This document shows positions 1-64,000 of a stretch of DNA of 64,000 nucleotides, in pieces. The notes under the pieces were generated by a model that saw nothing but the letters and a program-made list of their open reading frames with translations, did not search any database and was not told where the DNA came from. The stretch's first letter is position 1, and every line of letters begins with the position of its first letter. Both the position numbers and the translations under genes were made by a program. This stretch comes from Candidatus Nanopelagicales bacterium (GTDB taxonomy: Bacteria > Actinomycetota > Actinomycetes > S36-B12): contig JAGYJJ010000002.1 of the NCBI GenBank assembly GCA_018402235.1, positions 92,069-156,068 on the forward strand. The letters run 5' to 3'.

Positions 1-999
1 CGCGGTGATCAAATCGGGGATGACTTCAGCCACATCACCCACGATCGGGATGTCCGCATGCCGATTCTTGCCGATCTCCGCCGGATCAATATCTGCGTGA
101 ATAACCGATGCGTTCGGGGCGAAGCTCGACAGCTTGCCAGTCACACGATCATCGAAACGAGCGCCCAAAGTGATCAGTAGATCGGACTTTTGCAGCGCGC
201 CTACTGCTGCGACCGTTCCGTGCATCCCTGGCATGCCCAGGTGCTGCAGATGGGAATCGGGGAATGCGCCCCGCGCCATCAACGTCGTGACGACCGGGAT
301 CCCGGTGAGCTCAGCAAGGCGGCGCAGTGTTGCCGAAGCGCCAGCGCGAATCACGCCACCACCCACGTACAGCACCGGCTGCCGAGAGGCGAGGATTGCT
401 CGCGCTGCTTCGCGGATCTGCTTAGAGTGCGGCCGGGTGACGGGGTGGTAACCGGGCAAATCGATCTCGGTCGGCCACGCGAACTCGGTACTTGCTTGCA
501 GCGCGTCCTTCGAGATGTCTACGAGCACCGGACCGGGGCGACCGGTCGATGCCAGGTGAAACGCCTCGGCGATCGCGCGCGGGATCTCATCGGGGTTGGT
601 CACCAGGAAGTTGTGTTTGGTGATGGGCATCGTGATACCGCGAATGTCTGCCTCTTGGAACGCATCGGTGCCGATCGCGGCGCTTGGGACCTGACCGGTG
701 ATGGCAACCATCGGTACCGAGTCCATATGGGCGTCCGCGATCGGGGTGACCAGGTTGGTGGCACCCGGTCCGCTCGTGGCCATGCACACACCCACGCGTC
801 CGGTGGCTGCGGCGTAACCCTCCGCCGCGTGCCCAGCCGCCTGCTCGTGACGAACGAGAATGTGGCGGACCTTGGTGGAATCCATCAAAGGGTCATATAC
901 CGGAAGGATCGCCCCACCGGGAATGCCGAAGACCACATCAACGTCGGCGGTCTCCAACGACCGCACCAAAGAGTCGGCTCCGGTGATCTGCTCGCCCAT
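1..999 (-). CDS. ilvB: acetolactate synthase (AHAS) large subunit, N-terminal ~333 codons; 3' end lies beyond the window start
   Basis: My reverse-strand translation from ATG 999-997 gives [63 protein letters not shown]...[28 protein letters not shown], a typical TPP-dependent AHAS N-terminus. It is missing from the ORF track because it has no stop inside the window. The 190..1062 + ORF is its antisense shadow. Confidence 0.9.
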
Positions 1000-1035
1000 C
1001 TGCTCTTTCCTGTCTGGTTTTCGGTGGTACGAATG

Positions 1036-1068
1036 AAAAACCCTCCACACCCGGGTGGGTAGGAGGGA
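1036..1068 (-). terminator. putative attenuator terminator in the ilvB leader (GC-rich hairpin followed by T5 on the minus strand)
   Basis: Minus strand reads CTCCCTCCTACCCACCCGGGTGTGGAGGGTTTTTCATTCG. CCCTCC pairs with GGAGGG around an inner CACCC/GGGTG stem, followed by TTTTT. It lies about 35 nt upstream of the ilvB ATG and downstream of the leader ORF. Confidence 0.5.
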
Positions 1069-1089
1069 GCGCGCGGTTGACGGGGTGCG

Positions 1090-1140
1090 TCAGCGAGCGC
1101 GCCTGGGTACTACGAGAATTCGTGCGGTGCTTGTGGTCAC
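1090..1140 (-). promoter_or_regulatory. candidate ilvB leader peptide ORF (16 aa, MTTSTARILVVPRRAR)
   Basis: Minus strand reads GTG ACC ACA AGC ACC GCA CGA ATT CTC GTA GTA CCC AGG CGC GCT CGC TGA. It has a consecutive Ile-Leu-Val-Val run just upstream of the terminator-like hairpin. Leader-peptide attenuation of ilvBNC is known in Corynebacterium. The Shine-Dalgarno spacing is poor (GGGAG abuts the GTG). Confidence 0.45.
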
Positions 1141-1261
1141 TCCCGAACTGTAGCCCCTGGCGCCCCACCTGTCACGCCCCGGGGCCTTTTCCTCTCAGGT
1201 CCCCCGAGGGCAGTGGCGGAATGAAGCACATTTCGCCAGGGATTGGCGCAACGACCGTCGT

Positions 1262-1286
1262 TCGGCCAGCCCCTGGCGGAAAGTGC
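1262..1286 (-). other. conserved non-coding 25-mer downstream of ilvD copy 1 (minus strand GCACTTTCCGCCAGGGGCTGGCCGA), preceded by a C-rich tract
   Basis: 24 of 25 nt are identical to 8541..8565 downstream of ilvD copy 2, at the same offset (about 17 nt) from the stop codon. The flanking coding DNA of the two paralogues is visibly much more diverged. Confidence 0.7.
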
Positions 1287-1303
1287 GGGGAGGGATGGGG
1301 CGG

Positions 1304-3001
1304 TTAGCCCGTGATGGCGCCCTTCGAGGCGCTGCCCACGAGTTTCACGTATTTGCCCAGCACTCCCCGGTCGTAGCGGGGCGGCAGCGGGGTGAGTACC
1401 GCGCGGCGCTGCGCCAACTCGGACTCATCGACCAGCAGGTCCAAAGTCCGGTTCGGGATATCGATGCGAACCTGATCCCCGTCGGCCACCAGCGCGAGCG
1501 GGCCCCCATCGGCGGCCTCCGGACACACATGCCCCACGCACAACCCTGTAGTCCCTCCGGAGAAGCGACCGTCGGTGACCAACAGCACGTCCTTACCAAG
1601 ACCCGCGCCCTTGATCGCGGCGGTGATCATCAGCATTTCGCGCATGCCCGGTCCACCCTTGGGGCCCTCGTAACGAATAACGACGACGTCCCCCGCCTGA
1701 ATCGTCCCGTCTTCGAGAGCTGCCATCGCCGCTTGCTCTCGATCGAAAACCCGGGCGGCGCCTTCGAAAACATCGACCGGCACCCCGGCGTTTTTCACTA
1801 CCGCGCCATCAGGACACAGCGAACCGCCGAGAATCGTGATGCCGCCGGTAACACCGATCGGGTTGTTGAGCGGGCGCACCACCGTGCCGTCGATATCAGG
1901 TGGGTTCATGTCGGCGAGGTTCTCGGCCACCGTCTTGCCGGTCACTGTTAGGCAATCTCCGTGCAACAGACCGGCATCAAGCAGTGCCTTCATCACGACG
2001 GGAACTCCACCAACCTGGTCAAGGTCGAACATCAAGTACTCACCGAAGGGCTTCAAATCGGCGATGTGGGGAACCTTCTGACCGATGCGGTGAAAGTCAT
2101 CGATTCCCAGATCCACACCAACTTCGTGGGCAATCGCCGGAAGGTGAAGTACTGCGTTGGTTGAACCACCGAGGGCCATAATCACCGCAATGGCGTTCTC
2201 CAAGGATTGCTTGGTGATGATGTCGCGTGCGGTGATCCCCTGACGGATCATCTCCACAACGGCCTCCCCACTTCGACGCGCCAGGGTGTCCCGTCGAGCG
2301 TCGACTGCTGGCGGTGAGGAGGAGCCGGGGAGAGCCAACCCCATCGCTTCGGCGGCACTGGCCATGGTGTTCGCGGTGTACATGCCGCCGCAGGTTCCCG
2401 CGCTGGGACACACGGCTCGCTCAATGCGGTCAACGTCGTCGTCGTTCATCAACCCACGGGCACGCGCGCCAACTGCCTCGAACGCCGTAACGATATTGAC
2501 GGTGTGCTCACTGCCGTCGGATAGGCGCACATGTCCCGGCAGCAGCGACCCCGCGTAGAGCAAGACGGCAGCAATGTCGAGTCGCCCGGCCGCCATCATC
2601 ATTGCCGGAATGGACTTATCGCACCCTGCAAGTGTGACCATCCCATCGAGGCGCTCGGCTTGCATGACCGTCTCGACCGAATCGGCGATCACCTCACGGC
2701 TTACGAGCGAGAAATGCATACCTTCGTGACCCATCGAAATGACATCCGAGACGGTGATCGTTCCGAATTCCATCGGGAATCCGCCACCGGCCTCAATGCC
2801 CTGGGCAACTCCAACGGCCACGTCGCGCAATGACATATTGCACGGCGTGATCCGGTTGTAACTATTGGCTATTCCGATCTGCGGCTTGTCGAAATCGGCA
2901 TCATCCATGCCAAGAGCGCGCAACATCCCCCTGTTGGGCGCACGGTCGGGACCTTCGGTCACTAGGAAACTGCGGGGTTTCATCTGCGAGGGGGATGTCA
3001 T
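1304..3001 (-). CDS. ilvD: dihydroxy-acid dehydratase, copy 1 (565 aa, the more divergent paralogue), directly upstream of the ilvB leader
   Basis: ORF track 565 aa. IlvD/EDD hallmarks are present: [61 protein letters not shown]. Confidence 0.9.
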
Positions 3002-3103
3002 TCTCGTAGTCTAGGAAGCATCGTCAGCGGGGGTGCACACACCGACTACCGTCGCGGTTTAACAGACCGCACGCACATAGACACAGCACCGAGAGAAGGC
3101 GAC

Positions 3104-3961
3104 GTGAGCTACCGCACGATCATCACCCCGCGACAACTGCACGACCTTTCGCAATCTGGTGACGAACTCGTCATCTTGGATGCGCGTTTCAATCTCGATG
3201 ACGAGCAGTGGGGTGATCGCGCATTCACCGAAGGACACATTCCCGGCGCCCAACGCGCCGACCTGGCTCGTCACATGTCCGGGGAAATCATCGAGGGAAA
3301 AACCGGACGCCGACCCTTTCCTGACTCCGGAGCATTCGCCGAGACCATTCGCTCGTGGGGAGTCGGCCCGGCTACGCAGGTGGTGGTCTACGACGCCGAC
3401 CGCGGCCTGATGGCAGCCGCGCGCGCGTGGTTCATGCTGCGCTGGATGGGTCACGACGATGTGGCGGTCCTCGATGGCGGTCTGCCCGCGTGGGAAGCTG
3501 CCGGCTTCACGCTCACGAACGCTGCGGAAACTGCTCCAGTGCCGTCGTCGTCCTTCGAGCCGCGTGTTCGCGAGGAGATGGTGGCGGACGTGGAAGAAGT
3601 AGATGCGATGCGCGAGTTAGTTCCCACGCGCGTGTTCGACTCCCGGGGCCCGGAGGGCTATCACGGAAAGGGAAAGTACTACGACCCCGTCCGCGGGCAC
3701 ATCAAGGGCGCTGGACTGGCCGATCGAGCCGAGACGATCACCGAGCAAGGACAATTCCGGAGTCCGGAGCAACTGCGAGCGCACTACGACGCCCTGCGCG
3801 CTGGGCAGGACGCTCACGACATCGTCTTCTACTGCGGGTCCGGGGTTACCGCTGCTCAGAATGTGCTCGCCATGGAACATGCCGGACTTCCTGGAGCGCG
3901 GATGTACATCGGATCGTGGAGCGAATGGATCATCGATCCCAGCCGCGAGGTAGAACTGTGA
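3104..3961 (+). CDS. sseA: tandem-rhodanese thiosulfate/3-mercaptopyruvate sulfurtransferase (285 aa)
   Basis: ORF track 285 aa with GTG start. It has two rhodanese domains and the active-site loop YCGSGVTAAQ. Its stop overlaps the next start (GTGA at 3958-3961). Confidence 0.8.
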   Translation: MSYRTIITPRQLHDLSQSGDELVILDARFNLDDEQWGDRAFTEGHIPGAQRADLARHMSGEIIEGKTGRRPFPDSGAFAETIRSWGVGPATQVVVYDADRGLMAAARAWFMLRWMGHDDVAVLDGGLPAWEAAGFTLTNAAETAPVPSSSFEPRVREEMVADVEEVDAMRELVPTRVFDSRGPEGYHGKGKYYDPVRGHIKGAGLADRAETITEQGQFRSPEQLRAHYDALRAGQDAHDIVFYCGSGVTAAQNVLAMEHAGLPGARMYIGSWSEWIIDPSREVEL

Positions 3962-4986
3962 AGCGCCCCTATCGATTCGCACTCATCGGTTGTGGCTTTT
4001 TCGCCCAGAACCACCTCAAGGCGTGGGCAGACATGCCCGAAGTTGAACTGGTCGCCACCTGCGATATCGACGAGGCGAGCGCTACCGCGGCCGCCCGCGA
4101 TTTTGGTGGCCGGGCGTACACAGATGTTGCGGAACTGTTCGCCAACGAAGAGTTAGATTTCGTAGATATCGCTACTACCCCACCAACGCACCGGATGATG
4201 GTGGAACTCGCGGCCGAGCATGGCGTAGCGGCTATCTGCCAAAAGCCCCTCGCGTGGGACATGGCCGACGCCAAAGCGATGGTCAAAGCGATGGCCGATA
4301 AGGGCCTACCGTTCATGGTGCACGAGAATTTCCGATTCCAGTACCCAATGCGCAAGGTCAAGGAAGTCCTCGATAGCGGCGCCATCGGACGGCCGTTCTT
4401 TAGCCGCATCAGTTTTCGCACCGCGCACGATGTCTACTCAGCTCAGCCTTGGTGCATGGACGCAGATCGCATGATCATCGCCGACGTATCCGTGCATCAA
4501 TTCGATCTGACGCGCTTTTTCATGGGCGAACCCGATCGGCTGTTCACCGATGCCGATCCGCGTGAATCCGAAGATCAAAGGCGAGGACGTCGCCACGATT
4601 GTTCTGTCCTTACCGGGGGCTACCTGCATCGTGGATACCAGCTACGAAAGCAAGTCCGATCACAGTACGTATCCGCAGACCTTCGTCGCCATCGAAGGCA
4701 CTGAGGGAACGATCACTCTGGGCCCGGACTACCACCTGCAGGTGGTCTCCCCGCAGGTATTCACGAGGAGACACTCGTCATTCCAGAACACTCCTGGACG
4801 TCGGAGCCGTGGGATTGCATCCAAGACAGTGTGGTGAATGTGCAGCGACACTGGATTCATTGCCTCAACACGGGGGCGTCCCCAGAAACAAGCGGAGCAG
4901 ACACGCTCCGCGTGCTGGATCTCACCTTGGGTGCCTACCAGTCGCTGGAGAGCGGGGAGCCTTACCGCGTGGGCAGCATGTTGTGA
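3958..4986 (+). pseudogene. Gfo/Idh/MocA-family NAD(P) oxidoreductase, interrupted as sequenced by two compensating frameshifts (~4550-4558 and ~4745-4752)
   Basis: Frame 1 (from GTG 3958) gives VKRPYRFALIGCGFFAQNHLKAW...HQFDLTRFFMGEPDRLFT. Frame 2 continues the homology with RVNPKIKGEDVATIVLSLPGATCIVDTSYES...GPDYHLQVV. Frame 1 resumes with AGIHEETLVIPEHSWTSEPWDCIQDSVVNVQRHWIHCLNTGASPETSGADTLRVLDLTLGAYQSLESGEPYRVGSML*. Frame 1 itself hits a stop at 4702-4704. Confidence 0.75.
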
Positions 4987-6746
4987 ATCAGACCTTCACG
5001 ATCGGTGATCTTCAGGTCACCGTTGACGGCATCGAACTGCGCGATATCCGTTGGCAGGGCTACGAGGCGATTCGCCGCATCTACCCGGTTTTTCAGGATC
5101 GCAACTGGACGAACCGGCCATTCTCCATCGATGAATGTTCGACAGACAGCACGTCAGATGCGGTGAACCTCAACGCGAGCGGAACCGGTTCCTTCGATGC
5201 CGAGCCGCTGAGTTGGGAAGTCCAGGCTCGCATCAGCGACGATGCCATCGCGTATCACTTCACGGCGCAGTCCACGTCGTCCTTCCTCCGCAATCGACTG
5301 GGGCTGTGCGTACTTCATCCGATGTCCGCAGCCGGGAGCACCTGCCAGGTGGAACACACCGACGGGAGCCACACGAATTCAGCGCTTCCCGAGACAATCT
5401 CCCCGCACCAACCGTTCGTAGACATTCGAGCGATCACTCATGCGCTTCCGGGCGGGGGCACGGCGACCGTACGCATGACCGGCGAAACCTTCGAAATGGA
5501 GGATCACCGGAACTGGACGGATGCCTCGTTCAAGACCTACTGCACGCCCATCTCGCTGCCTTTCCCCGTTGAGGTAACTCCCGGCGCGATCATCGAACAG
5601 CACGTTTCGGTGACGTTTACCCCCGGCGATCCCGCCACCACTCAGCCTTCGGACACCATCACGATCAGCTTCGATGATCACGTAACGGACCTACCTCGAC
5701 TGGGAACGTGCCTACCCGCTGATTCCCGGACGCTAACCAACGTTCAAGCCGAACAGTTCGCCACTCTCAGCCTCGACCACCTACGCATCGACCTCGATCC
5801 GAGCGCTACGGACGCAACGGATCAGTTGGCAGCCGCCGCCCAATCTGCTTACCGAATAGGTACCCACCTGCGAGTCAGCACTACCTGCGAGGACCCATCC
5901 CAGTTGCACACCTTCGCGGACGCGCCCACGGACGTCACCTCACTGATCGACTGCTGGTACGTGTTCAGCGCGAACCACAAGGTCACGCCAACGCAGTGGG
6001 CATCGGAAGCCCGGGCAGTCCTCGGCCCTGGTTTCGATCACGTTCGACTAGGCGGTGGCACGAATCTGTATTTCACCGAGCTCAACCGAGAACCACCGGA
6101 CACACTGGCGTTCGACGTCCTGAACTTCTCGATCAATCCTCAAGTACACGCGTTCGATGACCAAACTCTGATTCAGAACACCATGACCCAGCAGATAGTG
6201 GCGGAGAACGCCATTCGATTGACCGAACCCGCCGAACTATCTGTAGCGCCGATCACGCTTCGCCCGCGATTCAATCCGAACGCGACCGATCCCGAAAGCG
6301 ACGTCAGCAACACGGCGCTGCCCAGCGATGTTGATGCCCGTCAACGCACGTACTTCGCCGCACATTGGGCCGCGATGAGCATCAAATACCTGGCAGCCGC
6401 CAACTGCGTTGATGTGGCAACCTATTTCGAGGCGGTCGGCTGGCGGGGAATCATGGAATCGCCCTCAGGTTCGCCTGATACTGCGAACTTCCCGAGCGGC
6501 CCCGACGAACTTTTCCCCGTCTGGCAGGTATTCGAGGCGCTTGCAGACATGACGCACGCGCACACGTGCACTTCAAGTGCACCCGAGCTGGTCGACGCAC
6601 TGATCGTTTCCAATTCCACTGGCGCAAGTCGTGCTCTCATAGCCAATTGGAGCGATCAGGCTCGCTCCGTCACGATCTCCGGACGCACCACTGTCATGAT
6701 CGAGCCTCTTGAACTCACCATTCTCGAATTGATTGCCGCCCCCTAA
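4983..6746 (+). CDS. conserved hypothetical protein (~587 aa), translationally coupled to the Gfo gene; function unknown
   Basis: GTG at 4983 overlaps the upstream TGA (GTGA). Coding-like sequence runs from VNQTFTIGDLQVTVDGIELRDIRWQGYEAIRRIYPVFQDRNWTNRPF... to the stop at 6746. The upstream part of the 715-aa track ORF (4599-4982) is out-of-frame read-through of the Gfo gene. I recognise no family motif. Confidence 0.65.
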   Translation: MNQTFTIGDLQVTVDGIELRDIRWQGYEAIRRIYPVFQDRNWTNRPFSIDECSTDSTSDAVNLNASGTGSFDAEPLSWEVQARISDDAIAYHFTAQSTSSFLRNRLGLCVLHPMSAAGSTCQVEHTDGSHTNSALPETISPHQPFVDIRAITHALPGGGTATVRMTGETFEMEDHRNWTDASFKTYCTPISLPFPVEVTPGAIIEQHVSVTFTPGDPATTQPSDTITISFDDHVTDLPRLGTCLPADSRTLTNVQAEQFATLSLDHLRIDLDPSATDATDQLAAAAQSAYRIGTHLRVSTTCEDPSQLHTFADAPTDVTSLIDCWYVFSANHKVTPTQWASEARAVLGPGFDHVRLGGGTNLYFTELNREPPDTLAFDVLNFSINPQVHAFDDQTLIQNTMTQQIVAENAIRLTEPAELSVAPITLRPRFNPNATDPESDVSNTALPSDVDARQRTYFAAHWAAMSIKYLAAANCVDVATYFEAVGWRGIMESPSGSPDTANFPSGPDELFPVWQVFEALADMTHAHTCTSSAPELVDALIVSNSTGASRALIANWSDQARSVTISGRTTVMIEPLELTILELIAAP

Positions 6747-6759
6747 CCGAAAGGACGCC

Positions 6760-7581
6760 ATGCGACCCGCACCTGCCCTGCCTCCCACCACCGAGTTATT
6801 CCGTATGGATGGAATGCGCGTTTTGCTCACCGGGGCTGGCGGCGCCATCGGGTCCGTTCTCGCCCGAGCATTCGCGGACCTTGGTGCCGTGGTTACCGTC
6901 CATGACCTGACAACCGACAAAGTCCAACCGTTGGTTGCAGCAATCGAGGAAGCCGGCGGCACCGCATACGCCCTCTCAGCCGACATCTCCCACGCTGACC
7001 AGTGTTCGAGATTGATTGATGAAGCCGTGGCAACCATGGGTGGTCTGGACGTACTCGTCAATGGCGCGGGCATCAACCGACGCAAGCCGATCCTCGAAGT
7101 GACGGTGGATGACTTCGACGCCATCACCGCAGTGAACATGCGTGCGGTGTACTTCCTCAGCCAAGCTGCACACCCGCACCTCAAGAGCTCCGGGCGCGGT
7201 TCGATCGTGAACTTGAGTTCGCTGAGTGCCCGTTACAGCTTCAATACCATCTCCGTCTATGCGGCAACCAAAGCCGCGGTATCGGGCATGACGCGCAGCT
7301 TCGCACGCGAGTGGGTCAAGGACGACATCCGCGTGAACTGCATCGAGCCCTCAGTAGTGCAAACAGAGTTCACTAAGCCGCTGTGGGGTGAAGACCACCG
7401 GTATCGCTGGTTCGAAGACACAACGCCCATCGGCCGTCTTGCTCAGGCCAACGAACTGGTGGGAGCGGTCATCTTCTTGGCCACCCCGGCCTCGAGCTAC
7501 ATCACCGGACAATCCATCGTGATCGAGGGCGGAATCCTCGCTGGCGGCGATTGGGATTCCTACGCGGAGAACAATTCCTGA
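6760..7581 (+). CDS. short-chain dehydrogenase/reductase (SDR) family oxidoreductase
   Basis: ATG 6760 is preceded by AAAGGAC. Motifs present are TGAGGAIG (NAD-binding), NGAG, and a Y-x3-K catalytic pair (YAATKAAV). The 3' end overlaps the convergent FAH gene by 22 nt. Confidence 0.85.
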   Translation: MRPAPALPPTTELFRMDGMRVLLTGAGGAIGSVLARAFADLGAVVTVHDLTTDKVQPLVAAIEEAGGTAYALSADISHADQCSRLIDEAVATMGGLDVLVNGAGINRRKPILEVTVDDFDAITAVNMRAVYFLSQAAHPHLKSSGRGSIVNLSSLSARYSFNTISVYAATKAAVSGMTRSFAREWVKDDIRVNCIEPSVVQTEFTKPLWGEDHRYRWFEDTTPIGRLAQANELVGAVIFLATPASSYITGQSIVIEGGILAGGDWDSYAENNS

Positions 7582-8402
7582 CGCTGCTCGCCCAGTCCGG
7601 TGACGCCCAAAGTCATGACGTCACCTGCGTGCAGGTATCCGGGCTCGGCCATTCCCATAGCCACGCCCGGGGGCGTTCCGGTGTTCACCAGATCCCCTGG
7701 CTCGAGGACCATGAATTGGCTCACGTGGTGAAGGATTGTCGCCACGTTGAAGATCATGTCGTGGGTAGAGCCGGTTTGGCGCCGCTCGCCATTTACATCG
7801 CACCACAGGTCAAGACCCGCCGATAGATCCACCTCATCGGGCGTGACGAGCACCGGGCCACACGGGTTGAACGTCTCGCACGACTTCCCCTTGATCCATT
7901 GGCCGCTGCCACGATTGAGTTGCCACTCACGCTCGGAGACGTCGTTGCTGATGGCGAAACCGGCTATGTGGGACAGCGCCTGCTCCGGTGATTCCAGATA
8001 ACGGCACTGCTTGCCGATCACCACAGCCAACTCGACTTCATAGTCGACCTTCGTGGCTCCGCGGGGGATGCGAACATCGTCATAAGGGCCAACAAGACAG
8101 TTAGGTGCCTTGGTGAACAAGATCGGTTCTTCGGGAACTTTCATGCTGGATTCGTTGGCGTGGTCCACGTAGTTCAAGCCCACACACAAGATCGTGCTGG
8201 GGCGGGCAATCGGAGCACCGATGCGCCCGGAGACGACCGGAAGGGAGCCACTATCGAGCCCACGCAGCCGCTCCATACCGTCGCCCGCAAAGAAGGCCGG
8301 ATCGAAATCGTCGATCACGGCGGAGACATCTCTGTAGCTTCCGTCCACCGCCACCACGGCGGGAACCTCTCCCCCGAAATCACCGATTCGAACCAACCGC
8401 AT
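7560..8402 (-). CDS. fumarylacetoacetate hydrolase (FAH) family protein (280 aa)
   Basis: ORF track 280 aa. FAH-family signatures are present: VGLNYVDHANE, DYEVELAVVIGK, GTPPGVAMG. Confidence 0.85.
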   Translation of the reverse strand: MRLVRIGDFGGEVPAVVAVDGSYRDVSAVIDDFDPAFFAGDGMERLRGLDSGSLPVVSGRIGAPIARPSTILCVGLNYVDHANESSMKVPEEPILFTKAPNCLVGPYDDVRIPRGATKVDYEVELAVVIGKQCRYLESPEQALSHIAGFAISNDVSEREWQLNRGSGQWIKGKSCETFNPCGPVLVTPDEVDLSAGLDLWCDVNGERRQTGSTHDMIFNVATILHHVSQFMVLEPGDLVNTGTPPGVAMGMAEPGYLHAGDVMTLGVTGLGEQRQELFSA

Positions 8403-8540
8403 GTGCTTCTTCCCTTCATAGTGTTGTCGCGTGTTTGCGTCGTCGTCGTTCTAATGAGTGAAACATCGCCCCAGCTGACCCCATCGTGCGTGTGGCGAAA
8501 AGTTGGACAATCCGCCGCACCCTGGCGCACTGACGACCAA

Positions 8541-8565
8541 TCGGCCAGACCCTGGCGGAAAGTGC
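8541..8565 (-). other. second copy of the conserved non-coding 25-mer, downstream of ilvD copy 2 (minus strand GCACTTTCCGCCAGGGTCTGGCCGA)
   Basis: See 1262..1286. It has the same position relative to the TAA stop and is also preceded by a C-rich tract (CCCCCCCACCCCTCGT). Confidence 0.7.
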
Positions 8566-8581
8566 ACGAGGGGTGGGGGGG

Positions 8582-10270
8582 TTAATCGGTCACGGCACCC
8601 TTTGAGGCGCTGCCCACCAACTTGGCGTACTTCGACAGCACACCCCTGGTGTAGCGCTGGGGTAACGGCTGAAATTCCGCACGCCGCTCAACCAAGTCGG
8701 CATCGTCCACCAACAGTTCGAGCCTTCGATTCGGGATGTCGATACGAATGCGGTCACCATCGCGCACCAATCCGATCGGTCCACCGTCTACGGCCTCGGG
8801 TGCAACGTGACCCACGCATAGCCCGGTGGTGCCACCAGAGAATCGACCGTCGGTGATGAGTAGCACGTCCTTGCCTAGGCCCGCGCCCTTGATCGCACCG
8901 GTGATCATCAACATCTCGCGCATACCCGGACCACCCTTGGGGCCCTCGTAACGGATAACCACGACGTCGCCGGCCTGGATCGTCCCGTCCTCGAGCGCCG
9001 CCATGGCCGACTGCTCGCGCTCAAACACCCGCGCCGTTCCCTCGAAAACCTCCACCGGGATACCGGCGTTCTTCACCACCGCACCTTCAGGGCACAGCGA
9101 TCCAGACAAGATCGTGATGCCACCGGTCGGGGCGATCGCCTGCTTTGATGCCTTCAAGATCGTGCCGTCGGGGTCTGGCGGTGCGATATCGGCCAGGTTC
9201 TCTGCCATGGTCTTGCCGGTGACCGTCAGGCAGTCGCCATGCAACAGGCCTGCATCAAGCAGCGCGCGCATGATCACCGGTACCCCACCCACGCGGTCCA
9301 CATCACTCATCACGTAGCGGCCGAAAGGCTTGACGTCCGCCAACAGTGGCACCTTCGAGCCGATGCGGTGGAAGTCCTCCATTTCCAATTCGACGTGGGC
9401 CTCGTGGGCGATCGCGAGCAGATGAAGTACCGCATTAGTTGAGCCGCCGAAAGCCATCAAAACTGCAATCGCGTTCTCCAGCGACTGTCGCGTGATGATG
9501 TCGCGGGTGGTGATGCCCTGGCGTAACAACTCGACCACAGCTTCACCGCTCTTGCGCGAATATTCATCACGTCGGCGATCTACGGCCGGAGGTGCAGCTG
9601 ATCCGGGCAGCGACATACCCATGGCTTCGGCAGCACTAGCCATGGTGTTGGCCGTGTACATGCCACCGCACGCACCTTCACCTGGGCAAATGGCCCTCTC
9701 GATGAGGTCGACGTCTTCGCGCGACATGAGCCCACGTGCGCAGGCACCAACGGCTTCAAAGGCGTCGATGATCGTGACATCCTTCTCTGTGCCATCAGAG
9801 AGTTTCACGTGTCCGGGCAGGATCGATCCTGCATAGACGAACACGGCAGCGATATCCAGCCGGGCGGATGCCATCAACATGCCGGGCAGCGACTTGTCGC
9901 AGCCAGCGAATGTCACGATGCCATCAAGACGCTCGGCCTCCACAACCGCTTCCACGGAATCGGCGATGATCTCGCGGCTGACAAGGGAGAAGTGCATTCC
10001 CTCGTGCCCCATCGAGATGCCGTCGGAAACCGAGATCGTTCCAAACTCCATCGGGAAACCACCTGCGGCAAAGACGCCCTCCTTGGCGGCTGTCGCGAGC
10101 CGATCCAAGGACATGTTGCAGGGGGTGATCTCATTCCAGCTGGAGGCAATGCCTATCTGTGATTTGGTGAAGTCTTCGTCCCCCATACCGACCGCGCGCA
10201 GCATTCCGCGCGCCGCGGCCCGCTCGAGTCCGTCCGTTACGTCTCGGCTACGTGGCTTGATATCAGGCAT
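8582..10270 (-). CDS. ilvD: dihydroxy-acid dehydratase, copy 2 (562 aa, the more canonical paralogue)
   Basis: ORF track 562 aa. Motifs present are [67 protein letters not shown] and [11 protein letters not shown]. By eye about three quarters of residues are identical to copy 1. Confidence 0.9.
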
Positions 10271-10306
10271 GACAGCACAGTAGTGCGCCTACGTGAAGGC
10301 GACAGA

Positions 10307-11197
10307 TCAGGGAGCAACCACGTTTTCCAAAGGCTCACCACTACGCCACCGCTGCACCTGCCTGGCGATGAGTTGTCGGGCCAAGCGAGGGAACGCATCC
10401 GTGTCGCCGCCTATGTGAGGCGTGATCAAAACCCCGGGGGCAGCCCACAGTGGATGATCGGCTGGCAGCGGTTCTGGATCGACCACATCAAGAGCGGCTT
10501 CTATCCGGGGGAGGTGCGCAAGGAGATCGTCAGTGACCACAACCGGGCCACGTGCCACATTGACTAAGAGCGCTCCATCAGCCATTCGCGCCAAAAAGGC
10601 GCTATTAACCATGCCGTCGGTCTCCGCGGTGAGAGGAACGGCAAGAACTACGACGTCGGCAGCGCCTAGGAGATCGGGGAGTTCATCGGCTCCGGCAATG
10701 CGGTCACGTCGAGAGCGTCCCACTAATTGAATGTGACAGCCCAACGGCGCGAGAGCATCGGCGATGCCGCGCCCCACGCCACCAGCACCGACGACAAGTA
10801 CTCGGGAATCTTGCAGTGATCGTCCGCGACGGTGCTTCCATGCGCCTTCGGCCATATCGCGCGCTGCCCGATCAACGCCTCGCCACTTGGCGATGATCAA
10901 GCCCACCGTCAGCTCGGCTGTGCTCTGCTCGTGAACGCCTGCGGCATTGCAAAGCGTTACCCCTTCGGGGAGGTACGTCAGTGCCGCATCGAAACCAACG
11001 GTGGGCAGTTGCGCCACCTGCAGTGCCGGAAACCGGGCCATCCACTCGGGGTTCGGACTATCGATGTAGTCAGGAACAAAGAAGCCCACGCCGCCGCGAA
11101 CTACTTCGTCGGGTAGTTGACCCGGTGCGTACGTGACACAGTCCGCGATATCAGCAGGTGCCAGCAGCTCAGGGACGAGAACCAGGTCACCCGGCAC
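10307..11197 (-). CDS. D-isomer-specific 2-hydroxyacid dehydrogenase family protein (296 aa)
   Basis: GTG start lies 5 nt after the gatB stop. Motifs present are VLVVGAGGVGRG (NAD fold), VNVARG, and ITPHIGG (catalytic His). Confidence 0.8.
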   Translation of the reverse strand: MPGDLVLVPELLAPADIADCVTYAPGQLPDEVVRGGVGFFVPDYIDSPNPEWMARFPALQVAQLPTVGFDAALTYLPEGVTLCNAAGVHEQSTAELTVGLIIAKWRGVDRAARDMAEGAWKHRRGRSLQDSRVLVVGAGGVGRGIADALAPLGCHIQLVGRSRRDRIAGADELPDLLGAADVVVLAVPLTAETDGMVNSAFLARMADGALLVNVARGPVVVTDDLLAHLPRIEAALDVVDPEPLPADHPLWAAPGVLITPHIGGDTDAFPRLARQLIARQVQRWRSGEPLENVVAP

Positions 11198-11202
11198 GTT
11201 CG

Positions 11203-12723
11203 CTACCCCTCGACTCCCAGATGCGCCAGCAAGAGAGTTCGCACCTTCGCGGCATCGGCCTGACCCTTCGTGGTCTTCATCACCGCTCCCACGATAGCGC
11301 CGGCGGCTTGTACCTTGCCCGAGCGGATTTTCTCGGCAACATCGGGCTGCTCGGCCAAGGCGGACTCAATTGCAGCCATCAGCGTTGAGTCATCGCCCAC
11401 CACCGCTAAACCGCGACCAGCGATAACGGAGTCGGGGTCACCTTCCCCCGCCACTACTCCTTCGAACACCTGACGCGCGAGTTTGTCGGTCAACGAGCCA
11501 TCGGCGATGAGCGATTCGACTCGGGCGATATGGGCCGAAGTGATCCCCAGATCGGCGAGGGCAACGCCCTGCTCATTTGCGATTCGCGTGAACTCACCGG
11601 TCCACCATTTGCGGGCTGCTGCCTGATCAACGCCTGCAACGATGGTTTCCTCGACAAGGTCGAGTGCTTCGGCATTGACCAAAGTCTGCATTTCCAGATC
11701 GCTGACGCCCCATTCCACCTGCAGCCGCGAACGCCGCACCGAAGGCACTTCCGGCAAGGTTGTTCGTAGTTCCTCGATCCACTCAGAGCTCGGCGCAACG
11801 GGCACAAGATCTGGTTCGGGGAAGTAGCGATAGTCCTCGGCTTGTTCCTTGGATCGACCCGGCGTGGTCTCGCCGGTGTCTTCGTGGAAATGCCGCGTTT
11901 CTTGGATGATGCGGCCACCCTCGGACAGCACGGCCCCCTGACGCTCGATCTCAAAGCGGACGGCTCGCTCAACCGAGCGCAAGGAGTTCACGTTCTTGGT
12001 CTCCGAACGGGTCCCCCACGGTTCGCCCGCCGGCGCTAGCGAGACGTTCACATCGCAGCGCAAAGACCCCTGGTCCATGCGCACATCGGAAACCCCGAGG
12101 GCCCGCATCAGATCGCGCACTTCTGCCACGTACGCACGAGCGACCACCGGGGCCAGCGCACCCGCGCCGGTAATCGGTTTGGTGACGATCTCGATAAGCG
12201 GAATGCCTGCCCGGTTGTAATCGACCAGGGAGTAGTCCGCGCCATGGATGCGGCCAGTATCGCCACCGGAGTGGGTGAGTTTGCCGGTGTCCTCTTCCAT
12301 GTGAACGCGTTCGATCTCAACCCGGAACTCTCGCGGGCCATCGTCGGTTGGAACAGTCACGTCGAGGTAGCCGTTGGTGCAAAGCGGCTCGTCGTACTGA
12401 CTGACCTGGTAGTCCTTAGGCATGTCCGGATAGAAGTAGTTCTTGCGAGCGAAGCGGCACCACGACGCAATATCGCAGTGCAGGGCAAGCCCCATCCGAA
12501 TGGTCGATTCCACCGCTACCGCATTCACAACGGGAAGCGAGCCCGGCAGACCCAGGCAGACCGGACAGACCTGCGTGTTCGGTTCTCCACCGAACTCGGT
12601 CGCGCACGAGCAGAACATCTTGGAGGCGGTACCAAGTTCGACGTGCGTCTCCAGACCCAGGACCGGCTCGAAGCGCTCCAGCGCTTGGTCGAAGTCCATA
12701 CGAGTGTTCACTACGGAAGTCAT
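11203..12723 (-). CDS. gatB: Asp-tRNA(Asn)/Glu-tRNA(Gln) amidotransferase subunit B
   Basis: Homology starts at [35 protein letters not shown] 12723 overlaps the gatA stop (ATGA). The 12 upstream codons of the track ORF are rejected. Confidence 0.9.
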
Positions 12724-14228
12724 AGCGCCGGCACCTCCTCGATCAGTTCGTGTCCCCACTTGTCAACGAGCGCCTGCTCAAGCGCCGCCCCCACGCGATA
12801 CAAACGGTCGTCGGCGAGCGCGGGCGCCATAATCTGTAGCCCCACGGGTAGACCATCCTCTGGTGCCAGCCCAATCGGTATCGACATCGCGCAATTGCCC
12901 GCGAGGTTGACCGGGATCGTGGCGATGTCGTTGAGGTACATCGCGAGCGGATCGTCCACCTTCTCTCCAATGCGGAACGCCGTTGTGGGCGCCGTGGGAG
13001 AGATCAACACATCTGCCTGATCAAAAGCCGCTGCGAAGTCGCGGGTGATCAGTGTTCGAACCTTTTGCGCCTGTCCGTAGTAGGCGTCGTAGTAGCCACT
13101 TGACAGCGCATAAGTGCCGAGCATGATCCGGCGCTTCACCTCGGATCCGAATCCTGCTTCGCGGGTTTGCGACATAACTTCCTCGACCGAGGCCTGTCCA
13201 TCATCACCCACGCGCATGCCGTAGCGCATGCCGTCGAAGCGAGCGAGATTGCTCGATGCTTCGGACGGGAGGATCAGGTAGTAAGCAGCAAGCGCATACT
13301 CGAAATTGGGACAGGAGACTTCGACCACATCGGCGCCAAGATCACCCAAGATCGCAACAGCCTCATCAAAGCGTTGCCGGACACCCTCCTGGTAGCCCTC
13401 ACCACCCAGTTCGCGCACCAAACCGATTCGCATGCCACGAACATCAGCGTTCTTCGCGGCCGCGACCACATCGGGAACCGGTGCATCGATGGACGTGGAA
13501 TCGCGAGGGTCGTGCCCGGCGATCACCGCATGCAACAACGCGGCATCCATCACCGTCCGGGCACAGGGACCGGCTTGGTCGAGAGAGGACGCAAGGGCGA
13601 CGAGCCCGTACCGCGAGACACCGCCGTAAGTGGGTTTGACGCCAACGGTCCCGGTGACCGCAGCCGGCTGCCGGATCGATCCACCGGTATCGGTGCCGAT
13701 CGCCAACGGGGCTTCGAATGCCGCAAGTGCTGCAGCAGAACCGCCTCCCGAACCGCCAGGAATCCGTTCGAGGTCCCACGGATTTCGGGTGGGGCCATAC
13801 GCGCTGTGTTCGGTGGATGACCCCATGGCGAACTCATCCATATTTGTTTTCCCGAGGATCACCACTCCAGCGTCGCGAAGTCGCTCGACCACGGTGGAGT
13901 CATAGGGCGGACGCCAACCCTCAAGGATGCGCGAACCACAGGTGGTGGGCACCCCGTTCATCGTGAGCACGTCCTTCAGGGCCAGCGGAACACCCGCCAG
14001 TGGTCCCAGCGCTGCGCCGGTGCTTCGCAATTCGTCGATACCGCGAGCCGTTTCGAGTGCGGCATCGCGATCAACGTGCAAGAAGGCGTGCACTTGCCCA
14101 TCCACCGCATCGATCCGATCCAAACACGCTTGGGTCACCTCGACAGACGTGACTTCTCCGCCCTGCATTGCCGCCGCCATGGTGGCCGCATCCTGGCGCG
14201 CGAGGTCGCCATCCATCACCGGCGCCAT
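12720..14228 (-). CDS. gatA: Glu-tRNA(Gln) amidotransferase subunit A
   Basis: Amidase signature [13 protein letters not shown] is present. The start [21 protein letters not shown] at 14228 lies 1 nt after the gatC stop. The upstream 55 codons of the track ORF overlap gatC and are rejected. Confidence 0.9.
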
Positions 14229-14229
14229 G

Positions 14230-14526
14230 TCAGTCCTCACCCAAGATGCGCGGCACCTTGAAGCGGTCGTCTTCCCACGAGGGCGCGGCCGCAGCCAGCT
14301 CGGCGCGATCCAATCCCGGCTTGGCGACATCCTCGCGGTAGACATTCGTAATAGGGATCGGGTGCGATGTGGGAGGAATGTCTTGAGCTGCAACGTCGGA
14401 GACCCGGGCTACCGCTTCGACGATCGCCGACAGCTGATCGGCGTAGTGAGCGGTTTCCTCCTCGGTCAATTCCAGTCGAGCCAGGTGGGCGAGGTGCTGG
14501 ACTTCCTCGCGAGAGATCTGTGCCAT
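14230..14526 (-). CDS. gatC: Glu-tRNA(Gln) amidotransferase subunit C (98 aa)
   Basis: Sequence begins [24 protein letters not shown], and the gene has the expected size and position ahead of gatA. Confidence 0.9.
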
Positions 14527-14530
14527 GACC

Positions 14531-17740
<3,210 letters not shown>

Positions 17741-17744
<4 letters not shown>

Positions 17745-18838
17745 GTTCGAGCCGGAGCGCTCGCGCGGACGGTAGAGAGAATTCGGCCAGAACCCAGGAC
17801 TTGCGTTCCTCGATACACGGCGACACTTTGTCCTGTCGCCAAGCCACGGATCGGCTCACGTAGTTCAACGGACAAACGCCCCTCGACAAGGCGCGCTCTC
17901 GCAGGTGATCCCGCATGGTGAGCCCGGACCTGGGCGGTCACCTCACTCCACTCCTCATCGAGTGGATCAGCACACCAGATGACGTGATCGGCATCCATCG
18001 CGATCACGTCCAGGAGTTCGGGTGATCCCACGTACACGGTGTCGGTGGATGGGTTCACATCAACTACATATCGGGCCTGACCATCTTCACCCGGTATTCG
18101 CAGATCCAAGCCCCGTCGTTGACCGATGGTGACGGTGAAGGTGCCGCGGTGCTGGCCAACGGTTTGACCGGTGCCCACATCGACGATGTTGCCGGGCTTC
18201 TCGCCGATTGTCCGAGCCAAGAAGCCAGGGGTATCACCATCGGGAATGAAACAGATGTCGTGACTGTCTGGCTTACTCGCAGTTCGTAGTCCTCGGGCTT
18301 GCGCCTCAGCGCGAACATCAGCCTTGACGCTGTCGCCTAGAGGGAACAGGCAGTGCTGCAGCAATTCGCGCTCGATAACTGCTAGTACATAGGACTGGTC
18401 CTTATCCGGATCCACCGCTCGATGCAGTTCCGGGCCAGCCGCTGCATTCACGATGCTTGCGTAGTGCCCGGTCGCCACAGCATCGAAATCCAGAGCCAAT
18501 GCTCGATCGAGAACGGCCCGGAACTTGATGTGCTCATTGCAGCGCAGGCACGGATTTGGCGTGCGGTTGTCTTCGTACTCGGCAAGGAAGTCGGCCATGA
18601 CCTCCTCGGCAAATTCCGCGGAGAAGTCCCACACATAGAACGGAATGCCAAGAGCATCGGCCACCCGGCGGGCGTCTCGAGCATCGTCAATGGTGCAACA
18701 ACCGCGGGATCGTCCACTCGTGGATTCAGCTCGCGCCAACGCCAAATGGATACCGACCACCTCGTGTCCGGCATCCACCATGCGGGCTGCCGCAACAGAA
18801 GAGTCGACACCACCAGAGAGTGCGGCGACCACTCTCAT
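17741..18838 (-). CDS. mnmA: tRNA-specific 2-thiouridylase
   Basis: The PP-loop ALSGGVDSSVAA is present, along with CCTIDD...NPCLRCN, in a 365-aa ORF. The start overlaps the cysteine desulfurase stop. Confidence 0.9.
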
Positions 18839-20121
18839 CGCGCGCCACTTCCCGCACGTCCGGGGGAATCGAGAACTCGTTGACTGGACACCGAGCCCGC
18901 GCGGCGCGCTCGCTCGACCGCAGGAGGAAGGGCGTCGATGACGGCGCGAACGTCCGCCGAAGTCGAGTCCCTTCCTAGGCTGAAGCGCAGTGATGACCTA
19001 GAGGTGCGTTCGTCGACGCCCATCGCCACTAGCACATGACTCGGCTCGGGAATGCCTGCTGTGCATGCCGAACCGGTTGAACAATCCACTCCTGCCGCAT
19101 CGAGCAGCATGAGCAATGCATCGCCCTCTGCCCCAGGAATCGATACATGAACGTTGCCCGGTAGTCGAGTGGTGGCATTACCAGGATCTGGCCCGTTGAT
19201 GATGGCGTCGGGAACAACCTCGCGAATTCCCTCCGCCAACATCGTCTGCAAAGCCGCAAGGTGCTCGGCGTGAACCCGTTGCTGCGCTACTGCGTGCTGC
19301 ACAGCAACGGCAAAGGCGGCGATGGCGGGCGCATCGAAGGTGCCAGACCGAACGTCTCGTTCCTGGCCGCCACCGTGGGACACCGGGACGATGGATTCGT
19401 GCGGATCGACGATGAGGGCACCCACTCCGAACGGTCCGCCAATTTTGTGACCACTGATTGTGACCGCCGCTGCCGGTAGTTGCGACAGATCCATCGGCAA
19501 CTGCCCTAGCGCTTGGACGGCATCGGTGTGAAAGGGAACTCCTGCGTCCTTGCACATGCGAGCGATGGCGTGCACAGGCTGGACGGTCCCAACTTCATTA
19601 TTCGCCCACATCACCGTCACGAGTGCGGTTTTACTCGCATGACGGTCGATGAAGTCCGCTATGAAGTCGACATTCACGCGACCTGTGGTGTCGACCGCAG
19701 CCCACACAACGTCGGCACCTTCATGTTTGCCCAACCATTCGACCGGATCCATGACAGCGTGATGCTCGATTGCTGATGCAATAACTGCCGGGGCAGCAAT
19801 CCCCAGGCGCGCCCTGCGAGCCCAGAACAAGCCCTTAACCGCGAGATTGTCTGCCTCGGTTCCCCCGGAAGTGAAAATCACCGCAGACGGACGGGTGCCC
19901 AGATCGTCGGCAATGGACTCGCGTGCTTCTTCGACTATGCGCCGAGTACTTCTGCCCGCGGCATGAAGGGATGAGGGGTTGCCAGTAATGGCAGAGGCAG
20001 CGATCCAGGCTTCACGAGCCTGCTGCAGCATGGGCGTCGTGGCGGCGTGATCGAGGAACACGCGCCGCGACGCTAAGGGGTCCCCCACCACGTCCGTGGA
20101 CTCCGGGGTGCTCATCACCAC
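18835..20121 (-). CDS. iscS: class V aminotransferase / cysteine desulfurase (IscS/NifS-like)
   Basis: PLP-Lys context [14 protein letters not shown] and active-site loop STGSACTAG are present. It sits next to mnmA, as in Rv3025c-Rv3024c. Confidence 0.8.
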
Positions 20122-20143
20122 CCTGCGATGGTAGTCAGCGCCC

Positions 20144-21103
20144 TCAGTTCGCGCGCTTTTCGATCTCGTCGGTGAGCTGTGGAACTACCTCGAAGAGGTC
20201 CCCCACAACACCGAAGTCGGCAAGTTCGAATATCGGGGCCTCGGCATCCTTATTGACGGCGACGACCATTTTGGACGTCTGCATCCCTGCCCGGTGTTGG
20301 ATGGCACCCGAGATGCCGTTGGCGATATATAACTGAGGTGAGACCGTTTTGCCCGTTTGGCCCACCTGGTATTGATGCGGGTACCAACCTGCATCCGTGG
20401 CAGCACGCGAGGCACCCACGGCGGCACCAAGGGAGTCCGCGAGCTTTTCGATGACCGAGAACCCCTCCGACCCACCAACGCCACGACCTCCGGACACGAC
20501 CACGGCTGCCTCGGTAAGTTCTGGCCGTCCCCCCTTGCTAGCCACGGTGCGCTCCACAACCGTTGCCGTCTTGGCGACCGCACTGACCTCCGTGGACACC
20601 GTTTGCGCGGTGCACGTAGTGGGGGCAGGTTCTGGTGCAACCGAATTGGATCGAACTGTGTAAATGGGCGTTCCGGACGTTACCTTCGAGTGGACGACAG
20701 TGCTGCCCCCGAAAACGCTTTGCGTTGCAACGCCCGAGGCGTCGATATCGACGGCGTCGGTGATGACCCCACTGCCCGTGCGCACCGCGAGGCGACCGGC
20801 AACTTCCTTTCCGTCCGCGGACGACGGCACGATTACCGCGGCAGGTGACAACTCTGCAACCAGCGCAGATAAAACATCGACCATGGGAACAACGGGATGG
20901 GCCTTCACATCATCGCCATCGGCGACATACACAGTGCTGGCTCCATATTCGCCGAGCACCGTTAGTGCAGCCGTGCTGCCAGCACCGAACCACACAGCAG
21001 CAGGGTCACCTAGGCGCCGGGCCAAAGTCAGCAACTCCAACGACGCCTTTTTGACCGAACCACTGGCTGCGTCGTGCTCGACAAGTACGAGAACCTTTGC
21101 CAT
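20144..21103 (-). CDS. etfA: electron transfer flavoprotein alpha subunit
   Basis: 319 aa. The C-terminal FAD-binding region reads [31 protein letters not shown]. Confidence 0.9.
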
Positions 21104-21129
21104 CTGTCGATCCCTTCTAAGTGAACTTT

Positions 21130-21909
21130 TCAGATGAACTTTTGCTCGGTGAGGTACGAAGCAATGCGCGCTCCGCCGTCGCCGTCGTCGGAAACAATGG
21201 TGCCTGCGGGCTTCGGTGGCCGGGCAGCGAAATCCTCGACCGCGCTCCAGGCTGCAGCCTGCCCAACGCTTGCGGCATCGAGTCCCAGATCTGCTACCGC
21301 AAGTGTCTCAACCGGCTTCTTCTTCGCAGCCATGATGCCCTTGAATGACGGGTACCGCGGCTCATTGATCTTCTCCACGACGCTCACCACCGCCGGCATC
21401 GCAGCGGTAATGGTGTCGAAGCCGTAGTCGGTGACGCGCTCGATGGTCACATCTGTTCCAGCGATGCTGACGCGCTGAGCGAAGGTCAGTTGGGCTACAC
21501 CCAAACGCTCGGCCACCATCGCGGGGATCACGCTCATGCGGGCGTCGGTGGATTCGGATCCGAAGATGATGAGATCGAAACCCTTGTCGGCCAGTGCTGC
21601 GGCAAGAACCGCCGACGTTGCGATGGCGTCGGAGCCATGCAATACGTCGTCTTGGATGTGGATGCCAGCGTCCGCGCCCATCGACAGTGCCTTGCGCACG
21701 GTTTCGGCTGCACGCGCCGGCCCCATCGACACGACGGTCACCTCGCCCCCGTGGGCCTCGGCGATCTGGAGCGCTTCTTCCACGGCGTACTCGTCGAGCT
21801 CGTTGAGCACGCCATCGGGGGATTCCCGGTCCAAGGTGGAATCTTGTTCGCGCAACGTCTTCTCAGCCCAGGTATCGGGTACCTGCTTGACGCACACTGC
21901 GATCTTCAT
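21130..21909 (-). CDS. etfB: electron transfer flavoprotein beta subunit
   Basis: 259 aa, starting MKIAVCVKQVPDT. A strong RBS (GAGGAGGAA) precedes the start. Confidence 0.9.
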   Translation of the reverse strand: MKIAVCVKQVPDTWAEKTLREQDSTLDRESPDGVLNELDEYAVEEALQIAEAHGGEVTVVSMGPARAAETVRKALSMGADAGIHIQDDVLHGSDAIATSAVLAAALADKGFDLIIFGSESTDARMSVIPAMVAERLGVAQLTFAQRVSIAGTDVTIERVTDYGFDTITAAMPAVVSVVEKINEPRYPSFKGIMAAKKKPVETLAVADLGLDAASVGQAAAWSAVEDFAARPPKPAGTIVSDDGDGGARIASYLTEQKFI

Positions 21910-21934
21910 GGTTCCTCCTCATGCGTTCCCCTAT

Positions 21935-21950
21935 GTTACTGGCCAGTAAC
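21935..21950. promoter_or_regulatory. perfect 16-bp palindrome GTTACTGGCCAGTAAC, 26 nt upstream of the etfB start; candidate operator
   Basis: Seen directly. It lies in the divergent etfB / methyltransferase intergenic region. Confidence 0.45.
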
Positions 21951-22072
21951 TTAGTCGGCATCCGCACACTCCGCGCTCAAGCCCAAGGCTAATGTCAGGC
22001 CGTGCCATCTGCCTGGGGAGCCTGCGTTGTTCCGGGTGCCCATTCCCCGGCTGCGGCCAGGGCCGACCTCCC

Positions 22073-22865
22073 ATGACCGAGGAATTCCTCACGGGCGAAC
22101 GAACATGGCCGGGCGTTCCCCGCGAGAACTACTGGTTCATGCGGCATCTGGCCTGCTACCGATGGGCCGCGACGGTCATCGACCGCCAGGCCCCGAGCGG
22201 ATGGATTCTCGATGCCGGTTCCGGCGAGGGCTACGGCACCGCCGAACTTTCGACGGGATGTGATCGAGACGCTGTTGGGGTCGGAACTTGATGCCGCCAC
22301 CGCTCACCACGCTCGAGGCCGTTACCCACGTGTATCGCATGTTCAAGCAAATCTCATTGCGTTGCCATTCCAGTCCCGAAGCATCGCCGCCTGCGTCTCG
22401 CTCCAGGTAATTGAGCACATCTGGGATCCGGTCACCTACCTTCGCGAGCTTGCCCGTTGCACAGCGGGTCCGGTGATTATCAGTACGCCCAACCGGCCCG
22501 TTCACTCACCCGGCCTCGCCCGCGGCAAACGCCCCGAGAACCCTTTCCATGTGCGCGAGTTCGACGCCCTGGAGTTGGTAGAACTCCTCGCAACCGCAGA
22601 TTCCGGCCGCACACCTGTTCTCTACGGCGTGCGTCACGGTCAACGGCTACGTGCGTGGGAGAACGAAAGCCGGTCCCTGCCGCAAGCCCTCATAGAAGAG
22701 CCCGATGCATCGGACGTTGCCGCTGTCGCTGGCACGGTTGCGGTCGACGATTTCACGATCGAAGTGATCGAGATCGACACCATCGATATCGACACCATCG
22801 ATATCGACACCATCAATGCGGACGAGGCGGGTTTGGACGTTCATGACTTGGTTGCGGTGTGGTGA
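22073..22865 (+). pseudogene. class I SAM-dependent methyltransferase (Rv3030-like), frameshifted as sequenced near 22280-22284
   Basis: The frame from ATG 22073 gives MTEEFLTGERTWPGVPRENYWFMRHLACYRW...ILDAGSGEGYGTAELS..RDAVGV, then a stop. The homology continues in the next frame with ELDAATAHHARGRYPRVSHVQANLIALPF...LQVIEHIWDP. Removing one G from GTCGGAACTT restores AVGVELDAA. Confidence 0.75.
22773..22817 (+). repeat. in-frame 15-bp tandem repeat x3 (ATCGACACCATCGAT, third copy with 1 mismatch) encoding (IDTID)n in the methyltransferase C-terminus
   Basis: Seen directly at 22773-22787, 22788-22802 and 22803-22817. Confidence 0.85.
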
Positions 22866-24349
22866 GCGTCGGGCGCCTTGCGATCGTTTTGCATTCGCAT
22901 TCGCCGTGGCTCCTGGGGTACGGCACGTGGCCGGTCGGTGAGGAATGGCTTCGACAGGCCTGGGCCCACTCCTATCTGCCTGTCGTCTCGATGCTGCGTG
23001 CGCGCGCCGAAAGAGGCCACTCAGCGATGCTCACGTTGGGAGTAACGCCGGTTCTGGCGGCTCAATGGGATGAGCCGTCGTCGCTGCGCGAGCAAGCACG
23101 CTGGATTGAGGACTGGCGAGTGCGCGCCACTGGCAAGGCGATCGAGGCATCGCGGACGCATGATGCCCACGCAAGCACCGATGCGGCTCGGCAGTTTGGA
23201 CTCGCAGATACCGCGGCGCGCGAATTCGCGGTTCATTGGCAAGCCGGTGGCTCCGCGGCCCTGCGCCCACTCGTCGACTGCGGAGCTATCGAAGTGCTCG
23301 GTGGTCCGATGACCCATACGTTCACCCCCCATCTTCTCGAGCCCATCGCCGATCTCGCGTTCGCAAGTGGGCTCACCGACACCGCTGTTCGCATCGGTCG
23401 GCGGCCGCGCGGTGTGTGGATACCAGAGTGCGCCTACCGGCCCGGAGTAGAGGAAATCCTGACTCGCCAGCAAGTCACGCACACGGTGGTTGATGGTCCG
23501 ACCCTGCAGCGCGCCGGCGCAGCGCTTCATCGACCACACCGCATCGGCAGCAGTGACGTTGTAGCTTTCGGTAGGGACCTGTCGCTGACCTACCGAGTTT
23601 GGTCACCACGCAAGGGGTACCCAGGTTCGCCCTGGTATCAGGACTTCCATACCTTCGATCACGCTTGGGGCGTTCGCTCATCGCGGGTGACCCAGCAAAC
23701 GTCGGCTGACAAGTTGCCCTACGACGCCGAACGTGCGCGCCAGCAAGCCCGCGGCGATGCCGCGGATTTTCTTGCAACGGCACGCCGAACGCTCATCGAA
23801 AGCACTGAAATCGATCCACTCGTTGTGGTCGCGTACGACACAGAACTATTTGGCCACTGGTGGCACGAAGGCCCACTCTTCCTCGATGCGGTTCTCGACG
23901 GCGCAGCCGATGCAGGCATCGAACTGACCACCCTGGAAAGAGAAACCGAACGCGCCGACAACGCGTCATCGATCGAAGTGAGCGCAGGCAGTTGGGGTAG
24001 CGGGAAGGACTTTCGGGTCTGGGAGGACGGTGAAGCAGGTGAACTTCGCGATATGGGCAGAGGTATGCAATACGCCGTTCTGGAATACCTGCGCTCGAGC
24101 GGGCGGACGAACCGCATCGGTCGCAATCTCATGGGCGATGCCATCACTACCGAACTTCTTTTGGGATTAGCGAGCGACTGGGCATTCATGATCACGAAGG
24201 CCTCGGCCGCCGAGTACGCCCGAGATCGCGCGCATGGACATTTTGGCTCCGTGGCGGACTTACTGAGATCGGCTCACCACGCAAGCGGCGCAACGGCGAG
24301 AGACGTGCGGATGCCTTTCGTAGATTCTCGACTAGCGACTGGGGACTAA
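22859..24349 (+). CDS. glycoside hydrolase family 57 / DUF1957 alpha-glucan branching-type enzyme (Rv3031-like, 496 aa)
   Basis: The N-terminus LAIVLHSHSPWLLGYGTWPVGEEWL is typical of GH57. The GTG start overlaps the upstream stop. Synteny with the methyltransferase and GT4 genes supports the call. Confidence 0.75.
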   Translation: MVSVGRLAIVLHSHSPWLLGYGTWPVGEEWLRQAWAHSYLPVVSMLRARAERGHSAMLTLGVTPVLAAQWDEPSSLREQARWIEDWRVRATGKAIEASRTHDAHASTDAARQFGLADTAAREFAVHWQAGGSAALRPLVDCGAIEVLGGPMTHTFTPHLLEPIADLAFASGLTDTAVRIGRRPRGVWIPECAYRPGVEEILTRQQVTHTVVDGPTLQRAGAALHRPHRIGSSDVVAFGRDLSLTYRVWSPRKGYPGSPWYQDFHTFDHAWGVRSSRVTQQTSADKLPYDAERARQQARGDAADFLATARRTLIESTEIDPLVVVAYDTELFGHWWHEGPLFLDAVLDGAADAGIELTTLERETERADNASSIEVSAGSWGSGKDFRVWEDGEAGELRDMGRGMQYAVLEYLRSSGRTNRIGRNLMGDAITTELLLGLASDWAFMITKASAAEYARDRAHGHFGSVADLLRSAHHASGATARDVRMPFVDSRLATGD

Positions 24350-25065
24350 CCCTCAGCACGCTGTGCGGCTATTCGCTGAGTTGTCGCCTCACGAGCTTTG
24401 CGCGCCATATCCGCAACATCCCTTCTCACCTGTTCGCGCTCAGTTTCGCGTTGACGCCGATCCACGAGCACCTTCGCCGGCACACCGCCGGCGATCGAGA
24501 ACTCCGGAACCTCGCCGCGGACCACGGAATTCGCCGCGATCACACTCCCCCGCCCCACATGCGACCCACGAAGGATTGTGGATTTGACCCCTAGCCAAAC
24601 GTCGGAGTCGATGATGACCGGACTCTTGATGAGACCCTGTGCGCGGATGGGAACCGAGGTCAGTTCCGTTTGATGATCGAAGTCACCGATGTAGACCCAG
24701 TCCGCAACAATGCAATCACTGCCAATGCTTACATCGAGGTGGCAGTTCACGGTGTTGTTCTGACCGAAGACACACTTGTCGCCAACACGCAGCGTTCCTT
24801 CGTGGGCGCGCAGCACGGTTCCGTCTCCCAGATGCACCCAGCGTCCCAGGATGATGCGGCCCAGATACTTGCGACGTTCGAATCGGACGCGCTTTCCCAG
24901 GAAGACCGGGCCGGTCACGATTACATCGGGGTGCGTGATGCGCAGCCGGATGAATCGCCAATATCGGATCAGGTACCAACCACTCCAAGCTCGATGCCGC
25001 AGGATCCAGCGCACCGTGGATGCACTCCACCAACGCCACACGGGCGTGCGATCGCTAGCGGACAT
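24346..25065 (-). CDS. hexapeptide-repeat (LbH) acyl/acetyltransferase (Rv3034c-like)
   Basis: Left-handed beta-helix repeats are present (VSIGSDCIVADWVYIG...IDSDVWLGVKSTILRGSHVGRGSVIAANSVV). The start is taken at ATG 25065 (MSASDRTPVW). The upstream 46 codons of the track ORF overlap the GT4 gene. Confidence 0.75.
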   Translation of the reverse strand: MSASDRTPVWRWWSASTVRWILRHRAWSGWYLIRYWRFIRLRITHPDVIVTGPVFLGKRVRFERRKYLGRIILGRWVHLGDGTVLRAHEGTLRVGDKCVFGQNNTVNCHLDVSIGSDCIVADWVYIGDFDHQTELTSVPIRAQGLIKSPVIIDSDVWLGVKSTILRGSHVGRGSVIAANSVVRGEVPEFSIAGGVPAKVLVDRRQRETEREQVRRDVADMARKAREATTQRIAAQRAEG

Positions 25066-26308
25066 CGAAGAGCAAATTTCGTTCCGGGGGTGTGGCGGCA
25101 TACGCCCACACACTCGGTGATCGCATCGGCGAATCGCAGGGGTATGCCTGAACCGTGCGTTCGGATATGGCCGCCCAACTGTGGTGGCTGCGGACATGCG
25201 CAAGGGCTGCTCGCGTTCGTCGCTTGGCTTCGTCTACCCCCTCCAGACAAGCGCCAATAGCCCCAGCCAAATCCGCGGCATCACCTGCGGTGAACCCCCA
25301 TCCGTGGGCGTCGTCGTTCAAGAACTCGATGAGGCCTCCCGAGCGGGCTGCCACCACGGGGGTACCTACGCTCGCGGCTTCAAGAGCCACGATGCCGAAT
25401 GGTTCGTAGATCGAGGGGACCACAGCCACGTCTGCCGCTGCTACCAGTGCCCGAAGGTTTGCTTCGGGCAGCCAACCGTCCAGATGCACTCGTGAGGCCA
25501 CGCGCTTGCGCTTGGCCAGTTCAGCTAGCGCCGATGATTGCGAGCCGCGGCCAGCGATCACAACTTCCACGTCCGGCCAACGTCTCTTTATGCGAGGGAG
25601 CGCTTCGATAATCGTGTGCGCACCCTTTTCCCACTCCAGCCGCCCGGTATGCACGATTAACGGCCCTTGGTGTCGCGATCGAATCTGATCACGCAATGCG
25701 GTGTCCACGAGCGTCGCCGAGGTGTCCACTCCATTGGGGACCACCACCGAATTAGTCATCTCAAAGAGTCGATCGACTTCCCACTTCATGTGTTCACTGC
25801 ACACCAGAACTCGATCGGCTTCATGCACCGACCACCCTTCGATGCTGTGAATCGCCCGCGATAGCGAACCGGGTAACCAGCCTTGATGGCGACCTGCTTC
25901 CGTTGCATGGATCGTGTGAACCCATGGAACACCCCACGCCCGACTCACCAAAGATGCGGCGTGTGCGGTTAACCAATCGTGGGCATGGACCACATCAGCA
26001 GACCACTCACTGCGGAGTTCGAGGCCAGCCCTGGTCATGGCAGAAGCGAGTCCGCTCACCCAACCGAGAAGTGCTTCGGCTTCGAAGGGAACGTAGGGAG
26101 CATCGCGCACAACACGGATCACGCGCACCCCGTCCAGGATTTCATCCGTTGGGGGCGTCACACCATTATCGGCCCCTATTCCGACGTGCGAGATCACCAC
26201 AACCTCGTGCCCGGCTCGAACCTGTTCCCGGGCGATGGCGAAGACATGACGCCCAAGCCCGCCGTAAACGACCGGCGGATACTCCCAGGACAAATGACAA
26301 ATGCGCAC
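25055..26308 (-). CDS. GT4-family alpha-glucosyltransferase (glycogen-synthase-like, Rv3032-like, ~417 aa)
   Basis: Homology starts at VRICHLSWEYPPVVYGGLGRHV. GTG 26308 shares one nt with the upstream TAG. The C-terminal EPFGIVALEA motif is present. Confidence 0.8.
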   Translation of the reverse strand: MRICHLSWEYPPVVYGGLGRHVFAIAREQVRAGHEVVVISHVGIGADNGVTPPTDEILDGVRVIRVVRDAPYVPFEAEALLGWVSGLASAMTRAGLELRSEWSADVVHAHDWLTAHAASLVSRAWGVPWVHTIHATEAGRHQGWLPGSLSRAIHSIEGWSVHEADRVLVCSEHMKWEVDRLFEMTNSVVVPNGVDTSATLVDTALRDQIRSRHQGPLIVHTGRLEWEKGAHTIIEALPRIKRRWPDVEVVIAGRGSQSSALAELAKRKRVASRVHLDGWLPEANLRALVAAADVAVVPSIYEPFGIVALEAASVGTPVVAARSGGLIEFLNDDAHGWGFTAGDAADLAGAIGACLEGVDEAKRRTRAALAHVRSHHSWAAISERTVQAYPCDSPMRSPSVWAYAATPPERNLLFDVR

Positions 26309-27237
26309 TACGGCCGGACTCCAGTAACGGACACGTTGTAGAAAACGTCGGCGGGAACAACTCGCGACAGCACCACGCGGTCGAGGGCATTGAGCCGCTG
26401 CCACGTGCGATACGCGAAACTCGCCCATCCCCAACCAAGAGCTCCCGGACGTACCGCAGCCTCGAAGGTGCGCACCGGCCAACCGAACCAAGCTGCAGTG
26501 AGTTCTTGGGTGGCAGTTCGAACATCCACCGCACCCGCGCGCATGCACGCCGCCGCCAACCGATCAGGATCGAAGGTGTGCAAGTCGACGATGGCTTCGA
26601 GAGCCGCCTCCCTCGAGGACTGCTCGAGTTCTTCGGGTGATCGCGCCCATGACGACGGTACGCCGGGCAAAGTGGCCACACGCCTTGCTGCCCACCAGGT
26701 TGCGTGGGACAAACGACGCGCAACGAAGTCGCCCTTACGCGTGGGTTCACCACAGATCACGAATCGACCACCGGGCTTCAAAATTCGAATGATTTCCCGC
26801 AGCGCGACATCGACATCGGGGATGTGATGCAAGAAGGCGTGACCCACCACGAGGTCGAACTGCCCATCGTCGAAGGGCATAAATTCAACGTCCGCCACAT
26901 TGCCCGTCACATCCAAACCCAATGCCTGCCCATTGTGGACCGCCTGCGCAACCATGCCTGCGGAGATGTCAGTGATGGTTCCGCGCTTAGCCACGCCGGA
27001 CTGCATCAGGTTCAAAAGGAAAAAGCCGGTGCCGCCACCCACTTCTAATGCTGACTCAACAGTTTCGAAAGGCTCGCCACCAACTGCTTCATCGAAGATG
27101 TCGCGGGCGTAGTCAATACAGCGATCGTCGTAGGAAATGCTCCACTTGTGGTCGTACGTAGATGCTTCCCAGTCGTGGTAGATGACGTTGGCAAGTTTCG
27201 GGTCTGCCCAAGCAGCATCGATCCGGTCGGCGGTCAT
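26308..27237 (-). CDS. class I SAM-dependent methyltransferase (Rv3037c-like, 309 aa)
   Basis: The SAM motif LEVGGGTGFF and LKPGGRFV are present. Position in the cluster supports the call. Confidence 0.8.
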   Translation of the reverse strand: MTADRIDAAWADPKLANVIYHDWEASTYDHKWSISYDDRCIDYARDIFDEAVGGEPFETVESALEVGGGTGFFLLNLMQSGVAKRGTITDISAGMVAQAVHNGQALGLDVTGNVADVEFMPFDDGQFDLVVGHAFLHHIPDVDVALREIIRILKPGGRFVICGEPTRKGDFVARRLSHATWWAARRVATLPGVPSSWARSPEELEQSSREAALEAIVDLHTFDPDRLAAACMRAGAVDVRTATQELTAAWFGWPVRTFEAAVRPGALGWGWASFAYRTWQRLNALDRVVLSRVVPADVFYNVSVTGVRP

Positions 27238-27243
27238 CGATCC

Positions 27244-28024
27244 TCAGCGCCCAGTGAATTCGGCCTGACCGGGGCCATTCGCAAGGAAGGACTCCATTCC
27301 TATCCGCTGATCTTCGGTGGCAAAGAGTGCGGCGAAGTGCGCCCGCTCGATCTCCAAACCTGTCGCGAGATCCACTTCCAGGCCGGTGTCGATCGCCGCC
27401 TTGGCGGCCTGCAGAGCGATTCGCGGCCCCTTGGCTAACGCCCGTGCCCAGGACACCGCTTCTTCGTACACAGCATCCGGGGCACAAACCTTGTCCACCA
27501 AGCCGATCGTTAGCGCCTCCGCCGCATCGACGAAGCGGCCGGAGAAGATCAGATCCTTGGCCCGAGCTGGCCCCACTAGTCGCGGCAAACGCTGGGTGCC
27601 TCCAGCTCCAGGAATGATCCCTAGCGCTATTTCCGGCTGCCCCACCTTCGCGTTGTCGCCCATCACCCGAAAGTCGCAGCACATCGCCAGTTCCAGACCA
27701 CCACCGAGCGCGTAGCCGGTAACTGCGGCAATCGTCGGCTGGGGGACGGCTGCTACGGCGGAGAAAGCCGAACGCAGGCTGCGCGAGGCAGAGGCCATGT
27801 CGGCGTACGACATCGAAGACATTTCGGCTGATGTCCGCGCCCGCCGCAAACACTTTTGGCCCACCGAAGAGCACGACAGCGCCAACTTCGGCGTTCCCAG
27901 CGACCGATTGCGCAGCGTCGCCGATCTCCTGCTGCACCTGGGCGTTCAACGCATTCATGGGGGGCCGATCCAAACGGATAGTGGCCACGCCCGAATCGAT
28001 CGATACATCCACGAACTCCGCCAT
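27244..28024 (-). pseudogene. enoyl-CoA hydratase/isomerase (crotonase) family, frameshifted as sequenced near 27825-27830
   Basis: The N-terminus MAEFVDVSIDSGVATIRLDRPPMNALN...FAAGADI is in the frame of track ORF 27113..28222. The continuation EMSSMSYADM...TGYALGGGLELAMCCDFRV... is in the frame of ORF 27244..27885. Removing one C restores ADISEMSSM. ATG 28036 is an alternative start. Confidence 0.75.
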
Positions 28025-28101
28025 GGCAGTCCCCATCCTTCCCCTCACTAGCGCTCGAGCGTAGCCGTCAGCACGCGATCGCATCGCGATACGGTCCTGC
28101 C

Positions 28102-30194
<2,093 letters not shown>

Positions 30195-30196
30195 GT

Positions 30197-30277
30197 CCTC
30201 GGATCATTTGCCCTCGGATCATTTGCCCTCGGATCATTTGCCCTCGGATCATTTGCCCTCGGATCATTTGCCCTCGG
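30197..30277. repeat. perfect 15-bp tandem repeat CCTCGGATCATTTGC x5 plus a 6-nt partial copy, intergenic between glgX and the aldo/keto reductase
   Basis: Seen directly. Copies start at 30197, 30212, 30227, 30242 and 30257, with the partial at 30272-30277. It begins 3 nt after the glgX stop and ends 18 nt before the AKR ATG. Confidence 0.95.
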
Positions 30278-30294
30278 GGAATAGGCTCGGGTGC

Positions 30295-31293
30295 ATGGAG
30301 TTCCGCCACCTGGGCCGCAGTGGCCTGAAAATCAGCGCCCTCACATACGGCAACTGGATCACGCATGGGTCCCAAATCGACGATGCCACGGCGCAGGCAA
30401 CCATCCACGCTGCACTCGATGCCGGCATCACCTCATTCGACACCGCCGATGTGTACGCCGGCACGCGAGCCGAGGAAGTAATGGGAGCAGCGCTGCGCAG
30501 CCAGCGTCGCGAAGGCATCGAGATCTTCACCAAGGTCTACTGGCCTACGGGTCCGGGCGTGAATGACCGCGGGCTGTCGCGAAAGCACATCATGGAATCG
30601 TGCGAGAACTCGCTTCGCCGGTTGCAAACCGATTACGTCGATCTGTATCAAGCTCATCGTTTCGACTACGAGACTCCGCTCGAAGAGACCATGCGCGCCT
30701 TCGACGATCTGGTGCGCCAGGGCAAGGTCCTGTACGTGGGAGTTTCCGAGTGGAAGGCCGAGCAAATCCGCGAGGCACTCGGTATCGCATCAGAGATGGG
30801 CTTCGATCGCATCATCAGCAATCAGCCTCAGTATTCGATGCTGTATCGCGTGATGGAAGCCGACGTAGTTCCTACGTGCGAGGAGTTGGGAGTCAGTCAG
30901 ATCGTTTGGTCGCCCATGGCACAAGGGGTGTTGACCGGCAAGTACCTGCCCGGACAGCAGCCACCAGCTGGTTCCCGGGCATCCGGGGGTGAGGGAGCTT
31001 CGATGATCGAGCGCTGGATGCGCGACGACGTACTCCAGGCCGTTCAACGACTCGCCCCGATCGCCCAGGACATGAATCTGACGCTCCCCCAGCTGGCGAT
31101 TGCCTGGGTGTTGCGCAACCCCAATGTCGCAACCGCCATCATCGGCGCCTCGCGTCCCGAACAGATCGACGAGAACGTCAAGGCTGCCGGCGTGTCACTT
31201 CCCGACGACGTCATGAGCGCGATCGACTATGCCCTTGGGGACCTCGTAATAACCGACCCACTGCTTACCGAATCCCCTAACCCCCGACCCTGA
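30295..31293 (+). CDS. aldo/keto reductase (332 aa)
   Basis: Homology starts at MEFRHLGRSGLKISALTYGNW. DTADVYA and GVSEW are present. The upstream SDHLP-repeat extension in the track ORF is translation of the tandem repeat. Confidence 0.85.
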   Translation: MEFRHLGRSGLKISALTYGNWITHGSQIDDATAQATIHAALDAGITSFDTADVYAGTRAEEVMGAALRSQRREGIEIFTKVYWPTGPGVNDRGLSRKHIMESCENSLRRLQTDYVDLYQAHRFDYETPLEETMRAFDDLVRQGKVLYVGVSEWKAEQIREALGIASEMGFDRIISNQPQYSMLYRVMEADVVPTCEELGVSQIVWSPMAQGVLTGKYLPGQQPPAGSRASGGEGASMIERWMRDDVLQAVQRLAPIAQDMNLTLPQLAIAWVLRNPNVATAIIGASRPEQIDENVKAAGVSLPDDVMSAIDYALGDLVITDPLLTESPNPRP

Positions 31294-31312
31294 ATCAACG
31301 AAGGAGCACATC

Positions 31313-31519
31313 ATGGGATGGACCTGGCGGTACGAAACGACCAACGGCTCCCCTGTCTCACCCGCGGCCGGCGCGTCGACAGACTTCGGCAACCAGGCCG
31401 ATGCCGAGTCCTGGCTTGGTGAGGCCTTCCGGGAACTTCTCAGTCAAGGCGTGGACCAGGTGACATTGCTAGAAGACGGGAACCCCGCGTACACGATGAG
31501 CCTGCATCCGGCTGAGTAG
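31313..31519 (+). CDS. small hypothetical protein (68 aa)
   Basis: A strong RBS (GAAGGAGCACATC) precedes the ATG, composition is coding-like, and a hairpin follows. Confidence 0.6.
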   Translation: MGWTWRYETTNGSPVSPAAGASTDFGNQADAESWLGEAFRELLSQGVDQVTLLEDGNPAYTMSLHPAE

Positions 31520-31533
31520 TCCACCTTTCAACT

Positions 31534-31557
31534 AGCACCGATTTCGCGCGGTGCTTT
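31534..31557 (+). terminator. weak intrinsic terminator-like hairpin after the 68-aa ORF
   Basis: AGCACCG-ATTTCGCG-CGGTGCT followed by TTT. Confidence 0.35.
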
Positions 31558-31574
31558 GACACCGGGTGTCCTCC

Positions 31575-31765
31575 CGTGGTCGGATTCGCATCACAACTGA
31601 ATGCACGCGCTCGACGTCCAGGGGAAGCCGGTGGAAATCCGGCGCTGTCCCGCAACCGTGAGTTCACGAAGGTTCAACCCGTGAACAAGTCGGAGCACCT
31701 GGCGGGCGCGAGCGGCTCCATCCGTCGAGGTAACGGGACGAGTCCACGGGTCACCCCCTGACACG
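31575..31765 (+). ncRNA. cobalamin (AdoCbl) riboswitch aptamer; boundaries approximate
   Basis: The conserved core GGGAAGCCGGTGGAAATCCGGCGCTGTCCCGCAACCGTGA is at 31621-31661, and a B12-box-like AAGTCGGAGCACCTGGC is at 31687-31703. The order and spacing match the cobalamin riboswitch consensus as I know it (Rfam RF00174). Confidence 0.8.
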
Positions 31766-31766
31766 T

Positions 31767-31798
31767 CCCTCATGCGGCTCGCATGAGGGATTTTCGTT
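31767..31798 (+). terminator. riboswitch expression-platform terminator
   Basis: CCCTCATGCG-GCT-CGCATGAGGG is a perfect 10-bp stem, followed by ATTTTCGTT. It lies 53 nt upstream of the first operon ATG. Confidence 0.75.
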
Positions 31799-31850
31799 GG
31801 GCGGCCGCGCGGGCAGCGCTCCGGACCGCTCACACGAAGGGGATCGACCC

Positions 31851-32882
31851 ATGGTCATCCGAACGATGAAATCCGCTCTCGCGGTGGTCAGCGCCACGGC
31901 CTTAGCGATGGTAATTCTTGCCACCCCTGCCCAAGCCTCCGATACCGGTCTGTACGGGCAAACCGACCCATCCGCCGATGGTGTCTATCGGCAATCCCTA
32001 GCAATGTTGGGTCTTACAGCCGCCGGCCTCACGCCTGCCCGGTCGGCTGTGAATTGGCTCCTGAGCCAGCAGTGCGCCGATGGAAGTTTCCAGGCGTACC
32101 GCGCAGATACGTCGGCGCCGTGCGCACCGAGCGATCCGGAGGCTTTCACCGGACCCGACACGAATTCGACCGCGCTCGCCGCCATGGCCCTTGAAGCAGT
32201 CGACGAGAATCGAGCAGCAGCGCGCGCCGCTGGCGCTCTTGTTCGCGGTGCACAGACATCCGGGCGCCAATCGGCATGGCCCTACAACTTCGGTGGTACC
32301 CCCGATGCAAGTAGCACCGGCCTGGTCGTCAACGCCCTCGATTCGGTAGGTGCGAATTCGGCGACGATCGCAGGTGGCAAGCGTTGGCTTCGCGCTCGCA
32401 TCATCCCGTGTGGACGCACATATGGCGGAGCGATGCGAAACGACACTTCATCGCCCGCAGCCAACAATTTTGCCACGGCACAAGGTCTCCTCGGACTGAC
32501 CGACGCACTTCCCGTGGACGAAAAGGCCGACCCCCAGCCCAACCCACGATGCTCCGGTGCTGCAGCTACCCGGACATCGAGCTACCTCGCGCGGACATTA
32601 AGCCGCGATGGCGTCCTCACCTACTCCGGGTTCGGTGGTAAGGACTACGGATCGACGTCGGCGGCGATAATCGGCCTCGGTGGAGCCGACGTTGGCCAGC
32701 AAGGAATCCGAACAGCGGTCGCAGCTTTGAAGCGTGACGCCCGAAGCTGGATCACCACCGATGCTGGCAACAGCGTTGGCGCAGCGGGATGGCTGCTGAT
32801 GGTTGCTACGAGCACCGGTGAGAACCCTCGTTCATTCGGTGGAGTGAACCTGATCCAAGCAATCACCGGCAGCATTCGTTGA
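31851..32882 (+). CDS. secreted protein with prenyltransferase/terpene-cyclase-type alpha/alpha-toroid repeats (343 aa)
   Basis: RBS GAAGGGGA precedes ATG 31851. The signal peptide MVIRTMKSALAVVSATALAMVILATPAQA/SD is present. Repeat motifs are LLSQQCADGSFQ, WPYNFGGTPDASSTG and ATAQGLLGL. Confidence 0.7.
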   Translation: MVIRTMKSALAVVSATALAMVILATPAQASDTGLYGQTDPSADGVYRQSLAMLGLTAAGLTPARSAVNWLLSQQCADGSFQAYRADTSAPCAPSDPEAFTGPDTNSTALAAMALEAVDENRAAARAAGALVRGAQTSGRQSAWPYNFGGTPDASSTGLVVNALDSVGANSATIAGGKRWLRARIIPCGRTYGGAMRNDTSSPAANNFATAQGLLGLTDALPVDEKADPQPNPRCSGAAATRTSSYLARTLSRDGVLTYSGFGGKDYGSTSAAIIGLGGADVGQQGIRTAVAALKRDARSWITTDAGNSVGAAGWLLMVATSTGENPRSFGGVNLIQAITGSIR

Positions 32883-32893
32883 TAAGGCGGGTG

Positions 32894-33575
32894 ATGGCGT
32901 TCAGCGCGCTCGCAGCCGCGGGTGCGCTGGGCGTCCTCGCCCTGCCTGCCGAGGCCAGCACGGCCTACCGCTATTGGTCCTACTGGAACGCAGATCCCAG
33001 TTCCGCGAAGTGGGGTTATGCAACGGAAGGCAGTGGCACCCACATCCCACAAGACGGATCGGTGGAGGGTTGGCGCTTTGGCCTCGCCGGAGATTCGACA
33101 CGTATTCAACCCAGCATGCTTCCCAACTTCGAAACAATGTGCGACGGCGTAACCCCTCCCGCGGACGGCAAGCGGGTTGCCATCGTCATCGATCCCGGAA
33201 CCGCGCAGGAAGCACCGGCGGGAGAAAGACCCAGCACGGTGATAACTGAATGCGTCACTGCGGAGCTTGGAGCCACCGGGTTACAGATTCTGCAGAGCCT
33301 CGTGGACGTGCGGATGGAAGCCGGCTTCGTCTGTGGACTCGACGGTTATCCATCCCGTGAATGTGCACCACTCGTCGAACTTCCCAAGTCCGCTGAAGTC
33401 GCGATTACACAAAGAAGCGTCCGCATCCGACATCGAAGACATGAACGTGAGTTCGAGTGAACAACAGGACGTGACGTCAGATACTGGAACGCCGCTCATT
33501 AGCGCAGTGGCGATATCCATTCTGGCTCTCGTCGGCTTCGGGATCTGGCGTCATCGGAAACGAGAGCGCGTGTGA
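32894..33575 (+). pseudogene. secreted protein with a C-terminal transmembrane anchor (resembles the family NCBI names SCO2322 family protein); apparent frameshift near 33408-33414
   Basis: The signal peptide MAFSALAAAGALGVLALPAEA/ST and the domain run in one frame to ...ECAPLVELPKSAEVAITQ. That frame then reads RSVRIRHRRHEREFE*. The next frame continues plausibly with EASASDIEDMNVSSSEQQDVTSDTGTPLISAVAISILALVGFGIWRHRKRERV*, whose stop overlaps the EcfT ATG. The shift lies in an A-run (ACAAAGA). Confidence 0.55.
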
Positions 33576-34702
33576 TGGCGACAGCAACCAGCACCTTGCC
33601 GCGCGTACCCGAGCGTTTGCGTGTGCACCATGTGAACAGGTGGCTTCATCCGGTCGCGTGGTGGACGTGGGCTGCGGGCCTGGCCGTCGCCGCCAGTTCC
33701 ACCACCAATCCGTTACTGCTTGTGGGCCTCATGGTCAGTGCGGGCGTGGTGGTCGAACTTCGCAAGCCGGTAGCTCCATGGGCACGCTCATTCGGCTTCT
33801 TCGTGAAACTAGCGATCCTCGTTGTCGCGATTCGCGTCCTCGCGCAGGTTCTGATCGGTGCCCCCGGTGGCAGCATCACGGTGATGCCGCTGCCGGGCGT
33901 GGCCTTGCCGGATTTGCTGGCCGGGGTCCGACTCGGTGGCGACGTGATGCTTGAACCCGTACTTGCAGCCTTCTACGACGGCCTTCGACTGGCAGCGATC
34001 CTGGTTGTCATTGGTGCGGCCAGCTCATTGGCATCGCCAGCACGCGTCCTGAAATCCGTGCCGGCTGCCGTATACGAGGTTGGAGTGAGCGTGGTCGTTG
34101 CTGCCACTTTTCTACCGCAGCTGGTGGCCGATGTTGCCCGCGTTCGCGCCAATCGTCGACTCCGTGGGCGGCGCGAGACAGGAGTTCGGGGCTTCGCGGC
34201 GGCGTCGATGCCGGTTTTGCACGGGGCAATGGATCGTTCGATCACGCTTGCTGCGGCAATGGACTCACGCGGGTACGGTCGCGCCGGACATCGATCCGCT
34301 GCCGAACGGGCGCTGTCCACCGCAGCACTGCTTGCGGGCCTGGTGTTCGCGACCATCGGCGTGTATGGATTACTCGGAACCGGCGCCGCCACCTGGTGGG
34401 GGCCAGCTTTGGTTGTGGTGGGGATCGCCAGTGCCACGACGAGCCTGGTACTTGCTGGCCGGCGCAGCATCCGAACCCGTTATCGACCGAACGCCTGGTC
34501 TGCCAGCGACATCGGCACCGCCGCCATCGGAGTGGTGGTCGCCGGACTGTTTCTCATGGCGGCAGCGATCTCGCCAGAAACCATGACAACTTCCACCTCT
34601 CCTCCGATGTGGCCCGCACTCTCGGTTCCCGCGGTGGTGGGAGTCGTACTTGCAGCACTGCCTGCTTTCATCACACCAGCACCACCGAAGGAGGCATCGT
34701 GA
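33575..34702 (+). CDS. ECF transporter transmembrane (T) component, EcfT/CbiQ family
   Basis: 375-aa polytopic protein with the CbiQ-type motif AMDSRGY. The start overlaps the upstream stop and the stop overlaps the next GTG. Confidence 0.75.
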   Translation: MATATSTLPRVPERLRVHHVNRWLHPVAWWTWAAGLAVAASSTTNPLLLVGLMVSAGVVVELRKPVAPWARSFGFFVKLAILVVAIRVLAQVLIGAPGGSITVMPLPGVALPDLLAGVRLGGDVMLEPVLAAFYDGLRLAAILVVIGAASSLASPARVLKSVPAAVYEVGVSVVVAATFLPQLVADVARVRANRRLRGRRETGVRGFAAASMPVLHGAMDRSITLAAAMDSRGYGRAGHRSAAERALSTAALLAGLVFATIGVYGLLGTGAATWWGPALVVVGIASATTSLVLAGRRSIRTRYRPNAWSASDIGTAAIGVVVAGLFLMAAAISPETMTTSTSPPMWPALSVPAVVGVVLAALPAFITPAPPKEAS

Positions 34703-36321
34703 TCGAGTTCGATCGTGTGTCCATTCGCTACATAGCCGACGGACCGGCCGTACTCGCAGAGGTCGATCTGACCATCATGGAGGGCGAACTCGTCCTCGTC
34801 GTCGGTGCAACAGGATCGGGCAAGAGCACGTTCCTCGGTGCGATCAATGGTTTGGTGCCGCACTTCTCTGGCGGTTACCTCACCGGTGAGGTTCGGATCG
34901 ATGGGCGCGCTACCTCACAGCATCGCCCGCGCGACCTAGCCGATCTCGTGGGAGTCGTTCCACAAGATCCGCTGGCGAGTTTCGTCACCGATACCGTCGA
35001 AGAGGAACTCGCGTACACCATGGAGTGCTTGGGAATCGCACCCGATGTGATGCGCCGTCGAGTCGAAGAGACCTTGGATCTCCTCGGTTTGGAGGAACTT
35101 CGCGGACGACCACTTCGAACGCTGAGCGGTGGTCAACGCCAGCGGGTTGCGATCGGCGCAGTACTCACCGCGCACCCGAAGGTCCTGGTGCTGGATGAAC
35201 CGACCTCGGCACTGGACCCGGGTGCAGCCGAGGAGGTTCTAGCCGCACTGCACCGCTTAGTTCACGACCTGGGCGTCACAGTGGTTCTTGCCGAGCATCG
35301 CCTTGAGCGCGTGGTTCAGTACGCCGATCGTGTCATTGCGCTCCCGGGACCTGGAATCAGTCCGATCATCGGTGAACCATCGCTGGTTATGGCTACCGCC
35401 ACCATCGCACCGCCCGTAGTGCACCTCGCTCGCACAGCGGGCTGGAATCCCACGCCGATCACCATCCGAGATGCTCGACGGCAAGCCGAACCGTTGCGTC
35501 AGTTACTCAGCGGGATCACCCCACCGGTCCGCGTCGTTCCCGATAGTTCGACCGTTGCGTCATTGGAGGCACTCGTCGTCGCCTATCCCGACGTTCTCGC
35601 CTTGAAGGGTGTGAACTTGTCGATCAGGCGAGGTGAAATCGTCGCGCTCATGGGGCGCAATGGCGCAGGGAAATCCTCATTGCTCAATTCCCTCGTGGGG
35701 ACGATCCAGCCATCGGCTGGGCGCATCAGCGTCGATGGCCGCGACCCCCGATCGTTGTCGGGTCCAGAACTCGTCCGTCATATCGGACTCGTACCCCAAG
35801 ACTCCGGTGATCTTCTCGAGGCGAGCACTGTCTTCGATGAGTGCGCCGCTTCCGATCGCGATGCGCGTTGTGCACCCGGCACTACGCGCGCGATTGTGGC
35901 TTTGCTTGCACCGGAGGTCCTGGACACCACGCACCCGCGCGACCTCAGCGAGGGGCAGCGCCTACTTCTAGCCCTAGCGATCATCCTTGCTGCTCGCCCG
36001 GCGCTGATCTGTCTGGACGAACCGACACGCGGCTTGGACTATCACACCAAGCAGCGACTCACCGAAATCATCACCGACCTTGCCGAGACCGGACACGCCA
36101 TCGTGCTCGCCACGCACGACGTGGAACTCACCGCAGAATTGGCCACGCGGGTTGTCATTCTGGCCGACGGTGAGGTAGTTGCCGATGGGCCCACCGCTGA
36201 GATCACCACCGCATCGCCGATGTTCGCACCTCAAGTGGCCAAGGTCCTGGCCCCTGGCCATTGGCTGACTGTCGGCCAGGTGCGCACTCGCGCTGACAGG
36301 CGAAGTCCAGGAGAACTCGGC
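34699..36321 (+). CDS. duplicated ABC ATPase (EcfA-EcfA' fusion). As sequenced there is no in-frame stop, so it reads through into the S-component ORF
   Basis: RBS AAGGAGG precedes GTG 34699. There are two Walker A motifs (GATGSGKST, GRNGAGKSS), two signature motifs (LSGGQRQR, LSEGQRLL) and two Walker B motifs (LVLDEPT, ICLDEPT). The +1 frame near 36281-36325 ends ...ALALTGEVQENSA-TGA, overlapping ATG 36322. Confidence 0.8.
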
Positions 36322-37188
36322 ATGAAGCAACGAGCCCTCTTCCGGACACCGCGAGCAATCCCCATCGGCGGCCGATCCGCTATCGCGATCGCATTCGCCA
36401 GCGCACTCGGCATCGTGGCCTTCGGGTGGCCGTTCCTAGCTGTGCCCGGATCCACACTCGTCGCGCATGCCGACGATGCTCCGCTCATCTTCGCAGTCTT
36501 GCTACCCGTGATCTTCCTTGTGGTGCTGGCGCAGTTTGCCGACGGCGCTATGGACGCGAAGTCCGTCGCCTTGCTGGGAGTGCTTGCTGCGGTTATCGCA
36601 GCACTGCGCCCTCTCGGTGGTGGGGTAGCAGGCATTGAACCCATCTGGGCCATCTTGATTCTGGGTGGCTTTGCTCTCGGTCCTGGTTTCGGATTCGTGC
36701 TGGGAGCGATTTCTTTGCTCGCGTCGGCCCTGATCACCGGTGGCGTGGGCCCGTGGCTTCCCTTCCAGATGTTCGCCGCAGCGTGGATCGGTTTGGGGGC
36801 GGGGCTTCTCGCGCAACTTCCCTCGGTTCGCAGGCTTGCCCAGGCTCATCCGTGGCGGGAGGTGGCGCTTGTGGCCGGTTACGCCGCGGTTGCCGCGGTC
36901 GCTTACGGCTTCGCCTTGAACCTATGGTTCTGGCCGTTCACCGTGGATTTGGCCCCACAGATTGCCTTCTCACCAGGTGCACCCATTTTGGACAACGTGC
37001 TCGCCTGGCTTCGATTCAGTGCCATTACTTCCTTGGGTTTCGATATTCCCCGGGCGATTCTCGCCGCGGGCTTGGTGTTGGTGGCAGGGCGTGGCATTTT
37101 GCTAGCGCTGCGTAGAGCGAGCCGGCGAGCGGCCTTCGATGCTCCGGTGTCGTTCGATTCCACCTCGGAGAAAGTAAGCGCCACTTAA
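36322..37188 (+). CDS. ECF-type substrate-capture (S) component-like polytopic membrane protein (288 aa if initiated at ATG 36322)
   Basis: Sequence begins MKQRALFRTPRAIPIGGRSAIAIAFASALGIVAFGWPFL, with about 6-7 hydrophobic helices. It is the last gene of the operon. Confidence 0.6.
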   Translation: MKQRALFRTPRAIPIGGRSAIAIAFASALGIVAFGWPFLAVPGSTLVAHADDAPLIFAVLLPVIFLVVLAQFADGAMDAKSVALLGVLAAVIAALRPLGGGVAGIEPIWAILILGGFALGPGFGFVLGAISLLASALITGGVGPWLPFQMFAAAWIGLGAGLLAQLPSVRRLAQAHPWREVALVAGYAAVAAVAYGFALNLWFWPFTVDLAPQIAFSPGAPILDNVLAWLRFSAITSLGFDIPRAILAAGLVLVAGRGILLALRRASRRAAFDAPVSFDSTSEKVSAT

Positions 37189-37195
37189 ACGCCAC

Positions 37196-37618
37196 TTAAA
37201 CGTCGTGCGCGTCAGTTTCCACAAGGGCGCGGGTGACCGGCGGCGCCAGCGCAAGGACAAGGCCCACCGCGCCAACCACAATCAGCGCAATACCCGCGCG
37301 CTGCGTTCCAACATCCGGCGCACTGGCAAGGGGAATGCCCACCACCAGCGCCAATAACTGGGCCACGATGAACGGAGCGCGCGCGCCGTACTTGACTCCC
37401 CACCAGCCTCGTGCCACGAACAGCAAGCCAACGCCCAACACCGCGAAGATCACGATTTGCAAGATCAGCGCGGGCAGGTTGGACACTTCCTGCGGACCGG
37501 TGATGCCGACGGTGAATCCCTGCACGATGTCGTAGACCGCGTAGCCGATGAGCCCCAGGCCCTGGATCACTGCGATGATGGCAAGCGCAATGAGAAACGG
37601 GTGTCGGGGGCCGGTCAC
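37196..37618 (-). CDS. small integral membrane protein (~140 aa, about 4 TM helices), function unknown
   Basis: The hydrophobic ORF has its start placed at GTG 37618 (VTGPRHPFLIALAIIAV...). The longer track ORF would overlap the divergent lipid kinase start. Confidence 0.5.
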   Translation of the reverse strand: MTGPRHPFLIALAIIAVIQGLGLIGYAVYDIVQGFTVGITGPQEVSNLPALILQIVIFAVLGVGLLFVARGWWGVKYGARAPFIVAQLLALVVGIPLASAPDVGTQRAGIALIVVGAVGLVLALAPPVTRALVETDAHDV

Positions 37619-37620
37619 GA

Positions 37621-37646
37621 CTACGAGCCTAGATCTAGGCTCGTAG
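37621..37646. promoter_or_regulatory. perfect 26-bp palindrome CTACGAGCCTAGATCTAGGCTCGTAG, occupying nearly all of the 29-bp gap between divergent start codons
   Basis: Seen directly. It ends 1 nt before the lipid kinase ATG (37648). Confidence 0.6.
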
Positions 37647-37647
37647 C

Positions 37648-38625
37648 ATGCGGGCGCTGTTAGTTGTGAACCCTCGGGCCACGACAACGTCGATAGCTAC
37701 CGCCGACGTAATCGTGGGTGCCCTCGCCAACGAACTCGATCTCGAGGTCACCTTTACGACCCACCGCGGGCACGGAGTCGATCTGGGCCACTGGGCGTTG
37801 GACAACGAACTTGACGCAGTTATCGCCCTCGGCGGCGACGGCGTGGTCAACGAAGTCGTGAACGGCATCTTGCGCGATGGCCCCGGCCCGAGGGTGCCGG
37901 CCCTCGGGGTGATTCCCGGCGGTAGCGCAAATGTGTTCTCACGAACATTGGGCGTACCGAACGATCCTGTGGAGGCCACCGGGGCCGTGTTGCGATCGGC
38001 ACGCGAAGGCAAGTTCCGTCGGATTGGCGTGGGGCACGCTCACTTCGACACCTCGGCGCGGTGGTTCGTGGTGAACGCTGGACTCGGCTTAGACGCACGC
38101 ATCATCGCCACCATGGAACAGCAGCGACGTTCCGGAAAAAGAGCCTCGCCGGGGCGCTACCTGATTACCACGATTCGTGAATACGTGCGGAACAAGGGCT
38201 CGCAACCTATGACTCTCACCAGGCCCGGTACAGCACCCATCGAGGACGTCCTGGTCACGATCGTCCAGAACACCTCCCCATGGTCGTACTTCGGAACAGT
38301 CCCGATCGATCCGTGTCCGCACGCTTCCTTCGAGACCGGGCTGGACGTATTCGCACTTCGCAGTCTGGGTCCGCTCACCACGGCACGGGCTGCTACACGT
38401 TTGCTATCCAGGTCCGGAGGCGGCAGTAGCCGGCCCACCCGAGGCCGGCGCCCTGGTCGCCCGGGCACGATTGTGGTCTGGCACGACCAGGCGACATTGC
38501 AGTGCGCCACCAAGGATCCCTTCGCTGTAGTCCCCCTTCAGATCGACGGAGAAGGTTTGGGGATGACCGCAACGGTCACCTTCGTGTCCCATCCCGATGC
38601 GCTACTGGTGATGGGCTCGGCCTGA
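37648..38625 (+). CDS. diacylglycerol kinase catalytic-domain lipid kinase (YegS/Rv2252/BmrU-type, Rv3218-like position)
   Basis: MRALLVVNPRATT and VIALGGDGVVNEVVNG (GGDG motif) are present in a 325-aa ORF. Confidence 0.8.
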   Translation: MRALLVVNPRATTTSIATADVIVGALANELDLEVTFTTHRGHGVDLGHWALDNELDAVIALGGDGVVNEVVNGILRDGPGPRVPALGVIPGGSANVFSRTLGVPNDPVEATGAVLRSAREGKFRRIGVGHAHFDTSARWFVVNAGLGLDARIIATMEQQRRSGKRASPGRYLITTIREYVRNKGSQPMTLTRPGTAPIEDVLVTIVQNTSPWSYFGTVPIDPCPHASFETGLDVFALRSLGPLTTARAATRLLSRSGGGSSRPTRGRRPGRPGTIVVWHDQATLQCATKDPFAVVPLQIDGEGLGMTATVTFVSHPDALLVMGSA

Positions 38626-38652
38626 TTGCACGAAACGGACATTCCTCACACT

Positions 38653-38668
38653 TGTGACCAAAATGACA
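38653..38668. promoter_or_regulatory. CRP/FNR-type site candidate TGTGACCAAAATGACA upstream of whiB1
   Basis: It has one mismatch to TGTGA-N6-TCACA and lies about 207 nt upstream of the whiB1 ATG. M. tuberculosis whiB1 is known to be CRP-regulated. Confidence 0.3.
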
Positions 38669-38874
38669 AGACCGATCGTCGAAACCTGGTCATTTGGGGT
38701 TGTGCCGGCGGCCCACCTCTGCGACCCTAGAGGCGCCCTAAGTCGGACTGATTGGGTCGCCTTCCTCCGAGGGTTCCGGGGAGATCCCCCCTACCCCTCA
38801 CTGTCGGGCCCGATCGTGAAGGCTTTCACGAGTGCCGGAGATCCCGGCGCCCACCACCCTTGGAGTGATCACGC

Positions 38875-39129
38875 ATGGACTGGCGCCACGAGGCAGCCTG
38901 CCGTGACGAAGACCCAGAATTGTTCTTCCCAATCGGCAACACCGGCCCCGCCTTGATCCAAATCGAAGAGGCGAAGGCCGTTTGTCGGAGTTGCCCTGTC
39001 GTGGATGAATGCTTGCGGTGGGCATTGGAGTCCGGCCAAGACGCCGGCGTGTGGGGCGGTCTCAGCGAAGATGAACGTCGGGCCCTGAAGCGTCGTAACG
39101 CCCGCCTGCGCGCCCGGACCAACGTCTAG
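38875..39129 (+). CDS. whiB1: WhiB-family Fe-S transcription factor, WhiB1-like (84 aa)
   Basis: Sequence is MDWRHEAACRDEDPELFFPIGNTGPALIQIEEAKAVCRSCPVVDECLRWAL...GVWGGLSEDERRALKRRNAR. The four Cys residues and the GVWGG turn are present. Confidence 0.9.
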   Translation: MDWRHEAACRDEDPELFFPIGNTGPALIQIEEAKAVCRSCPVVDECLRWALESGQDAGVWGGLSEDERRALKRRNARLRARTNV

Positions 39130-39164
39130 CCTTTCTTCGAGTCTTCCTAAGCTTTCGAAACTCC

Positions 39165-40649
39165 CTACGGAAGTGGCACGCCGAGCACCGCTCGGGTGCC
39201 GTAGTCCTCGGCTGCGAATTCGAAAGTTCCCGACAACTCCGTTTCGACCAGCGATGTGACGATCTGCAGCCCGAGGCCGTGCTCGGCCTGCGCATCCATG
39301 CCGGTGCCATCGTCTCGAACCGTGATTCGCAGGAGTCCGGGGTCGCGGGTTGCTCCCACCTCGATGAAGGTTCCTTGGGAATGCTGGACCGCGTTGTGGA
39401 CGAGTTCAGAGACGCACATTGCTAATGGTGTTGCCACTTCGGCAGGAAGCCGGCCCGCATCCCCCGATCTTTCAAGCGTGAAGCCGTGCCGGGGATCATC
39501 CACGGCAACCGTGAACAAGGCCCGCACGATGTGGTCGAAGTCCACCGACTCGCCCGGATCGTCCTCCTCCCCCGTCGACAGCGCCTCGTGCACAACCGCG
39601 ATGGATGCCACGCGCATCTGAGCATCGGCCAGCGCCGTACGCACCGCTGGGTCTTGCGAGCGCCTCGACTGGAGTCGCAGCAGCGAGGCAACGGTTTGCA
39701 GGTTGTTTTTAACCCGATGGTGGATTTCGCGGATCGTCGCGTCTTTTGACAGCAAGGCACGTTCACGCCTTCGGATGTCCGTGGTGTCGCGCAGCAGCAG
39801 AAGGGCTCCATCGGCTGCGCCACTTGCCTTGGAAAGTGGCACCGATTTCAGCAACACCGTTGCTGCCGGGGTCTCGATATCGGCGCGCCCGGCCACCTTG
39901 CCTCGAGCAAGGTCGGCAACCGCGGCATCGGACGCTCCCCGACGTTGCATGAGTCGAATGACAACACTGGCAAAGTCGGCGCCCACAACGTCGGTCGCTA
40001 GTCCTAATCGTCGCAATGCGCTCACCGCGTTAGGGCTGGCGTAGGTGACAGTCCCTGCGGAGTCGAGTCGGATGACGCCATCACCTATTCGTGGTCGTCC
40101 GCTCACTCCTGTGACCGTCTCCACAACGGGGAAAGCACCAGTGACCAGCATCGAAAAGAGCGCATCGGCAGTTGAGAGGTAGAACTCCTCCAGCTGGCCG
40201 GCAACCCGAGGTGCCGTCGACGTGTGACGAACCACCACGCCGATCACGTCCCGGTCTCTACCGGCACTCCCCTCCTCATCCCGGGAACGTCCAGCCGAAC
40301 TGGGTCGATGGATCGGATACGCCTCAATTCCAGTCGGCACCAACGGTGTCGAGAGCTCACGCGTGTGGATCGCTCGTCCGAAGGTGAAGGCCTGGTCGAT
40401 GGCTGCAAGCCGGCCCCGCGGACTGAACTTGCCGACCACGTCTTCTGGGACACTCGTCGGCGCAGTGGTCGGTCGCACATGGGCAACAGCCACGGCGCCG
40501 GCGTCGTTCCAGGTCGGCACCCACAGAACAAGATCGGATAGGGACAGGTCAGCGAGCAGCGACCAGTCTTCGACCGTGGCAGTCAAGTGCTCCAGATCCT
40601 CCGGTGAGAGATCCGTACGCTCTTTGACCAAACGTGCAGGTATGGGCAC
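39165..40649 (-). CDS. pdtaS: PdtaS-type sensor histidine kinase (GAF/PAS N-terminus, HisKA_2 H-box)
   Basis: The H-box EIHHRVKNNLQTVASLLRLQ and the ATPase motifs ELVHNAVQH and DDGTGM are present. The start is uncertain. GVG 40649-type GTG start (VPIPARLVKERTDL) is preferred because it avoids overlap with the divergent TPP gene; the track start is GTG 40718. Confidence 0.8.
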   Translation of the reverse strand: MPIPARLVKERTDLSPEDLEHLTATVEDWSLLADLSLSDLVLWVPTWNDAGAVAVAHVRPTTAPTSVPEDVVGKFSPRGRLAAIDQAFTFGRAIHTRELSTPLVPTGIEAYPIHRPSSAGRSRDEEGSAGRDRDVIGVVVRHTSTAPRVAGQLEEFYLSTADALFSMLVTGAFPVVETVTGVSGRPRIGDGVIRLDSAGTVTYASPNAVSALRRLGLATDVVGADFASVVIRLMQRRGASDAAVADLARGKVAGRADIETPAATVLLKSVPLSKASGAADGALLLLRDTTDIRRRERALLSKDATIREIHHRVKNNLQTVASLLRLQSRRSQDPAVRTALADAQMRVASIAVVHEALSTGEEDDPGESVDFDHIVRALFTVAVDDPRHGFTLERSGDAGRLPAEVATPLAMCVSELVHNAVQHSQGTFIEVGATRDPGLLRITVRDDGTGMDAQAEHGLGLQIVTSLVETELSGTFEFAAEDYGTRAVLGVPLP

Positions 40650-40672
40650 GGAACACAAAGTAGCGTGGCACG

Positions 40673-42391
40673 GTGTCCGAATCTGCTCCGCTCGCCGCGG
40701 GAGATAGCCAAGAGCCACGCCACGGAGGTCACCACACGGTGGATGCCGCCGTGCGCCACGGCGCTCAAGCCCTGTTCACCTTGTCCGGTGCCCACATCTT
40801 CCCGCTGTTCGACGCCGCTGTCGGAGGCTCCGATGCCGTCACGGCCGCGAGCAGTACCCGGCAAGCCGAACGGTCCGGCCCCTTGCGCCTGATCGACGTT
40901 CGCCATGAGCAAACCGCCGTATTCGCTGCTGAAGCCGTCGGCAAACTCAGCCGGACACCAGGATTCGCAGCCGTGACCGCTGGACCCGGAGTGACCAATG
41001 CAATGAGTGCCGTTACCGGTGCCTGGATGAATGGCAGTCCGTTGGTTCTCATCGGCGGTCGGGCCCCGAACTATCGGTGGGGCTCAGGTGCGCTGCAAGA
41101 ACTCGATCACGTCCCCTTGCTAGCCCCCGTTACCAAGCGTGCGTGGACCATCCACGACCCAACAACCACCGAATCCGACGTGGCTGCGGCGTTCGCCTTG
41201 GCTGCATCCGCGCATCGAGGACCGGTCTTCATCGATATACCCATGGACGTCCTTTTCACGCCGGCCGCCGCCTCACCTGGGGTAGCAGAAACCACTCCCG
41301 AAACGCAGGCGGTCACCGGATCGGTTGAACGTGCCGGTGAAACCCTCGCCGCAGCAATACGCCCGGTGCTCATCATCGGATCGGATGTGTGGGCTGGCGA
41401 CGCCATCCATACGGTGCAGCACTTGATCGAGCGAGCACAAATCCCGACCATCCCCAATGGGATGGGGCGAGGAGTACTGCAGCCCGACAACCCGCTTCTC
41501 GTGACACGTGCCCGCTCGCAGGCACTCAAAGACGCCGACGTAGTGGTCGTGATTGGTGCCCCGCTGGATTTCCGACTCGGATACGGTCGTTTCGGTGGGG
41601 AACAACCAGCCACCGTCATCCACCTGATCGACTCACCGACCCAGATCGCCTCACATGTGCCCGACGCACTGACGCTCACCGGCGATCTGCGCAGCTCGTG
41701 CGCCGAACTTCTCGATGCAGCCATCCATGCGGGCTTGAACCCCCACGCTTGGCAATCGTGGTCACAATCTCTGCACGAGACATCGCTGCAGGCATGGCGG
41801 GCAGACGATGCGATCTTGCACTCCGAGCAGACTCCGATCCATCCGGCACGGATCTACGGTGAGATTAGATCCCGGCTAGCCGCCGACGACATCGTGATCG
41901 GCGACGGTGGCGATTTCGTCTCCTTCGCCGGCCGCTTCATCGAGCCACAAGAACCTGGATGCTGGCTGGATCCTGGCCCCTTCGGTTGCCTGGGAACCGG
42001 ACCGGGGTACGCCCTGGGTGCACACGTCGCCCGTCCCCACTCGCACCCGTGGCTGCTGATGGGAGATGGGGCTGCCGGGTTCTCCCTCATGGACGTGGAA
42101 TCCCTCGTTCGACACAAGGTCCCGGTGACCATGGTCGTCGGGAACAATTCCGGTTGGGGCCTTGAGCGCCATCCCATGCGCTTCCTCTACGGCTACGACG
42201 TCATAGCGGACCTTCCGGCCACCAACTACGACGACGTTGTTCGGGCACTCGGCGGCGCTGGCGAGACGGTCACCGATCCCGCGAACATCGGGGCAGCATT
42301 GGATCGGGCTCGAGATTTTCAGGGCCCTTACTTGGTCAACATTCACACGGATCCGGAAATCGCCTATCCGCGATCGACCACCGGCGTCTGA
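40673..42391 (+). CDS. thiamine-pyrophosphate enzyme of the acetolactate-synthase-like family (IlvG/Rv1820-like, 572 aa)
   Basis: VTAGPGVTNA is present, along with the TPP-binding motif GDGAAGFSLMDVESLVRHKVPVTMVVGNNSGWG. Confidence 0.75.
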   Translation: MSESAPLAAGDSQEPRHGGHHTVDAAVRHGAQALFTLSGAHIFPLFDAAVGGSDAVTAASSTRQAERSGPLRLIDVRHEQTAVFAAEAVGKLSRTPGFAAVTAGPGVTNAMSAVTGAWMNGSPLVLIGGRAPNYRWGSGALQELDHVPLLAPVTKRAWTIHDPTTTESDVAAAFALAASAHRGPVFIDIPMDVLFTPAAASPGVAETTPETQAVTGSVERAGETLAAAIRPVLIIGSDVWAGDAIHTVQHLIERAQIPTIPNGMGRGVLQPDNPLLVTRARSQALKDADVVVVIGAPLDFRLGYGRFGGEQPATVIHLIDSPTQIASHVPDALTLTGDLRSSCAELLDAAIHAGLNPHAWQSWSQSLHETSLQAWRADDAILHSEQTPIHPARIYGEIRSRLAADDIVIGDGGDFVSFAGRFIEPQEPGCWLDPGPFGCLGTGPGYALGAHVARPHSHPWLLMGDGAAGFSLMDVESLVRHKVPVTMVVGNNSGWGLERHPMRFLYGYDVIADLPATNYDDVVRALGGAGETVTDPANIGAALDRARDFQGPYLVNIHTDPEIAYPRSTTGV

Positions 42392-42796
42392 TTAGCCAGC
42401 GAACGAATCGCGGAAATCATCGCGGTCTACAACAACGCGCGTAATCTGTCCGCGCCCAATCGACTCAACGACCTCTCCAGCGGCCGTTACGTGGTCGGCG
42501 TGAACGTCAAAGACGATGCGCGAACCATCGATGGCAGACACCCGAACGCGTGCGGTCACGCGTGCTCCCATGGGTGTGGGGCGGCGATGCACGATCTGGA
42601 TGGAGGTGCCCACACTTGTCTGCTGGGGTTCTAAACATCCTCGCAGCGCTTCGCATGTGGCTTCCTCCAAGAGCGCGAGGAGTCGTGGCGTAGCCAGAAC
42701 CGGGACGTCGCCACTACGCACAGCTATCGCGGTGTCCTGGGAGCCGACAACCATTTCGGATACGCCGCTGGCTCCGATTTCGATGGCGTTACTCAT
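42392..42796 (-). CDS. hotdog-fold thioesterase family protein (134 aa)
   Basis: Size and pattern (VLATPRLLALLEEA...VGTSIQIVHRRPTPMGARV) resemble FlK/4HBT-like thioesterases. The stop abuts the convergent TPP gene stop. Confidence 0.55.
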   Translation of the reverse strand: MSNAIEIGASGVSEMVVGSQDTAIAVRSGDVPVLATPRLLALLEEATCEALRGCLEPQQTSVGTSIQIVHRRPTPMGARVTARVRVSAIDGSRIVFDVHADHVTAAGEVVESIGRGQITRVVVDRDDFRDSFAG

Positions 42797-42814
42797 GATG
42801 TCCCCAGTAGTTCA

Positions 42815-42838
42815 TGCGTCAATGCGTCAATGCGTCAA
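42815..42838. repeat. 8-bp tandem repeat TGCGTCAA x3 spanning the stop codon of the biotinyl-domain gene
   Basis: Seen directly. The minus strand reads TTGACGCA x3, and the TGA stop at 42829-42827 lies inside the middle copy. Confidence 0.85.
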
Positions 42839-43045
42839 TGAGACCAGCGGGTCTCCTTCTTGCACCACATCGCCTGCTGCGACGAGGATCTCGACCACGG
42901 TTCCTGCCTTTTCGGCGAGCACCGGGATCTCCATCTTCATGGACTCCAAGACAACCAATATCGTGCCCGCCTCAGCCGAGTCGCCGACGGCCACCGCAAC
43001 ACTATGTACAGACGCAACCATCTCTGCGTGGACGGTGTGGGCCAT
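42827..43045 (-). CDS. small biotin/lipoyl-attachment domain protein (TB7.3/Rv3221c-like, 72 aa)
   Basis: The motif VLESMKMEIPV (biotinyl-Lys) is present, and the gene sits next to rshA-sigH. Confidence 0.8.
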   Translation of the reverse strand: MAHTVHAEMVASVHSVAVAVGDSAEAGTILVVLESMKMEIPVLAEKAGTVVEILVAAGDVVQEGDPLVSLTH

Positions 43046-43056
43046 GGTCGCGGAGC

Positions 43057-43347
43057 CTACTGCGCCGGGTCTGAGTCGCTGCCCGCCAAGCCATCAAGAG
43101 TCAGCTGGGCCCGAATCCGAGCGTGCAACGAAACCGGTGCACCTGGCGCACCCGTGGCAGTGGCCGCCCTGACGATAAGGGCCTTGACGGTGCGTTGCGC
43201 CTGTTCTTGCTGCTCACAGGGCGGGCACTCGGTGATGTGTACGGATATGAGGTGGTATTCCTGGGCACCCACTTCACCATCGACGTACGCGCTGAGCAAA
43301 GCCACGATTTCGGTGCAGGGGGTTGCGTGAGGGCGTCCGCAACTCAT
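43057..43347 (-). CDS. rshA: zinc-associated anti-sigma factor (ZAS), RshA/RsrA-like
   Basis: The HxxxCxxC motif ([10 protein letters not shown]) and an N-terminal Cys are present. The start overlaps the sigH stop. Confidence 0.85.
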
Positions 43348-43982
43348 TCCTGATCACCTCCGACCGGTAGGAGCCCGCGCTGCTGCGCATACTCTGTTAA
43401 CAATCCGCGCAGGCTTTTTCTTCCCCGATGGACGCGGGACATGACGGTGCCCACAGGTGTTTCCATAATCTCGGCAATCTCCTTGTAGCTAAATCCCTCG
43501 ACATCTGCCAAATAGACAGCCGTACGGAAATCCTCCGGCAAGGCGGCTAGCGCCTCGTTAATGTCTTTATCCCCCAGCCGCTCGAGTGCTTCAACTTCCG
43601 CCGAGCGAACACCACCGGCGGTTCGAGTCTCGATGTCGAGCAGTTGTCCGTCGGTGAGCTCTTCGGCCGAATCTGAATTGGGCTGTCGTTTGCTCTTGCG
43701 ATAAGCGTTTATGTACGTGTTGCGCAGAATTCGAAAGAGCCATGCCCGCAGGTTTGTTCCCTGTTGATACGAACCGAATGCTGCAAAAGCCTTGGCGAAT
43801 GTCTCCTGCACCAGATCCTCAGCGTCGGCGCTGTTGCGAGTCATTCGAAGAGCGGTGCCGTAGAGCTGGTCGAGGTAGGGCAACGCATCTTCCTCGAAGA
43901 TCGCGGCAAGTTCAGCAGCGCTGATCTGGGGCCCCATAAGGGCATCGTCTTCCGAAAGCGCATCGTTCACGACGTCGGTCAT
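43344..43982 (-). CDS. sigH: ECF sigma factor SigH/SigR-like (212 aa)
   Basis: Region 2 ([14 protein letters not shown]...[12 protein letters not shown]) and region 4 ([24 protein letters not shown]) are present, and the gene is paired with a ZAS anti-sigma factor. Confidence 0.9.
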
Positions 43983-43988
43983 CGAACG

Positions 43989-44711
43989 TCAGCCTACGTG
44001 CAGGATCGGGCCTACGGGCATGGTGAGGTCTGGACCCTCGTTGCTTGAGCGGTTCACGGCGGTCGAGACCGGATACGCCTCCAGACCCTGCGCACTGTGA
44101 TCAACGATAAGCCGCAATAACCCCCCGACTTCGCTCTCCTGCGTTACCCCGCTCAGCCACGGGTGCCACATGTCCGACTGAACTATTACTGGCATTCGGT
44201 CATGCACGCGACTCAGCCAGTTGGGCGGATCTTGGGTAAGAACGGTGAAGGTTCGCACTGTTCCATCGGGACCGCGCCAATCTTCGAAGAGCCCAGCCAA
44301 GGCAAGTGGGTGACCATCGGCCGAGTGGATGTAGAACGGCTGCTTGGGTGGTCGTGTCCCCGCTCCACCTGAAGCACCCAATGCACCCGCCTGCCACTCG
44401 TAGTAGCCATCAACGGGCACAAGACAACGACGACGCTTGAACGCCGAGCGGTACGCCGGCTTATTCGCCACGGTCTCGCAGCGCGCATTGATCATCGAAC
44501 TCGCGCGGCTGGCGTCTTTGGACCACGAGGGAATGAGTCCCCAACGCGCCACGTCCACGGTCCGTGTTCCTTCATGATCGGCAACGATGAAGGACTCTTG
44601 GGTTGGTGCGATGTTGAAACGTGGAGGTAACTCAAAGTCAGGCAGCTGCTCGGCTTCGAACCATCCGGCCACCTCGGTGCCGTCTTTCGAGGCCGCGTAT
44701 CGTCCACACAC
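43989..44711 (-). CDS. SOS-response-associated peptidase (SRAP/DUF159, YedK-like, Rv3226c-like)
   Basis: Homology begins at GTG-TGT (fMet-Cys2): (M)CGRYAASKDGTEVAGWF...FNIAPTQ...ARWGLIPSW...INARCETV...RRCLVPVDGYYEW. The SRAP catalytic Cys must be residue 2, so the start is set at 44711, not the track ATG 44888. Confidence 0.85.
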   Translation of the reverse strand: MCGRYAASKDGTEVAGWFEAEQLPDFELPPRFNIAPTQESFIVADHEGTRTVDVARWGLIPSWSKDASRASSMINARCETVANKPAYRSAFKRRRCLVPVDGYYEWQAGALGASGGAGTRPPKQPFYIHSADGHPLALAGLFEDWRGPDGTVRTFTVLTQDPPNWLSRVHDRMPVIVQSDMWHPWLSGVTQESEVGGLLRLIVDHSAQGLEAYPVSTAVNRSSNEGPDLTMPVGPILHVG

Positions 44712-44782
44712 GCATCTATTGTGCGGCCATCCGGCTGCACGCAGTGGGCAGCACACCTTCCGGCTCGGACTACCCTGATGGA

Positions 44783-46129
44783 GTGTCGTCGGAAGCACCC
44801 TCTGAGCGCTCGCCGCATTCGTGGTGGGCTGCACCTCACTGCACCACTCCCCTCGATGCCCAAGTTCGCGTCCCTGGGTCAAAATCACTCACCAACAGGG
44901 CGTTGATCCTCGCCGCGCTCAGCGATGGACCTAGCCAGGTTTCTGGAGCACTGCGATCACGAGATACCGAACTCATGGTGGCCGCACTCACCACCATGGG
45001 AATCGGGGCTCGGATAGCTGCCTCCACCGCAGCCTCCATGGACGTCGAAGTCATGCCCCATTACATGCACACCAGTGAGGGCACCTCCATCGACGTGGGA
45101 CTGGCCGGAACAGTCATGCGCTTCCTGCCGCCAGTGGTGGGGCTCAGCCAAGGACCTGTCATGTTTGATGGAGATTCCGCCGCTCGGCGCAGACCCATGG
45201 CTACCTTGATTGAGGCAATGCGCGATATCGGCATCGAGGTGGACGATGCCGGCACCGGCAAACTCCCCTTCTTGGTGCACGGGCATGGAAAAGTTCCGGG
45301 CGGCGAAGTGGTGCTGGACGCATCGCGATCGAGTCAGTTCGTGACGGCACTTTTGCTTTCAGCGGCACGCTTTGAAGCCGGCGCGACTATCCACCATGTG
45401 GGGCAGCGACTTCCGAGTACGCCACATATCGAGATGACGATTCGCATGCTCGCCAAACATGGAATAGCCGTGCGCAGCACAGAAGATCCACCGGTCGAAG
45501 GCTTTGAACGCTTCACCTGGCACGTCGATGCACAAGAACTCAACGCCCACGACTGGCACATTGAACCGGATATCTCCAATGCACTTCCGTTCATCGCTTC
45601 CGCGCTCGTCACCGGTGGGCGTGTCCTCGTCGAAGGTTGGCCGGTTGAGTCACTGCAGCCCACCGACTCAGTTCTTCAGGTTTTGAACGCCTTCGGGGCA
45701 ACTTTCCAGATCGCACCAGAAGGCCTAGTTGTAGAAGGACCAGACACAATCGTGGGAGTGGATGTGGATCTGGCCGATATTGGCGAGACCGCTCCCACCA
45801 TGGCCGCTATTGCGCTATTCGCCTCCGGCCCCAGCACGCTACGCGGAATCGCACATCTGCGCGGACACGAGACCGATCGGCTCGCAGCCCTTGAGACGGA
45901 AATATCCAACCTCGGCGGAATGATTCAACAGACCAACGACGGACTCACCATCAAGCCGGCACCCTTGCATGGCGGCAGATTCCAGACTTATCACGATCAC
46001 CGCATGGCCACCACCGGCGCGATCATCGGCCTGCGCGTTCCAGAGGTCATGGTTGAAAACATCCACACAACGTCCAAGACGCTTCCGAACTTCACCGAGC
46101 TTTGGACGTCTGCGACCACCGGGTGCTGA
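44783..46129 (+). CDS. aroA: 3-phosphoshikimate 1-carboxyvinyltransferase (EPSP synthase)
   Basis: VPGSKSLTNRALILAALSDG, LRSRDTELM, and DHRMATTGAIIGL at the C-terminus are present. The start is approximate (GTG 44783). Confidence 0.88.
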   Translation: MSSEAPSERSPHSWWAAPHCTTPLDAQVRVPGSKSLTNRALILAALSDGPSQVSGALRSRDTELMVAALTTMGIGARIAASTAASMDVEVMPHYMHTSEGTSIDVGLAGTVMRFLPPVVGLSQGPVMFDGDSAARRRPMATLIEAMRDIGIEVDDAGTGKLPFLVHGHGKVPGGEVVLDASRSSQFVTALLLSAARFEAGATIHHVGQRLPSTPHIEMTIRMLAKHGIAVRSTEDPPVEGFERFTWHVDAQELNAHDWHIEPDISNALPFIASALVTGGRVLVEGWPVESLQPTDSVLQVLNAFGATFQIAPEGLVVEGPDTIVGVDVDLADIGETAPTMAAIALFASGPSTLRGIAHLRGHETDRLAALETEISNLGGMIQQTNDGLTIKPAPLHGGRFQTYHDHRMATTGAIIGLRVPEVMVENIHTTSKTLPNFTELWTSATTGC

Positions 46130-46139
46130 GGATGATTCG

Positions 46140-47135
46140 GTGACCAAGCATTCCCGGCTCGACGAAGATGATGTCCGGATCCGTCCCGGTCGATCCAAGA
46201 GCAGGCGAAGAACCAAAGAGCGCCCCGATTTCCACGATGCGACCGAGGCGACAGTCACCACAGTGGACCGCGGACGCTTCACCATTGTGTCCTCTGATGG
46301 AACCCAGCACTACGCAATAAAGGCCCGCGAAATGGGACGTAAGGGCATCGTGGTGGGCGATGAAGTTGAAGTGGTCGGACTTTCCCACGTCACTGGAATA
46401 GACCGAGTTGAACGTGAAGATTTCGCGCGGATCGTCCGCCGCTTCGCACGCGTTACCACATTGCGACGAACCGCCGACGATGTCGATCCCGTGGAACGCG
46501 TGATCGTCGCCAATGCCGATCAACTCGCGATCGTGGTGGCCGCTGCCGACCCCGAACCACGCCCCGGACTCATCGACCGAGCCGTGGTGGCGGCTTTCGA
46601 CGCCGGGATTACGCCGATGCTGATCATCACGAAGACAGACATCGCGTCACCCGAACCCTTGGTCGAGCTGTACGGACCGCTCGACGTTCCCATCTACGAA
46701 GTCCACGATAAAGTCGTTACGACAGCAATCCGCAATGCCTTCACCGACCACGCCACAGTCTTGGTTGGTCATTCAGGTGTGGGTAAATCGACCCTCGTCA
46801 ACTCTTTGGTTCCCACCGCTGCGAGGTCCACCGGGGGCGTGAATCTCGTCACCGGCAAGGGTCGACACACCTCCACTAACGTCATTGCACTTCCATTGCC
46901 CGATGGCGGCATCATCATCGATACCCCCGGTATTCGCTCCTTCGGACTTGCGCACGTGGACCCTGCCCGAGTTATCCACGCCTTCTCGGACATCGAACGC
47001 GCATCACAGTCGTGTCCGCGTGGGTGCACCCATGACGATCAGCACTGCGCGCTTGATGCCGATCCGACCATGAATCCATCGCGCCTGGAATCGCTTCGCC
47101 GCCTCCTGCGGAGTCGGTCGCAGATCGAGTACTGA
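46140..47135 (+). CDS. rsgA: ribosome small-subunit-dependent GTPase A
   Basis: GHSGVGKSTLVNSL, DTPGIRSF, and the Zn-knuckle CPRGCTHDDQHCA are present. GTG 46140 lies 10 nt after the aroA stop. Confidence 0.88.
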   Translation: MTKHSRLDEDDVRIRPGRSKSRRRTKERPDFHDATEATVTTVDRGRFTIVSSDGTQHYAIKAREMGRKGIVVGDEVEVVGLSHVTGIDRVEREDFARIVRRFARVTTLRRTADDVDPVERVIVANADQLAIVVAAADPEPRPGLIDRAVVAAFDAGITPMLIITKTDIASPEPLVELYGPLDVPIYEVHDKVVTTAIRNAFTDHATVLVGHSGVGKSTLVNSLVPTAARSTGGVNLVTGKGRHTSTNVIALPLPDGGIIIDTPGIRSFGLAHVDPARVIHAFSDIERASQSCPRGCTHDDQHCALDADPTMNPSRLESLRRLLRSRSQIEY

Positions 47136-47141
47136 ACGTGA

Positions 47142-47633
47142 CTACTGAGGTGGCACCTGACCCGGTCGAGTGTTCTCGATGATGGCCCCCCATGTCGCCT
47201 CGGCTCCGGAGTGCCCGGTGATGATCGTAGATAAGACGACACCAAACGAACCAAGAATGACGATGACACCCAGACCGACAAGCCACCACGGGCGCGACCG
47301 GTTCCCAGGAACACCCCTCGCGACCAGCCAATAGGCGAGCACCAGGGCGAAGAAGATCGTCGCGTGCAGCGGCAACGCGTTCCCGTACTCAACGTGGGGT
47401 TCGGGGAAACCAACCCGCGAAGCCAACTGCTCGCCCGATCCACGGCTGAGCCACGCAGCGGCCGTTCCCAATCCTGCTCCGGCAACGGTCACCCACCCAA
47501 GCGGGTGGATCAGGCTGCGACGAACGACGATCAAAACAGCGCCGATCACAGCTAACGGAATGAAAACCACCGTGGCGTGAACGATCAAGACGTGAGTCGG
47601 TAGCCCGAAGACCGTGTCGAGGGGTGAGCTCAC
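47142..47633 (-). CDS. integral membrane protein (163 aa, about 4 TM helices; DUF2231-like by recollection)
   Basis: Hydrophobic ORF with a GTG start, convergent with rsgA. Confidence 0.55.
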   Translation of the reverse strand: MSSPLDTVFGLPTHVLIVHATVVFIPLAVIGAVLIVVRRSLIHPLGWVTVAGAGLGTAAAWLSRGSGEQLASRVGFPEPHVEYGNALPLHATIFFALVLAYWLVARGVPGNRSRPWWLVGLGVIVILGSFGVVLSTIITGHSGAEATWGAIIENTRPGQVPPQ

Positions 47634-47694
47634 GCAAGCAGCCTAGGCCAGTACCGTCGATACGGTCGCTTTTGATTGCTCTACATTCGGCTCC

Positions 47695-48483
47695 ATGGAC
47701 GCAGCGATGAACGACCTTGCCATGGCGTTGCAACTGGCCGACGCTGCCGATGCCGTCACCATGGACCGTTTTCAGTCGACCGATCTCGTGGTGGAAACCA
47801 AGCCGGACATGACCCCCGTCAGCGATGCCGATCGCGCTGCGGAGTCGGTAATTCGTGAACTTCTGGCAACCCATCGTCCCGATGATGCAGTTCACGGCGA
47901 GGAGTTTGGAAGCCAGTCCGGCCAGCGTCAATGGATCATCGATCCGATCGACGGAACCAAGAACTTCGTCCGCGGGGTCCCGGTATGGGCAACTCTCATC
48001 GCTTTACGTGAAGGTGACGCAATCACCACAGGAGTCGTATCCGCTCCCGCCCTGGGCCGACGCTGGTGGGCAAGCATCGATACAGGAGCGTTCGCAACAG
48101 CTCCTGGGGAATCAGAACCTCGACACCCGCTTCGTGCGAGCCTGATTGAAAATCTCGCTGACGCGTCCTTCAGTTTTTCCGATGCGATCGGCTGGCCGGA
48201 GAGATCCCTCGAGCGACTTCTCGCCAGCACGTGGCGCCAGCGTGGATACGGCGACTTCTGGTCGCACCTGATGGTTGCCGAAGGGGTGATCGATGTCGCA
48301 GCCGAGCCGGCGCTGAAGATCCACGATGTTGCAGCACTCGTTCCCATCATCGAAGCATCAGGGGGGCGCGTCACTGCCTTCGACGGCTCCGCTTTGCTCT
48401 GGAACGATCCAACGGTTGAATTCTCGGCTCTTACAACCAACGGCGTTCTTCACAATTCGGTCGTGGATCTCCTCCAGCACTAG
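47695..48483 (+). CDS. hisN: inositol-monophosphatase-family histidinol-phosphatase
   Basis: KPDMTPVSDADRAAE and WIIDPIDGTKNFVRGVPVWATLIAL are present in a 262-aa ORF. Confidence 0.8.
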   Translation: MDAAMNDLAMALQLADAADAVTMDRFQSTDLVVETKPDMTPVSDADRAAESVIRELLATHRPDDAVHGEEFGSQSGQRQWIIDPIDGTKNFVRGVPVWATLIALREGDAITTGVVSAPALGRRWWASIDTGAFATAPGESEPRHPLRASLIENLADASFSFSDAIGWPERSLERLLASTWRQRGYGDFWSHLMVAEGVIDVAAEPALKIHDVAALVPIIEASGGRVTAFDGSALLWNDPTVEFSALTTNGVLHNSVVDLLQH

Positions 48484-48544
48484 CCGGGAGCACCCCAGCA
48501 CCCCCACCATGGAGGGGCCACTAGGCACCAACGGGAGGACGATC

Positions 48545-48979
48545 ATGCAGGTTGCGCAGATTATTTCGGGTAAGGGCCAGGAGATCTATTCGATTTCCCC
48601 GGACTCCGCGGTAAGTGACCTCGTTGCCGAACTCAGCGCACACCGGGTGGGGGCATTACTGGTGCGCGATGCCGCTGGGACCCTGGTAGGGATTGTCTCC
48701 GAGCGTGACGTAGTCCGTGGCCTCGCAACCGATGCGTCACTGGTCCAAGCAAGCGTGGAGTCGATCATGACTAAGGATGTCGTGAGCGTGCGCCCCGACT
48801 TTGAGGTTTCCGACCTCACCGGCTTGATGACGGAAAAGCGCATCCGACACGTCCCGGTCATCGACGACCAGGGAACCCTCGTGGGGTTGGTTTCGATCGG
48901 CGATGTTGTCAAGGTGCGCATGGACGAACTCGAGACCGAGCGGGCCGCCCTCGTCGACTACATCACCCAAGGAGGCTAG
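48545..48979 (+). CDS. CBS-domain pair protein (144 aa)
   Basis: RBS GGGAGGA precedes ATG 48545. There are two CBS repeats (HRVGALLVRD...GIVSERDVV and IRHVPVID...GLVSIGDVV). Confidence 0.8.
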   Translation: MQVAQIISGKGQEIYSISPDSAVSDLVAELSAHRVGALLVRDAAGTLVGIVSERDVVRGLATDASLVQASVESIMTKDVVSVRPDFEVSDLTGLMTEKRIRHVPVIDDQGTLVGLVSIGDVVKVRMDELETERAALVDYITQGG

Positions 48980-50331
48980 CGGGGCTCGACGATAAGTGGC
49001 ATCCCGCCTCGAGGGCGAATCGTGACCAGCGGGTCGCCTTCGGGTAACTGCCCACCGGGTGGCTGGCGGACCGTGAAGCGTCGCGCCAGTTGCGCCACCA
49101 TCATGACTGATTCGACGTACGAGAAGTCCCGTCCAATGCACAAGCGGGGCCCAGCGCCAAAGGGAATGTGCGCAAATCTTTCGACTTCGTTGAGGAACCT
49201 CTCGGGGTGGAATTCATCGGGCTGATCCCACAACTGCGGATGCCGGTGCAGCAGCCACGGGCTCATGATGATGAGTGCGCCCGCCGGGACGTGGACACCA
49301 TCGATAACGTCGTTGCCTAGTGCCGACCGCGTGATCAACCACGCGGGTGGATACAAGCGAAGCGTCTCATCGATCACCGCACGGGTATAGGTGAGCTCTC
49401 GGTAGTCGGCGAACGTGATAACGCGATCAGGTGCAACCGAATCCGCTTCCTGCGCAATCCGATCCCCCACCTGCGGGTGAGCCGCAATCAGGCCCCAGGC
49501 CCAGCCCAGTGCACTCGCAACCGTCTCGTGCCCGGCCACGATAAACGTCACCAACTGGTCGCGAATCTCGGAAATAGCCATCGGCCGGCCAGCATCATCT
49601 CGAACCGAGAGCAGCATTCCCAGCAGATCCTCGCCCGAATCCGATCCGCGGGCCTCGACCATTTCCGCCACGGCAGCGTCAAGGCGAGCAACCGATCTAC
49701 GCAAGACCCTGTTGGCGGGGGTCGGCAACCATCCTGGGGGCGTGATCGGCACTCGGGCACGCGCCACCACCACGTCCAGTGCTTCCAACGTAGCTGCGGC
49801 GATGTCGCTGGACCTTCCCGTCAGATCCGTGCTCATCAACGAAGCCGCCACCACTTCCAACGCCGCGCCCATCATGAAGGCGTCGACATCAATCACCGTG
49901 CCAATCGGCAGACCGGCCCACTGCCGCGCAACTCGCTCGGTGGCTTCACTTACGTGGCTACCGATGTCCTCCAACGCACTGTGGTGAAACGCGGGTTGGA
50001 GAATCCGACGCTGGCCACGCCACGTATCGCCGTCGGAGGTGAGTAAACCTTCGCCGGTAACGAGCGATAAGGCGCGGTATTGAATAGTGGACTTGCTGTA
50101 GTTGCGGGCATTGTCAACCAAGACACGACGCACTCCAGAGGGGCTATTGACGAGGTAACTGGGCGGCCGCGGAACGGGGAACTGCGCGATATCGCCATAT
50201 TCACGCCATACCGCGTGGAGGTACTCCAGGGGGTTCTTGCGGATGACCCCGAAGGCACGCAGCATGTCGGGGCCCAAGGGCCCAGGGGCGGTTGCCGGCG
50301 TTCCCAGGAAACTCGTCGGCCGCTTGCTCAC
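48976..50331 (-). CDS. cytochrome P450 (451 aa)
   Basis: The heme-binding loop FGAGPRLCIGRDFS, the I-helix AGHETV and the ExxR motif (ETLR) are present. The GTG start overlaps the EthD stop. Confidence 0.9.
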   Translation of the reverse strand: MSKRPTSFLGTPATAPGPLGPDMLRAFGVIRKNPLEYLHAVWREYGDIAQFPVPRPPSYLVNSPSGVRRVLVDNARNYSKSTIQYRALSLVTGEGLLTSDGDTWRGQRRILQPAFHHSALEDIGSHVSEATERVARQWAGLPIGTVIDVDAFMMGAALEVVAASLMSTDLTGRSSDIAAATLEALDVVVARARVPITPPGWLPTPANRVLRRSVARLDAAVAEMVEARGSDSGEDLLGMLLSVRDDAGRPMAISEIRDQLVTFIVAGHETVASALGWAWGLIAAHPQVGDRIAQEADSVAPDRVITFADYRELTYTRAVIDETLRLYPPAWLITRSALGNDVIDGVHVPAGALIIMSPWLLHRHPQLWDQPDEFHPERFLNEVERFAHIPFGAGPRLCIGRDFSYVESVMMVAQLARRFTVRQPPGGQLPEGDPLVTIRPRGGMPLIVEPR

Positions 50332-50633
50332 GAAGGCAGAATCTGATTCTCGTCCACGAACAGCCGCACCCGTGACGCAACATGATCCAGCGAGTCTTGC
50401 GCTACCGACGTGCCGATCGCCGTTGCATAGGCAGCATCGAATGAAGCGCGGTCGTCAAACCACAACTCAGCCACTCCGTCGATTCCCTCACCCTCGGTCA
50501 CCTCGTTGAACCTGATCTCCCGAACCCCCGGCAATTGTCGCGCCAACGGCGCGTGCTCTTCGAGCCACCAATGGGCGAATTGCTCGTGGCTCATGTCCGA
50601 TCGCCTGGTCAACAAGATCATGGCTTTGAACAT
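50328..50633 (-). CDS. EthD-domain protein (101 aa)
   Basis: RBS GGAGGAG precedes ATG 50633. MFKAMILLTRRSDMSHEQFAHWWLEEHAPLARQLPGVR is typical of EthD. Confidence 0.75.
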   Translation of the reverse strand: MFKAMILLTRRSDMSHEQFAHWWLEEHAPLARQLPGVREIRFNEVTEGEGIDGVAELWFDDRASFDAAYATAIGTSVAQDSLDHVASRVRLFVDENQILPS

Positions 50634-50641
50634 AGCTCCTC

Positions 50642-51199
50642 CTACTGCGGTTTCTTCACGCGCGCCCCAGGACGCCCGCCGCACGACAACGCCAGTGCGA
50701 TGACGATCTCATCCGCATGGGGGGCATCGGGAACAGAAATATCCACTGCATCCATGTCATCGAAGACCCACCGATCGTCCTTGTTCCCGATCGGCATCGT
50801 GATCGGGGCTCCTAGACCGCCAACCTTCTTCGTCCCAGGAATGATGTCGACCCCTCCGCCAATAGCTACGCGAACAGGTGCCCCGAATCGTGGATGCAAG
50901 ATCGCCGCCGAATGCTCGCGATCCCCATCGACTCCGATGATGGCTCCTTTGCCATAACCGCGAACGTCTGCCGCGTTGAGATCCAACGCCTGAAGCACGC
51001 GCAAGCACCGATCAACCAAAAACGCAGCCGACTCACTGCCCAGCACCTCAAGTTCGTCGAGATCTTCCACACGCCCCCGACCAGCCAGCGGGTTATGCAC
51101 CACAACAGCGCACGTTGCCACGACGGTGGGCGGGTCGATCACCGAACCTGCCTCGCTCATCGTCTCGTGAACAGCAGAGTGGACAGATCGGATTTTCAC
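50642..51199 (-). CDS. amino-acid-synthesis (AA_synth, PF06684-like) family protein (185 aa)
   Basis: NPLAGRG...YGKGAIIGVDGDREHSAAILHPRFG...DAPHADEIVIALALSCGGRP matches my recollection of that family. The start overlaps the fbiC stop (ATGA). Confidence 0.7.
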   Translation of the reverse strand: MKIRSVHSAVHETMSEAGSVIDPPTVVATCAVVVHNPLAGRGRVEDLDELEVLGSESAAFLVDRCLRVLQALDLNAADVRGYGKGAIIGVDGDREHSAAILHPRFGAPVRVAIGGGVDIIPGTKKVGGLGAPITMPIGNKDDRWVFDDMDAVDISVPDAPHADEIVIALALSCGGRPGARVKKPQ

Positions 51200-53505
51200 C
51201 CGGCAACTCCATTTACGTCGGCGAATGGCTGGTACATGGTGGTTCTCTGGAGCAGCGTACGACCCAGTGGTTCCAACTGAATTGCGAGTTCCGCGGGGTC
51301 CATACCCTGCCCATGGGCAGCACCTGCAGCTCGGGAAATGTTCTCATCCATGAGCGTGCCCCCCACGTCATTGACGCCACCTTGCAGGAGTTGCAGCACG
51401 CCGGGGATTCCGAGCTTCACCCACGAAGCTTGCACGTTGTCGATTAATCCGCGGTAGGCAATTCGCCCTACTGCGTGCATCAAGACAACCTCGCGCCATG
51501 TGGGTCCACGGCGTGCACGCCGCTTCAAATAGACCGGTGAAGCCATATGGACGAACGGTAGCGGTATGAACTCAGTGAAGCCCCCCGTGCGCTCTTGCAG
51601 AGCACGGGTAGCCAAAATATGCGAGATCCAGTGCTCAGGCTGTTCCACGCTTCCGAACATGATGGTGATGTTGGATCGCAAGCCAAGCCCGTGAGCCGTT
51701 TCGTGCACCATCAACCACTCATCGGTTGTCACTTTGTCGGGACACAAAATGGCGCGGATATCGTCATGAAGGATCTCTGCTGCGGTTCCCGGCAAAGACG
51801 CCAAGCCGGCCTCTTTCATCCGCAGCAGGTAGGACTCCAAGGGCTCATCAAGTCGACGGGATCCCTCCAATACTTCCAAAGCTGTGAAGCCGTGAACGTG
51901 CATGTTCGGCACGGCAGCCTTGACGATCTTCGTTACCCGAACGTAGTAGTCGCCATCAAAATCCGGATGTATTCCTCCCTGTAGACAGACTTCGGTGGCT
52001 CCACGTGAGGCCGCCTCCACCACCCGGGCGGCGATCTCGTCATCTTCCAGCAGGTACGGACGTCCGCGCAGGTTCAGCGACAGCGGTCCTTTGGAGAAAC
52101 CACAGAAGGTGCACTTGTAGGTGCACACATTCGTGTAATTGATGTTGCGATTTCTGACGTAGGTAACCACGGGGCCGTTGGCCTGGGCTCTGAGTTCGTC
52201 CGCAACGTCGGCGATCGCCGCAACTTCACGACCGCGCGCAGCGAACAAGATCGCCAATTCCTCGGCCTCCACCCGGTGACCCTCGCGCACACCTGCGAGG
52301 ACTTCACGGACCGCACCGCTTATGCGCACCCGTTGCGGGATAACGGTTGCCGGCGTGCGGTCCGCGCCGGAGTACCACGCGGTGGACCGGCGCCCTATCT
52401 GCACTACCTCGGCTCCCGTGCCGACATTGGCCGCGTCCTGATACTTCTCGGGAAACACCGCACCTGGATCATCGCGGCCTAAACCTTCGGCATCACTGCG
52501 GTCGAGCACCGCAAAGTGCAAGCCCTCGTCGATCCACCTGTCTGCGTCCAGGGCAAATTCCGGATACACGGTGAGGCGTGGGGCCAGTTCAAGACCAGCA
52601 GCCTCAGCCACGGTGCGCAAGGTTTCCAGGGACGGCCAGGGACGCTCGGGGTTCACGAAATCTGCAGTTACCGGAGATACGCCACCGAAGTCGTCGATTC
52701 CGGCTTCGACGATCGCTGCGATGTCGTCGATGAGGTTGGGTGGAGCTTGCACATGGACACCCGTCGGCAAAATGGAACGAGCAAGTTTGATGGCATCGAC
52801 CAAGTCCGCCATCGAGCACGCAGGCGCATCGCGCATCGTGGTTCCTGGCTTGGGCACAAAGTTCTGCACAATCACTTCCTGCACATGCCCATGACTCTCG
52901 TGGCTTGCGGCGATCGCTTCGAGGGCTTCGATTCGGTCCGCACGCGACTCACCGAAACCCACGAGGATGCCCGTGGTGAACGGAATGGCGAGTTCGCCGG
53001 CGAACTCCAAGGTGGCGAGGCGGCGAGCAGGATCCTTATCGGGCGCACCACGATGGGCCGGTAGATCAGGGTTCAAGGACTCAATCATCATGCCCTGACT
53101 CGGAGCCACGGTCCTTAATCGCGCCAAGTCCTCTATCCCGAGCGCACCTGCGTTCGCGTGCGGCAACAAGCCCGTGGCATCCAAAACGCGTTGACAGGCA
53201 GCGACCAGGTAATCGACGGTGGATTCATACCCGTGGTTGTTCAGCCATTCTCGAGCCTCCGGATATCGATCCTCGGGGAACTCACCGAGGGTAAACAGAG
53301 CCTCGTGGCAGCCCGCCTGGGCACCCCGGTTTGCAACCGCTTCGACTTCATGCAACGACAGGTACGGGGCGGGCAGGTGATGGGGTGCCTGGGCGAACGT
53401 GCAATAGCCGCACCGATCGCGACACAACTGGGTCAGGGGAATGAACACCTTGGGCGAGTATGTGATCCGAGCGCGGGGCCACGTTGCTGGACGTTCGATC
53501 GTCAC
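51196..53505 (-). CDS. fbiC: bifunctional FO synthase (CofG+CofH fusion) for F420 biosynthesis
   Basis: Two radical-SAM Cys clusters are present (CRDRCGYCTF and CTYKCTFCGF) in a 769-aa ORF. RBS GGGAGGAGA precedes GTG 53505. Confidence 0.9.
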   Translation of the reverse strand: MTIERPATWPRARITYSPKVFIPLTQLCRDRCGYCTFAQAPHHLPAPYLSLHEVEAVANRGAQAGCHEALFTLGEFPEDRYPEAREWLNNHGYESTVDYLVAACQRVLDATGLLPHANAGALGIEDLARLRTVAPSQGMMIESLNPDLPAHRGAPDKDPARRLATLEFAGELAIPFTTGILVGFGESRADRIEALEAIAASHESHGHVQEVIVQNFVPKPGTTMRDAPACSMADLVDAIKLARSILPTGVHVQAPPNLIDDIAAIVEAGIDDFGGVSPVTADFVNPERPWPSLETLRTVAEAAGLELAPRLTVYPEFALDADRWIDEGLHFAVLDRSDAEGLGRDDPGAVFPEKYQDAANVGTGAEVVQIGRRSTAWYSGADRTPATVIPQRVRISGAVREVLAGVREGHRVEAEELAILFAARGREVAAIADVADELRAQANGPVVTYVRNRNINYTNVCTYKCTFCGFSKGPLSLNLRGRPYLLEDDEIAARVVEAASRGATEVCLQGGIHPDFDGDYYVRVTKIVKAAVPNMHVHGFTALEVLEGSRRLDEPLESYLLRMKEAGLASLPGTAAEILHDDIRAILCPDKVTTDEWLMVHETAHGLGLRSNITIMFGSVEQPEHWISHILATRALQERTGGFTEFIPLPFVHMASPVYLKRRARRGPTWREVVLMHAVGRIAYRGLIDNVQASWVKLGIPGVLQLLQGGVNDVGGTLMDENISRAAGAAHGQGMDPAELAIQLEPLGRTLLQRTTMYQPFADVNGVAG

Positions 53506-53539
53506 CTAGATCTCCTCCCAACACCCATGGCATCCGACG

Positions 53540-53591
53540 CAACAACCCCCGACTCGTATCCTGGCATACGTAACGAGTCGGGGGTCGTTGT
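53540..53591 (-). terminator. stable hairpin between the sulfur operon and fbiC (no clear U-tract)
   Basis: A 12-bp perfect stem CCCCCGACTCGT / ACGAGTCGGGGG (53546-53557 and 53573-53584) has additional flanking pairs and a 15-nt loop. Confidence 0.4.
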
Positions 53592-53630
53592 GTGGAAATT
53601 GTCTTGCGGAGTGAAACGTTGGACAGGTGA

Positions 53631-55124
53631 CTACTTGGTTGCCACCTTCGTTGCGCCCTGACCAGGAGCGAACTCGCGGACTGTGGCCCGTGATGCGAGC
53701 CAGGTCCAACCGGGCTCTCGCGCGGGGGCGTCCTCGGAGACGATCTCCAGGCCACATGCTGCTGCATTGCCGAAGTCGTCATCCACGTGGACGATGTTGT
53801 CGAACCCGGCGTTTTGCAGGACCGAAGCCACCGCGGCTGCGCGGTAACCCGAGCCGCAGTAGACGTACACGTCCACATCTCGTGGCAACTCGCCCATGCG
53901 GTCGAGCACTTCGTAGAAGGGAATGAACTTCGCGCCCTTCACATGGCCAGACTCCCATTCAAGAATCTGGCGGGTGTCGATGACGACCGAATTCGGATTC
54001 GCCTTCCACTCCTTGGCCATCTCTTCAAAGTCAACGCGGCGCAGATAAGCCGGCTGCTCACCGTCTTCGATCCAGAAGTCCGGGCCACCCACTGCTTGGC
54101 CGGCGGGTCGATCGATACCGATGCGGACCAACTCGCGCTGCGCAGCTTCGACCTGTTCGGTGGTTGCCCCGACCAACGTGATGGGTGTTCCCCACGGAAC
54201 CATCCAGCCGAGGTAGTTGATGAACGCACCGTCGAGGTCGAAGTTCACCGCCCCGGGAACGTGACCGGATGCGAAAACCTCGCGCGAACGCAGATCAACT
54301 ACCCACTCCCCGGCCGCAACGCGCCGACGTAACTGCGCCGGATCCACCGGCTCGGGCAGTGACAGATCGATTTCCTTCGGCCCTGCTGCGTTAGCGGGGC
54401 CCATGTGGGCGTAGTACGCAGGGAAGACGTCCAGGCCCGCGATCAGCATCTCGACAAAGTCTTCTTCGGCCTGGGTCAGCGCCGGGTTGATGCTCTTTTC
54501 CTGACCCAGGGATGTCTGCACACCCTCCGTCTGGATGGACGAGCAGAACGAACCAAATCCATGCGTCGGGTAGATCTGCGTATCCCCGGGCAATGAATCC
54601 ACAAGGCGATGTGCTGAGTGCCACTGATCGTGGGCCTGCTTGACGGTCAGGTCCGGTGCCACGAGGTCGGGGCGACCAACCGTTCCGTAGAGCAGTGAGC
54701 CACCGGTGAACACCGCACCAGGATGGTTGTCGCGGCTAACGGCGAAGGAGATGTGATGCGGCGTATGACCGGGTGTGTGAACAACGCGGACGTCTAGGTC
54801 ACCCACGCGGAATTCACCGCCCTCACCCATGGCAACCACATTCGGCTCACCGAGGTAGTCCAGTTCGACGTCGGCGGGCACCACGTAGGTCGCACCGTGC
54901 TTCTTCGCGAACTGGTAGCCACCGTTGACGTAGTCGTTGTGGATATGTGTCTCACCGACATGGGTCACGGTCAAGCCATGTTCAGCGATGAGTCTCTCGA
55001 CACGATCGGTGTCACGCTGCGGATCGACGACCAGCGCGTGGACTCCGTCGTGGACTATGTAGCCCCGGTCCCCTAGGCCGGGTGTATCAATCACGATCAC
55101 ATGGGGGGCACTAGTAGCTGTCAT
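53631..55124 (-). CDS. MBL-fold hydrolase fused to rhodanese domain(s) (persulfide-dioxygenase/sulfurtransferase, CstB-like architecture, 497 aa)
   Basis: The N-terminal metallo-beta-lactamase motif GETHIHNDY and HTPGHTPHH are present. C-terminal rhodanese domains carry the active-site loop YCGSGYRAA. Confidence 0.75.
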   Translation of the reverse strand: MTATSAPHVIVIDTPGLGDRGYIVHDGVHALVVDPQRDTDRVERLIAEHGLTVTHVGETHIHNDYVNGGYQFAKKHGATYVVPADVELDYLGEPNVVAMGEGGEFRVGDLDVRVVHTPGHTPHHISFAVSRDNHPGAVFTGGSLLYGTVGRPDLVAPDLTVKQAHDQWHSAHRLVDSLPGDTQIYPTHGFGSFCSSIQTEGVQTSLGQEKSINPALTQAEEDFVEMLIAGLDVFPAYYAHMGPANAAGPKEIDLSLPEPVDPAQLRRRVAAGEWVVDLRSREVFASGHVPGAVNFDLDGAFINYLGWMVPWGTPITLVGATTEQVEAAQRELVRIGIDRPAGQAVGGPDFWIEDGEQPAYLRRVDFEEMAKEWKANPNSVVIDTRQILEWESGHVKGAKFIPFYEVLDRMGELPRDVDVYVYCGSGYRAAAVASVLQNAGFDNIVHVDDDFGNAAACGLEIVSEDAPAREPGWTWLASRATVREFAPGQGATKVATK

Positions 55125-55465
55125 GCCGTCACTCCTAATCCTGATTCTTGCGGCAGGCCGGCTGTTCGCCAGGCGGCCATTCCTCCATTGACGTTATATG
55201 CGTCCACGCCGTGGCGGGACAGATAGTCAGCAACTTGCCAGCTGCGATTTCCTGACTCACAGACAACCCACACCGGCTTGTTACCCCGCACCTCGTCGAT
55301 GCGCAGTGGCATTAGTGCCATCGAGATGTTCTCGACGCCTGGAATGTGGCCGGTGTTGTATTCGAACCGCTCACGTACGTCGATGATTCGCTCTCCACGC
55401 TGGTGGGCTGCTGCCAGATCCTCGACCGAAAGGGTGGTAACCATGCTGTCTTCCTGCTCCTTCAC
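55121..55465 (-). CDS. single-domain rhodanese sulfurtransferase (start at GTG 55465 or ATG 55444)
   Basis: The active-site loop VVCESGNRSWQ is present. The stop overlaps the downstream MBL-rhodanese start. Confidence 0.8.
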   Translation of the reverse strand: MKEQEDSMVTTLSVEDLAAAHQRGERIIDVRERFEYNTGHIPGVENISMALMPLRIDEVRGNKPVWVVCESGNRSWQVADYLSRHGVDAYNVNGGMAAWRTAGLPQESGLGVTA

Positions 55466-55511
55466 ACAGTGGGTGCACGGACTTTTGTGGTGCCGTGCAC
55501 ACCGGATACTA

Positions 55512-55527
55512 ATACCCCCGGGGGTAT
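55512..55527. promoter_or_regulatory. CsoR/RcnR(DUF156)-type operator candidate: perfect palindrome ATACCCCCGGGGGTAT
   Basis: Seen directly, 47 nt upstream of the rhodanese GTG. It has an AT-rich inverted repeat around a G/C tract, as in known CsoR/CstR/RicR operators. Confidence 0.55.
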
Positions 55528-55582
55528 ATGTCCAGCCCTTTCACGACATTGTCCGGACATCTTCTGGTCGACAGGGGTTCTT

Positions 55583-55598
55583 TGTGAATTCGCGCACA
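55583..55598. promoter_or_regulatory. second CRP/FNR-type site candidate TGTGAATTCGCGCACA
   Basis: It has one mismatch to TGTGA-N6-TCACA. It sits in the relatively AT-rich divergent intergenic region and is flanked by direct repeats CAGGGGTTCTTTGT (55572-55585) and CAGGGGTTTTTGT (55601-55613). Confidence 0.3.
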
Positions 55599-55698
55599 AT
55601 CAGGGGTTTTTGTTTGGTGAAACAACAAATGTGCGACATACTCGTTATGTGTTCGGGAGACCCCCGGGCCACAAGTACAGAAAAGGGAGTGACCCTCC

Positions 55699-55860
55699 AT
55701 GAAGCAACTCGGAAGCATCTTCGGTTCCGTGTTCGGGCGTATGGATTCCGATACCGCTGCGCGTAAAGAGATTTACCGCGAGTGGGATCGCCAGCGCCGT
55801 AACGCGATGAGCCCAACCGACCTGGCCGAGATCGACGCGATCTTTTCTCGCGCCCTCTAG
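55699..55860 (+). CDS. small hypothetical protein (53 aa), below the ORF-track length cutoff
   Basis: RBS AAAGGGAG lies 9 nt before the ATG. The translation is MKQLGSIFGSVFGRMDSDTAARKEIYREWDRQRRNAMSPTDLAEIDAIFSRAL*. A very strong hairpin follows. Confidence 0.5.
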   Translation: MKQLGSIFGSVFGRMDSDTAARKEIYREWDRQRRNAMSPTDLAEIDAIFSRAL

Positions 55861-55895
55861 CCGCGCTTCCCCAGGAAGCGTCCCCTTCCACACTC

Positions 55896-55962
55896 CCCGA
55901 TGCGGTGTCAGTCGTCGGTGGGAAATCCACCGGATTTCCCCGACGACTGACACCGCATCGGG
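55896..55962. terminator. 67-nt near-perfect hairpin (about 31 bp stem with one 2-nt bulge, 3-nt loop) between convergent genes; candidate bidirectional terminator
   Basis: CCCGATGCGGTGTCAGTCGTCGGTGGGAAATCC-ACC-GGATTTCCCCGACGACTGACACCGCATCGGG. Confidence 0.6.
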
Positions 55963-55981
55963 CGTTATGGGGTCGGGCGTT

Positions 55982-56806
55982 TTAGGCGAAGTCGACCGTC
56001 ACCGGCGCGTGGTCGCTCCACCGTTCGGCATAACTGGGTGCCCGACCGATGACTACCTTCTTCGCCCGATCGGCCAGAGCCGGGGTTGCCGCGTGATAAT
56101 CGATACGCCATCCGGCGTCGTTGTCGAAGGCCTGCCCTCGCCAGGACCACCAGCTGTAGGGACCCGGACCTTCTCCACCGAACTCGCGCCCAAGATCCCG
56201 CCACGATCCACTGAACCAACGGTCGAGATAGGCCCGCTCCTCCGGTAGAAATCCCGCGCTCTTGAGATTCCCCTTCCAGTTCTTGATATCCACCTCTTGG
56301 TGAGCGATATTCCAGTCTCCGCACACCAGCGCCTGAACGCCATCTTTGTCGGCTCGCCGCGTCAGAGCGCGCAGGCGCAGGTCCATCCCTTCCAAGAAGG
56401 CGTACTTCGCATCCTGCTTGGGGGTCCCGGCTTCGCCAGAGTGGACATACACGCTCGCCACGGTCACCGGGCCCGCGCTAGTGTCGACATCAACCTCAAT
56501 CCAACGGCCTTGGTCGTTGATCGCGGCTTGACGAAATCGATCGCGGACATCCACGGGTTCCTTCTTGGTCAGGACCGCTACGCCGGCCCGACCCTTCTCG
56601 GGTGCCTCGGCGTGCGCGACATGCCAGTTCGCTAGGGGCGACTCGGTCAGAGCTTCATCAAGTTGGGCGCGGGTGGCGCGCACCTCTTGCAAGCAAATCA
56701 CGTCGGCCTTCTCTGCGGCAAGCCATTCCAGACCTCCCCGACGATGCGCTGCGCGAATGCCGTTGACGTTGGCGGTGATAACGCGTAGTGCTGGCAAACG
56801 ACCCAT
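55982..56806 (-). CDS. xthA: exodeoxyribonuclease III (AP endonuclease)
   Basis: LRVITANVNGIRAA..., VICLQEV, and the C-terminal SDHAPVTVDF are present. The start is taken at ATG 56806. Confidence 0.88.
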   Translation of the reverse strand: MGRLPALRVITANVNGIRAAHRRGGLEWLAAEKADVICLQEVRATRAQLDEALTESPLANWHVAHAEAPEKGRAGVAVLTKKEPVDVRDRFRQAAINDQGRWIEVDVDTSAGPVTVASVYVHSGEAGTPKQDAKYAFLEGMDLRLRALTRRADKDGVQALVCGDWNIAHQEVDIKNWKGNLKSAGFLPEERAYLDRWFSGSWRDLGREFGGEGPGPYSWWSWRGQAFDNDAGWRIDYHAATPALADRAKKVVIGRAPSYAERWSDHAPVTVDFA

Positions 56807-56817
56807 GGGCCAGGACC

Positions 56818-57672
56818 CTACGTGGTGGTGACCTGGAACTCGATTCCCACCCATTCGTACTGCCCATCGACACCGAGGCCGTAACCGTAAGTACCTGGAA
56901 CATTCAACTCGAAGGTCAATTCAAAGGTGCGATCACTTCTGACCTTGGTGCTGATCGGGAGCTTCTCCAGGTGCCCTGAGCCCTTCTTGTCGGTCCCGAC
57001 AAAACGGCTCATCTGCATCACCGCTCCAGGTGCTACGAAGTCCGGGGCAGTCCCGCTGATGGTTATGGGTGCGCCTGCGGGGGCCGCAGACCGGCTGATA
57101 GTGGCCGTCCCACCCCACCCGACCACGTTGGGGGACCTGGTGAAGCCCGCGCGCGCTAACTGCCTGCTGGTCAAGATCACGGCATTCGCCGAGCCTTGCG
57201 GGCTAGCGGTGGAATCGCCGGTAACGGCAAGTTGGAATTGGAAGCCAATGAACTCCGGTGAAGGGCCATCGGTCGAATAACCGACCCGGTATCCATACGT
57301 GCCCACGTATCCCAGCTGCATATGCATCACGAAGCTGCCGTTGGGATTGACGCTGGTCGTGATGTTCAGGTCCTTAAAGGTTCCTGACCCTTGCGTATCG
57401 GAAGGAATAAAACGCTGCAAAGTAAGCAGTTGACCCGTCGGTGTGAAGTTAGGCGCCTTGCCGGTGATGACGACGTCCTGCCACTGGGCAACTCGGTGGG
57501 CGGACAGGGAAGCCGTGCCCGGTTCCCACGAGACAACGTTCGGCTTCTTCGTGAATCCTGCCTGCGTGAGTTGCTTGGCCGTAAGTGTGACCCCTTGGTC
57601 CGCGTGTGCCGGGGCGGCAAGAACGGCCAAACCCAAAGAAAGGCCAGCGATGGCAGCGAGGACGCGCCTCAT
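56818..57672 (-). CDS. secreted protein built from two homologous ~125-aa domains, function unknown (284 aa)
   Basis: The signal peptide MRRVLAAIAGLSLGLAVLAAPAHA/DQ is present. The repeats are VTLTAKQLTQAGFTKKPNVVSW...GTYGYRVGY...FQFQLAVT and VILTSRQLARAGFTRSPNVVGW...GTYGYGLGV...IEFQVTT. Confidence 0.7.
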   Translation of the reverse strand: MRRVLAAIAGLSLGLAVLAAPAHADQGVTLTAKQLTQAGFTKKPNVVSWEPGTASLSAHRVAQWQDVVITGKAPNFTPTGQLLTLQRFIPSDTQGSGTFKDLNITTSVNPNGSFVMHMQLGYVGTYGYRVGYSTDGPSPEFIGFQFQLAVTGDSTASPQGSANAVILTSRQLARAGFTRSPNVVGWGGTATISRSAAPAGAPITISGTAPDFVAPGAVMQMSRFVGTDKKGSGHLEKLPISTKVRSDRTFELTFELNVPGTYGYGLGVDGQYEWVGIEFQVTTT

Positions 57673-57733
57673 GGGACTCCCTAAATCGACTGTCCAGAAC
57701 GGTAGACCTGGAACTCTCGGGATGCAAGCACCA

Positions 57734-59246
57734 CTAGTCGACGCGCTCCCATTCGACTTCGGCCGCGACGCGCAGAGCCTGCGCTCCGATGGTCAGAGCC
57801 GGATTCTGGGCACCACTTGAGGGGAAGAACGACGAATCGACCACGAACAGGTTCGGCACCTCATGGGCTCGACACCAGGGATCCAGGACGCTGGTGGCCG
57901 GATCCGTGCCGGCAACCACCGTGCCGCACATATGGGAGTTCAACGCAATGTCGAAGCGCTGTTCAGCAATACCGACGTACCCAGCCGTACGCAAAATCTT
58001 CTTCGTACGCGCAAGTAGAAGTTCGTGACGGTCGTAATTGGTACGACGCCATGACACTTGAATTTGGCCATTCTTATTCAGCGTTACGCGATTGTGCGGA
58101 CTGGGGAGGTCCTCGCTCATGACCAACCACTCCATGCTGCGCTCGGCAATGCGATTGAGCACCGGTAGCGGAACCTTCGTCGCATGTGTCTTCATCATTG
58201 AGCCTTGCACCTTGCCGATGAGTTGAATGGTGCCACCGGGAAAACCATCACCCATGTCCCGATAAAAGTCGTTCACGGCCACAGTTTTCTGGAAGACAAC
58301 GTCGTTCTTACGACGTGGATCGACCGCAGCAATGTGGGTGTTGTTGTGGACCATGTAGTTGCGACCCACCAGACCCGTTGAATTCGCCACGCCATCGGGA
58401 TGATCGTCGCTTGCCGACCCCAGCAGCAACGCTGCGCTGTTCGCTGCACCGCCGGAAACAACGAAGGCGCCACCGGTGATCCGGAAAGGCTCGCCATCGC
58501 GCTCGCCTGCTACCGCGACCACTCGATCCTTTTCCGTGACAAGACGATCTACCTTCGCGTTCGTCAGAACACGCACGTGTCCGGTCGCCACCGCCGGATC
58601 GATTCCGCAGGTCTGTGCATCGGATTTCGCCCCGAGTCGACACGGGAAGCCGTCACAGGTGCTGCAGCGGATGCAGGCTCCCCCAGGTCGAAGATCAACC
58701 CCCATGGCGGTGCTACTCGGATGAAGCCCCTGATCGCACAGCCTGCGGATCGTCTCGGCCACGTACGGCTCGTGCTCGAGGGCGGGGTACGGGAAGGGGG
58801 AACTACGCCACGGCTCGGATGGGTCCTCACCCGTTGTTCCGTGCACTCGAAACAGTTCCTCGATCTGGCCGTAGTACGGCTCGATATCGGCGTAACGGAA
58901 CGGCCAGGCCGGGCTCACACCCGATGGATACTCTGTGCGTTCGAGATCCTCTTCACGCAACCGCGGCAGGCTCGATCCGTAGACCTTGGTGTTGCCCCCG
59001 ACCAAGTAATGCACGCCGGGAGAGAACTCGCGCCCATCGTCGTCCACCCACATCTCATCGAGGCTTGTACCGGCGCCGCACGAACACCTCTTCCGGCGAC
59101 CAGTTCTGTTGCTCGCGCGGCAGATAGTCACCACGTTCCAGCACGAGAACGTCGATCCCCCGCTGGGCCAACCCCCACGCCAGTGTCCCACCGCCCATGC
59201 CCGATCCAACGATGACGACGGAAGCGGAATCGGTGATCACGTCCAC
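57734..59246 (-). pseudogene. GMC-family FAD oxidoreductase, frameshifted as sequenced near 59058-59063
   Basis: The N-terminus MDVITDSASVVIVGSGMGGGTLAWGLAQRGIDVLVLERG...EEVFVRRRYKP is in track ORF 59055..59246. The homology continues in ORF 57734..59209 from DEMWVDDDGREFSPGVHYLVGGNTKVYG... to the C-terminal GMC motif. Removing one C restores YKPDEMW. Confidence 0.75.
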
Positions 59247-59249
59247 ACG

Positions 59250-59933
59250 TTAGTGGCCAACCACTTGCTCGATTACCTCGAAGAGATCTGCGCCCATAAC
59301 ATCCGGCTGTTCGAAGCTCTCGTCGAATACACCTTCCAGCCGTGATAACCACCCCGTTCGCATACCCACCGCAGACGCTCCCCCGATGTCCCAGGAATGC
59401 GCAGCGACCATCCAAGCGTCTGCCGGCTCGACATTGAGCACCTGACAAGCCATCAGGTACGGCTCTGGTGCCGGCTTCCAACGTTGCACCGTTTCGCAGG
59501 ACAGATGACGTTCCACGAGGCCCGCGATCCCTGCACGCTCGAACAATCGTTCAACGTTGTCGGCATTTCCCACACTCAACGTGACAACCGGTACTCCGGC
59601 CTCGCGCAGAGCACGCAACGCAGGTTCCACATCCGGGTGCGGCTGGAGATCGGCGAAACTACTCAGCAATGCATCCTGTTCCGCCACACCGATGCGCTTA
59701 GGGTCAAGCGACCGAAGCGACTCACGGGCAACTTCGGGAAATGACCGGTACTTACCCGAACACGTCAACGCAAAGCCAGAACGTAACGTCCGGGCGAACC
59801 ACAGATCACGATGCCCGGTGAGCCCAAGTTGATGAAAGAGGGGATCCAAGGTTTCGAGTGAGAACAGAGTCTCGTTGACATCGAGGACTACTGCCTGCGG
59901 TTTGACCATGGGAACGAGCGTAGAAGCCCCCAC
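59250..59933 (-). CDS. HAD-superfamily hydrolase (haloacid dehalogenase type II-like)
   Basis: Motif I VVLDVNETLF, WKPAPEPY and SWDIGGA are present. The stop lies 3 nt before the GMC start. The start may be the internal ATG (MVKPQAVV). Confidence 0.65.
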   Translation of the reverse strand: MGASTLVPMVKPQAVVLDVNETLFSLETLDPLFHQLGLTGHRDLWFARTLRSGFALTCSGKYRSFPEVARESLRSLDPKRIGVAEQDALLSSFADLQPHPDVEPALRALREAGVPVVTLSVGNADNVERLFERAGIAGLVERHLSCETVQRWKPAPEPYLMACQVLNVEPADAWMVAAHSWDIGGASAVGMRTGWLSRLEGVFDESFEQPDVMGADLFEVIEQVVGH

Positions 59934-59950
59934 TAGCGCACAATGGCGCT

Positions 59951-60445
59951 ATGGCTGATTCCGTAACATCGATCTACGACCTTTCCTTTACCTCCAACAC
60001 CGGCGAGGAAGTTCCTCTCAAGGAATTCGAGGGCAAACCCTTGCTCATCGTGAACACCGCCAGCAAGTGCGGCTTCACGCCCCAATACAAAGGTCTTCAG
60101 GAAATCTACGAGGAACTCGGCCCCGACCTCGTTGTTATCGGCTTCCCTTGTGATCAGTTCGCCCATCAAGAACCGGGCGATGACGATCAGATCAAGGAGT
60201 TCTGCGAAATCAACTACGGCGTGACCTTCCCGCTGTCAACAAAAGTGGACGTGAACGGGTCGAAGACCGATCCGGTATTCGCGTTCCTCAAGGAGCGAGC
60301 CGGCGGTCTTCTCGGATCGGCGATCAAGTGGAATTTCACCAAGTTCCTCGTGTCACCGGACGGCACCACCGTCAAGCGCTACGCGCCCAAGACCGATCCG
60401 CAAATGGTGAAGATGGATGCTGAGGACATGCTCGGCCACAACTGA
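59951..60445 (+). CDS. glutathione peroxidase family protein (Cys-type, 164 aa)
   Basis: NTASKCGFTPQY, GFPCDQF and WNFTKFLV are present. Confidence 0.9.
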   Translation: MADSVTSIYDLSFTSNTGEEVPLKEFEGKPLLIVNTASKCGFTPQYKGLQEIYEELGPDLVVIGFPCDQFAHQEPGDDDQIKEFCEINYGVTFPLSTKVDVNGSKTDPVFAFLKERAGGLLGSAIKWNFTKFLVSPDGTTVKRYAPKTDPQMVKMDAEDMLGHN

Positions 60446-60448
60446 TCA

Positions 60449-60464
60449 CCCGTGCCAGCACGGG
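60449..60464 (+). terminator. short hairpin after the peroxidase gene (weak terminator candidate)
   Basis: CCCGTG-CCAG-CACGGG followed by TAAAT. Confidence 0.3.
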
Positions 60465-60515
60465 TAAATGCCGAGAAACCTTCCTAATTGGCCAAATCCG
60501 TGCTTACCTCAGCGC

Positions 60516-61562
60516 GTGCGCCTTCGCTTACCTGTCACTCGGTGGAGCGTCGCCGTTGCCGCCGGCGCCCTCGTCATGTCGATCCCAGCCGTGGCTGCAG
60601 AGACCGACGTTGAACTCTCGGGTTCGGACGCAGCGCGCGAGACGCCGACGGTGTCGATACCGGTTCGCACCGTCACCAGCCCTGGCCGAGATGGCGAGAA
60701 CGGCACGATTCTCATGCGTGTAGGAAGGTCAGCGCCGATTCGTGTCATCGTCGATACCGGGTTCTCAGGTTTGATCGTCTTTCCAGGCGCCTGGGATAGA
60801 CGTCCCGCAGATGTTCGTCAGTCAACTACTCAAGTCTCCATTCGCCCCGCGAGCCTGGGACGGGTGCGCGGCGTCAGGGGTTCGGCACCTATGACCTTCA
60901 ACGGCGTGACAACCACCGTGGACATCCCGTTTGTGGCCGCTACCAACTCCAATGCGTACATCCGCCAGTGGACCAATCAAGGCGTCTACGGACTCTTGGG
61001 GGTCGGCACGAAAGGCGCCGGACTCGTCAACCCGCTCTCTGCCCTGCCCGGAGTGCTCGGGCTGCGCTGGAGCATCCACTTCCAGCGGACTGTGGGTGAT
61101 CGAAGGGGTCGCCCCGGTGAGATCGTCCTAGGAGCAGATCCACCGTTGGAGTCGACTATGGCACTGAACATGCCCTACCTCGGGCAGAACGTGAACGGTG
61201 CAGCCTTATGGGACGACCACGCAACACCCGGTTGCTGGCGCTTCGGCCCGCGCCCTGAGGTGTGCCTTCCCACTCAGCTCGATTCTGCCTTCAACATCAC
61301 GCGAGTGAAGGGAGCCCGATTCCGTTCGCTTCCCACAAATAGCGACGACATCCTGCGATCGGGAACGCTCGTAAGGTGGGCCGAACCCGGATCTGCTTTC
61401 ACCGGCATCCGCTACCGGGCCGGCAATCGGGCATCGGTCAATCTCACTCGAGTGATCCCGCGGGGTAAAGGTCAGATCATCGTCGGCAACGACTTGTACT
61501 TCGAGAACGTGGTGACGTACAACACCGTGCTCGGCAAGGTCTACATCAGTGATCCGCGCTAG
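60516..61562 (+). CDS. secreted hypothetical protein with a pepsin-like two-motif arrangement (DTG ... DSA)
   Basis: The signal-like N-terminus VRLRLPVTRWSVAVAAGALVMSIPAVAAE is present. VIVDTGFSGLIVF and, about 175 residues later, QLDSAFNIT are spaced like the two catalytic loops of bilobal aspartic proteases. The start is uncertain (track ATG 60468). Confidence 0.4.
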   Translation: MRLRLPVTRWSVAVAAGALVMSIPAVAAETDVELSGSDAARETPTVSIPVRTVTSPGRDGENGTILMRVGRSAPIRVIVDTGFSGLIVFPGAWDRRPADVRQSTTQVSIRPASLGRVRGVRGSAPMTFNGVTTTVDIPFVAATNSNAYIRQWTNQGVYGLLGVGTKGAGLVNPLSALPGVLGLRWSIHFQRTVGDRRGRPGEIVLGADPPLESTMALNMPYLGQNVNGAALWDDHATPGCWRFGPRPEVCLPTQLDSAFNITRVKGARFRSLPTNSDDILRSGTLVRWAEPGSAFTGIRYRAGNRASVNLTRVIPRGKGQIIVGNDLYFENVVTYNTVLGKVYISDPR

Positions 61563-61583
61563 GCAAACAAGAAAGGGAATGTG

Positions 61584-63554
61584 ATGACCGACATGCCTGA
61601 GATCAGCCGCAGGCGGCTCATCCAAGCGGCGGGTGTCGCTGGGATCGCTGCAGCAGGGGCAGCGGCAGCCTCTAGCGCTCCCGCGCTCGCCCAGCAGCCG
61701 TTCCGGCCACGCGGACGTCTAGGCCGGCGGCCGAACTTTCTGATCATCATGGTCGATGAACAGCGCACAGCGCCCTCGTACGAATCTGCAGCCCTACGAG
61801 CGTGGCGCGCAGCCAACCTGCCAGCCCAGCGCCTCATCCGCAGCCAGGGCTTCGACTTCACCGAACACCACATCATGTCCGCCGCGTGCCAACCGAGCCG
61901 AGCCTCGATTTACACCGGTCAGTATCCGTCACTGCACGGTGTCTCCCAGACGTCCGGCGCAGCCAAGAGCGCCATCGAAGAAGACCTCTACTGGCTCGAG
62001 CCCGGCACCGTGCCCACTCTGGGCAACTACTTCCGTACGGCCGGCTACGACACCTACTGGAAAGGCAAGTGGCACGTTTCCGACGCCGATCTCTACCAAC
62101 CCGGCTCGTACAACCCCATGCCGTCGTACACCGATGTCGGTGCGCGAGACCGCTACCTCGAGGACATCTATCTCGAGGCCGAGATGCTGGATAACTTTGG
62201 CTTCAGTGGCTTCGTCGGCCCTGAGCCACATGGAAGCAACCCTTTGAATTCGGGCTCCTCAGCATGGTTCGGCCGCGGCCGTGACAAGGTCTACGCCGAG
62301 ATGAGCGTGGAGCAACTGCAGCGACTTCAGAGCTCCGAAAAGCCGTGGTTGATGGTCGCTTCGTTCGTCAACCCGCACGACATCACTACTTGGGGCCGTT
62401 TCACTTTGGCGGCATCGGTCGCGGCGCAAGCCCAGGGCACACGGAATGCGTTCTATTTGCCCCAGCAACTTGTCGGCTCCAACGTTCCGCGCGACCTGTT
62501 CACTCCAACCTACCGAGCCTCCGAAAACGAGGATCTCTCCAGCAAGCCGACAGCGCAGGCAAGTTTCGTTGAGCAGTATCAATTCGGCTTCCAGCCGCTG
62601 AACAATGACGAGCAGTACCACCGCTTCTACTACCAGCTCCAAAAGGAAGTGGACGGGCACATTGCGAGCGTCATGAACGCCCTGATGTCTAATCGTCGTC
62701 AGTACCGAGACACCATCGTCATCTACCTGTCAGATCACGGAGAAATGCTTGGTGCGCATGGTGGAATGTTCCAGAAGTGGCACAACGCGTACGACGAAGT
62801 CTTGCGAGTGCCCTTCGTCTTCCACAACCCTGAGTTGTTCCCCCGAGCACAAAGTTCCGATGTGCTCACCAGCCACGCCGACCTCATTCCCACGATGCTC
62901 GGTCTTGCTGGGATCGATGAATCCGCCATCGCGAAGGAATTGCGCAACACCCACACGCAGGTAAGGAAGCTTCCGGGCCGAGACCTCTCAGGCATCCTGC
63001 TCGGGGAAGATGATCCGTCAACCAAGCGTGAGCAGCCGGTCTACTACATGACCGACGACCAACCCTTCAAGGCGTCAAGCGCGATCTCGATCCTTGGCAT
63101 CGCCTACGAGCCAGTCAACCAGCCGAACTGCGTGGAGACCGTTGTCGCGTATTTGCCGAGTGGTGTTGGTGGGTCCATGGAGAAGTGGAAGTACTCGCGG
63201 TATTGGGACAACCCCCAATACTGGAGTACTCCAAACGTCCAGGACGTTCGCACCTTCGTCCCAGGTCAATACAACACCCCAGGCGAGCGCGTTGCCGTCA
63301 CCACGGTTAAGTCACTCAATCCGGCAGCGGGAGAAACCGCTCCCCCGCCGGATGAGTTCGAGTTGTACAACGTCACTCGTGACCCAGCGGAGTTAGTCAA
63401 TCTCTACGGAATCACCGAGCATCAGCCCCGGCTCCTTGTCCTCCAGTCACTCCTAGACGCCGAGCGCGCCGCCAAGAGACTCGAACCCACGTTCCAGCCG
63501 TGGGCCGATGGCACCGCCCAGCAACTCCCCGTTGGAAGCCCCACAGCGAGTTAG
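61584..63554 (+). CDS. Tat-exported type I (Cys-type) sulfatase (~656 aa)
   Basis: RBS GAAAGGGA precedes the start. The twin-arginine signal [29 protein letters not shown] and the formylglycine motif CQPSRASIYTG are present, along with LSDHGEMLG. Confidence 0.85.
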   Translation: MTDMPEISRRRLIQAAGVAGIAAAGAAAASSAPALAQQPFRPRGRLGRRPNFLIIMVDEQRTAPSYESAALRAWRAANLPAQRLIRSQGFDFTEHHIMSAACQPSRASIYTGQYPSLHGVSQTSGAAKSAIEEDLYWLEPGTVPTLGNYFRTAGYDTYWKGKWHVSDADLYQPGSYNPMPSYTDVGARDRYLEDIYLEAEMLDNFGFSGFVGPEPHGSNPLNSGSSAWFGRGRDKVYAEMSVEQLQRLQSSEKPWLMVASFVNPHDITTWGRFTLAASVAAQAQGTRNAFYLPQQLVGSNVPRDLFTPTYRASENEDLSSKPTAQASFVEQYQFGFQPLNNDEQYHRFYYQLQKEVDGHIASVMNALMSNRRQYRDTIVIYLSDHGEMLGAHGGMFQKWHNAYDEVLRVPFVFHNPELFPRAQSSDVLTSHADLIPTMLGLAGIDESAIAKELRNTHTQVRKLPGRDLSGILLGEDDPSTKREQPVYYMTDDQPFKASSAISILGIAYEPVNQPNCVETVVAYLPSGVGGSMEKWKYSRYWDNPQYWSTPNVQDVRTFVPGQYNTPGERVAVTTVKSLNPAAGETAPPPDEFELYNVTRDPAELVNLYGITEHQPRLLVLQSLLDAERAAKRLEPTFQPWADGTAQQLPVGSPTAS

Positions 63555-63664
63555 CCGGCGGCTACCTCGACTCACACACTCGACCGTCGGGGACGTACAT
63601 CGGAGATTTGGAAGCAACAACTGACCGAAGTCAAGCCTGACACACTGGAGGTATGCGCCAGGCG

Positions 63665-64000
63665 ATGCGTGTCATTGTCGTCGAAGACGAGCCACTCTTC
63701 CGAGAGTTGCTGTGCACTGGATTGACCGTGGCCATGAACGATGTCGAAATCGTCGGCAGCTTCAGCTCCGCTGACGAAGCTCTCGCTGCCACGGATTGCT
63801 GGCCTGTGGATGTACTCCTCACCGATATCGATCTCGGTACGGGAGATGACGGCGTGGCACTCGGTTTGCGCGCTGCAACGGCGCACCTTGTCAAGGGCGT
63901 TGTCTTGCTCTCCAATTTCGCAATGCCAGCGGTCCTGGTCGACATTCCCAGCACGACACCCGTCGGCTGGGCTTATCTGCTCAAGACGAGCGTCTCCAAC
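63665..64000 (+). CDS. response regulator receiver domain (NarL/LuxR-type by context), 3' end beyond the window
   Basis: My translation gives MRVIVVEDEPLFRELLCTGL...VDVLLTDIDLGTGDDGVALGL...GVVLLSNF...GWAYLLKTSVSN. GGAGG lies about 12 nt upstream. It is absent from the ORF track because there is no stop in the window. Confidence 0.75.
   Translation, partial: MRVIVVEDEPLFRELLCTGLTVAMNDVEIVGSFSSADEALAATDCWPVDVLLTDIDLGTGDDGVALGLRAATAHLVKGVVLLSNFAMPAVLVDIPSTTPVGWAYLLKTSVSN

Follow-up and report, generated by a model that had tools for sequence, protein, structure and literature searches.

Genes and regulatory features of the locus

The window, by which we mean the whole 64,000-nucleotide stretch of DNA analysed, carries two ilvD paralogues on its minus strand, both scoring as true dihydroxy-acid dehydratases (NCBIfam TIGR00110, about 724 bits each). 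A non-coding element follows each of them, and the following genes and leader features frame these two sites:

8582..10270, minus strand: ilvD2, the canonical, vertically inherited ilvD
7560..8402, minus strand: gene for a fumarylacetoacetate-hydrolase (FAH) family protein of the sugar-acid cluster, the first gene 3' of the element behind ilvD2
1304..3001, minus strand: ilvD1, a divergent dihydroxy-acid dehydratase paralogue and member of the sugar-acid catabolic cluster (TIGR00110, 724 bits)
1147..1175, minus strand: promoter of the ilvB leader, GTGACA-N17-TACAGT, about 50 nt downstream of the hairpin behind ilvD1
1090..1140, minus strand: ilvB leader peptide, MTTSTARILVVPRRAR followed by a stop, read from the sequence and conserved in relatives
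1031..1067, minus strand: attenuator terminator of ilvB, CCCTCC...GGAGGG and then TTTTTCATTC, read from the sequence and 97-98% conserved

The minus-strand order is gatB, a 2-hydroxyacid dehydrogenase gene, ilvD2, the element, the FAH gene, a block of opposite-strand genes, ilvD1, the element again and the ilvB leader. The opposite-strand block encodes an SDR protein, an apionate-lactonase-like protein, a GFO/MocA oxidoreductase and a rhodanese-domain protein. The sugar-acid catabolic cluster containing ilvD1 therefore sits between ilvD2 and ilvBNC. The leader promoter is predicted to start transcription at the GTG of the leader peptide, which is probably encoded on a leaderless transcript, and the ilvB leader region is 96-98% conserved in relatives.

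A search with ilvD1 against 185,579 species-representative genomes yielded 80 loci, 78 of which are closer to ilvD2 than to ilvD1. These ilvD genes from across the Actinomycetota are 72-86% identical to ilvD2, many of them have gatB upstream, and in several Nanopelagicales the canonical ilvD runs straight into the ilvB leader. Together, these observations identify ilvD2 as the canonical, vertically inherited copy. Orthologues of ilvD1 (88% identity) occur among the 80 loci only in two metagenome-assembled genomes (MAGs), L001 and L002, and relatives at 87-96% identity were found on MAG or metagenome contigs only. Genes of the catabolic cluster are present on every examined contig that extends upstream of such an ilvD1 relative.

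A shared non-coding block behind both stop codons

The first-pass annotation of this DNA had drawn attention to a 25-mer, GCACTTTCCGCCAGGGKCTGGCCGA, on the minus strand about 17 nt behind each ilvD stop codon, and this observation is confirmed. The two occurrences, GCACTTTCCGCCAGGGGCTGGCCGA at 1262-1286 and GCACTTTCCGCCAGGGTCTGGCCGA at 8541-8565, are identical at 24 of 25 positions and contain a GCCAG-N3-CTGGC inverted repeat. They are separated from the TAA stops of ilvD1 (1304-1306) and ilvD2 (8582-8584) by C-rich tracts of 17 nt (1287-1303) and 16 nt (8566-8581), respectively. Both are followed by GGTCGT, which reads ACGACC on the plus strand (1251-1256 and 8533-8538). Only these two matches with up to three mismatches exist in the 64 kb, while none is expected from 100 shuffles. 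The placement of the first copy at the edge of the ilvB leader region is likewise accurate, since this copy adjoins the leader promoter.

The 24/25 match is by itself not unique, because ten 25-nt windows inside the ilvD1/ilvD2 coding alignment reach the same level as a result of protein constraint. The unusual feature is rather a long and nearly gap-free non-coding homology of 91-105 nt, which starts at the first base after each stop codon:

1199..1303, minus strand: element copy 1 (type A, about 105 nt), defined by homology with copy 2; nhmmer E = 8.5e-23, covariance model 113 bits
1287..1303, minus strand: C-rich leader of copy 1 (CCGCCCCATCCCTCCCC), read from the sequence
8477..8581, minus strand: element copy 2 (type A); nhmmer E = 2.2e-22, covariance model 111 bits

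The two genes share 75% of their amino acids and 70% of their nucleotides, and their fourfold-degenerate sites are only 37% identical (91/245), a value that amounts to saturation. In contrast, the blocks behind them are identical at 73 of 104 positions (Fisher p = 1.4e-8). The proposal that the flank is better conserved than the synonymous sites of the genes is thus borne out.

Architecture of the hairpin

The 25-mer constitutes the 5' arm of a 61-nt imperfect hairpin, a feature that the first-pass annotation had missed. The hairpins begin 17-18 nt past the stop codon and share one layout:

1226..1286, minus strand: hairpin of copy 1, 61 nt, 5' arm formed by the 25-mer at 1262-1286, followed by the tail TTCATTCC
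8505..8565, minus strand: hairpin of copy 2, same layout but weaker, 5' arm formed by the 25-mer at 8541-8565, followed by the tail AACTTTTC

The copy-1 hairpin has a predicted folding energy of -37.6 kcal/mol (z = -5.75); none of 200 shuffled sequences is as stable, and it ranks third among all 70-mers of the window on either strand. The copy-2 hairpin reaches -29.3 kcal/mol (z = -1.85). Across the three type-A copies, two in the window and one in a close relative (L086, see below), 86% of the cells for the 24 proposed pairs are paired, as compared to 28-44% in slid controls. Three pairs have changed on both sides, and with three copies this covariation lends modest support to the predicted fold. 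No Rfam 15 covariance model matches the elements; a search over positions 1-12000 at E values up to 10 returned three chance matches located elsewhere.

The differences between the two window copies cluster in the 3' arm and at the apex of the stem, and they render copy 1 far more palindromic than copy 2 (self-complementary at 48/61 versus 34/61 positions). We infer that a small number of complex changes, and not a long series of independent substitutions, gave rise to them. The 3' arms are only about 60% identical, as opposed to 24/25 in the 5' arms, an imbalance which purely structural selection does not predict.

The strongly conserved, palindrome-bearing 5' arm could alternatively constitute a double-stranded DNA operator, in which a 13-17 bp palindrome, (CC)GCCAG-GGN-CTGGC(CG), would be bound by a dimeric regulator of both loci. 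In relatives that carry a different element at these positions (type B, see below), the sequence TCCCGG-TAT-CCGGGA would supply an equivalent site with the same 5-3-5 spacing. In addition, an 11-mer of the arm, CGCCAGGGGCT, recurs in the spacer of the ilvB promoter (1152-1162), although this match is not significant (E = 24). The palindromes of the two element types are unrelated in sequence, which excludes a single regulator conserved across both; a regulator gene is absent from the cluster, the sites lie at the 3' ends of genes, and the much larger enclosing hairpin already accounts for the symmetry. To our knowledge, the element bears no resemblance to CIRCE, the Cheo box or other known actinobacterial operator motifs. 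Protein binding is unproven, and an operator function appears very improbable.

Distribution of the element among relatives

The element has a narrow distribution. The 25-mer was not found in the 80 species-level ilvD loci, even with up to six mismatches allowed, and an nhmmer profile revealed no further copy in loci L001-L083. A covariance model run over 17 loci of close relatives recovered only the known copies. A metagenome scan with a 21-mer core gave three matches, all of them chance occurrences inside unrelated coding sequences, and a scan of a viral collection gave none. Within the window, nhmmer and the covariance model match convincingly only at the two ilvD flanks. An additional 26-bit match at 55886-55974 corresponds to another long gene-end hairpin, sharing the general layout and an 8-mer only, and was judged generic.

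L001 contains both paralogues in the same layout: a 3' end of ilvD2 type (TAG), a 59-nt spacer, the hydrolase gene, the opposite-strand block and the ilvD1 orthologue (TAG), followed by unrelated DNA. Neither of its two ilvD flanks carries the element. Closer metagenomic relatives of ilvD1 share 93-96% amino-acid and 80-84% DNA identity with the window gene and 37-50% identity at fourfold sites, indicating that they represent distinct species. Their contigs carry the full shared gene order, and their ilvD flanks are occupied as follows:

Window: type A (TAA) after ilvD2; type A (TAA) after ilvD1
L086: type A after ilvD2 (TAA; 4433-4539; nhmmer E = 5.6e-15, covariance model 94 bits); site after ilvD1 empty, with TAG, 10 nt and then the promoter
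L103 (independent assembly): site after ilvD1 empty as in L086; ilvD2 site not covered
L084 and L085: type B (TAA) after ilvD2; type B (TAA) after ilvD1
L097-L101: type B (TAA) after ilvD1; ilvD2 site not covered
L087-L096: TAG and a spacer of about 50 nt after ilvD1; in L088, the ilvD2 site has TAG and a 66-nt spacer without element
L104: third kind of spacer (TAG) after ilvD1; ilvD2 site not covered
L105 and L106: no element after ilvD1, L001-like, yet TAA; ilvD2 site not covered

The spacer between ilvD2 and the FAH gene measures 179 nt in the window; in L001 and L088, which are both devoid of the element, its length is 59 and 66 nt, respectively. Two hairpins based on CCCGG-TAT-CCGGG make up type B, the interior of which is identical at 39 of 39 positions between the two sites of L084. 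Within the L084 and L085 contigs, type B matches only the two ilvD flanks. By eye, homology of type A to type B and to the spacers of L104 and L088 is suggestive, but in comparison to shuffled sequences it is not significant. Only a 17-mer remnant survives this control: the ilvD1 spacer of L087-L096 opens with a 15/17 match to the 5' arm that has no partner arm (z = 3.8). A partnerless arm is also not what purely structural selection predicts. In L095, part of this spacer is triplicated.

The boundary of the element at the gene is sharp. In every type-A and type-B case the block starts exactly at the stop codon, and the coding ends keep their site-specific sequence as far as the last codon. 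Wherever an element has a C-rich leader, the stop codon before it is TAA, while the empty sites of the close relatives and of L001 read TAG. The leaders themselves are weakly site-specific: in type-A genomes and the majority of type-B genomes, the ilvD1 site has TAACCGCCCC and the ilvD2 site has TAACCCCCCC; the opening TAACCGCCCC of copy 1 hence recurs at the ilvD1 site of most genomes with type B.

Sequence constraint and age

Comparison of the window with L086 provides the clearest measure of constraint. The type-A copies after ilvD2 are identical at 84 of 99 positions (85%), whereas fourfold sites are identical at 126 of 302 (42%; p = 1.9e-14). Recent recombination between the two genomes was considered and rejected, since the coding DNA beside the element shows ordinary identity (0.76-0.83). 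Most of the eight differences within the 61-nt hairpin are unpaired or compatible with wobble pairing. The element is thus not neutral, and these comparisons support a structural constraint on it.

The resemblance between flanks of one genome could nevertheless be a function-less by-product of a recent gene-conversion tract, reflecting recency and not selection. Such a tract would fit the high similarity within genomes (type A at both sites in the window, type B at both in the L084 group with its 39/39 interior). It would also fit the clustered differences and the unequal palindromicity of the window copies, which suggest few complex events. However, the orthologous copies at the ilvD2 site are 85% identical even though fourfold sites are near saturation and the adjacent coding DNA is not elevated, and the two genes retain their own coding sequence all the way to the stop codon. 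Furthermore, copy 1 is as distant from copy 2 (70%) as from the L086 copy (71%), which excludes a recent conversion from copy 2. These equal distances instead imply that the window copies separated at least as early as the species did, unless copy 1 evolves faster. We therefore regard a mere by-product as improbable.

The opposite view, put forward in the first-pass annotation, is that of an ancient functional 3' module (a Rho site, a 3'-UTR-derived small RNA or a protein-binding site) retained since the ilvD duplication. It is favoured by the conservation of the block above synonymous sites, by the core CTTTCCGCCAGGGNCTGGCCG, which is invariant in all three type-A copies, and by the one variable position of the 25-mer, which may be site-specific: the L087 remnant shares G with the ilvD1 site of the window, and L086 shares T with the window at the ilvD2 site. 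Yet in L001 the two paralogues are arranged in the same way and neither is followed by the element, the more distant canonical ilvD genes all lack it, and the closest group carries a different sequence at both sites. Moreover, the C-rich tract comprises only 16-17 nt and the structured remainder, with a C/G ratio near 1, is not rut-like; a match to Rfam families is missing at E values up to 10. The motif is thus largely absent 3' of ilvD in relatives (0 of 80 species-level loci), an outcome that the first-pass annotation itself had named as refuting, and sister lineages have empty sites or a different hairpin. Of the original proposal, a functional element is supported insofar as its structure is constrained, whereas retention since the duplication is not supported, and an ancient module deserves very little credence. 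A small RNA is in any case unproven.

Acquisition and copying between the two ilvD ends

The absence of the element from the L001 layout, its patchy distribution and the presence of the same type at both sites of a genome argue that it is later than the duplication and was copied between the flanks. The occurrence of type B at both sites of L084 and L085 implies at least one wholesale replacement at both. On the strength of these sequence comparisons, it is for the most part shown that a cassette was gained and copied between the ilvD ends after gene duplication, and that it is not a relic of the duplication itself. The empty ilvD1 sites of L086 and L103 indicate that the element is dispensable there.

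In the model proposed here, the cassette arose once ilvD1 and ilvD2 had diverged and the order ilvD2, sugar-acid cluster, ilvD1, ilvBNC was in place. It was then copied from flank to flank, either by ectopic gene conversion or by copy-and-paste insertion at the stop codon, and sister lineages have lost it or exchanged it at both sites for a hairpin with another sequence. Selection would act mainly on base pairing, which would explain why the block evolves far more slowly than synonymous sites and can still be swapped for another hairpin. In ilvD transcripts, the hairpin and its moderately U-rich tail may serve as a sub-optimal intrinsic terminator, as a stem-loop that protects the 3' end, or as both. 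Copy 1 would prevent read-through out of ilvD1 from reaching the attenuator-controlled ilvBNC promoter, and copy 2 would keep ilvD2 and the catabolic genes apart. Taking origin and terminator or protective function jointly, we assign this model a probability of about 0.5.

Ectopic gene conversion drives the concerted evolution of paralogous loci such as tufA/tufB. As in these cases, the two flanks of one genome are closer to each other than to their orthologues (A/A in the window, B/B in the L084 group). In contrast to tufA/tufB, the exchange is confined to the non-coding 3' flank with a boundary at the stop codon, and the coding sequences have diverged (37% at fourfold sites). Gene conversion is consistent with the pairing of types within genomes and with the weak site-specific signature of the leaders, but a boundary placed exactly at the stop codon is not readily explained by its ordinary form. 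The start at the stop codon, the TAA/TAG pattern and the site-specific coding ends speak more for insertion at a fixed position.

Such an insertion could be the work of a non-autonomous mobile element similar to MITEs, REPs or SPRITEs, which would have entered behind each ilvD gene in a separate event, using the TA of the stop codon as its target, with types A and B as variants of one family. Several features point in this direction. Filled and empty sites occur at the identical position among close relatives (empty in L086, L103, L088 and L001), and genomes that cover both sites with elements at both carry the same type. Insertion at the stop-codon TA is compatible with TAA at the sites with a C-rich leader versus TAG at the empty ones, although L105 and L106 have TAA without an element and no matching target-site duplication can be defined at the 3' boundary. 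A length of about 105 nt and a stable fold are typical of MITEs (PMC3184786), and the ends of copy 2, ACCCCTCGTGC and GCACGATGGGGT, are complementary (3/300 shuffles), while the other four of the five copies tested lack significant inverted repeats at their ends. On the other hand, no other copy is present in the 64-kb window, in about 128 kb of close relatives or in the 80 other loci, the viral scan is negative and the metagenome matches are chance hits in coding sequences. Types A and B share no significant homology, and conservation of the orthologous copy far above the neutral rate is unexpected for a selfish insert. A mobile element is therefore unproven and, in our view, rather unlikely.

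Known families of small repeats show the same mixture of likeness and difference. REP/BIME sequences, which are palindromes of 20-40 nt present in many copies and associated with RAYT, were rejected, since here two copies of a unit of about 105 nt occur in 64 kb. The pneumococcal SPRITE is about 105 bp long and present in many copies (reviewed in Delihas 2011, PMC3184786). SPRITE, terminator-like small repeats and MITEs (PMC3184786) resemble the element in length (about 105 nt), in the stability of the RNA fold, in having the layout of a terminator, in their intergenic position and in the occurrence of filled and empty sites. Unlike them, it shows no dispersed copies and no consistent inverted-repeat ends or target duplication, and its orthologous copy is constrained. 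An integron attC site, suggested by the TAAC after the gene, was also rejected, because no GTTRRRY partner is visible by eye at the 3' end and ilvD is a core gene rather than a cassette. No integrase gene is found among the called genes of the relatives' loci.

A more speculative variant of insertion involves exchangeable stop-codon cassettes, in which a hairpin-recognising recombination or transposition system would swap terminator hairpins at the stop codons of particular genes. By analogy, such a system might act on single-stranded DNA in the manner of attC sites or IS200/IS605 elements. It would account for a boundary that falls on the third stop-codon base, for the change from A to B at both sites and for the conservation of the 5' arm beyond the needs of pairing, but both the system and its single-stranded mode of action are distinctly long shots.

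Candidate function at gene ends

The model favoured here, a cassette gained after the duplication, receives its functional part from the gene-end position. Both copies have the stable GC-rich hairpin just 3' of a gene that characterises terminators. Their tails TTCATTCC and AACTTTTC contain four T in eight positions each, in a genome with about 19% T, and resemble the tail TTTTTCATTC of the ilvB attenuator. Taken together, the tails of the elements (TTCATTCC, AACTTTTC, CTCTTTTC, TTCATCCC and TTCTTCC) have 3-5 T in eight. A simple terminator scan, which needs five T in eight, calls neither copy. Mycobacterial RNA polymerase terminates at imperfect U-tracts with the help of NusG, while hairpins devoid of a U-tract did not cause termination by the actinobacterial polymerase in vitro (PMC3993855). 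A terminator role is thus plausible, not assured.

Selection for a gene-end hairpin, in combination with a T-enriched tail, points to a terminator with a sub-optimal U-tract or to a 3'-end-protecting stem-loop. Judged from sequence and predicted fold, the element is probably a hairpin cassette of about 105 nt that acts as a weak transcription terminator. The best reading is that of a lineage-specific gene-end hairpin serving as a weak-U-tract terminator or as a stem-loop that protects the 3' end. Actinobacterial intrinsic terminators with sub-optimal U-tracts (Czyz et al. 2014, PMC3993855) likewise combine a GC-rich hairpin near the stop codon with a partly U-rich tail. The position between transcription units is shared as well, and comparable hairpins are present at other gene ends of the window. 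In comparison to these terminators (PMC3993855), the tail of the element has only 3-5 U in eight and fails the standard scan, the hairpin, which contains internal loops, is of unusual length (61 nt) and preceded by a C-rich leader, and the sequence is common to two paralogous gene ends.

Rho-dependent termination, proposed in the first-pass annotation on account of the C-rich tract, is less compatible with the data. The C/G ratio reaches 1.6-1.75 only in the first 60-nt window, where it is driven by the tract of 16-17 nt, and lies between 0.55 and 1.24 elsewhere. A Rho-utilisation (rut) site needs about 70-80 nt of C-rich, G-poor and unstructured RNA, whereas here C exceeds G only in the first 17 nt or so and the remainder is strongly folded. 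A Rho-utilisation module is consequently not supported, and a Rho-loading site is unlikely.

Among described elements, the 'Tuberculosis Rho-independent terminator' TRIT comes close. TRIT is restricted to Mycobacterium, has 147 copies per genome and, being centred at about -8, extends into the end of the coding sequence (Gardner et al. 2011, PMC3152330). The conservation of its sequence led to the suggestion that a factor binds to it (PMC3152330). Like TRIT (PMC3152330), the element is a gene-end palindrome conserved in sequence and structure at a tightly fixed distance from the stop codon. It is set apart from TRIT as described (PMC3152330) by having two copies, in a Nanopelagicales-like lineage, with the hairpin at +17. 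The element is not to be classed as a TRIT or a SPRITE, from which it differs in copy number and taxon and with which it shares no detectable sequence. It belongs to a familiar class, the gene-end hairpin, in a lineage-specific form and with an unusual history.

Conservation above the level of adjacent synonymous sites can give a false impression of the age of non-coding DNA; here it is real, and yet the element is younger than the genes it follows. Canonical terminators are scarce in high-GC Actinomycetota, and the position of the ilvD1 cluster between the canonical ilvD and the attenuator-controlled ilvBNC makes insulation of the transcription units a plausible selective need. If its terminator role is confirmed, the locus would illustrate, in compact natural form, the gain, homogenisation, loss and exchange of hairpins at gene ends in this group.

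Long GC hairpins 20-30 nt past stop codons also occur elsewhere in the window, at 53531-53600 and, between convergent genes, at 55896-55965.

The ilvD1 gene cluster

The divergent paralogue ilvD1 belongs to a conserved gene cluster located between the canonical ilvD2 and ilvBNC:
3104-8402, together with ilvD1 (1304-3001, minus strand): conserved cluster with ilvD1 as a member

Its partners encode an FAH-family hydrolase, an SDR, an apionate-lactonase-like protein, a GFO/MocA oxidoreductase and a rhodanese-domain protein. In three comparison loci (L001, L105 and L106), the gene next after the ilvD1 orthologue is that for a pterin-4a-carbinolamine dehydratase, instead of ilvBNC. Thus, on the basis of the conserved cluster and this different 3' neighbour, ilvD1 may encode a dehydratase for sugar acids and not an enzyme of branched-chain amino-acid metabolism, despite passing the ilvD equivalog cut-off.

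In L095 (2268-2330), a member of the group in which the ilvD1 stop is followed by a remnant of the element, the ~105-nt hairpin block found after both ilvD stops in the window, about 13 nt of this remnant are tandemly triplicated (CCGCTAGGGGAGT), which shows ongoing instability at the ilvD1 stop site.

The ilvB attenuator

A complete attenuator precedes ilvB:
1031-1175, minus strand: ilvB attenuator with promoter, leader peptide and terminator

The promoter reads GTGACA-N17-TACAGT, the GTG start of the leader is apparently leaderless, and the encoded peptide (MTTSTARILVVPRRAR) contains an ILVV run, followed by a canonical terminator with TTTTT. The attenuator shares 96-98% identity with that of relatives nearly saturated for substitutions at synonymous sites. 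The 11-mer CGCCAGGGGCT occurs in the 5' arm of the element (1268-1278) and again in the promoter spacer of the ilvB leader (1152-1162), where it is kept in relatives; the match between the two sites is not significant alone (E = 24).

Other hairpins and repeats

Two further long hairpins are found at gene ends in the window:
55886-55974: hairpin with perfect 23-bp arms and an inner 8-bp stem, -60.6 kcal/mol, between convergent genes
53531-53600, minus strand: long GC hairpin, -41.3 kcal/mol, weak T tail

In the former, the leader is C-rich and the trailer G-rich; the trailer contains ATGGGGTC, which is shared with element copy 2 (8477-8581). This hairpin scores 26 bits with the covariance model of the element (type A). 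It is probably a generic gene-end hairpin, but could hint that the genome has a more loosely defined family of elements of this kind. The latter lies ~30 nt past the stop codon of the gene spanning 53631-55124. Its upstream flank contains GTTTCACTC, which recurs in the DNA following element copy 2, and TTCCACAC, which recurs in the 55.9-kb hairpin; taken alone, neither of the two matches is significant.

The sequence CGCCAGGGTCTGGCCGAT of element copy 2 has a 17/18 match at a recurrent position downstream of ilvD in seven Actinomycetota loci (L008, L041, L045, L058, L062, L064 and L065), in most of them about 1.8-2 kb away. These matches apparently fall inside a putative ilvB and probably represent a codon-level coincidence.

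Two tandem repeats with a 15-nt period are present elsewhere in the window:
30182-30292: unit CCTCGGATCATTTGC, repeated about 5-6 times
22758-22817: unit ATCGACACCATCGAT, repeated about 3 times

Follow-up and report, generated by a model that had tools for sequence, protein, structure and literature searches.

We analyzed a 64,000-nucleotide stretch of DNA from a Candidatus Nanopelagicales bacterium (the window), which opens within ilvB (acetolactate synthase large subunit; 1..999, minus strand). Only the 5' part of this gene is present, with its start at 999 and the remainder running off the window, and it is context outside the module discussed here. The ilvB control region (1035..1175, minus strand) comprises a promoter-like site (1147-1175), a leader peptide ORF (MTTSTARILVVPRRAR; 1090-1140), and a terminator-like hairpin with a T-run (1035-1067). 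Since ilvBNC is served by a promoter and an attenuator of its own, read-through from ilvD1, which lies directly upstream of the leader as the preliminary description had placed it, is not required. In relatives, ilvB_N matches of 69–94% directly follow ilvD. The ilvD1 gene (1304..3001, minus strand; 565 aa) encodes an SDV-type IlvD paralog, the proposed dehydratase of the module, and a strong hairpin directly follows its stop codon (1226..1286, minus strand; MFE −37.6 kcal/mol, z = −3.3). The flank of approximately 95 nt that contains this hairpin is homologous to the 3' flank of the second copy, ilvD2 (8484..8581, minus strand), and the two flanks share the motif GCACTTTCCGCCAGGG (1271-1286 and 8550-8565); the fold of the ilvD2 flank was not significant (z = −0.97). 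On the other side of ilvD1, a −10-like hexamer, TAGACT (3008..3013, minus strand), lies only 6 nt upstream of the ATG, suggesting a leaderless transcript from its own promoter. The divergent intergenic region between ilvD1 and the adjacent rhodanese gene measures 102 nt, and CTCGTAGT[CG]TAGGAA is conserved in the intergenic regions of the closest relatives; for this motif, a promoter role can only be inferred.

The plus-strand operon begins with a two-domain rhodanese of the 3-mercaptopyruvate sulfurtransferase type (3104..3961; active-site CGSGVT), which matched NF008557 at 112 bits, under the cut-off of that model. It overlaps the start of the following Gfo/Idh/MocA dehydrogenase gene by 4 nt and precedes that gene in every module examined, and is an integral, translationally coupled operon member that may supply sulfur to the Fe-S cluster of the dehydratase. 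The Gfo gene (3958..4986, plus strand) is ApsD-like (D-apiose 1-dehydrogenase-like) and is disrupted, as had been noticed earlier: a +1 indel (G at 4555), a −1 indel (T missing at 4752), and a premature stop in the shifted stretch (about 4702-4704) were found, and the first enzyme of the proposed pathway is broken in this genome by the two indels. The gene is intact (342 aa) in L094 and L095 (98.3–98.7% nucleotide identity), as it is in every other relative examined. Its best PDB match was 5UHW (333 bits, about 50% identity), the next best scoring 85 bits. A 5UHW homolog (83.5%) sits in a canonical apiose cluster (L092) beside an ApnL scoring 1043 bits, together with OiaX (786 bits), an OiaK-like kinase, and an ApnO (446 bits) of the 5T57 type, 5T57 being ApnO itself (bioRxiv 10.1101/2020.08.24.261826); the 5UHW homolog is, by elimination, ApsD. 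The start of the next gene overlaps the Gfo stop (GTGA). This gene (4983..6746, plus strand) encodes a 587-aa protein that the preliminary description had left as unknown and that belongs to the ApnL lactonase family: it matched NF049900 over its full length at 265 bits, although the cut-off is 750, its orthologs carry Pfam PF25837/PF25838 (Apionate_lact_N/M), and it shares 28% identity (E = 1e-54) with the bona fide ApnL of 1043 bits. The Gfo dehydrogenase and the lactonase are, as a pair, homologs of D-apiose dehydrogenase and D-apionate lactonase, and the front end resembles ApsD/ApnL rather than the fucose, rhamnose, or pentose routes proposed earlier.

An SDR oxidoreductase gene (6760..7581, plus strand), whose product is a putative 2-keto-3-deoxy-acid dehydrogenase, follows the lactonase in every module. 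The FAH-family hydrolase (7560..8402, minus strand) matched NF053535 at 333 bits (cut-off 500) and is closest to L-2,4-diketo-3-deoxyrhamnonate hydrolase (PDB 8GSR, 253 bits). It was present in 18 of 18 close modules, 4 of 6 intermediate ones, and 7 of 27 distant ones; it is an accessory module member, added in convergent orientation in the sub-lineage of the window, and its earlier listing as a cassette gene holds for only part of the clade. Beyond it lie ilvD2 (8582..10270, minus strand; 562 aa), a canonical dihydroxy-acid dehydratase (DHAD), a D-2-hydroxyacid dehydrogenase (10307..11197, minus strand), and gatB (11203..12759, minus strand), the last two being ancestral flank outside the module. 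No linked transporter or regulator was found in the lineage of the window.

Both ilvD genes are intact minus-strand ORFs, and the earlier estimate of about three-quarters identity was accurate, as were the motif differences quoted between the copies: BLASTP aligned the proteins without gaps at 421/558 identical residues (75%). A recent repeat was considered and ruled out by the nucleotide identity of 70%, a third-position identity at identical codons of 0.47, and a longest identical run of 23 nt. Both proteins passed the DHAD models TIGR00110 (ilvD1, 724 bits; ilvD2, 723 bits; cut-off 618) and NF002068 (835 and 854 bits, respectively; cut-off 644), and both were far under the cut-offs of the L-arabinonate, xylonate, and 6-phosphogluconate dehydratase models. 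The motifs of ilvD2 are canonical, and the ilvD genes of 78 other genomes were 72–86% identical to ilvD2 versus 67–75% to ilvD1, all 78 single-copy actinobacterial loci being closer to ilvD2; no module genes were found within 10 kb of these loci. Accordingly, ilvD2 is the housekeeping DHAD, orthologous to the single ilvD of other actinobacteria; the preliminary description had already noted its canonical motifs. The ilvD1 clade is large and old, and we named it SDV-type after its SDVISMG motif; it carries 17 clade-fixed substitutions versus 4 in the ilvD2 group. The duplication can be placed only weakly, since ilvD1 stayed with the ilvD2 group in only 28 of 50 neighbor-joining bootstraps; locus L004, which lies inside the ilvD2 group, lacks both the module and ilvD1.

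The catalytic residues of ilvD1 are all conserved (C54, D86, C127, D128, K129, C204, E455, and S481), and the dN/dS of its orthologs (0.05–0.065) indicates that it is functional. The clade-fixed changes include G87V, L131I, G133A, T169N, I171V, D172T, G200S/T, E201A, A203T, and L288P, and 9 of the 17 fall within ±4 residues of ligand or pocket residues of the Arabidopsis DHAD, AtDHAD (p = 2e-4). Melse et al. 2022 mapped specificity hot spots of DHADs, including positions 73 and 224 (PMC9314677); the former corresponds to P22, which is invariant throughout the SDV-type clade, and the latter to I171V. Additionally, G87V adjoins D138 (a Mg ligand), and A203T, the residue before the third Cys, gives GTCGG, compared with GTCSG in the promiscuous enzyme of Sulfolobus solfataricus (SsDHAD). 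Compared with the branched-chain class (BCADHT of Melse et al. 2022; structures 6OVT and, for AtDHAD, 5ZE4), ilvD1 scores 867 bits to 6OVT (M. tuberculosis IlvD) and shares the three Cys ligands, the Mg ligands, the carbamylated-Lys position, the catalytic Ser, and the markers Asp (not Glu) at 138, Tyr261, SGGT, and GCDKS, with no C-terminal His, but it differs in its 17 fixed substitutions and in having sugar genes rather than ilv genes as genomic partners. With the sugar-acid class (SADHT: R. leguminosarum L-arabinonate dehydratase 5J84, C. crescentus D-xylonate dehydratase 5OYN, and PuDHT) it has in common the superfamily, the chemistry, and a proposed role in an oxidative sugar route, whereas its scores to the structures of this class are only 239–347 bits. 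None of the SADHT markers, namely GCDKTT, GHC[M/N]T, Glu138, Gly261, and SGTA (PMC9314677), occurs in ilvD1. Since ilvD1 passes the ilvD equivalog cut-off and all of its class markers are of the branched-chain type, it may still use dihydroxyisovalerate.

We examined the distribution of the module, defined as five genes: an SDV-type ilvD and, transcribed in the opposite direction away from it, those for rhodanese, Gfo dehydrogenase, lactonase, and SDR. The SDV-type ilvD and the sugar-oxidizing genes occur together in many freshwater actinobacteria. In a search seeded with the lactonase alone and counting modules with enough upstream flank, SDV-type ilvD was divergent from rhodanese in 34 of 37 metagenomic modules. 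It adjoins the module in all three genomic contexts examined: between ilvD2 and ilvBNC (L084-86, L089, and L094), between ilvD2 and pterin-4a/dnaE2 (L081-83 and L090), and, in acI-like genomes, as an isolated unit remote from ilv genes (L087/88, L125, L133, L140, L149, and L168). A separate housekeeping DHAD was found beside the SDV copy wherever flanks allow the check, either ilvD2 or, in L107/L112, a DHAD of the E. coli type (645 aa; NF009103, 1158 bits). Three relatives have the module without SDV-type ilvD: L162, in which only a canonical ilvD is nearby, and L144 and L147, near-duplicates that also have a canonical ilvD nearby. In L147, genes for an acid-sugar dehydratase of the enolase superfamily, another SDR, and a GntR regulator come after the module, consistent with non-orthologous displacement of the SDV-type ilvD by the enolase-superfamily enzyme. 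This locus also carries a split transketolase, as is reported for the non-oxidative apiose route (Carter and colleagues, 2018). The ancestral gene order is gatB-(2-hydroxyacid dehydrogenase)-ilvD-ilvB; 2-hydroxyacid dehydrogenase adjoins ilvD without module genes in Quadrisphaera, Arthrobacter, Kribbella, and other loci, so this gene is an old ilvD neighbor in many cassette-free actinobacteria and not the cassette member it had been taken for. In L004, gatB-ilvD-ilvB is uninterrupted, with nothing in between, in line with the proposed insertion into the gatB–ilvB interval; that the insertion fell between pre-existing copies does not hold, as the inserted unit includes ilvD1. Comparative genomics thus agrees with the earlier suggestion that one copy was recruited as an acid-sugar dehydratase, since it is the divergent one that accompanies the sugar genes. 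Two observations had been named beforehand as telling against it: ilvD1 does lie, by sequence, inside the bona fide DHAD clade, although this does not decide its function, and cassettes without a second ilvD do exist (the three above).

The module resembles two known systems. Route III comprises an aldose 1-dehydrogenase, a lactonase, an acid-sugar dehydratase, an SDR (2-keto-3-deoxy-acid 4-dehydrogenase), and an FAH enzyme (2,4-diketo-acid hydrolase), as in L-rhamnose (LRA5/LRA6) and L-fucose breakdown, and its SDR and FAH chemistry is established (Watanabe et al. 2019, PMC6336799). Five matching enzyme types occur in the one locus here, the FAH being nearest to a hydrolase of such a route, but the dehydratase comes from the bona fide DHAD clade rather than from the enolase, UxaA/GarD, or sugar-acid IlvD/EDD groups, the lactonase is of the ApnL family, rhodanese is integral to the operon, and most distant modules lack FAH. 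The other system is the oxidative D-apiose pathway, reportedly described by Carter and colleagues in 2018. It employs ApsD, ApnL, ApnO, OiaK, and the RuBisCO-like OiaX/OiaC/OiaT (PMC12994016). The translationally coupled Gfo-lactonase pair is homologous to ApsD-ApnL, over the full length for the lactonase, whereas this lactonase falls under the equivalog cut-off and the module has a DHAD paralog, an SDR, and (here) FAH in place of ApnO, OiaK, and OiaX. We found no D-apionate dehydratase on record in the literature searched.

The reading that we consider probable is that ilvD2 is retained for housekeeping and ilvD1 was recruited as dehydratase of a divergent sugar-acid module, with D-apiose as the favored substrate; for ilvD1 itself, a present role as dehydratase of an uncharacterized sugar-breakdown route is most likely. 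It would have arisen when an actinobacterial DHAD gene was duplicated long ago, probably in a Nanopelagicales-like lineage, followed by a burst of substitutions beside the metal ligands and the substrate pocket and then by strong purifying selection. In the proposed pathway, Gfo would oxidize a furanose-type aldose to its 1,4-lactone, the lactonase would open this to a (2R)-2,3-dihydroxy acid, IlvD1 would dehydrate the acid to a 2-keto-3-deoxy acid by the standard [2Fe-2S]/Mg2+/Ser chemistry, SDR would oxidize C4, and FAH would cleave the 2,4-dioxo acid into a 2-keto acid and a small acid. The acid of D-apiose, D-apionate, corresponds to (2R)-dihydroxyisovalerate bearing a hydroxyl on each of its two methyl groups. 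Rhodanese takes no part in the proposed chemistry.

The identity of the sugar is where a serious second candidate exists: the module may instead act on 5-deoxy- or 5-methylthio-D-ribose, which we regard as possible though doubtful. These are by-products of S-adenosylmethionine use and obligate furanoses, as apiose is. After oxidation of the sugar, IlvD1 would then dehydrate the aldonic acid to 4-hydroxy-2-oxopentanoate or its methylthio analog, and a further oxidation would give acetylpyruvate, which FAH would split into pyruvate and acetate or methylthioacetate; acylpyruvate hydrolysis is a classic reaction of this family, and FAHD1 is among the PDB matches of the FAH. At no fewer than 10 separate acI-type loci, genes for mtnA (TIGR00512, 388 bits, above cut-off), an aldolase-II/SDR fusion, and a RuBisCO-like protein lie beyond the module SDR in the same orientation, after a gap of about 60–100 nt or less in most and with an ABC transporter inserted in some, which points to these sugars rather than to apiose. 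The rhodanese hints at sulfur metabolism, and the hydrophobic pocket residues Ile170, Phe174, and Tyr208 are kept in ilvD1. Conversely, T169N, D172T, G200S/T, and A203T place hydroxyl- or amide-bearing side chains close to the pocket, suiting a more polar substrate, the only direct homology to characterized enzymes is to ApsD and ApnL, the split transketolase of L147 recalls the non-oxidative apiose route, and the lineage of the window has FAH and no mtn genes within 64 kb.

Other explanations dispense with recruitment of ilvD1. It could be an additional genuine DHAD isozyme of branched-chain amino-acid synthesis, whose Fe-S cluster might, for instance, be more robust or differently regulated, and its linkage to the sugar genes would then be genomic hitch-hiking. 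Its conserved catalytic residues and class markers, its TIGR00110 score, and its position directly upstream of ilvBNC in many genomes agree with this, as does the otherwise unexplained rhodanese next door, which would help cluster repair; we nevertheless judge it improbable, because the linkage persists in three unrelated contexts, including acI genomes without nearby ilv genes, a canonical DHAD is kept alongside, an enolase-type sugar-acid dehydratase takes its place in L147, the fixed substitutions concentrate at specificity positions, and ilvBNC follows a strong hairpin with its own promoter and leader. That ilvD2 is the pathway dehydratase, or one canonical enzyme fills both roles, seems more improbable still. 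FAH comes immediately after ilvD2 in the same orientation, and the 10-nt gap between them in L084/L085 indicates that it may be co-transcribed with the housekeeping gene; modules with only a canonical ilvD exist, and branched-chain-type DHADs are measurably active on short sugar acids (FtDHAD data, PMC9314677). Yet ilvD2 cannot be told apart from the single-copy gene of the 78 module-free genomes, no canonical ilvD was found near acI modules, most distant modules lack FAH, and it is ilvD1 that co-varies with the module. We give hardly any credence to target-duplicate self-resistance to a natural DHAD inhibitor, as in fungal AstD/aspterric acid, which the preliminary description rightly ranked low: a divergent extra copy changed near the substrate channel, with changes flanking the equivalents of AtDHAD I177/V178, which affect aspterric-acid binding, would fit, but no biosynthetic genes occur near ilvD1 in the window or about 90 related loci, where the neighbors are housekeeping and sugar genes, and the clade, which is both old and widespread, shows strict linkage to the dehydrogenase and lactonase genes.

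Among characterized enzymes, SsDHAD (PADHT) offers a parallel to the favored recruitment of ilvD1: it too is of the DHAD clade, also handles sugar acids, and has Thr before the third cluster Cys, although it combines both functions in one protein and has Glu at position 224 and SGAT. Its two roles appear to be split here between two paralogs. If the proposed role is correct, ilvD1 would represent a recruitment to sugar-acid metabolism independent of SADHT.

We compared the two IlvD/EDD genes of the window, ilvD1 (1304–3001, minus strand, 565 aa) and ilvD2 (8582–10270, minus strand, 562 aa). Both are intact and full-length, and the identity of about three quarters given in the preliminary description held in a gapless alignment (421/558, 75%). 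Both exceeded the cut-offs of models TIGR00110 (724 bits for ilvD1 and 723 bits for ilvD2; cut-off 618) and NF002068 (835 and 854 bits, respectively; cut-off 644), and both fell far below those of the L-arabinonate, xylonate, and 6-phosphogluconate dehydratase models. The copies share 70% nucleotide identity, with a third-position identity at conserved codons of 0.47, which rises modestly to 0.63–0.72 at codons 427–467 only. Recent duplication or gene conversion was rejected, given the saturation of synonymous sites and a longest identical run of 23 nt. A scan of a genome collection with ilvD1 as the query, with all window proteins mapped onto the hits, returned 80 loci, of which 78, from other actinobacteria and a few other bacteria, carried a single ilvD that was 72–86% identical to ilvD2 and only 67–75% identical to ilvD1. 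A homolog of the lactonase, Gfo, or rhodanese of the window was found within 10 kb of ilvD in none of these 78 loci. The order gatB–ilvD–ilvB is widespread (e.g., Nanopelagicales MAG L004; L-numbers denote loci compared with the window). Judged from these comparisons, ilvD2 is the orthologue of the housekeeping dihydroxy-acid dehydratase (DHAD).

In the window, a D-2-hydroxyacid dehydrogenase gene (hadh; 10307–11197, minus strand) lies between gatB (11203–12759, minus strand) and ilvD2, and it had been listed with the sugar-cassette genes. This grouping did not hold: the order gatB...hadh–ilvD–ilvB is widespread (Quadrisphaera, Arthrobacter, Kribbella, and others), and the hadh–ilvD pairing is common in actinobacteria without the module, indicating that the dehydrogenase is an ancestral ilvD neighbor and not a cassette gene. 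Its homologs lie upstream of ilvD in many unrelated actinobacteria (L008, L014, L016, L024, L035, L038, L043, L045, L066, L068, L074–L076, L078, and L079). Some Cellulomonas-like genomes and their relatives carry another, independent pairing of family members, in which a distant (38–40%) IlvD/EDD paralogue is located directly upstream of canonical ilvD (L023, 8006–9829; L026, 7317–9140; L041, 8503–9705).

Next after ilvD2 is an FAH-family hydrolase gene (7560–8402, minus strand). A plus-strand block starts with an MST-type rhodanese with the motif CGSGVT (3104–3961) and continues with a Gfo/Idh/MocA dehydrogenase (3958–4986), a 587-aa lactonase (4983–6746), and an SDR (6760–7581). The genes around this module in the window include gatA, ligA, mnmA, a cysteine desulfurase-like gene, and etfAB, and no transporter or regulator is linked to the module in the window's lineage. 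The ilvB gene begins about 300 nt beyond ilvD1 on the minus strand, and the spacer contains, just past the ilvD1 stop, a strong hairpin (dG −37.6 kcal/mol, z = −3.3), then a promoter-like site and the leader peptide MTTSTARILVVPRRAR, after which a second hairpin with a T-run is located, in agreement with the ilvB leader noted in the preliminary description; therefore, ilvBNC has its own control region. The promoter-like site before this leader was the sole exception in a sigma-70 promoter/terminator scan whose results were otherwise at or below chance. A search for operators in the ilvD1–rhodanese intergenic region found only a −10-like box common to close relatives, and no palindrome shared clade-wide. 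An Rfam scan of the whole window gave no match in 1–12 kb; its only match was an AdoCbl (cobalamin) riboswitch at 31593–31747 (plus strand; 53.8 bits against a gathering score of 50), directly preceding ORF 31797–32882. Despite the saturation of synonymous sites within the genes, the stretches of about 95 nt past both ilvD stops (1205–1303 and 8484–8581, minus strand) show clear homology and have the motif GCACTTTCCGCCAGGG in common. The strong hairpin follows ilvD1 and not ilvD2, and the homologous flank is not shared by relatives L081 and L084; it may be a terminator under constraint, a short repeat element, or a leftover of the duplication.

The window's Gfo gene is frameshifted, and all other module genes are intact. 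In two metagenome contigs that are 98.3–98.7% identical to the window (L094 and L095), Gfo is intact (342 aa); compared with these, a G is inserted at 4555 and a T is missing at 4752 in the window (+1/−1 indels, 197 nt apart), and the shifted stretch has a stop at about 4702, with the ORF ending at 4704. The remaining four coding indels, all in the lactonase, form in-frame pairs 5–7 nt apart. The window's Gfo is either a pseudogene or the product of an assembly error; since its indels are the only frame-breaking ones in the 9.2 kb aligned to the two contigs, recent inactivation seems somewhat more likely than random sequencing error.

We then considered how closely ilvD1-type genes are tied to the sugar genes. 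The best 120 database relatives of ilvD1 (79–96% identity) came mostly from freshwater metagenomes and ‘Candidatus Nanopelagicales’ MAGs, and almost all carried SDVISMG, in which Val replaces the Gly beside the Mg2+-binding Asp, together with CP[ST][AV]GTCGG; the Glu of SWNEITPCN was also replaced. Exact-protein look-ups placed such SDV-type proteins on long contigs in the same arrangement as in the window, with the module followed either by ilvBNC (L084–L086 and L094) or by unrelated genes such as those for pterin-4a dehydratase and dnaE2 (L081–L083 and L090). With distant lactonase homologs (44–46% identity) as queries, an SDV-type ilvD was again found divergent from rhodanese–Gfo–lactonase–SDR. 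A metagenome scan seeded with a lactonase alignment alone returned 78 loci. Where at least 1.95 kb was available upstream of the rhodanese (37 modules), an SDV-type ilvD occupied that position in 34 cases and was absent in three. FAH was present in 18/18 modules whose lactonase was 54% or more identical to that of the window, in 4/6 at 46–54%, and in 7/27 below 46%; thus, the core consists of ilvD1, rhodanese, Gfo, lactonase, and SDR, and FAH is accessory. An AstD-type self-resistance duplicate is very unlikely, as the neighbors were housekeeping or sugar genes, with no biosynthetic cluster, in all loci compared.

Further loci bear on the function of the module. Locus L147 and its near-duplicate L144 have the module without SDV ilvD. 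Here the genes after the module (12542–17113 in L147) encode a transketolase split into two ORFs, an acid-sugar dehydratase of the enolase superfamily, another SDR, and a regulator of the GntR/NanR type, and a canonical ilvD comes next. This enolase-superfamily enzyme looks like a non-orthologous replacement of the module dehydratase. L107 and L112 retain a housekeeping DHAD alongside the SDV copy, and at the ilvD2 position (13499–15436) they encode an E. coli-type 645-aa DHAD (NF009103, 1158 bits), as if the actinobacterial-type housekeeping copy had been replaced by a different DHAD class. In L162, a canonical ilvD is the only ilvD near the module; therefore, a second ilvD is not universally required. 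Two contigs (L100, FUFK010037778; L101, FUFK010065112) show the six-gene unit of SDV ilvD, rhodanese, Gfo, lactonase, SDR, and FAH twice in tandem before ilvD2, which is either a real duplication or an assembly artifact. L087 and L088 carry SDV ilvD and the module with no gatB, ilvD2, or ilvB nearby. In acI-type genomes, genes for mtnA, a RhaD-like aldolase-II/SDR fusion, and a RuBisCO-like protein continue the module in a single co-directional run (L087, 8116–19258); the module–mtnA run also occurs in L123, L124, L125, L132, L133, L140, and L149, with a polar-amino-acid-type ABC transporter inserted at some loci.

In its residues, ilvD1 remains DHAD-like. It keeps all ligand and catalytic residues (C54, C127, C204, D86, D128, K129, E455, and S481), where the cluster Cys, the Mg2+ ligands (Asp, Asp, Glu, and Lys), and the catalytic Ser were mapped from AtDHAD (PMC12137828). 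We used the class markers and specificity hot spots of Melse et al. 2022 (PMC9314677). The branched-chain markers Asp138 (D86), Tyr261 (Y208), SGGT, and GCDKS are kept, and the sugar-acid markers (GCDKTT, GHC(M/N)T, Glu138, Gly261, and SGTA) are absent, ilvD1 having GCDKSI, GTCGG, Asp, Tyr, and SGGT at these positions. Likewise, the scores against sugar-acid dehydratase models were low (NF009559, 430 bits against a cut-off of 882; TIGR03432, 267 against 808). The proposal that an ilvD copy may have been recruited to a sugar cassette is partly supported: the divergent copy travels with sugar genes, and it stays within the DHAD clade. Departures from the branched-chain type include G87V beside Asp138, I171V at hot spot 224, and A203T before the third cluster Cys, the last giving GTCGG instead of GACGG in 34/34 SDV clade members and resembling the GTCSG of the promiscuous Sulfolobus enzyme. 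At hot spot 73, Pro22 is invariant in the SDV clade, and canonical sequences have Ala (48/87), Pro (24/87), or Thr (15/87).

In an alignment of 124 sequences, 17 fixed changes were specific to the SDV clade and four to the ilvD2 group, and four were shared-derived by both. Nine of the 17 lay within ±4 residues of AtDHAD ligand or pocket residues (hypergeometric p = 2e-4; residue list from PMC12137828), a count that is a proxy by sequence proximity and not a 3D distance. Orthologue dN/dS was 0.04–0.065 for both copies, i.e., strong purifying selection; therefore, the excess of ilvD1 changes fell on the stem after duplication. A neighbor-joining tree placed the SDV clade beside the ilvD2 group in 28/50 bootstrap replicates, and in the other 22 its long branch dropped to the base of the actinobacterial sequences, so that its position may reflect local duplication or long-branch placement. 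The sequences suggest that the SDV clade likely arose from an old duplication within or near the window's lineage. We consider ilvD1 to be quite probably the module's dehydratase and ilvD2 the housekeeping enzyme.

The front end of the module resembles that of D-apiose catabolism. The oxidative D-apiose pathway (ApsD, ApnL, ApnO, OiaK, and a RuBisCO-like step) was reportedly described by Carter and colleagues in 2018. An intact Gfo orthologue matched PDB 5UHW at 333 bits (about 50% identity; next best structure, 85 bits). Locus L092, on a Sinorhizobium plasmid, encodes a relative of 5UHW (83.5% identity) whose stop overlaps the start codon of a true D-apionate lactonase gene (NF049900, 1043 bits), in a cluster with OiaX (786 bits), an OiaK-like kinase, and a ribose-type ABC transporter. 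The possibility that 5UHW itself is ApnO was rejected because a 275-aa protein of the same cluster matches PDB 5T57 (446 bits), which is D-apionate oxidoisomerase (ApnO; bioRxiv 10.1101/2020.08.24.261826) and belongs to a different fold family; by elimination within the L092 cluster, the 5UHW-type enzyme would be D-apiose 1-dehydrogenase, ApsD. The 587-aa protein, previously described as unknown, is an ApnL-family lactonase, homologous to true ApnL over its full length at 28% identity; its NF049900 score (265 bits against a cut-off of 750) places it at family level only. The translationally coupled Gfo–lactonase pair therefore appears homologous to ApsD–ApnL. However, ApnO, OiaK, and a RuBisCO-like decarboxylase/hydrolase were found neither in the window nor in window-type loci, where the module has a DHAD paralogue, SDR, and FAH instead. 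These belong to the enzyme set of Route III, whose SDR and FAH ending is established chemistry (PMC6336799), and the FAH is closest to L-2,4-diketo-3-deoxyrhamnonate hydrolase (8GSR, 253 bits). All five Route III gene types are co-located in the window (1304–8402, with Gfo frameshifted) and in L081, L084, L090, and L094; many relatives lack FAH.

From these similarities, Gfo would convert an aldose to its 1,4-lactone, the lactonase would yield a (2R)-2,3-dihydroxy acid, IlvD1 would dehydrate it to a 2-keto-3-deoxy acid, the SDR would form a 2,4-dioxo acid, and FAH would split this into a 2-keto acid and a small acid. We consider this scheme as a whole moderately probable. Our favored substrate, held tentatively, is D-apiose, a branched plant sugar. 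D-apionate corresponds to (2R)-2,3-dihydroxyisovalerate carrying a hydroxyl on each methyl group, with C2 as its sole stereocenter. This relationship would explain why a branched-chain-type DHAD was recruited in place of a classical sugar-acid dehydratase, and it would also account for the several fixed changes that bring hydroxyl or amide side chains close to the pocket.

The other candidates, 5-deoxy-D-ribose and 5-methylthio-D-ribose, are less favored but form a serious alternative, and several observations speak for them. In at least 10 distinct acI-type loci, the module SDR runs straight into mtnA, the aldolase-II/SDR fusion, and the RuBisCO-like protein, a run that links the module to methylthioribose/5-deoxyribose salvage genes; the mtnA scores are above the equivalog cut-off. 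The RuBisCO-like protein of these loci scores higher as MtnW (205 bits) than as OiaX (76 bits). Both sugars are furanose-only, ilvD1 retains the hydrophobic pocket residues, and the predicted end steps (acetylpyruvate to acetate and pyruvate) are classic FAH chemistry. The MST-type rhodanese fits neither scheme; our guess is that it supplies sulfur for a labile Fe-S cluster. Returning to D-apiose, none of the literature searched connected apiose or apionate to a dehydratase. It is possible, though doubtful, that the module represents an undescribed dehydratase-dependent route of dominant freshwater actinobacteria for D-apiose or another furanose-only sugar, via a neofunctionalized DHAD copy with the rhodanese serving its Fe-S cluster. 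If so, dehydration of D-apionate would replace the ApnO, kinase, and RuBisCO-like steps of known pathways.

The oxidative non-phosphorylative sugar route with an SDR/FAH ending, and the family of every module protein, are already known. What appears new, on present sequence comparisons, is a distinct and widespread DHAD-clade subfamily dedicated to a sugar module, whose recruitment was apparently independent of that of the known arabinonate and xylonate dehydratases, along with the fixed rhodanese partner and the joining of an ApsD/ApnL-like front end to a dehydratase back end. Automated pipelines name both copies ‘dihydroxy-acid dehydratase’; the motifs SDVISMG and CP[ST]AGTCGG, together with the rhodanese–Gfo–lactonase–SDR neighborhood, provide a simple rule to separate them. 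If our reading is correct, the SDV clade would be a clear case from nature of a core Fe-S enzyme of biosynthesis that was duplicated and then re-tuned for catabolism, with about 17 candidate specificity-switching substitutions forming a short, defined set, several of them at or beside positions already engineered in DHADs for biocatalysis. Nanopelagicales/acI actinobacteria dominate freshwater bacterioplankton and are hard to culture, and the module would add a sugar-utilization capacity to this group.
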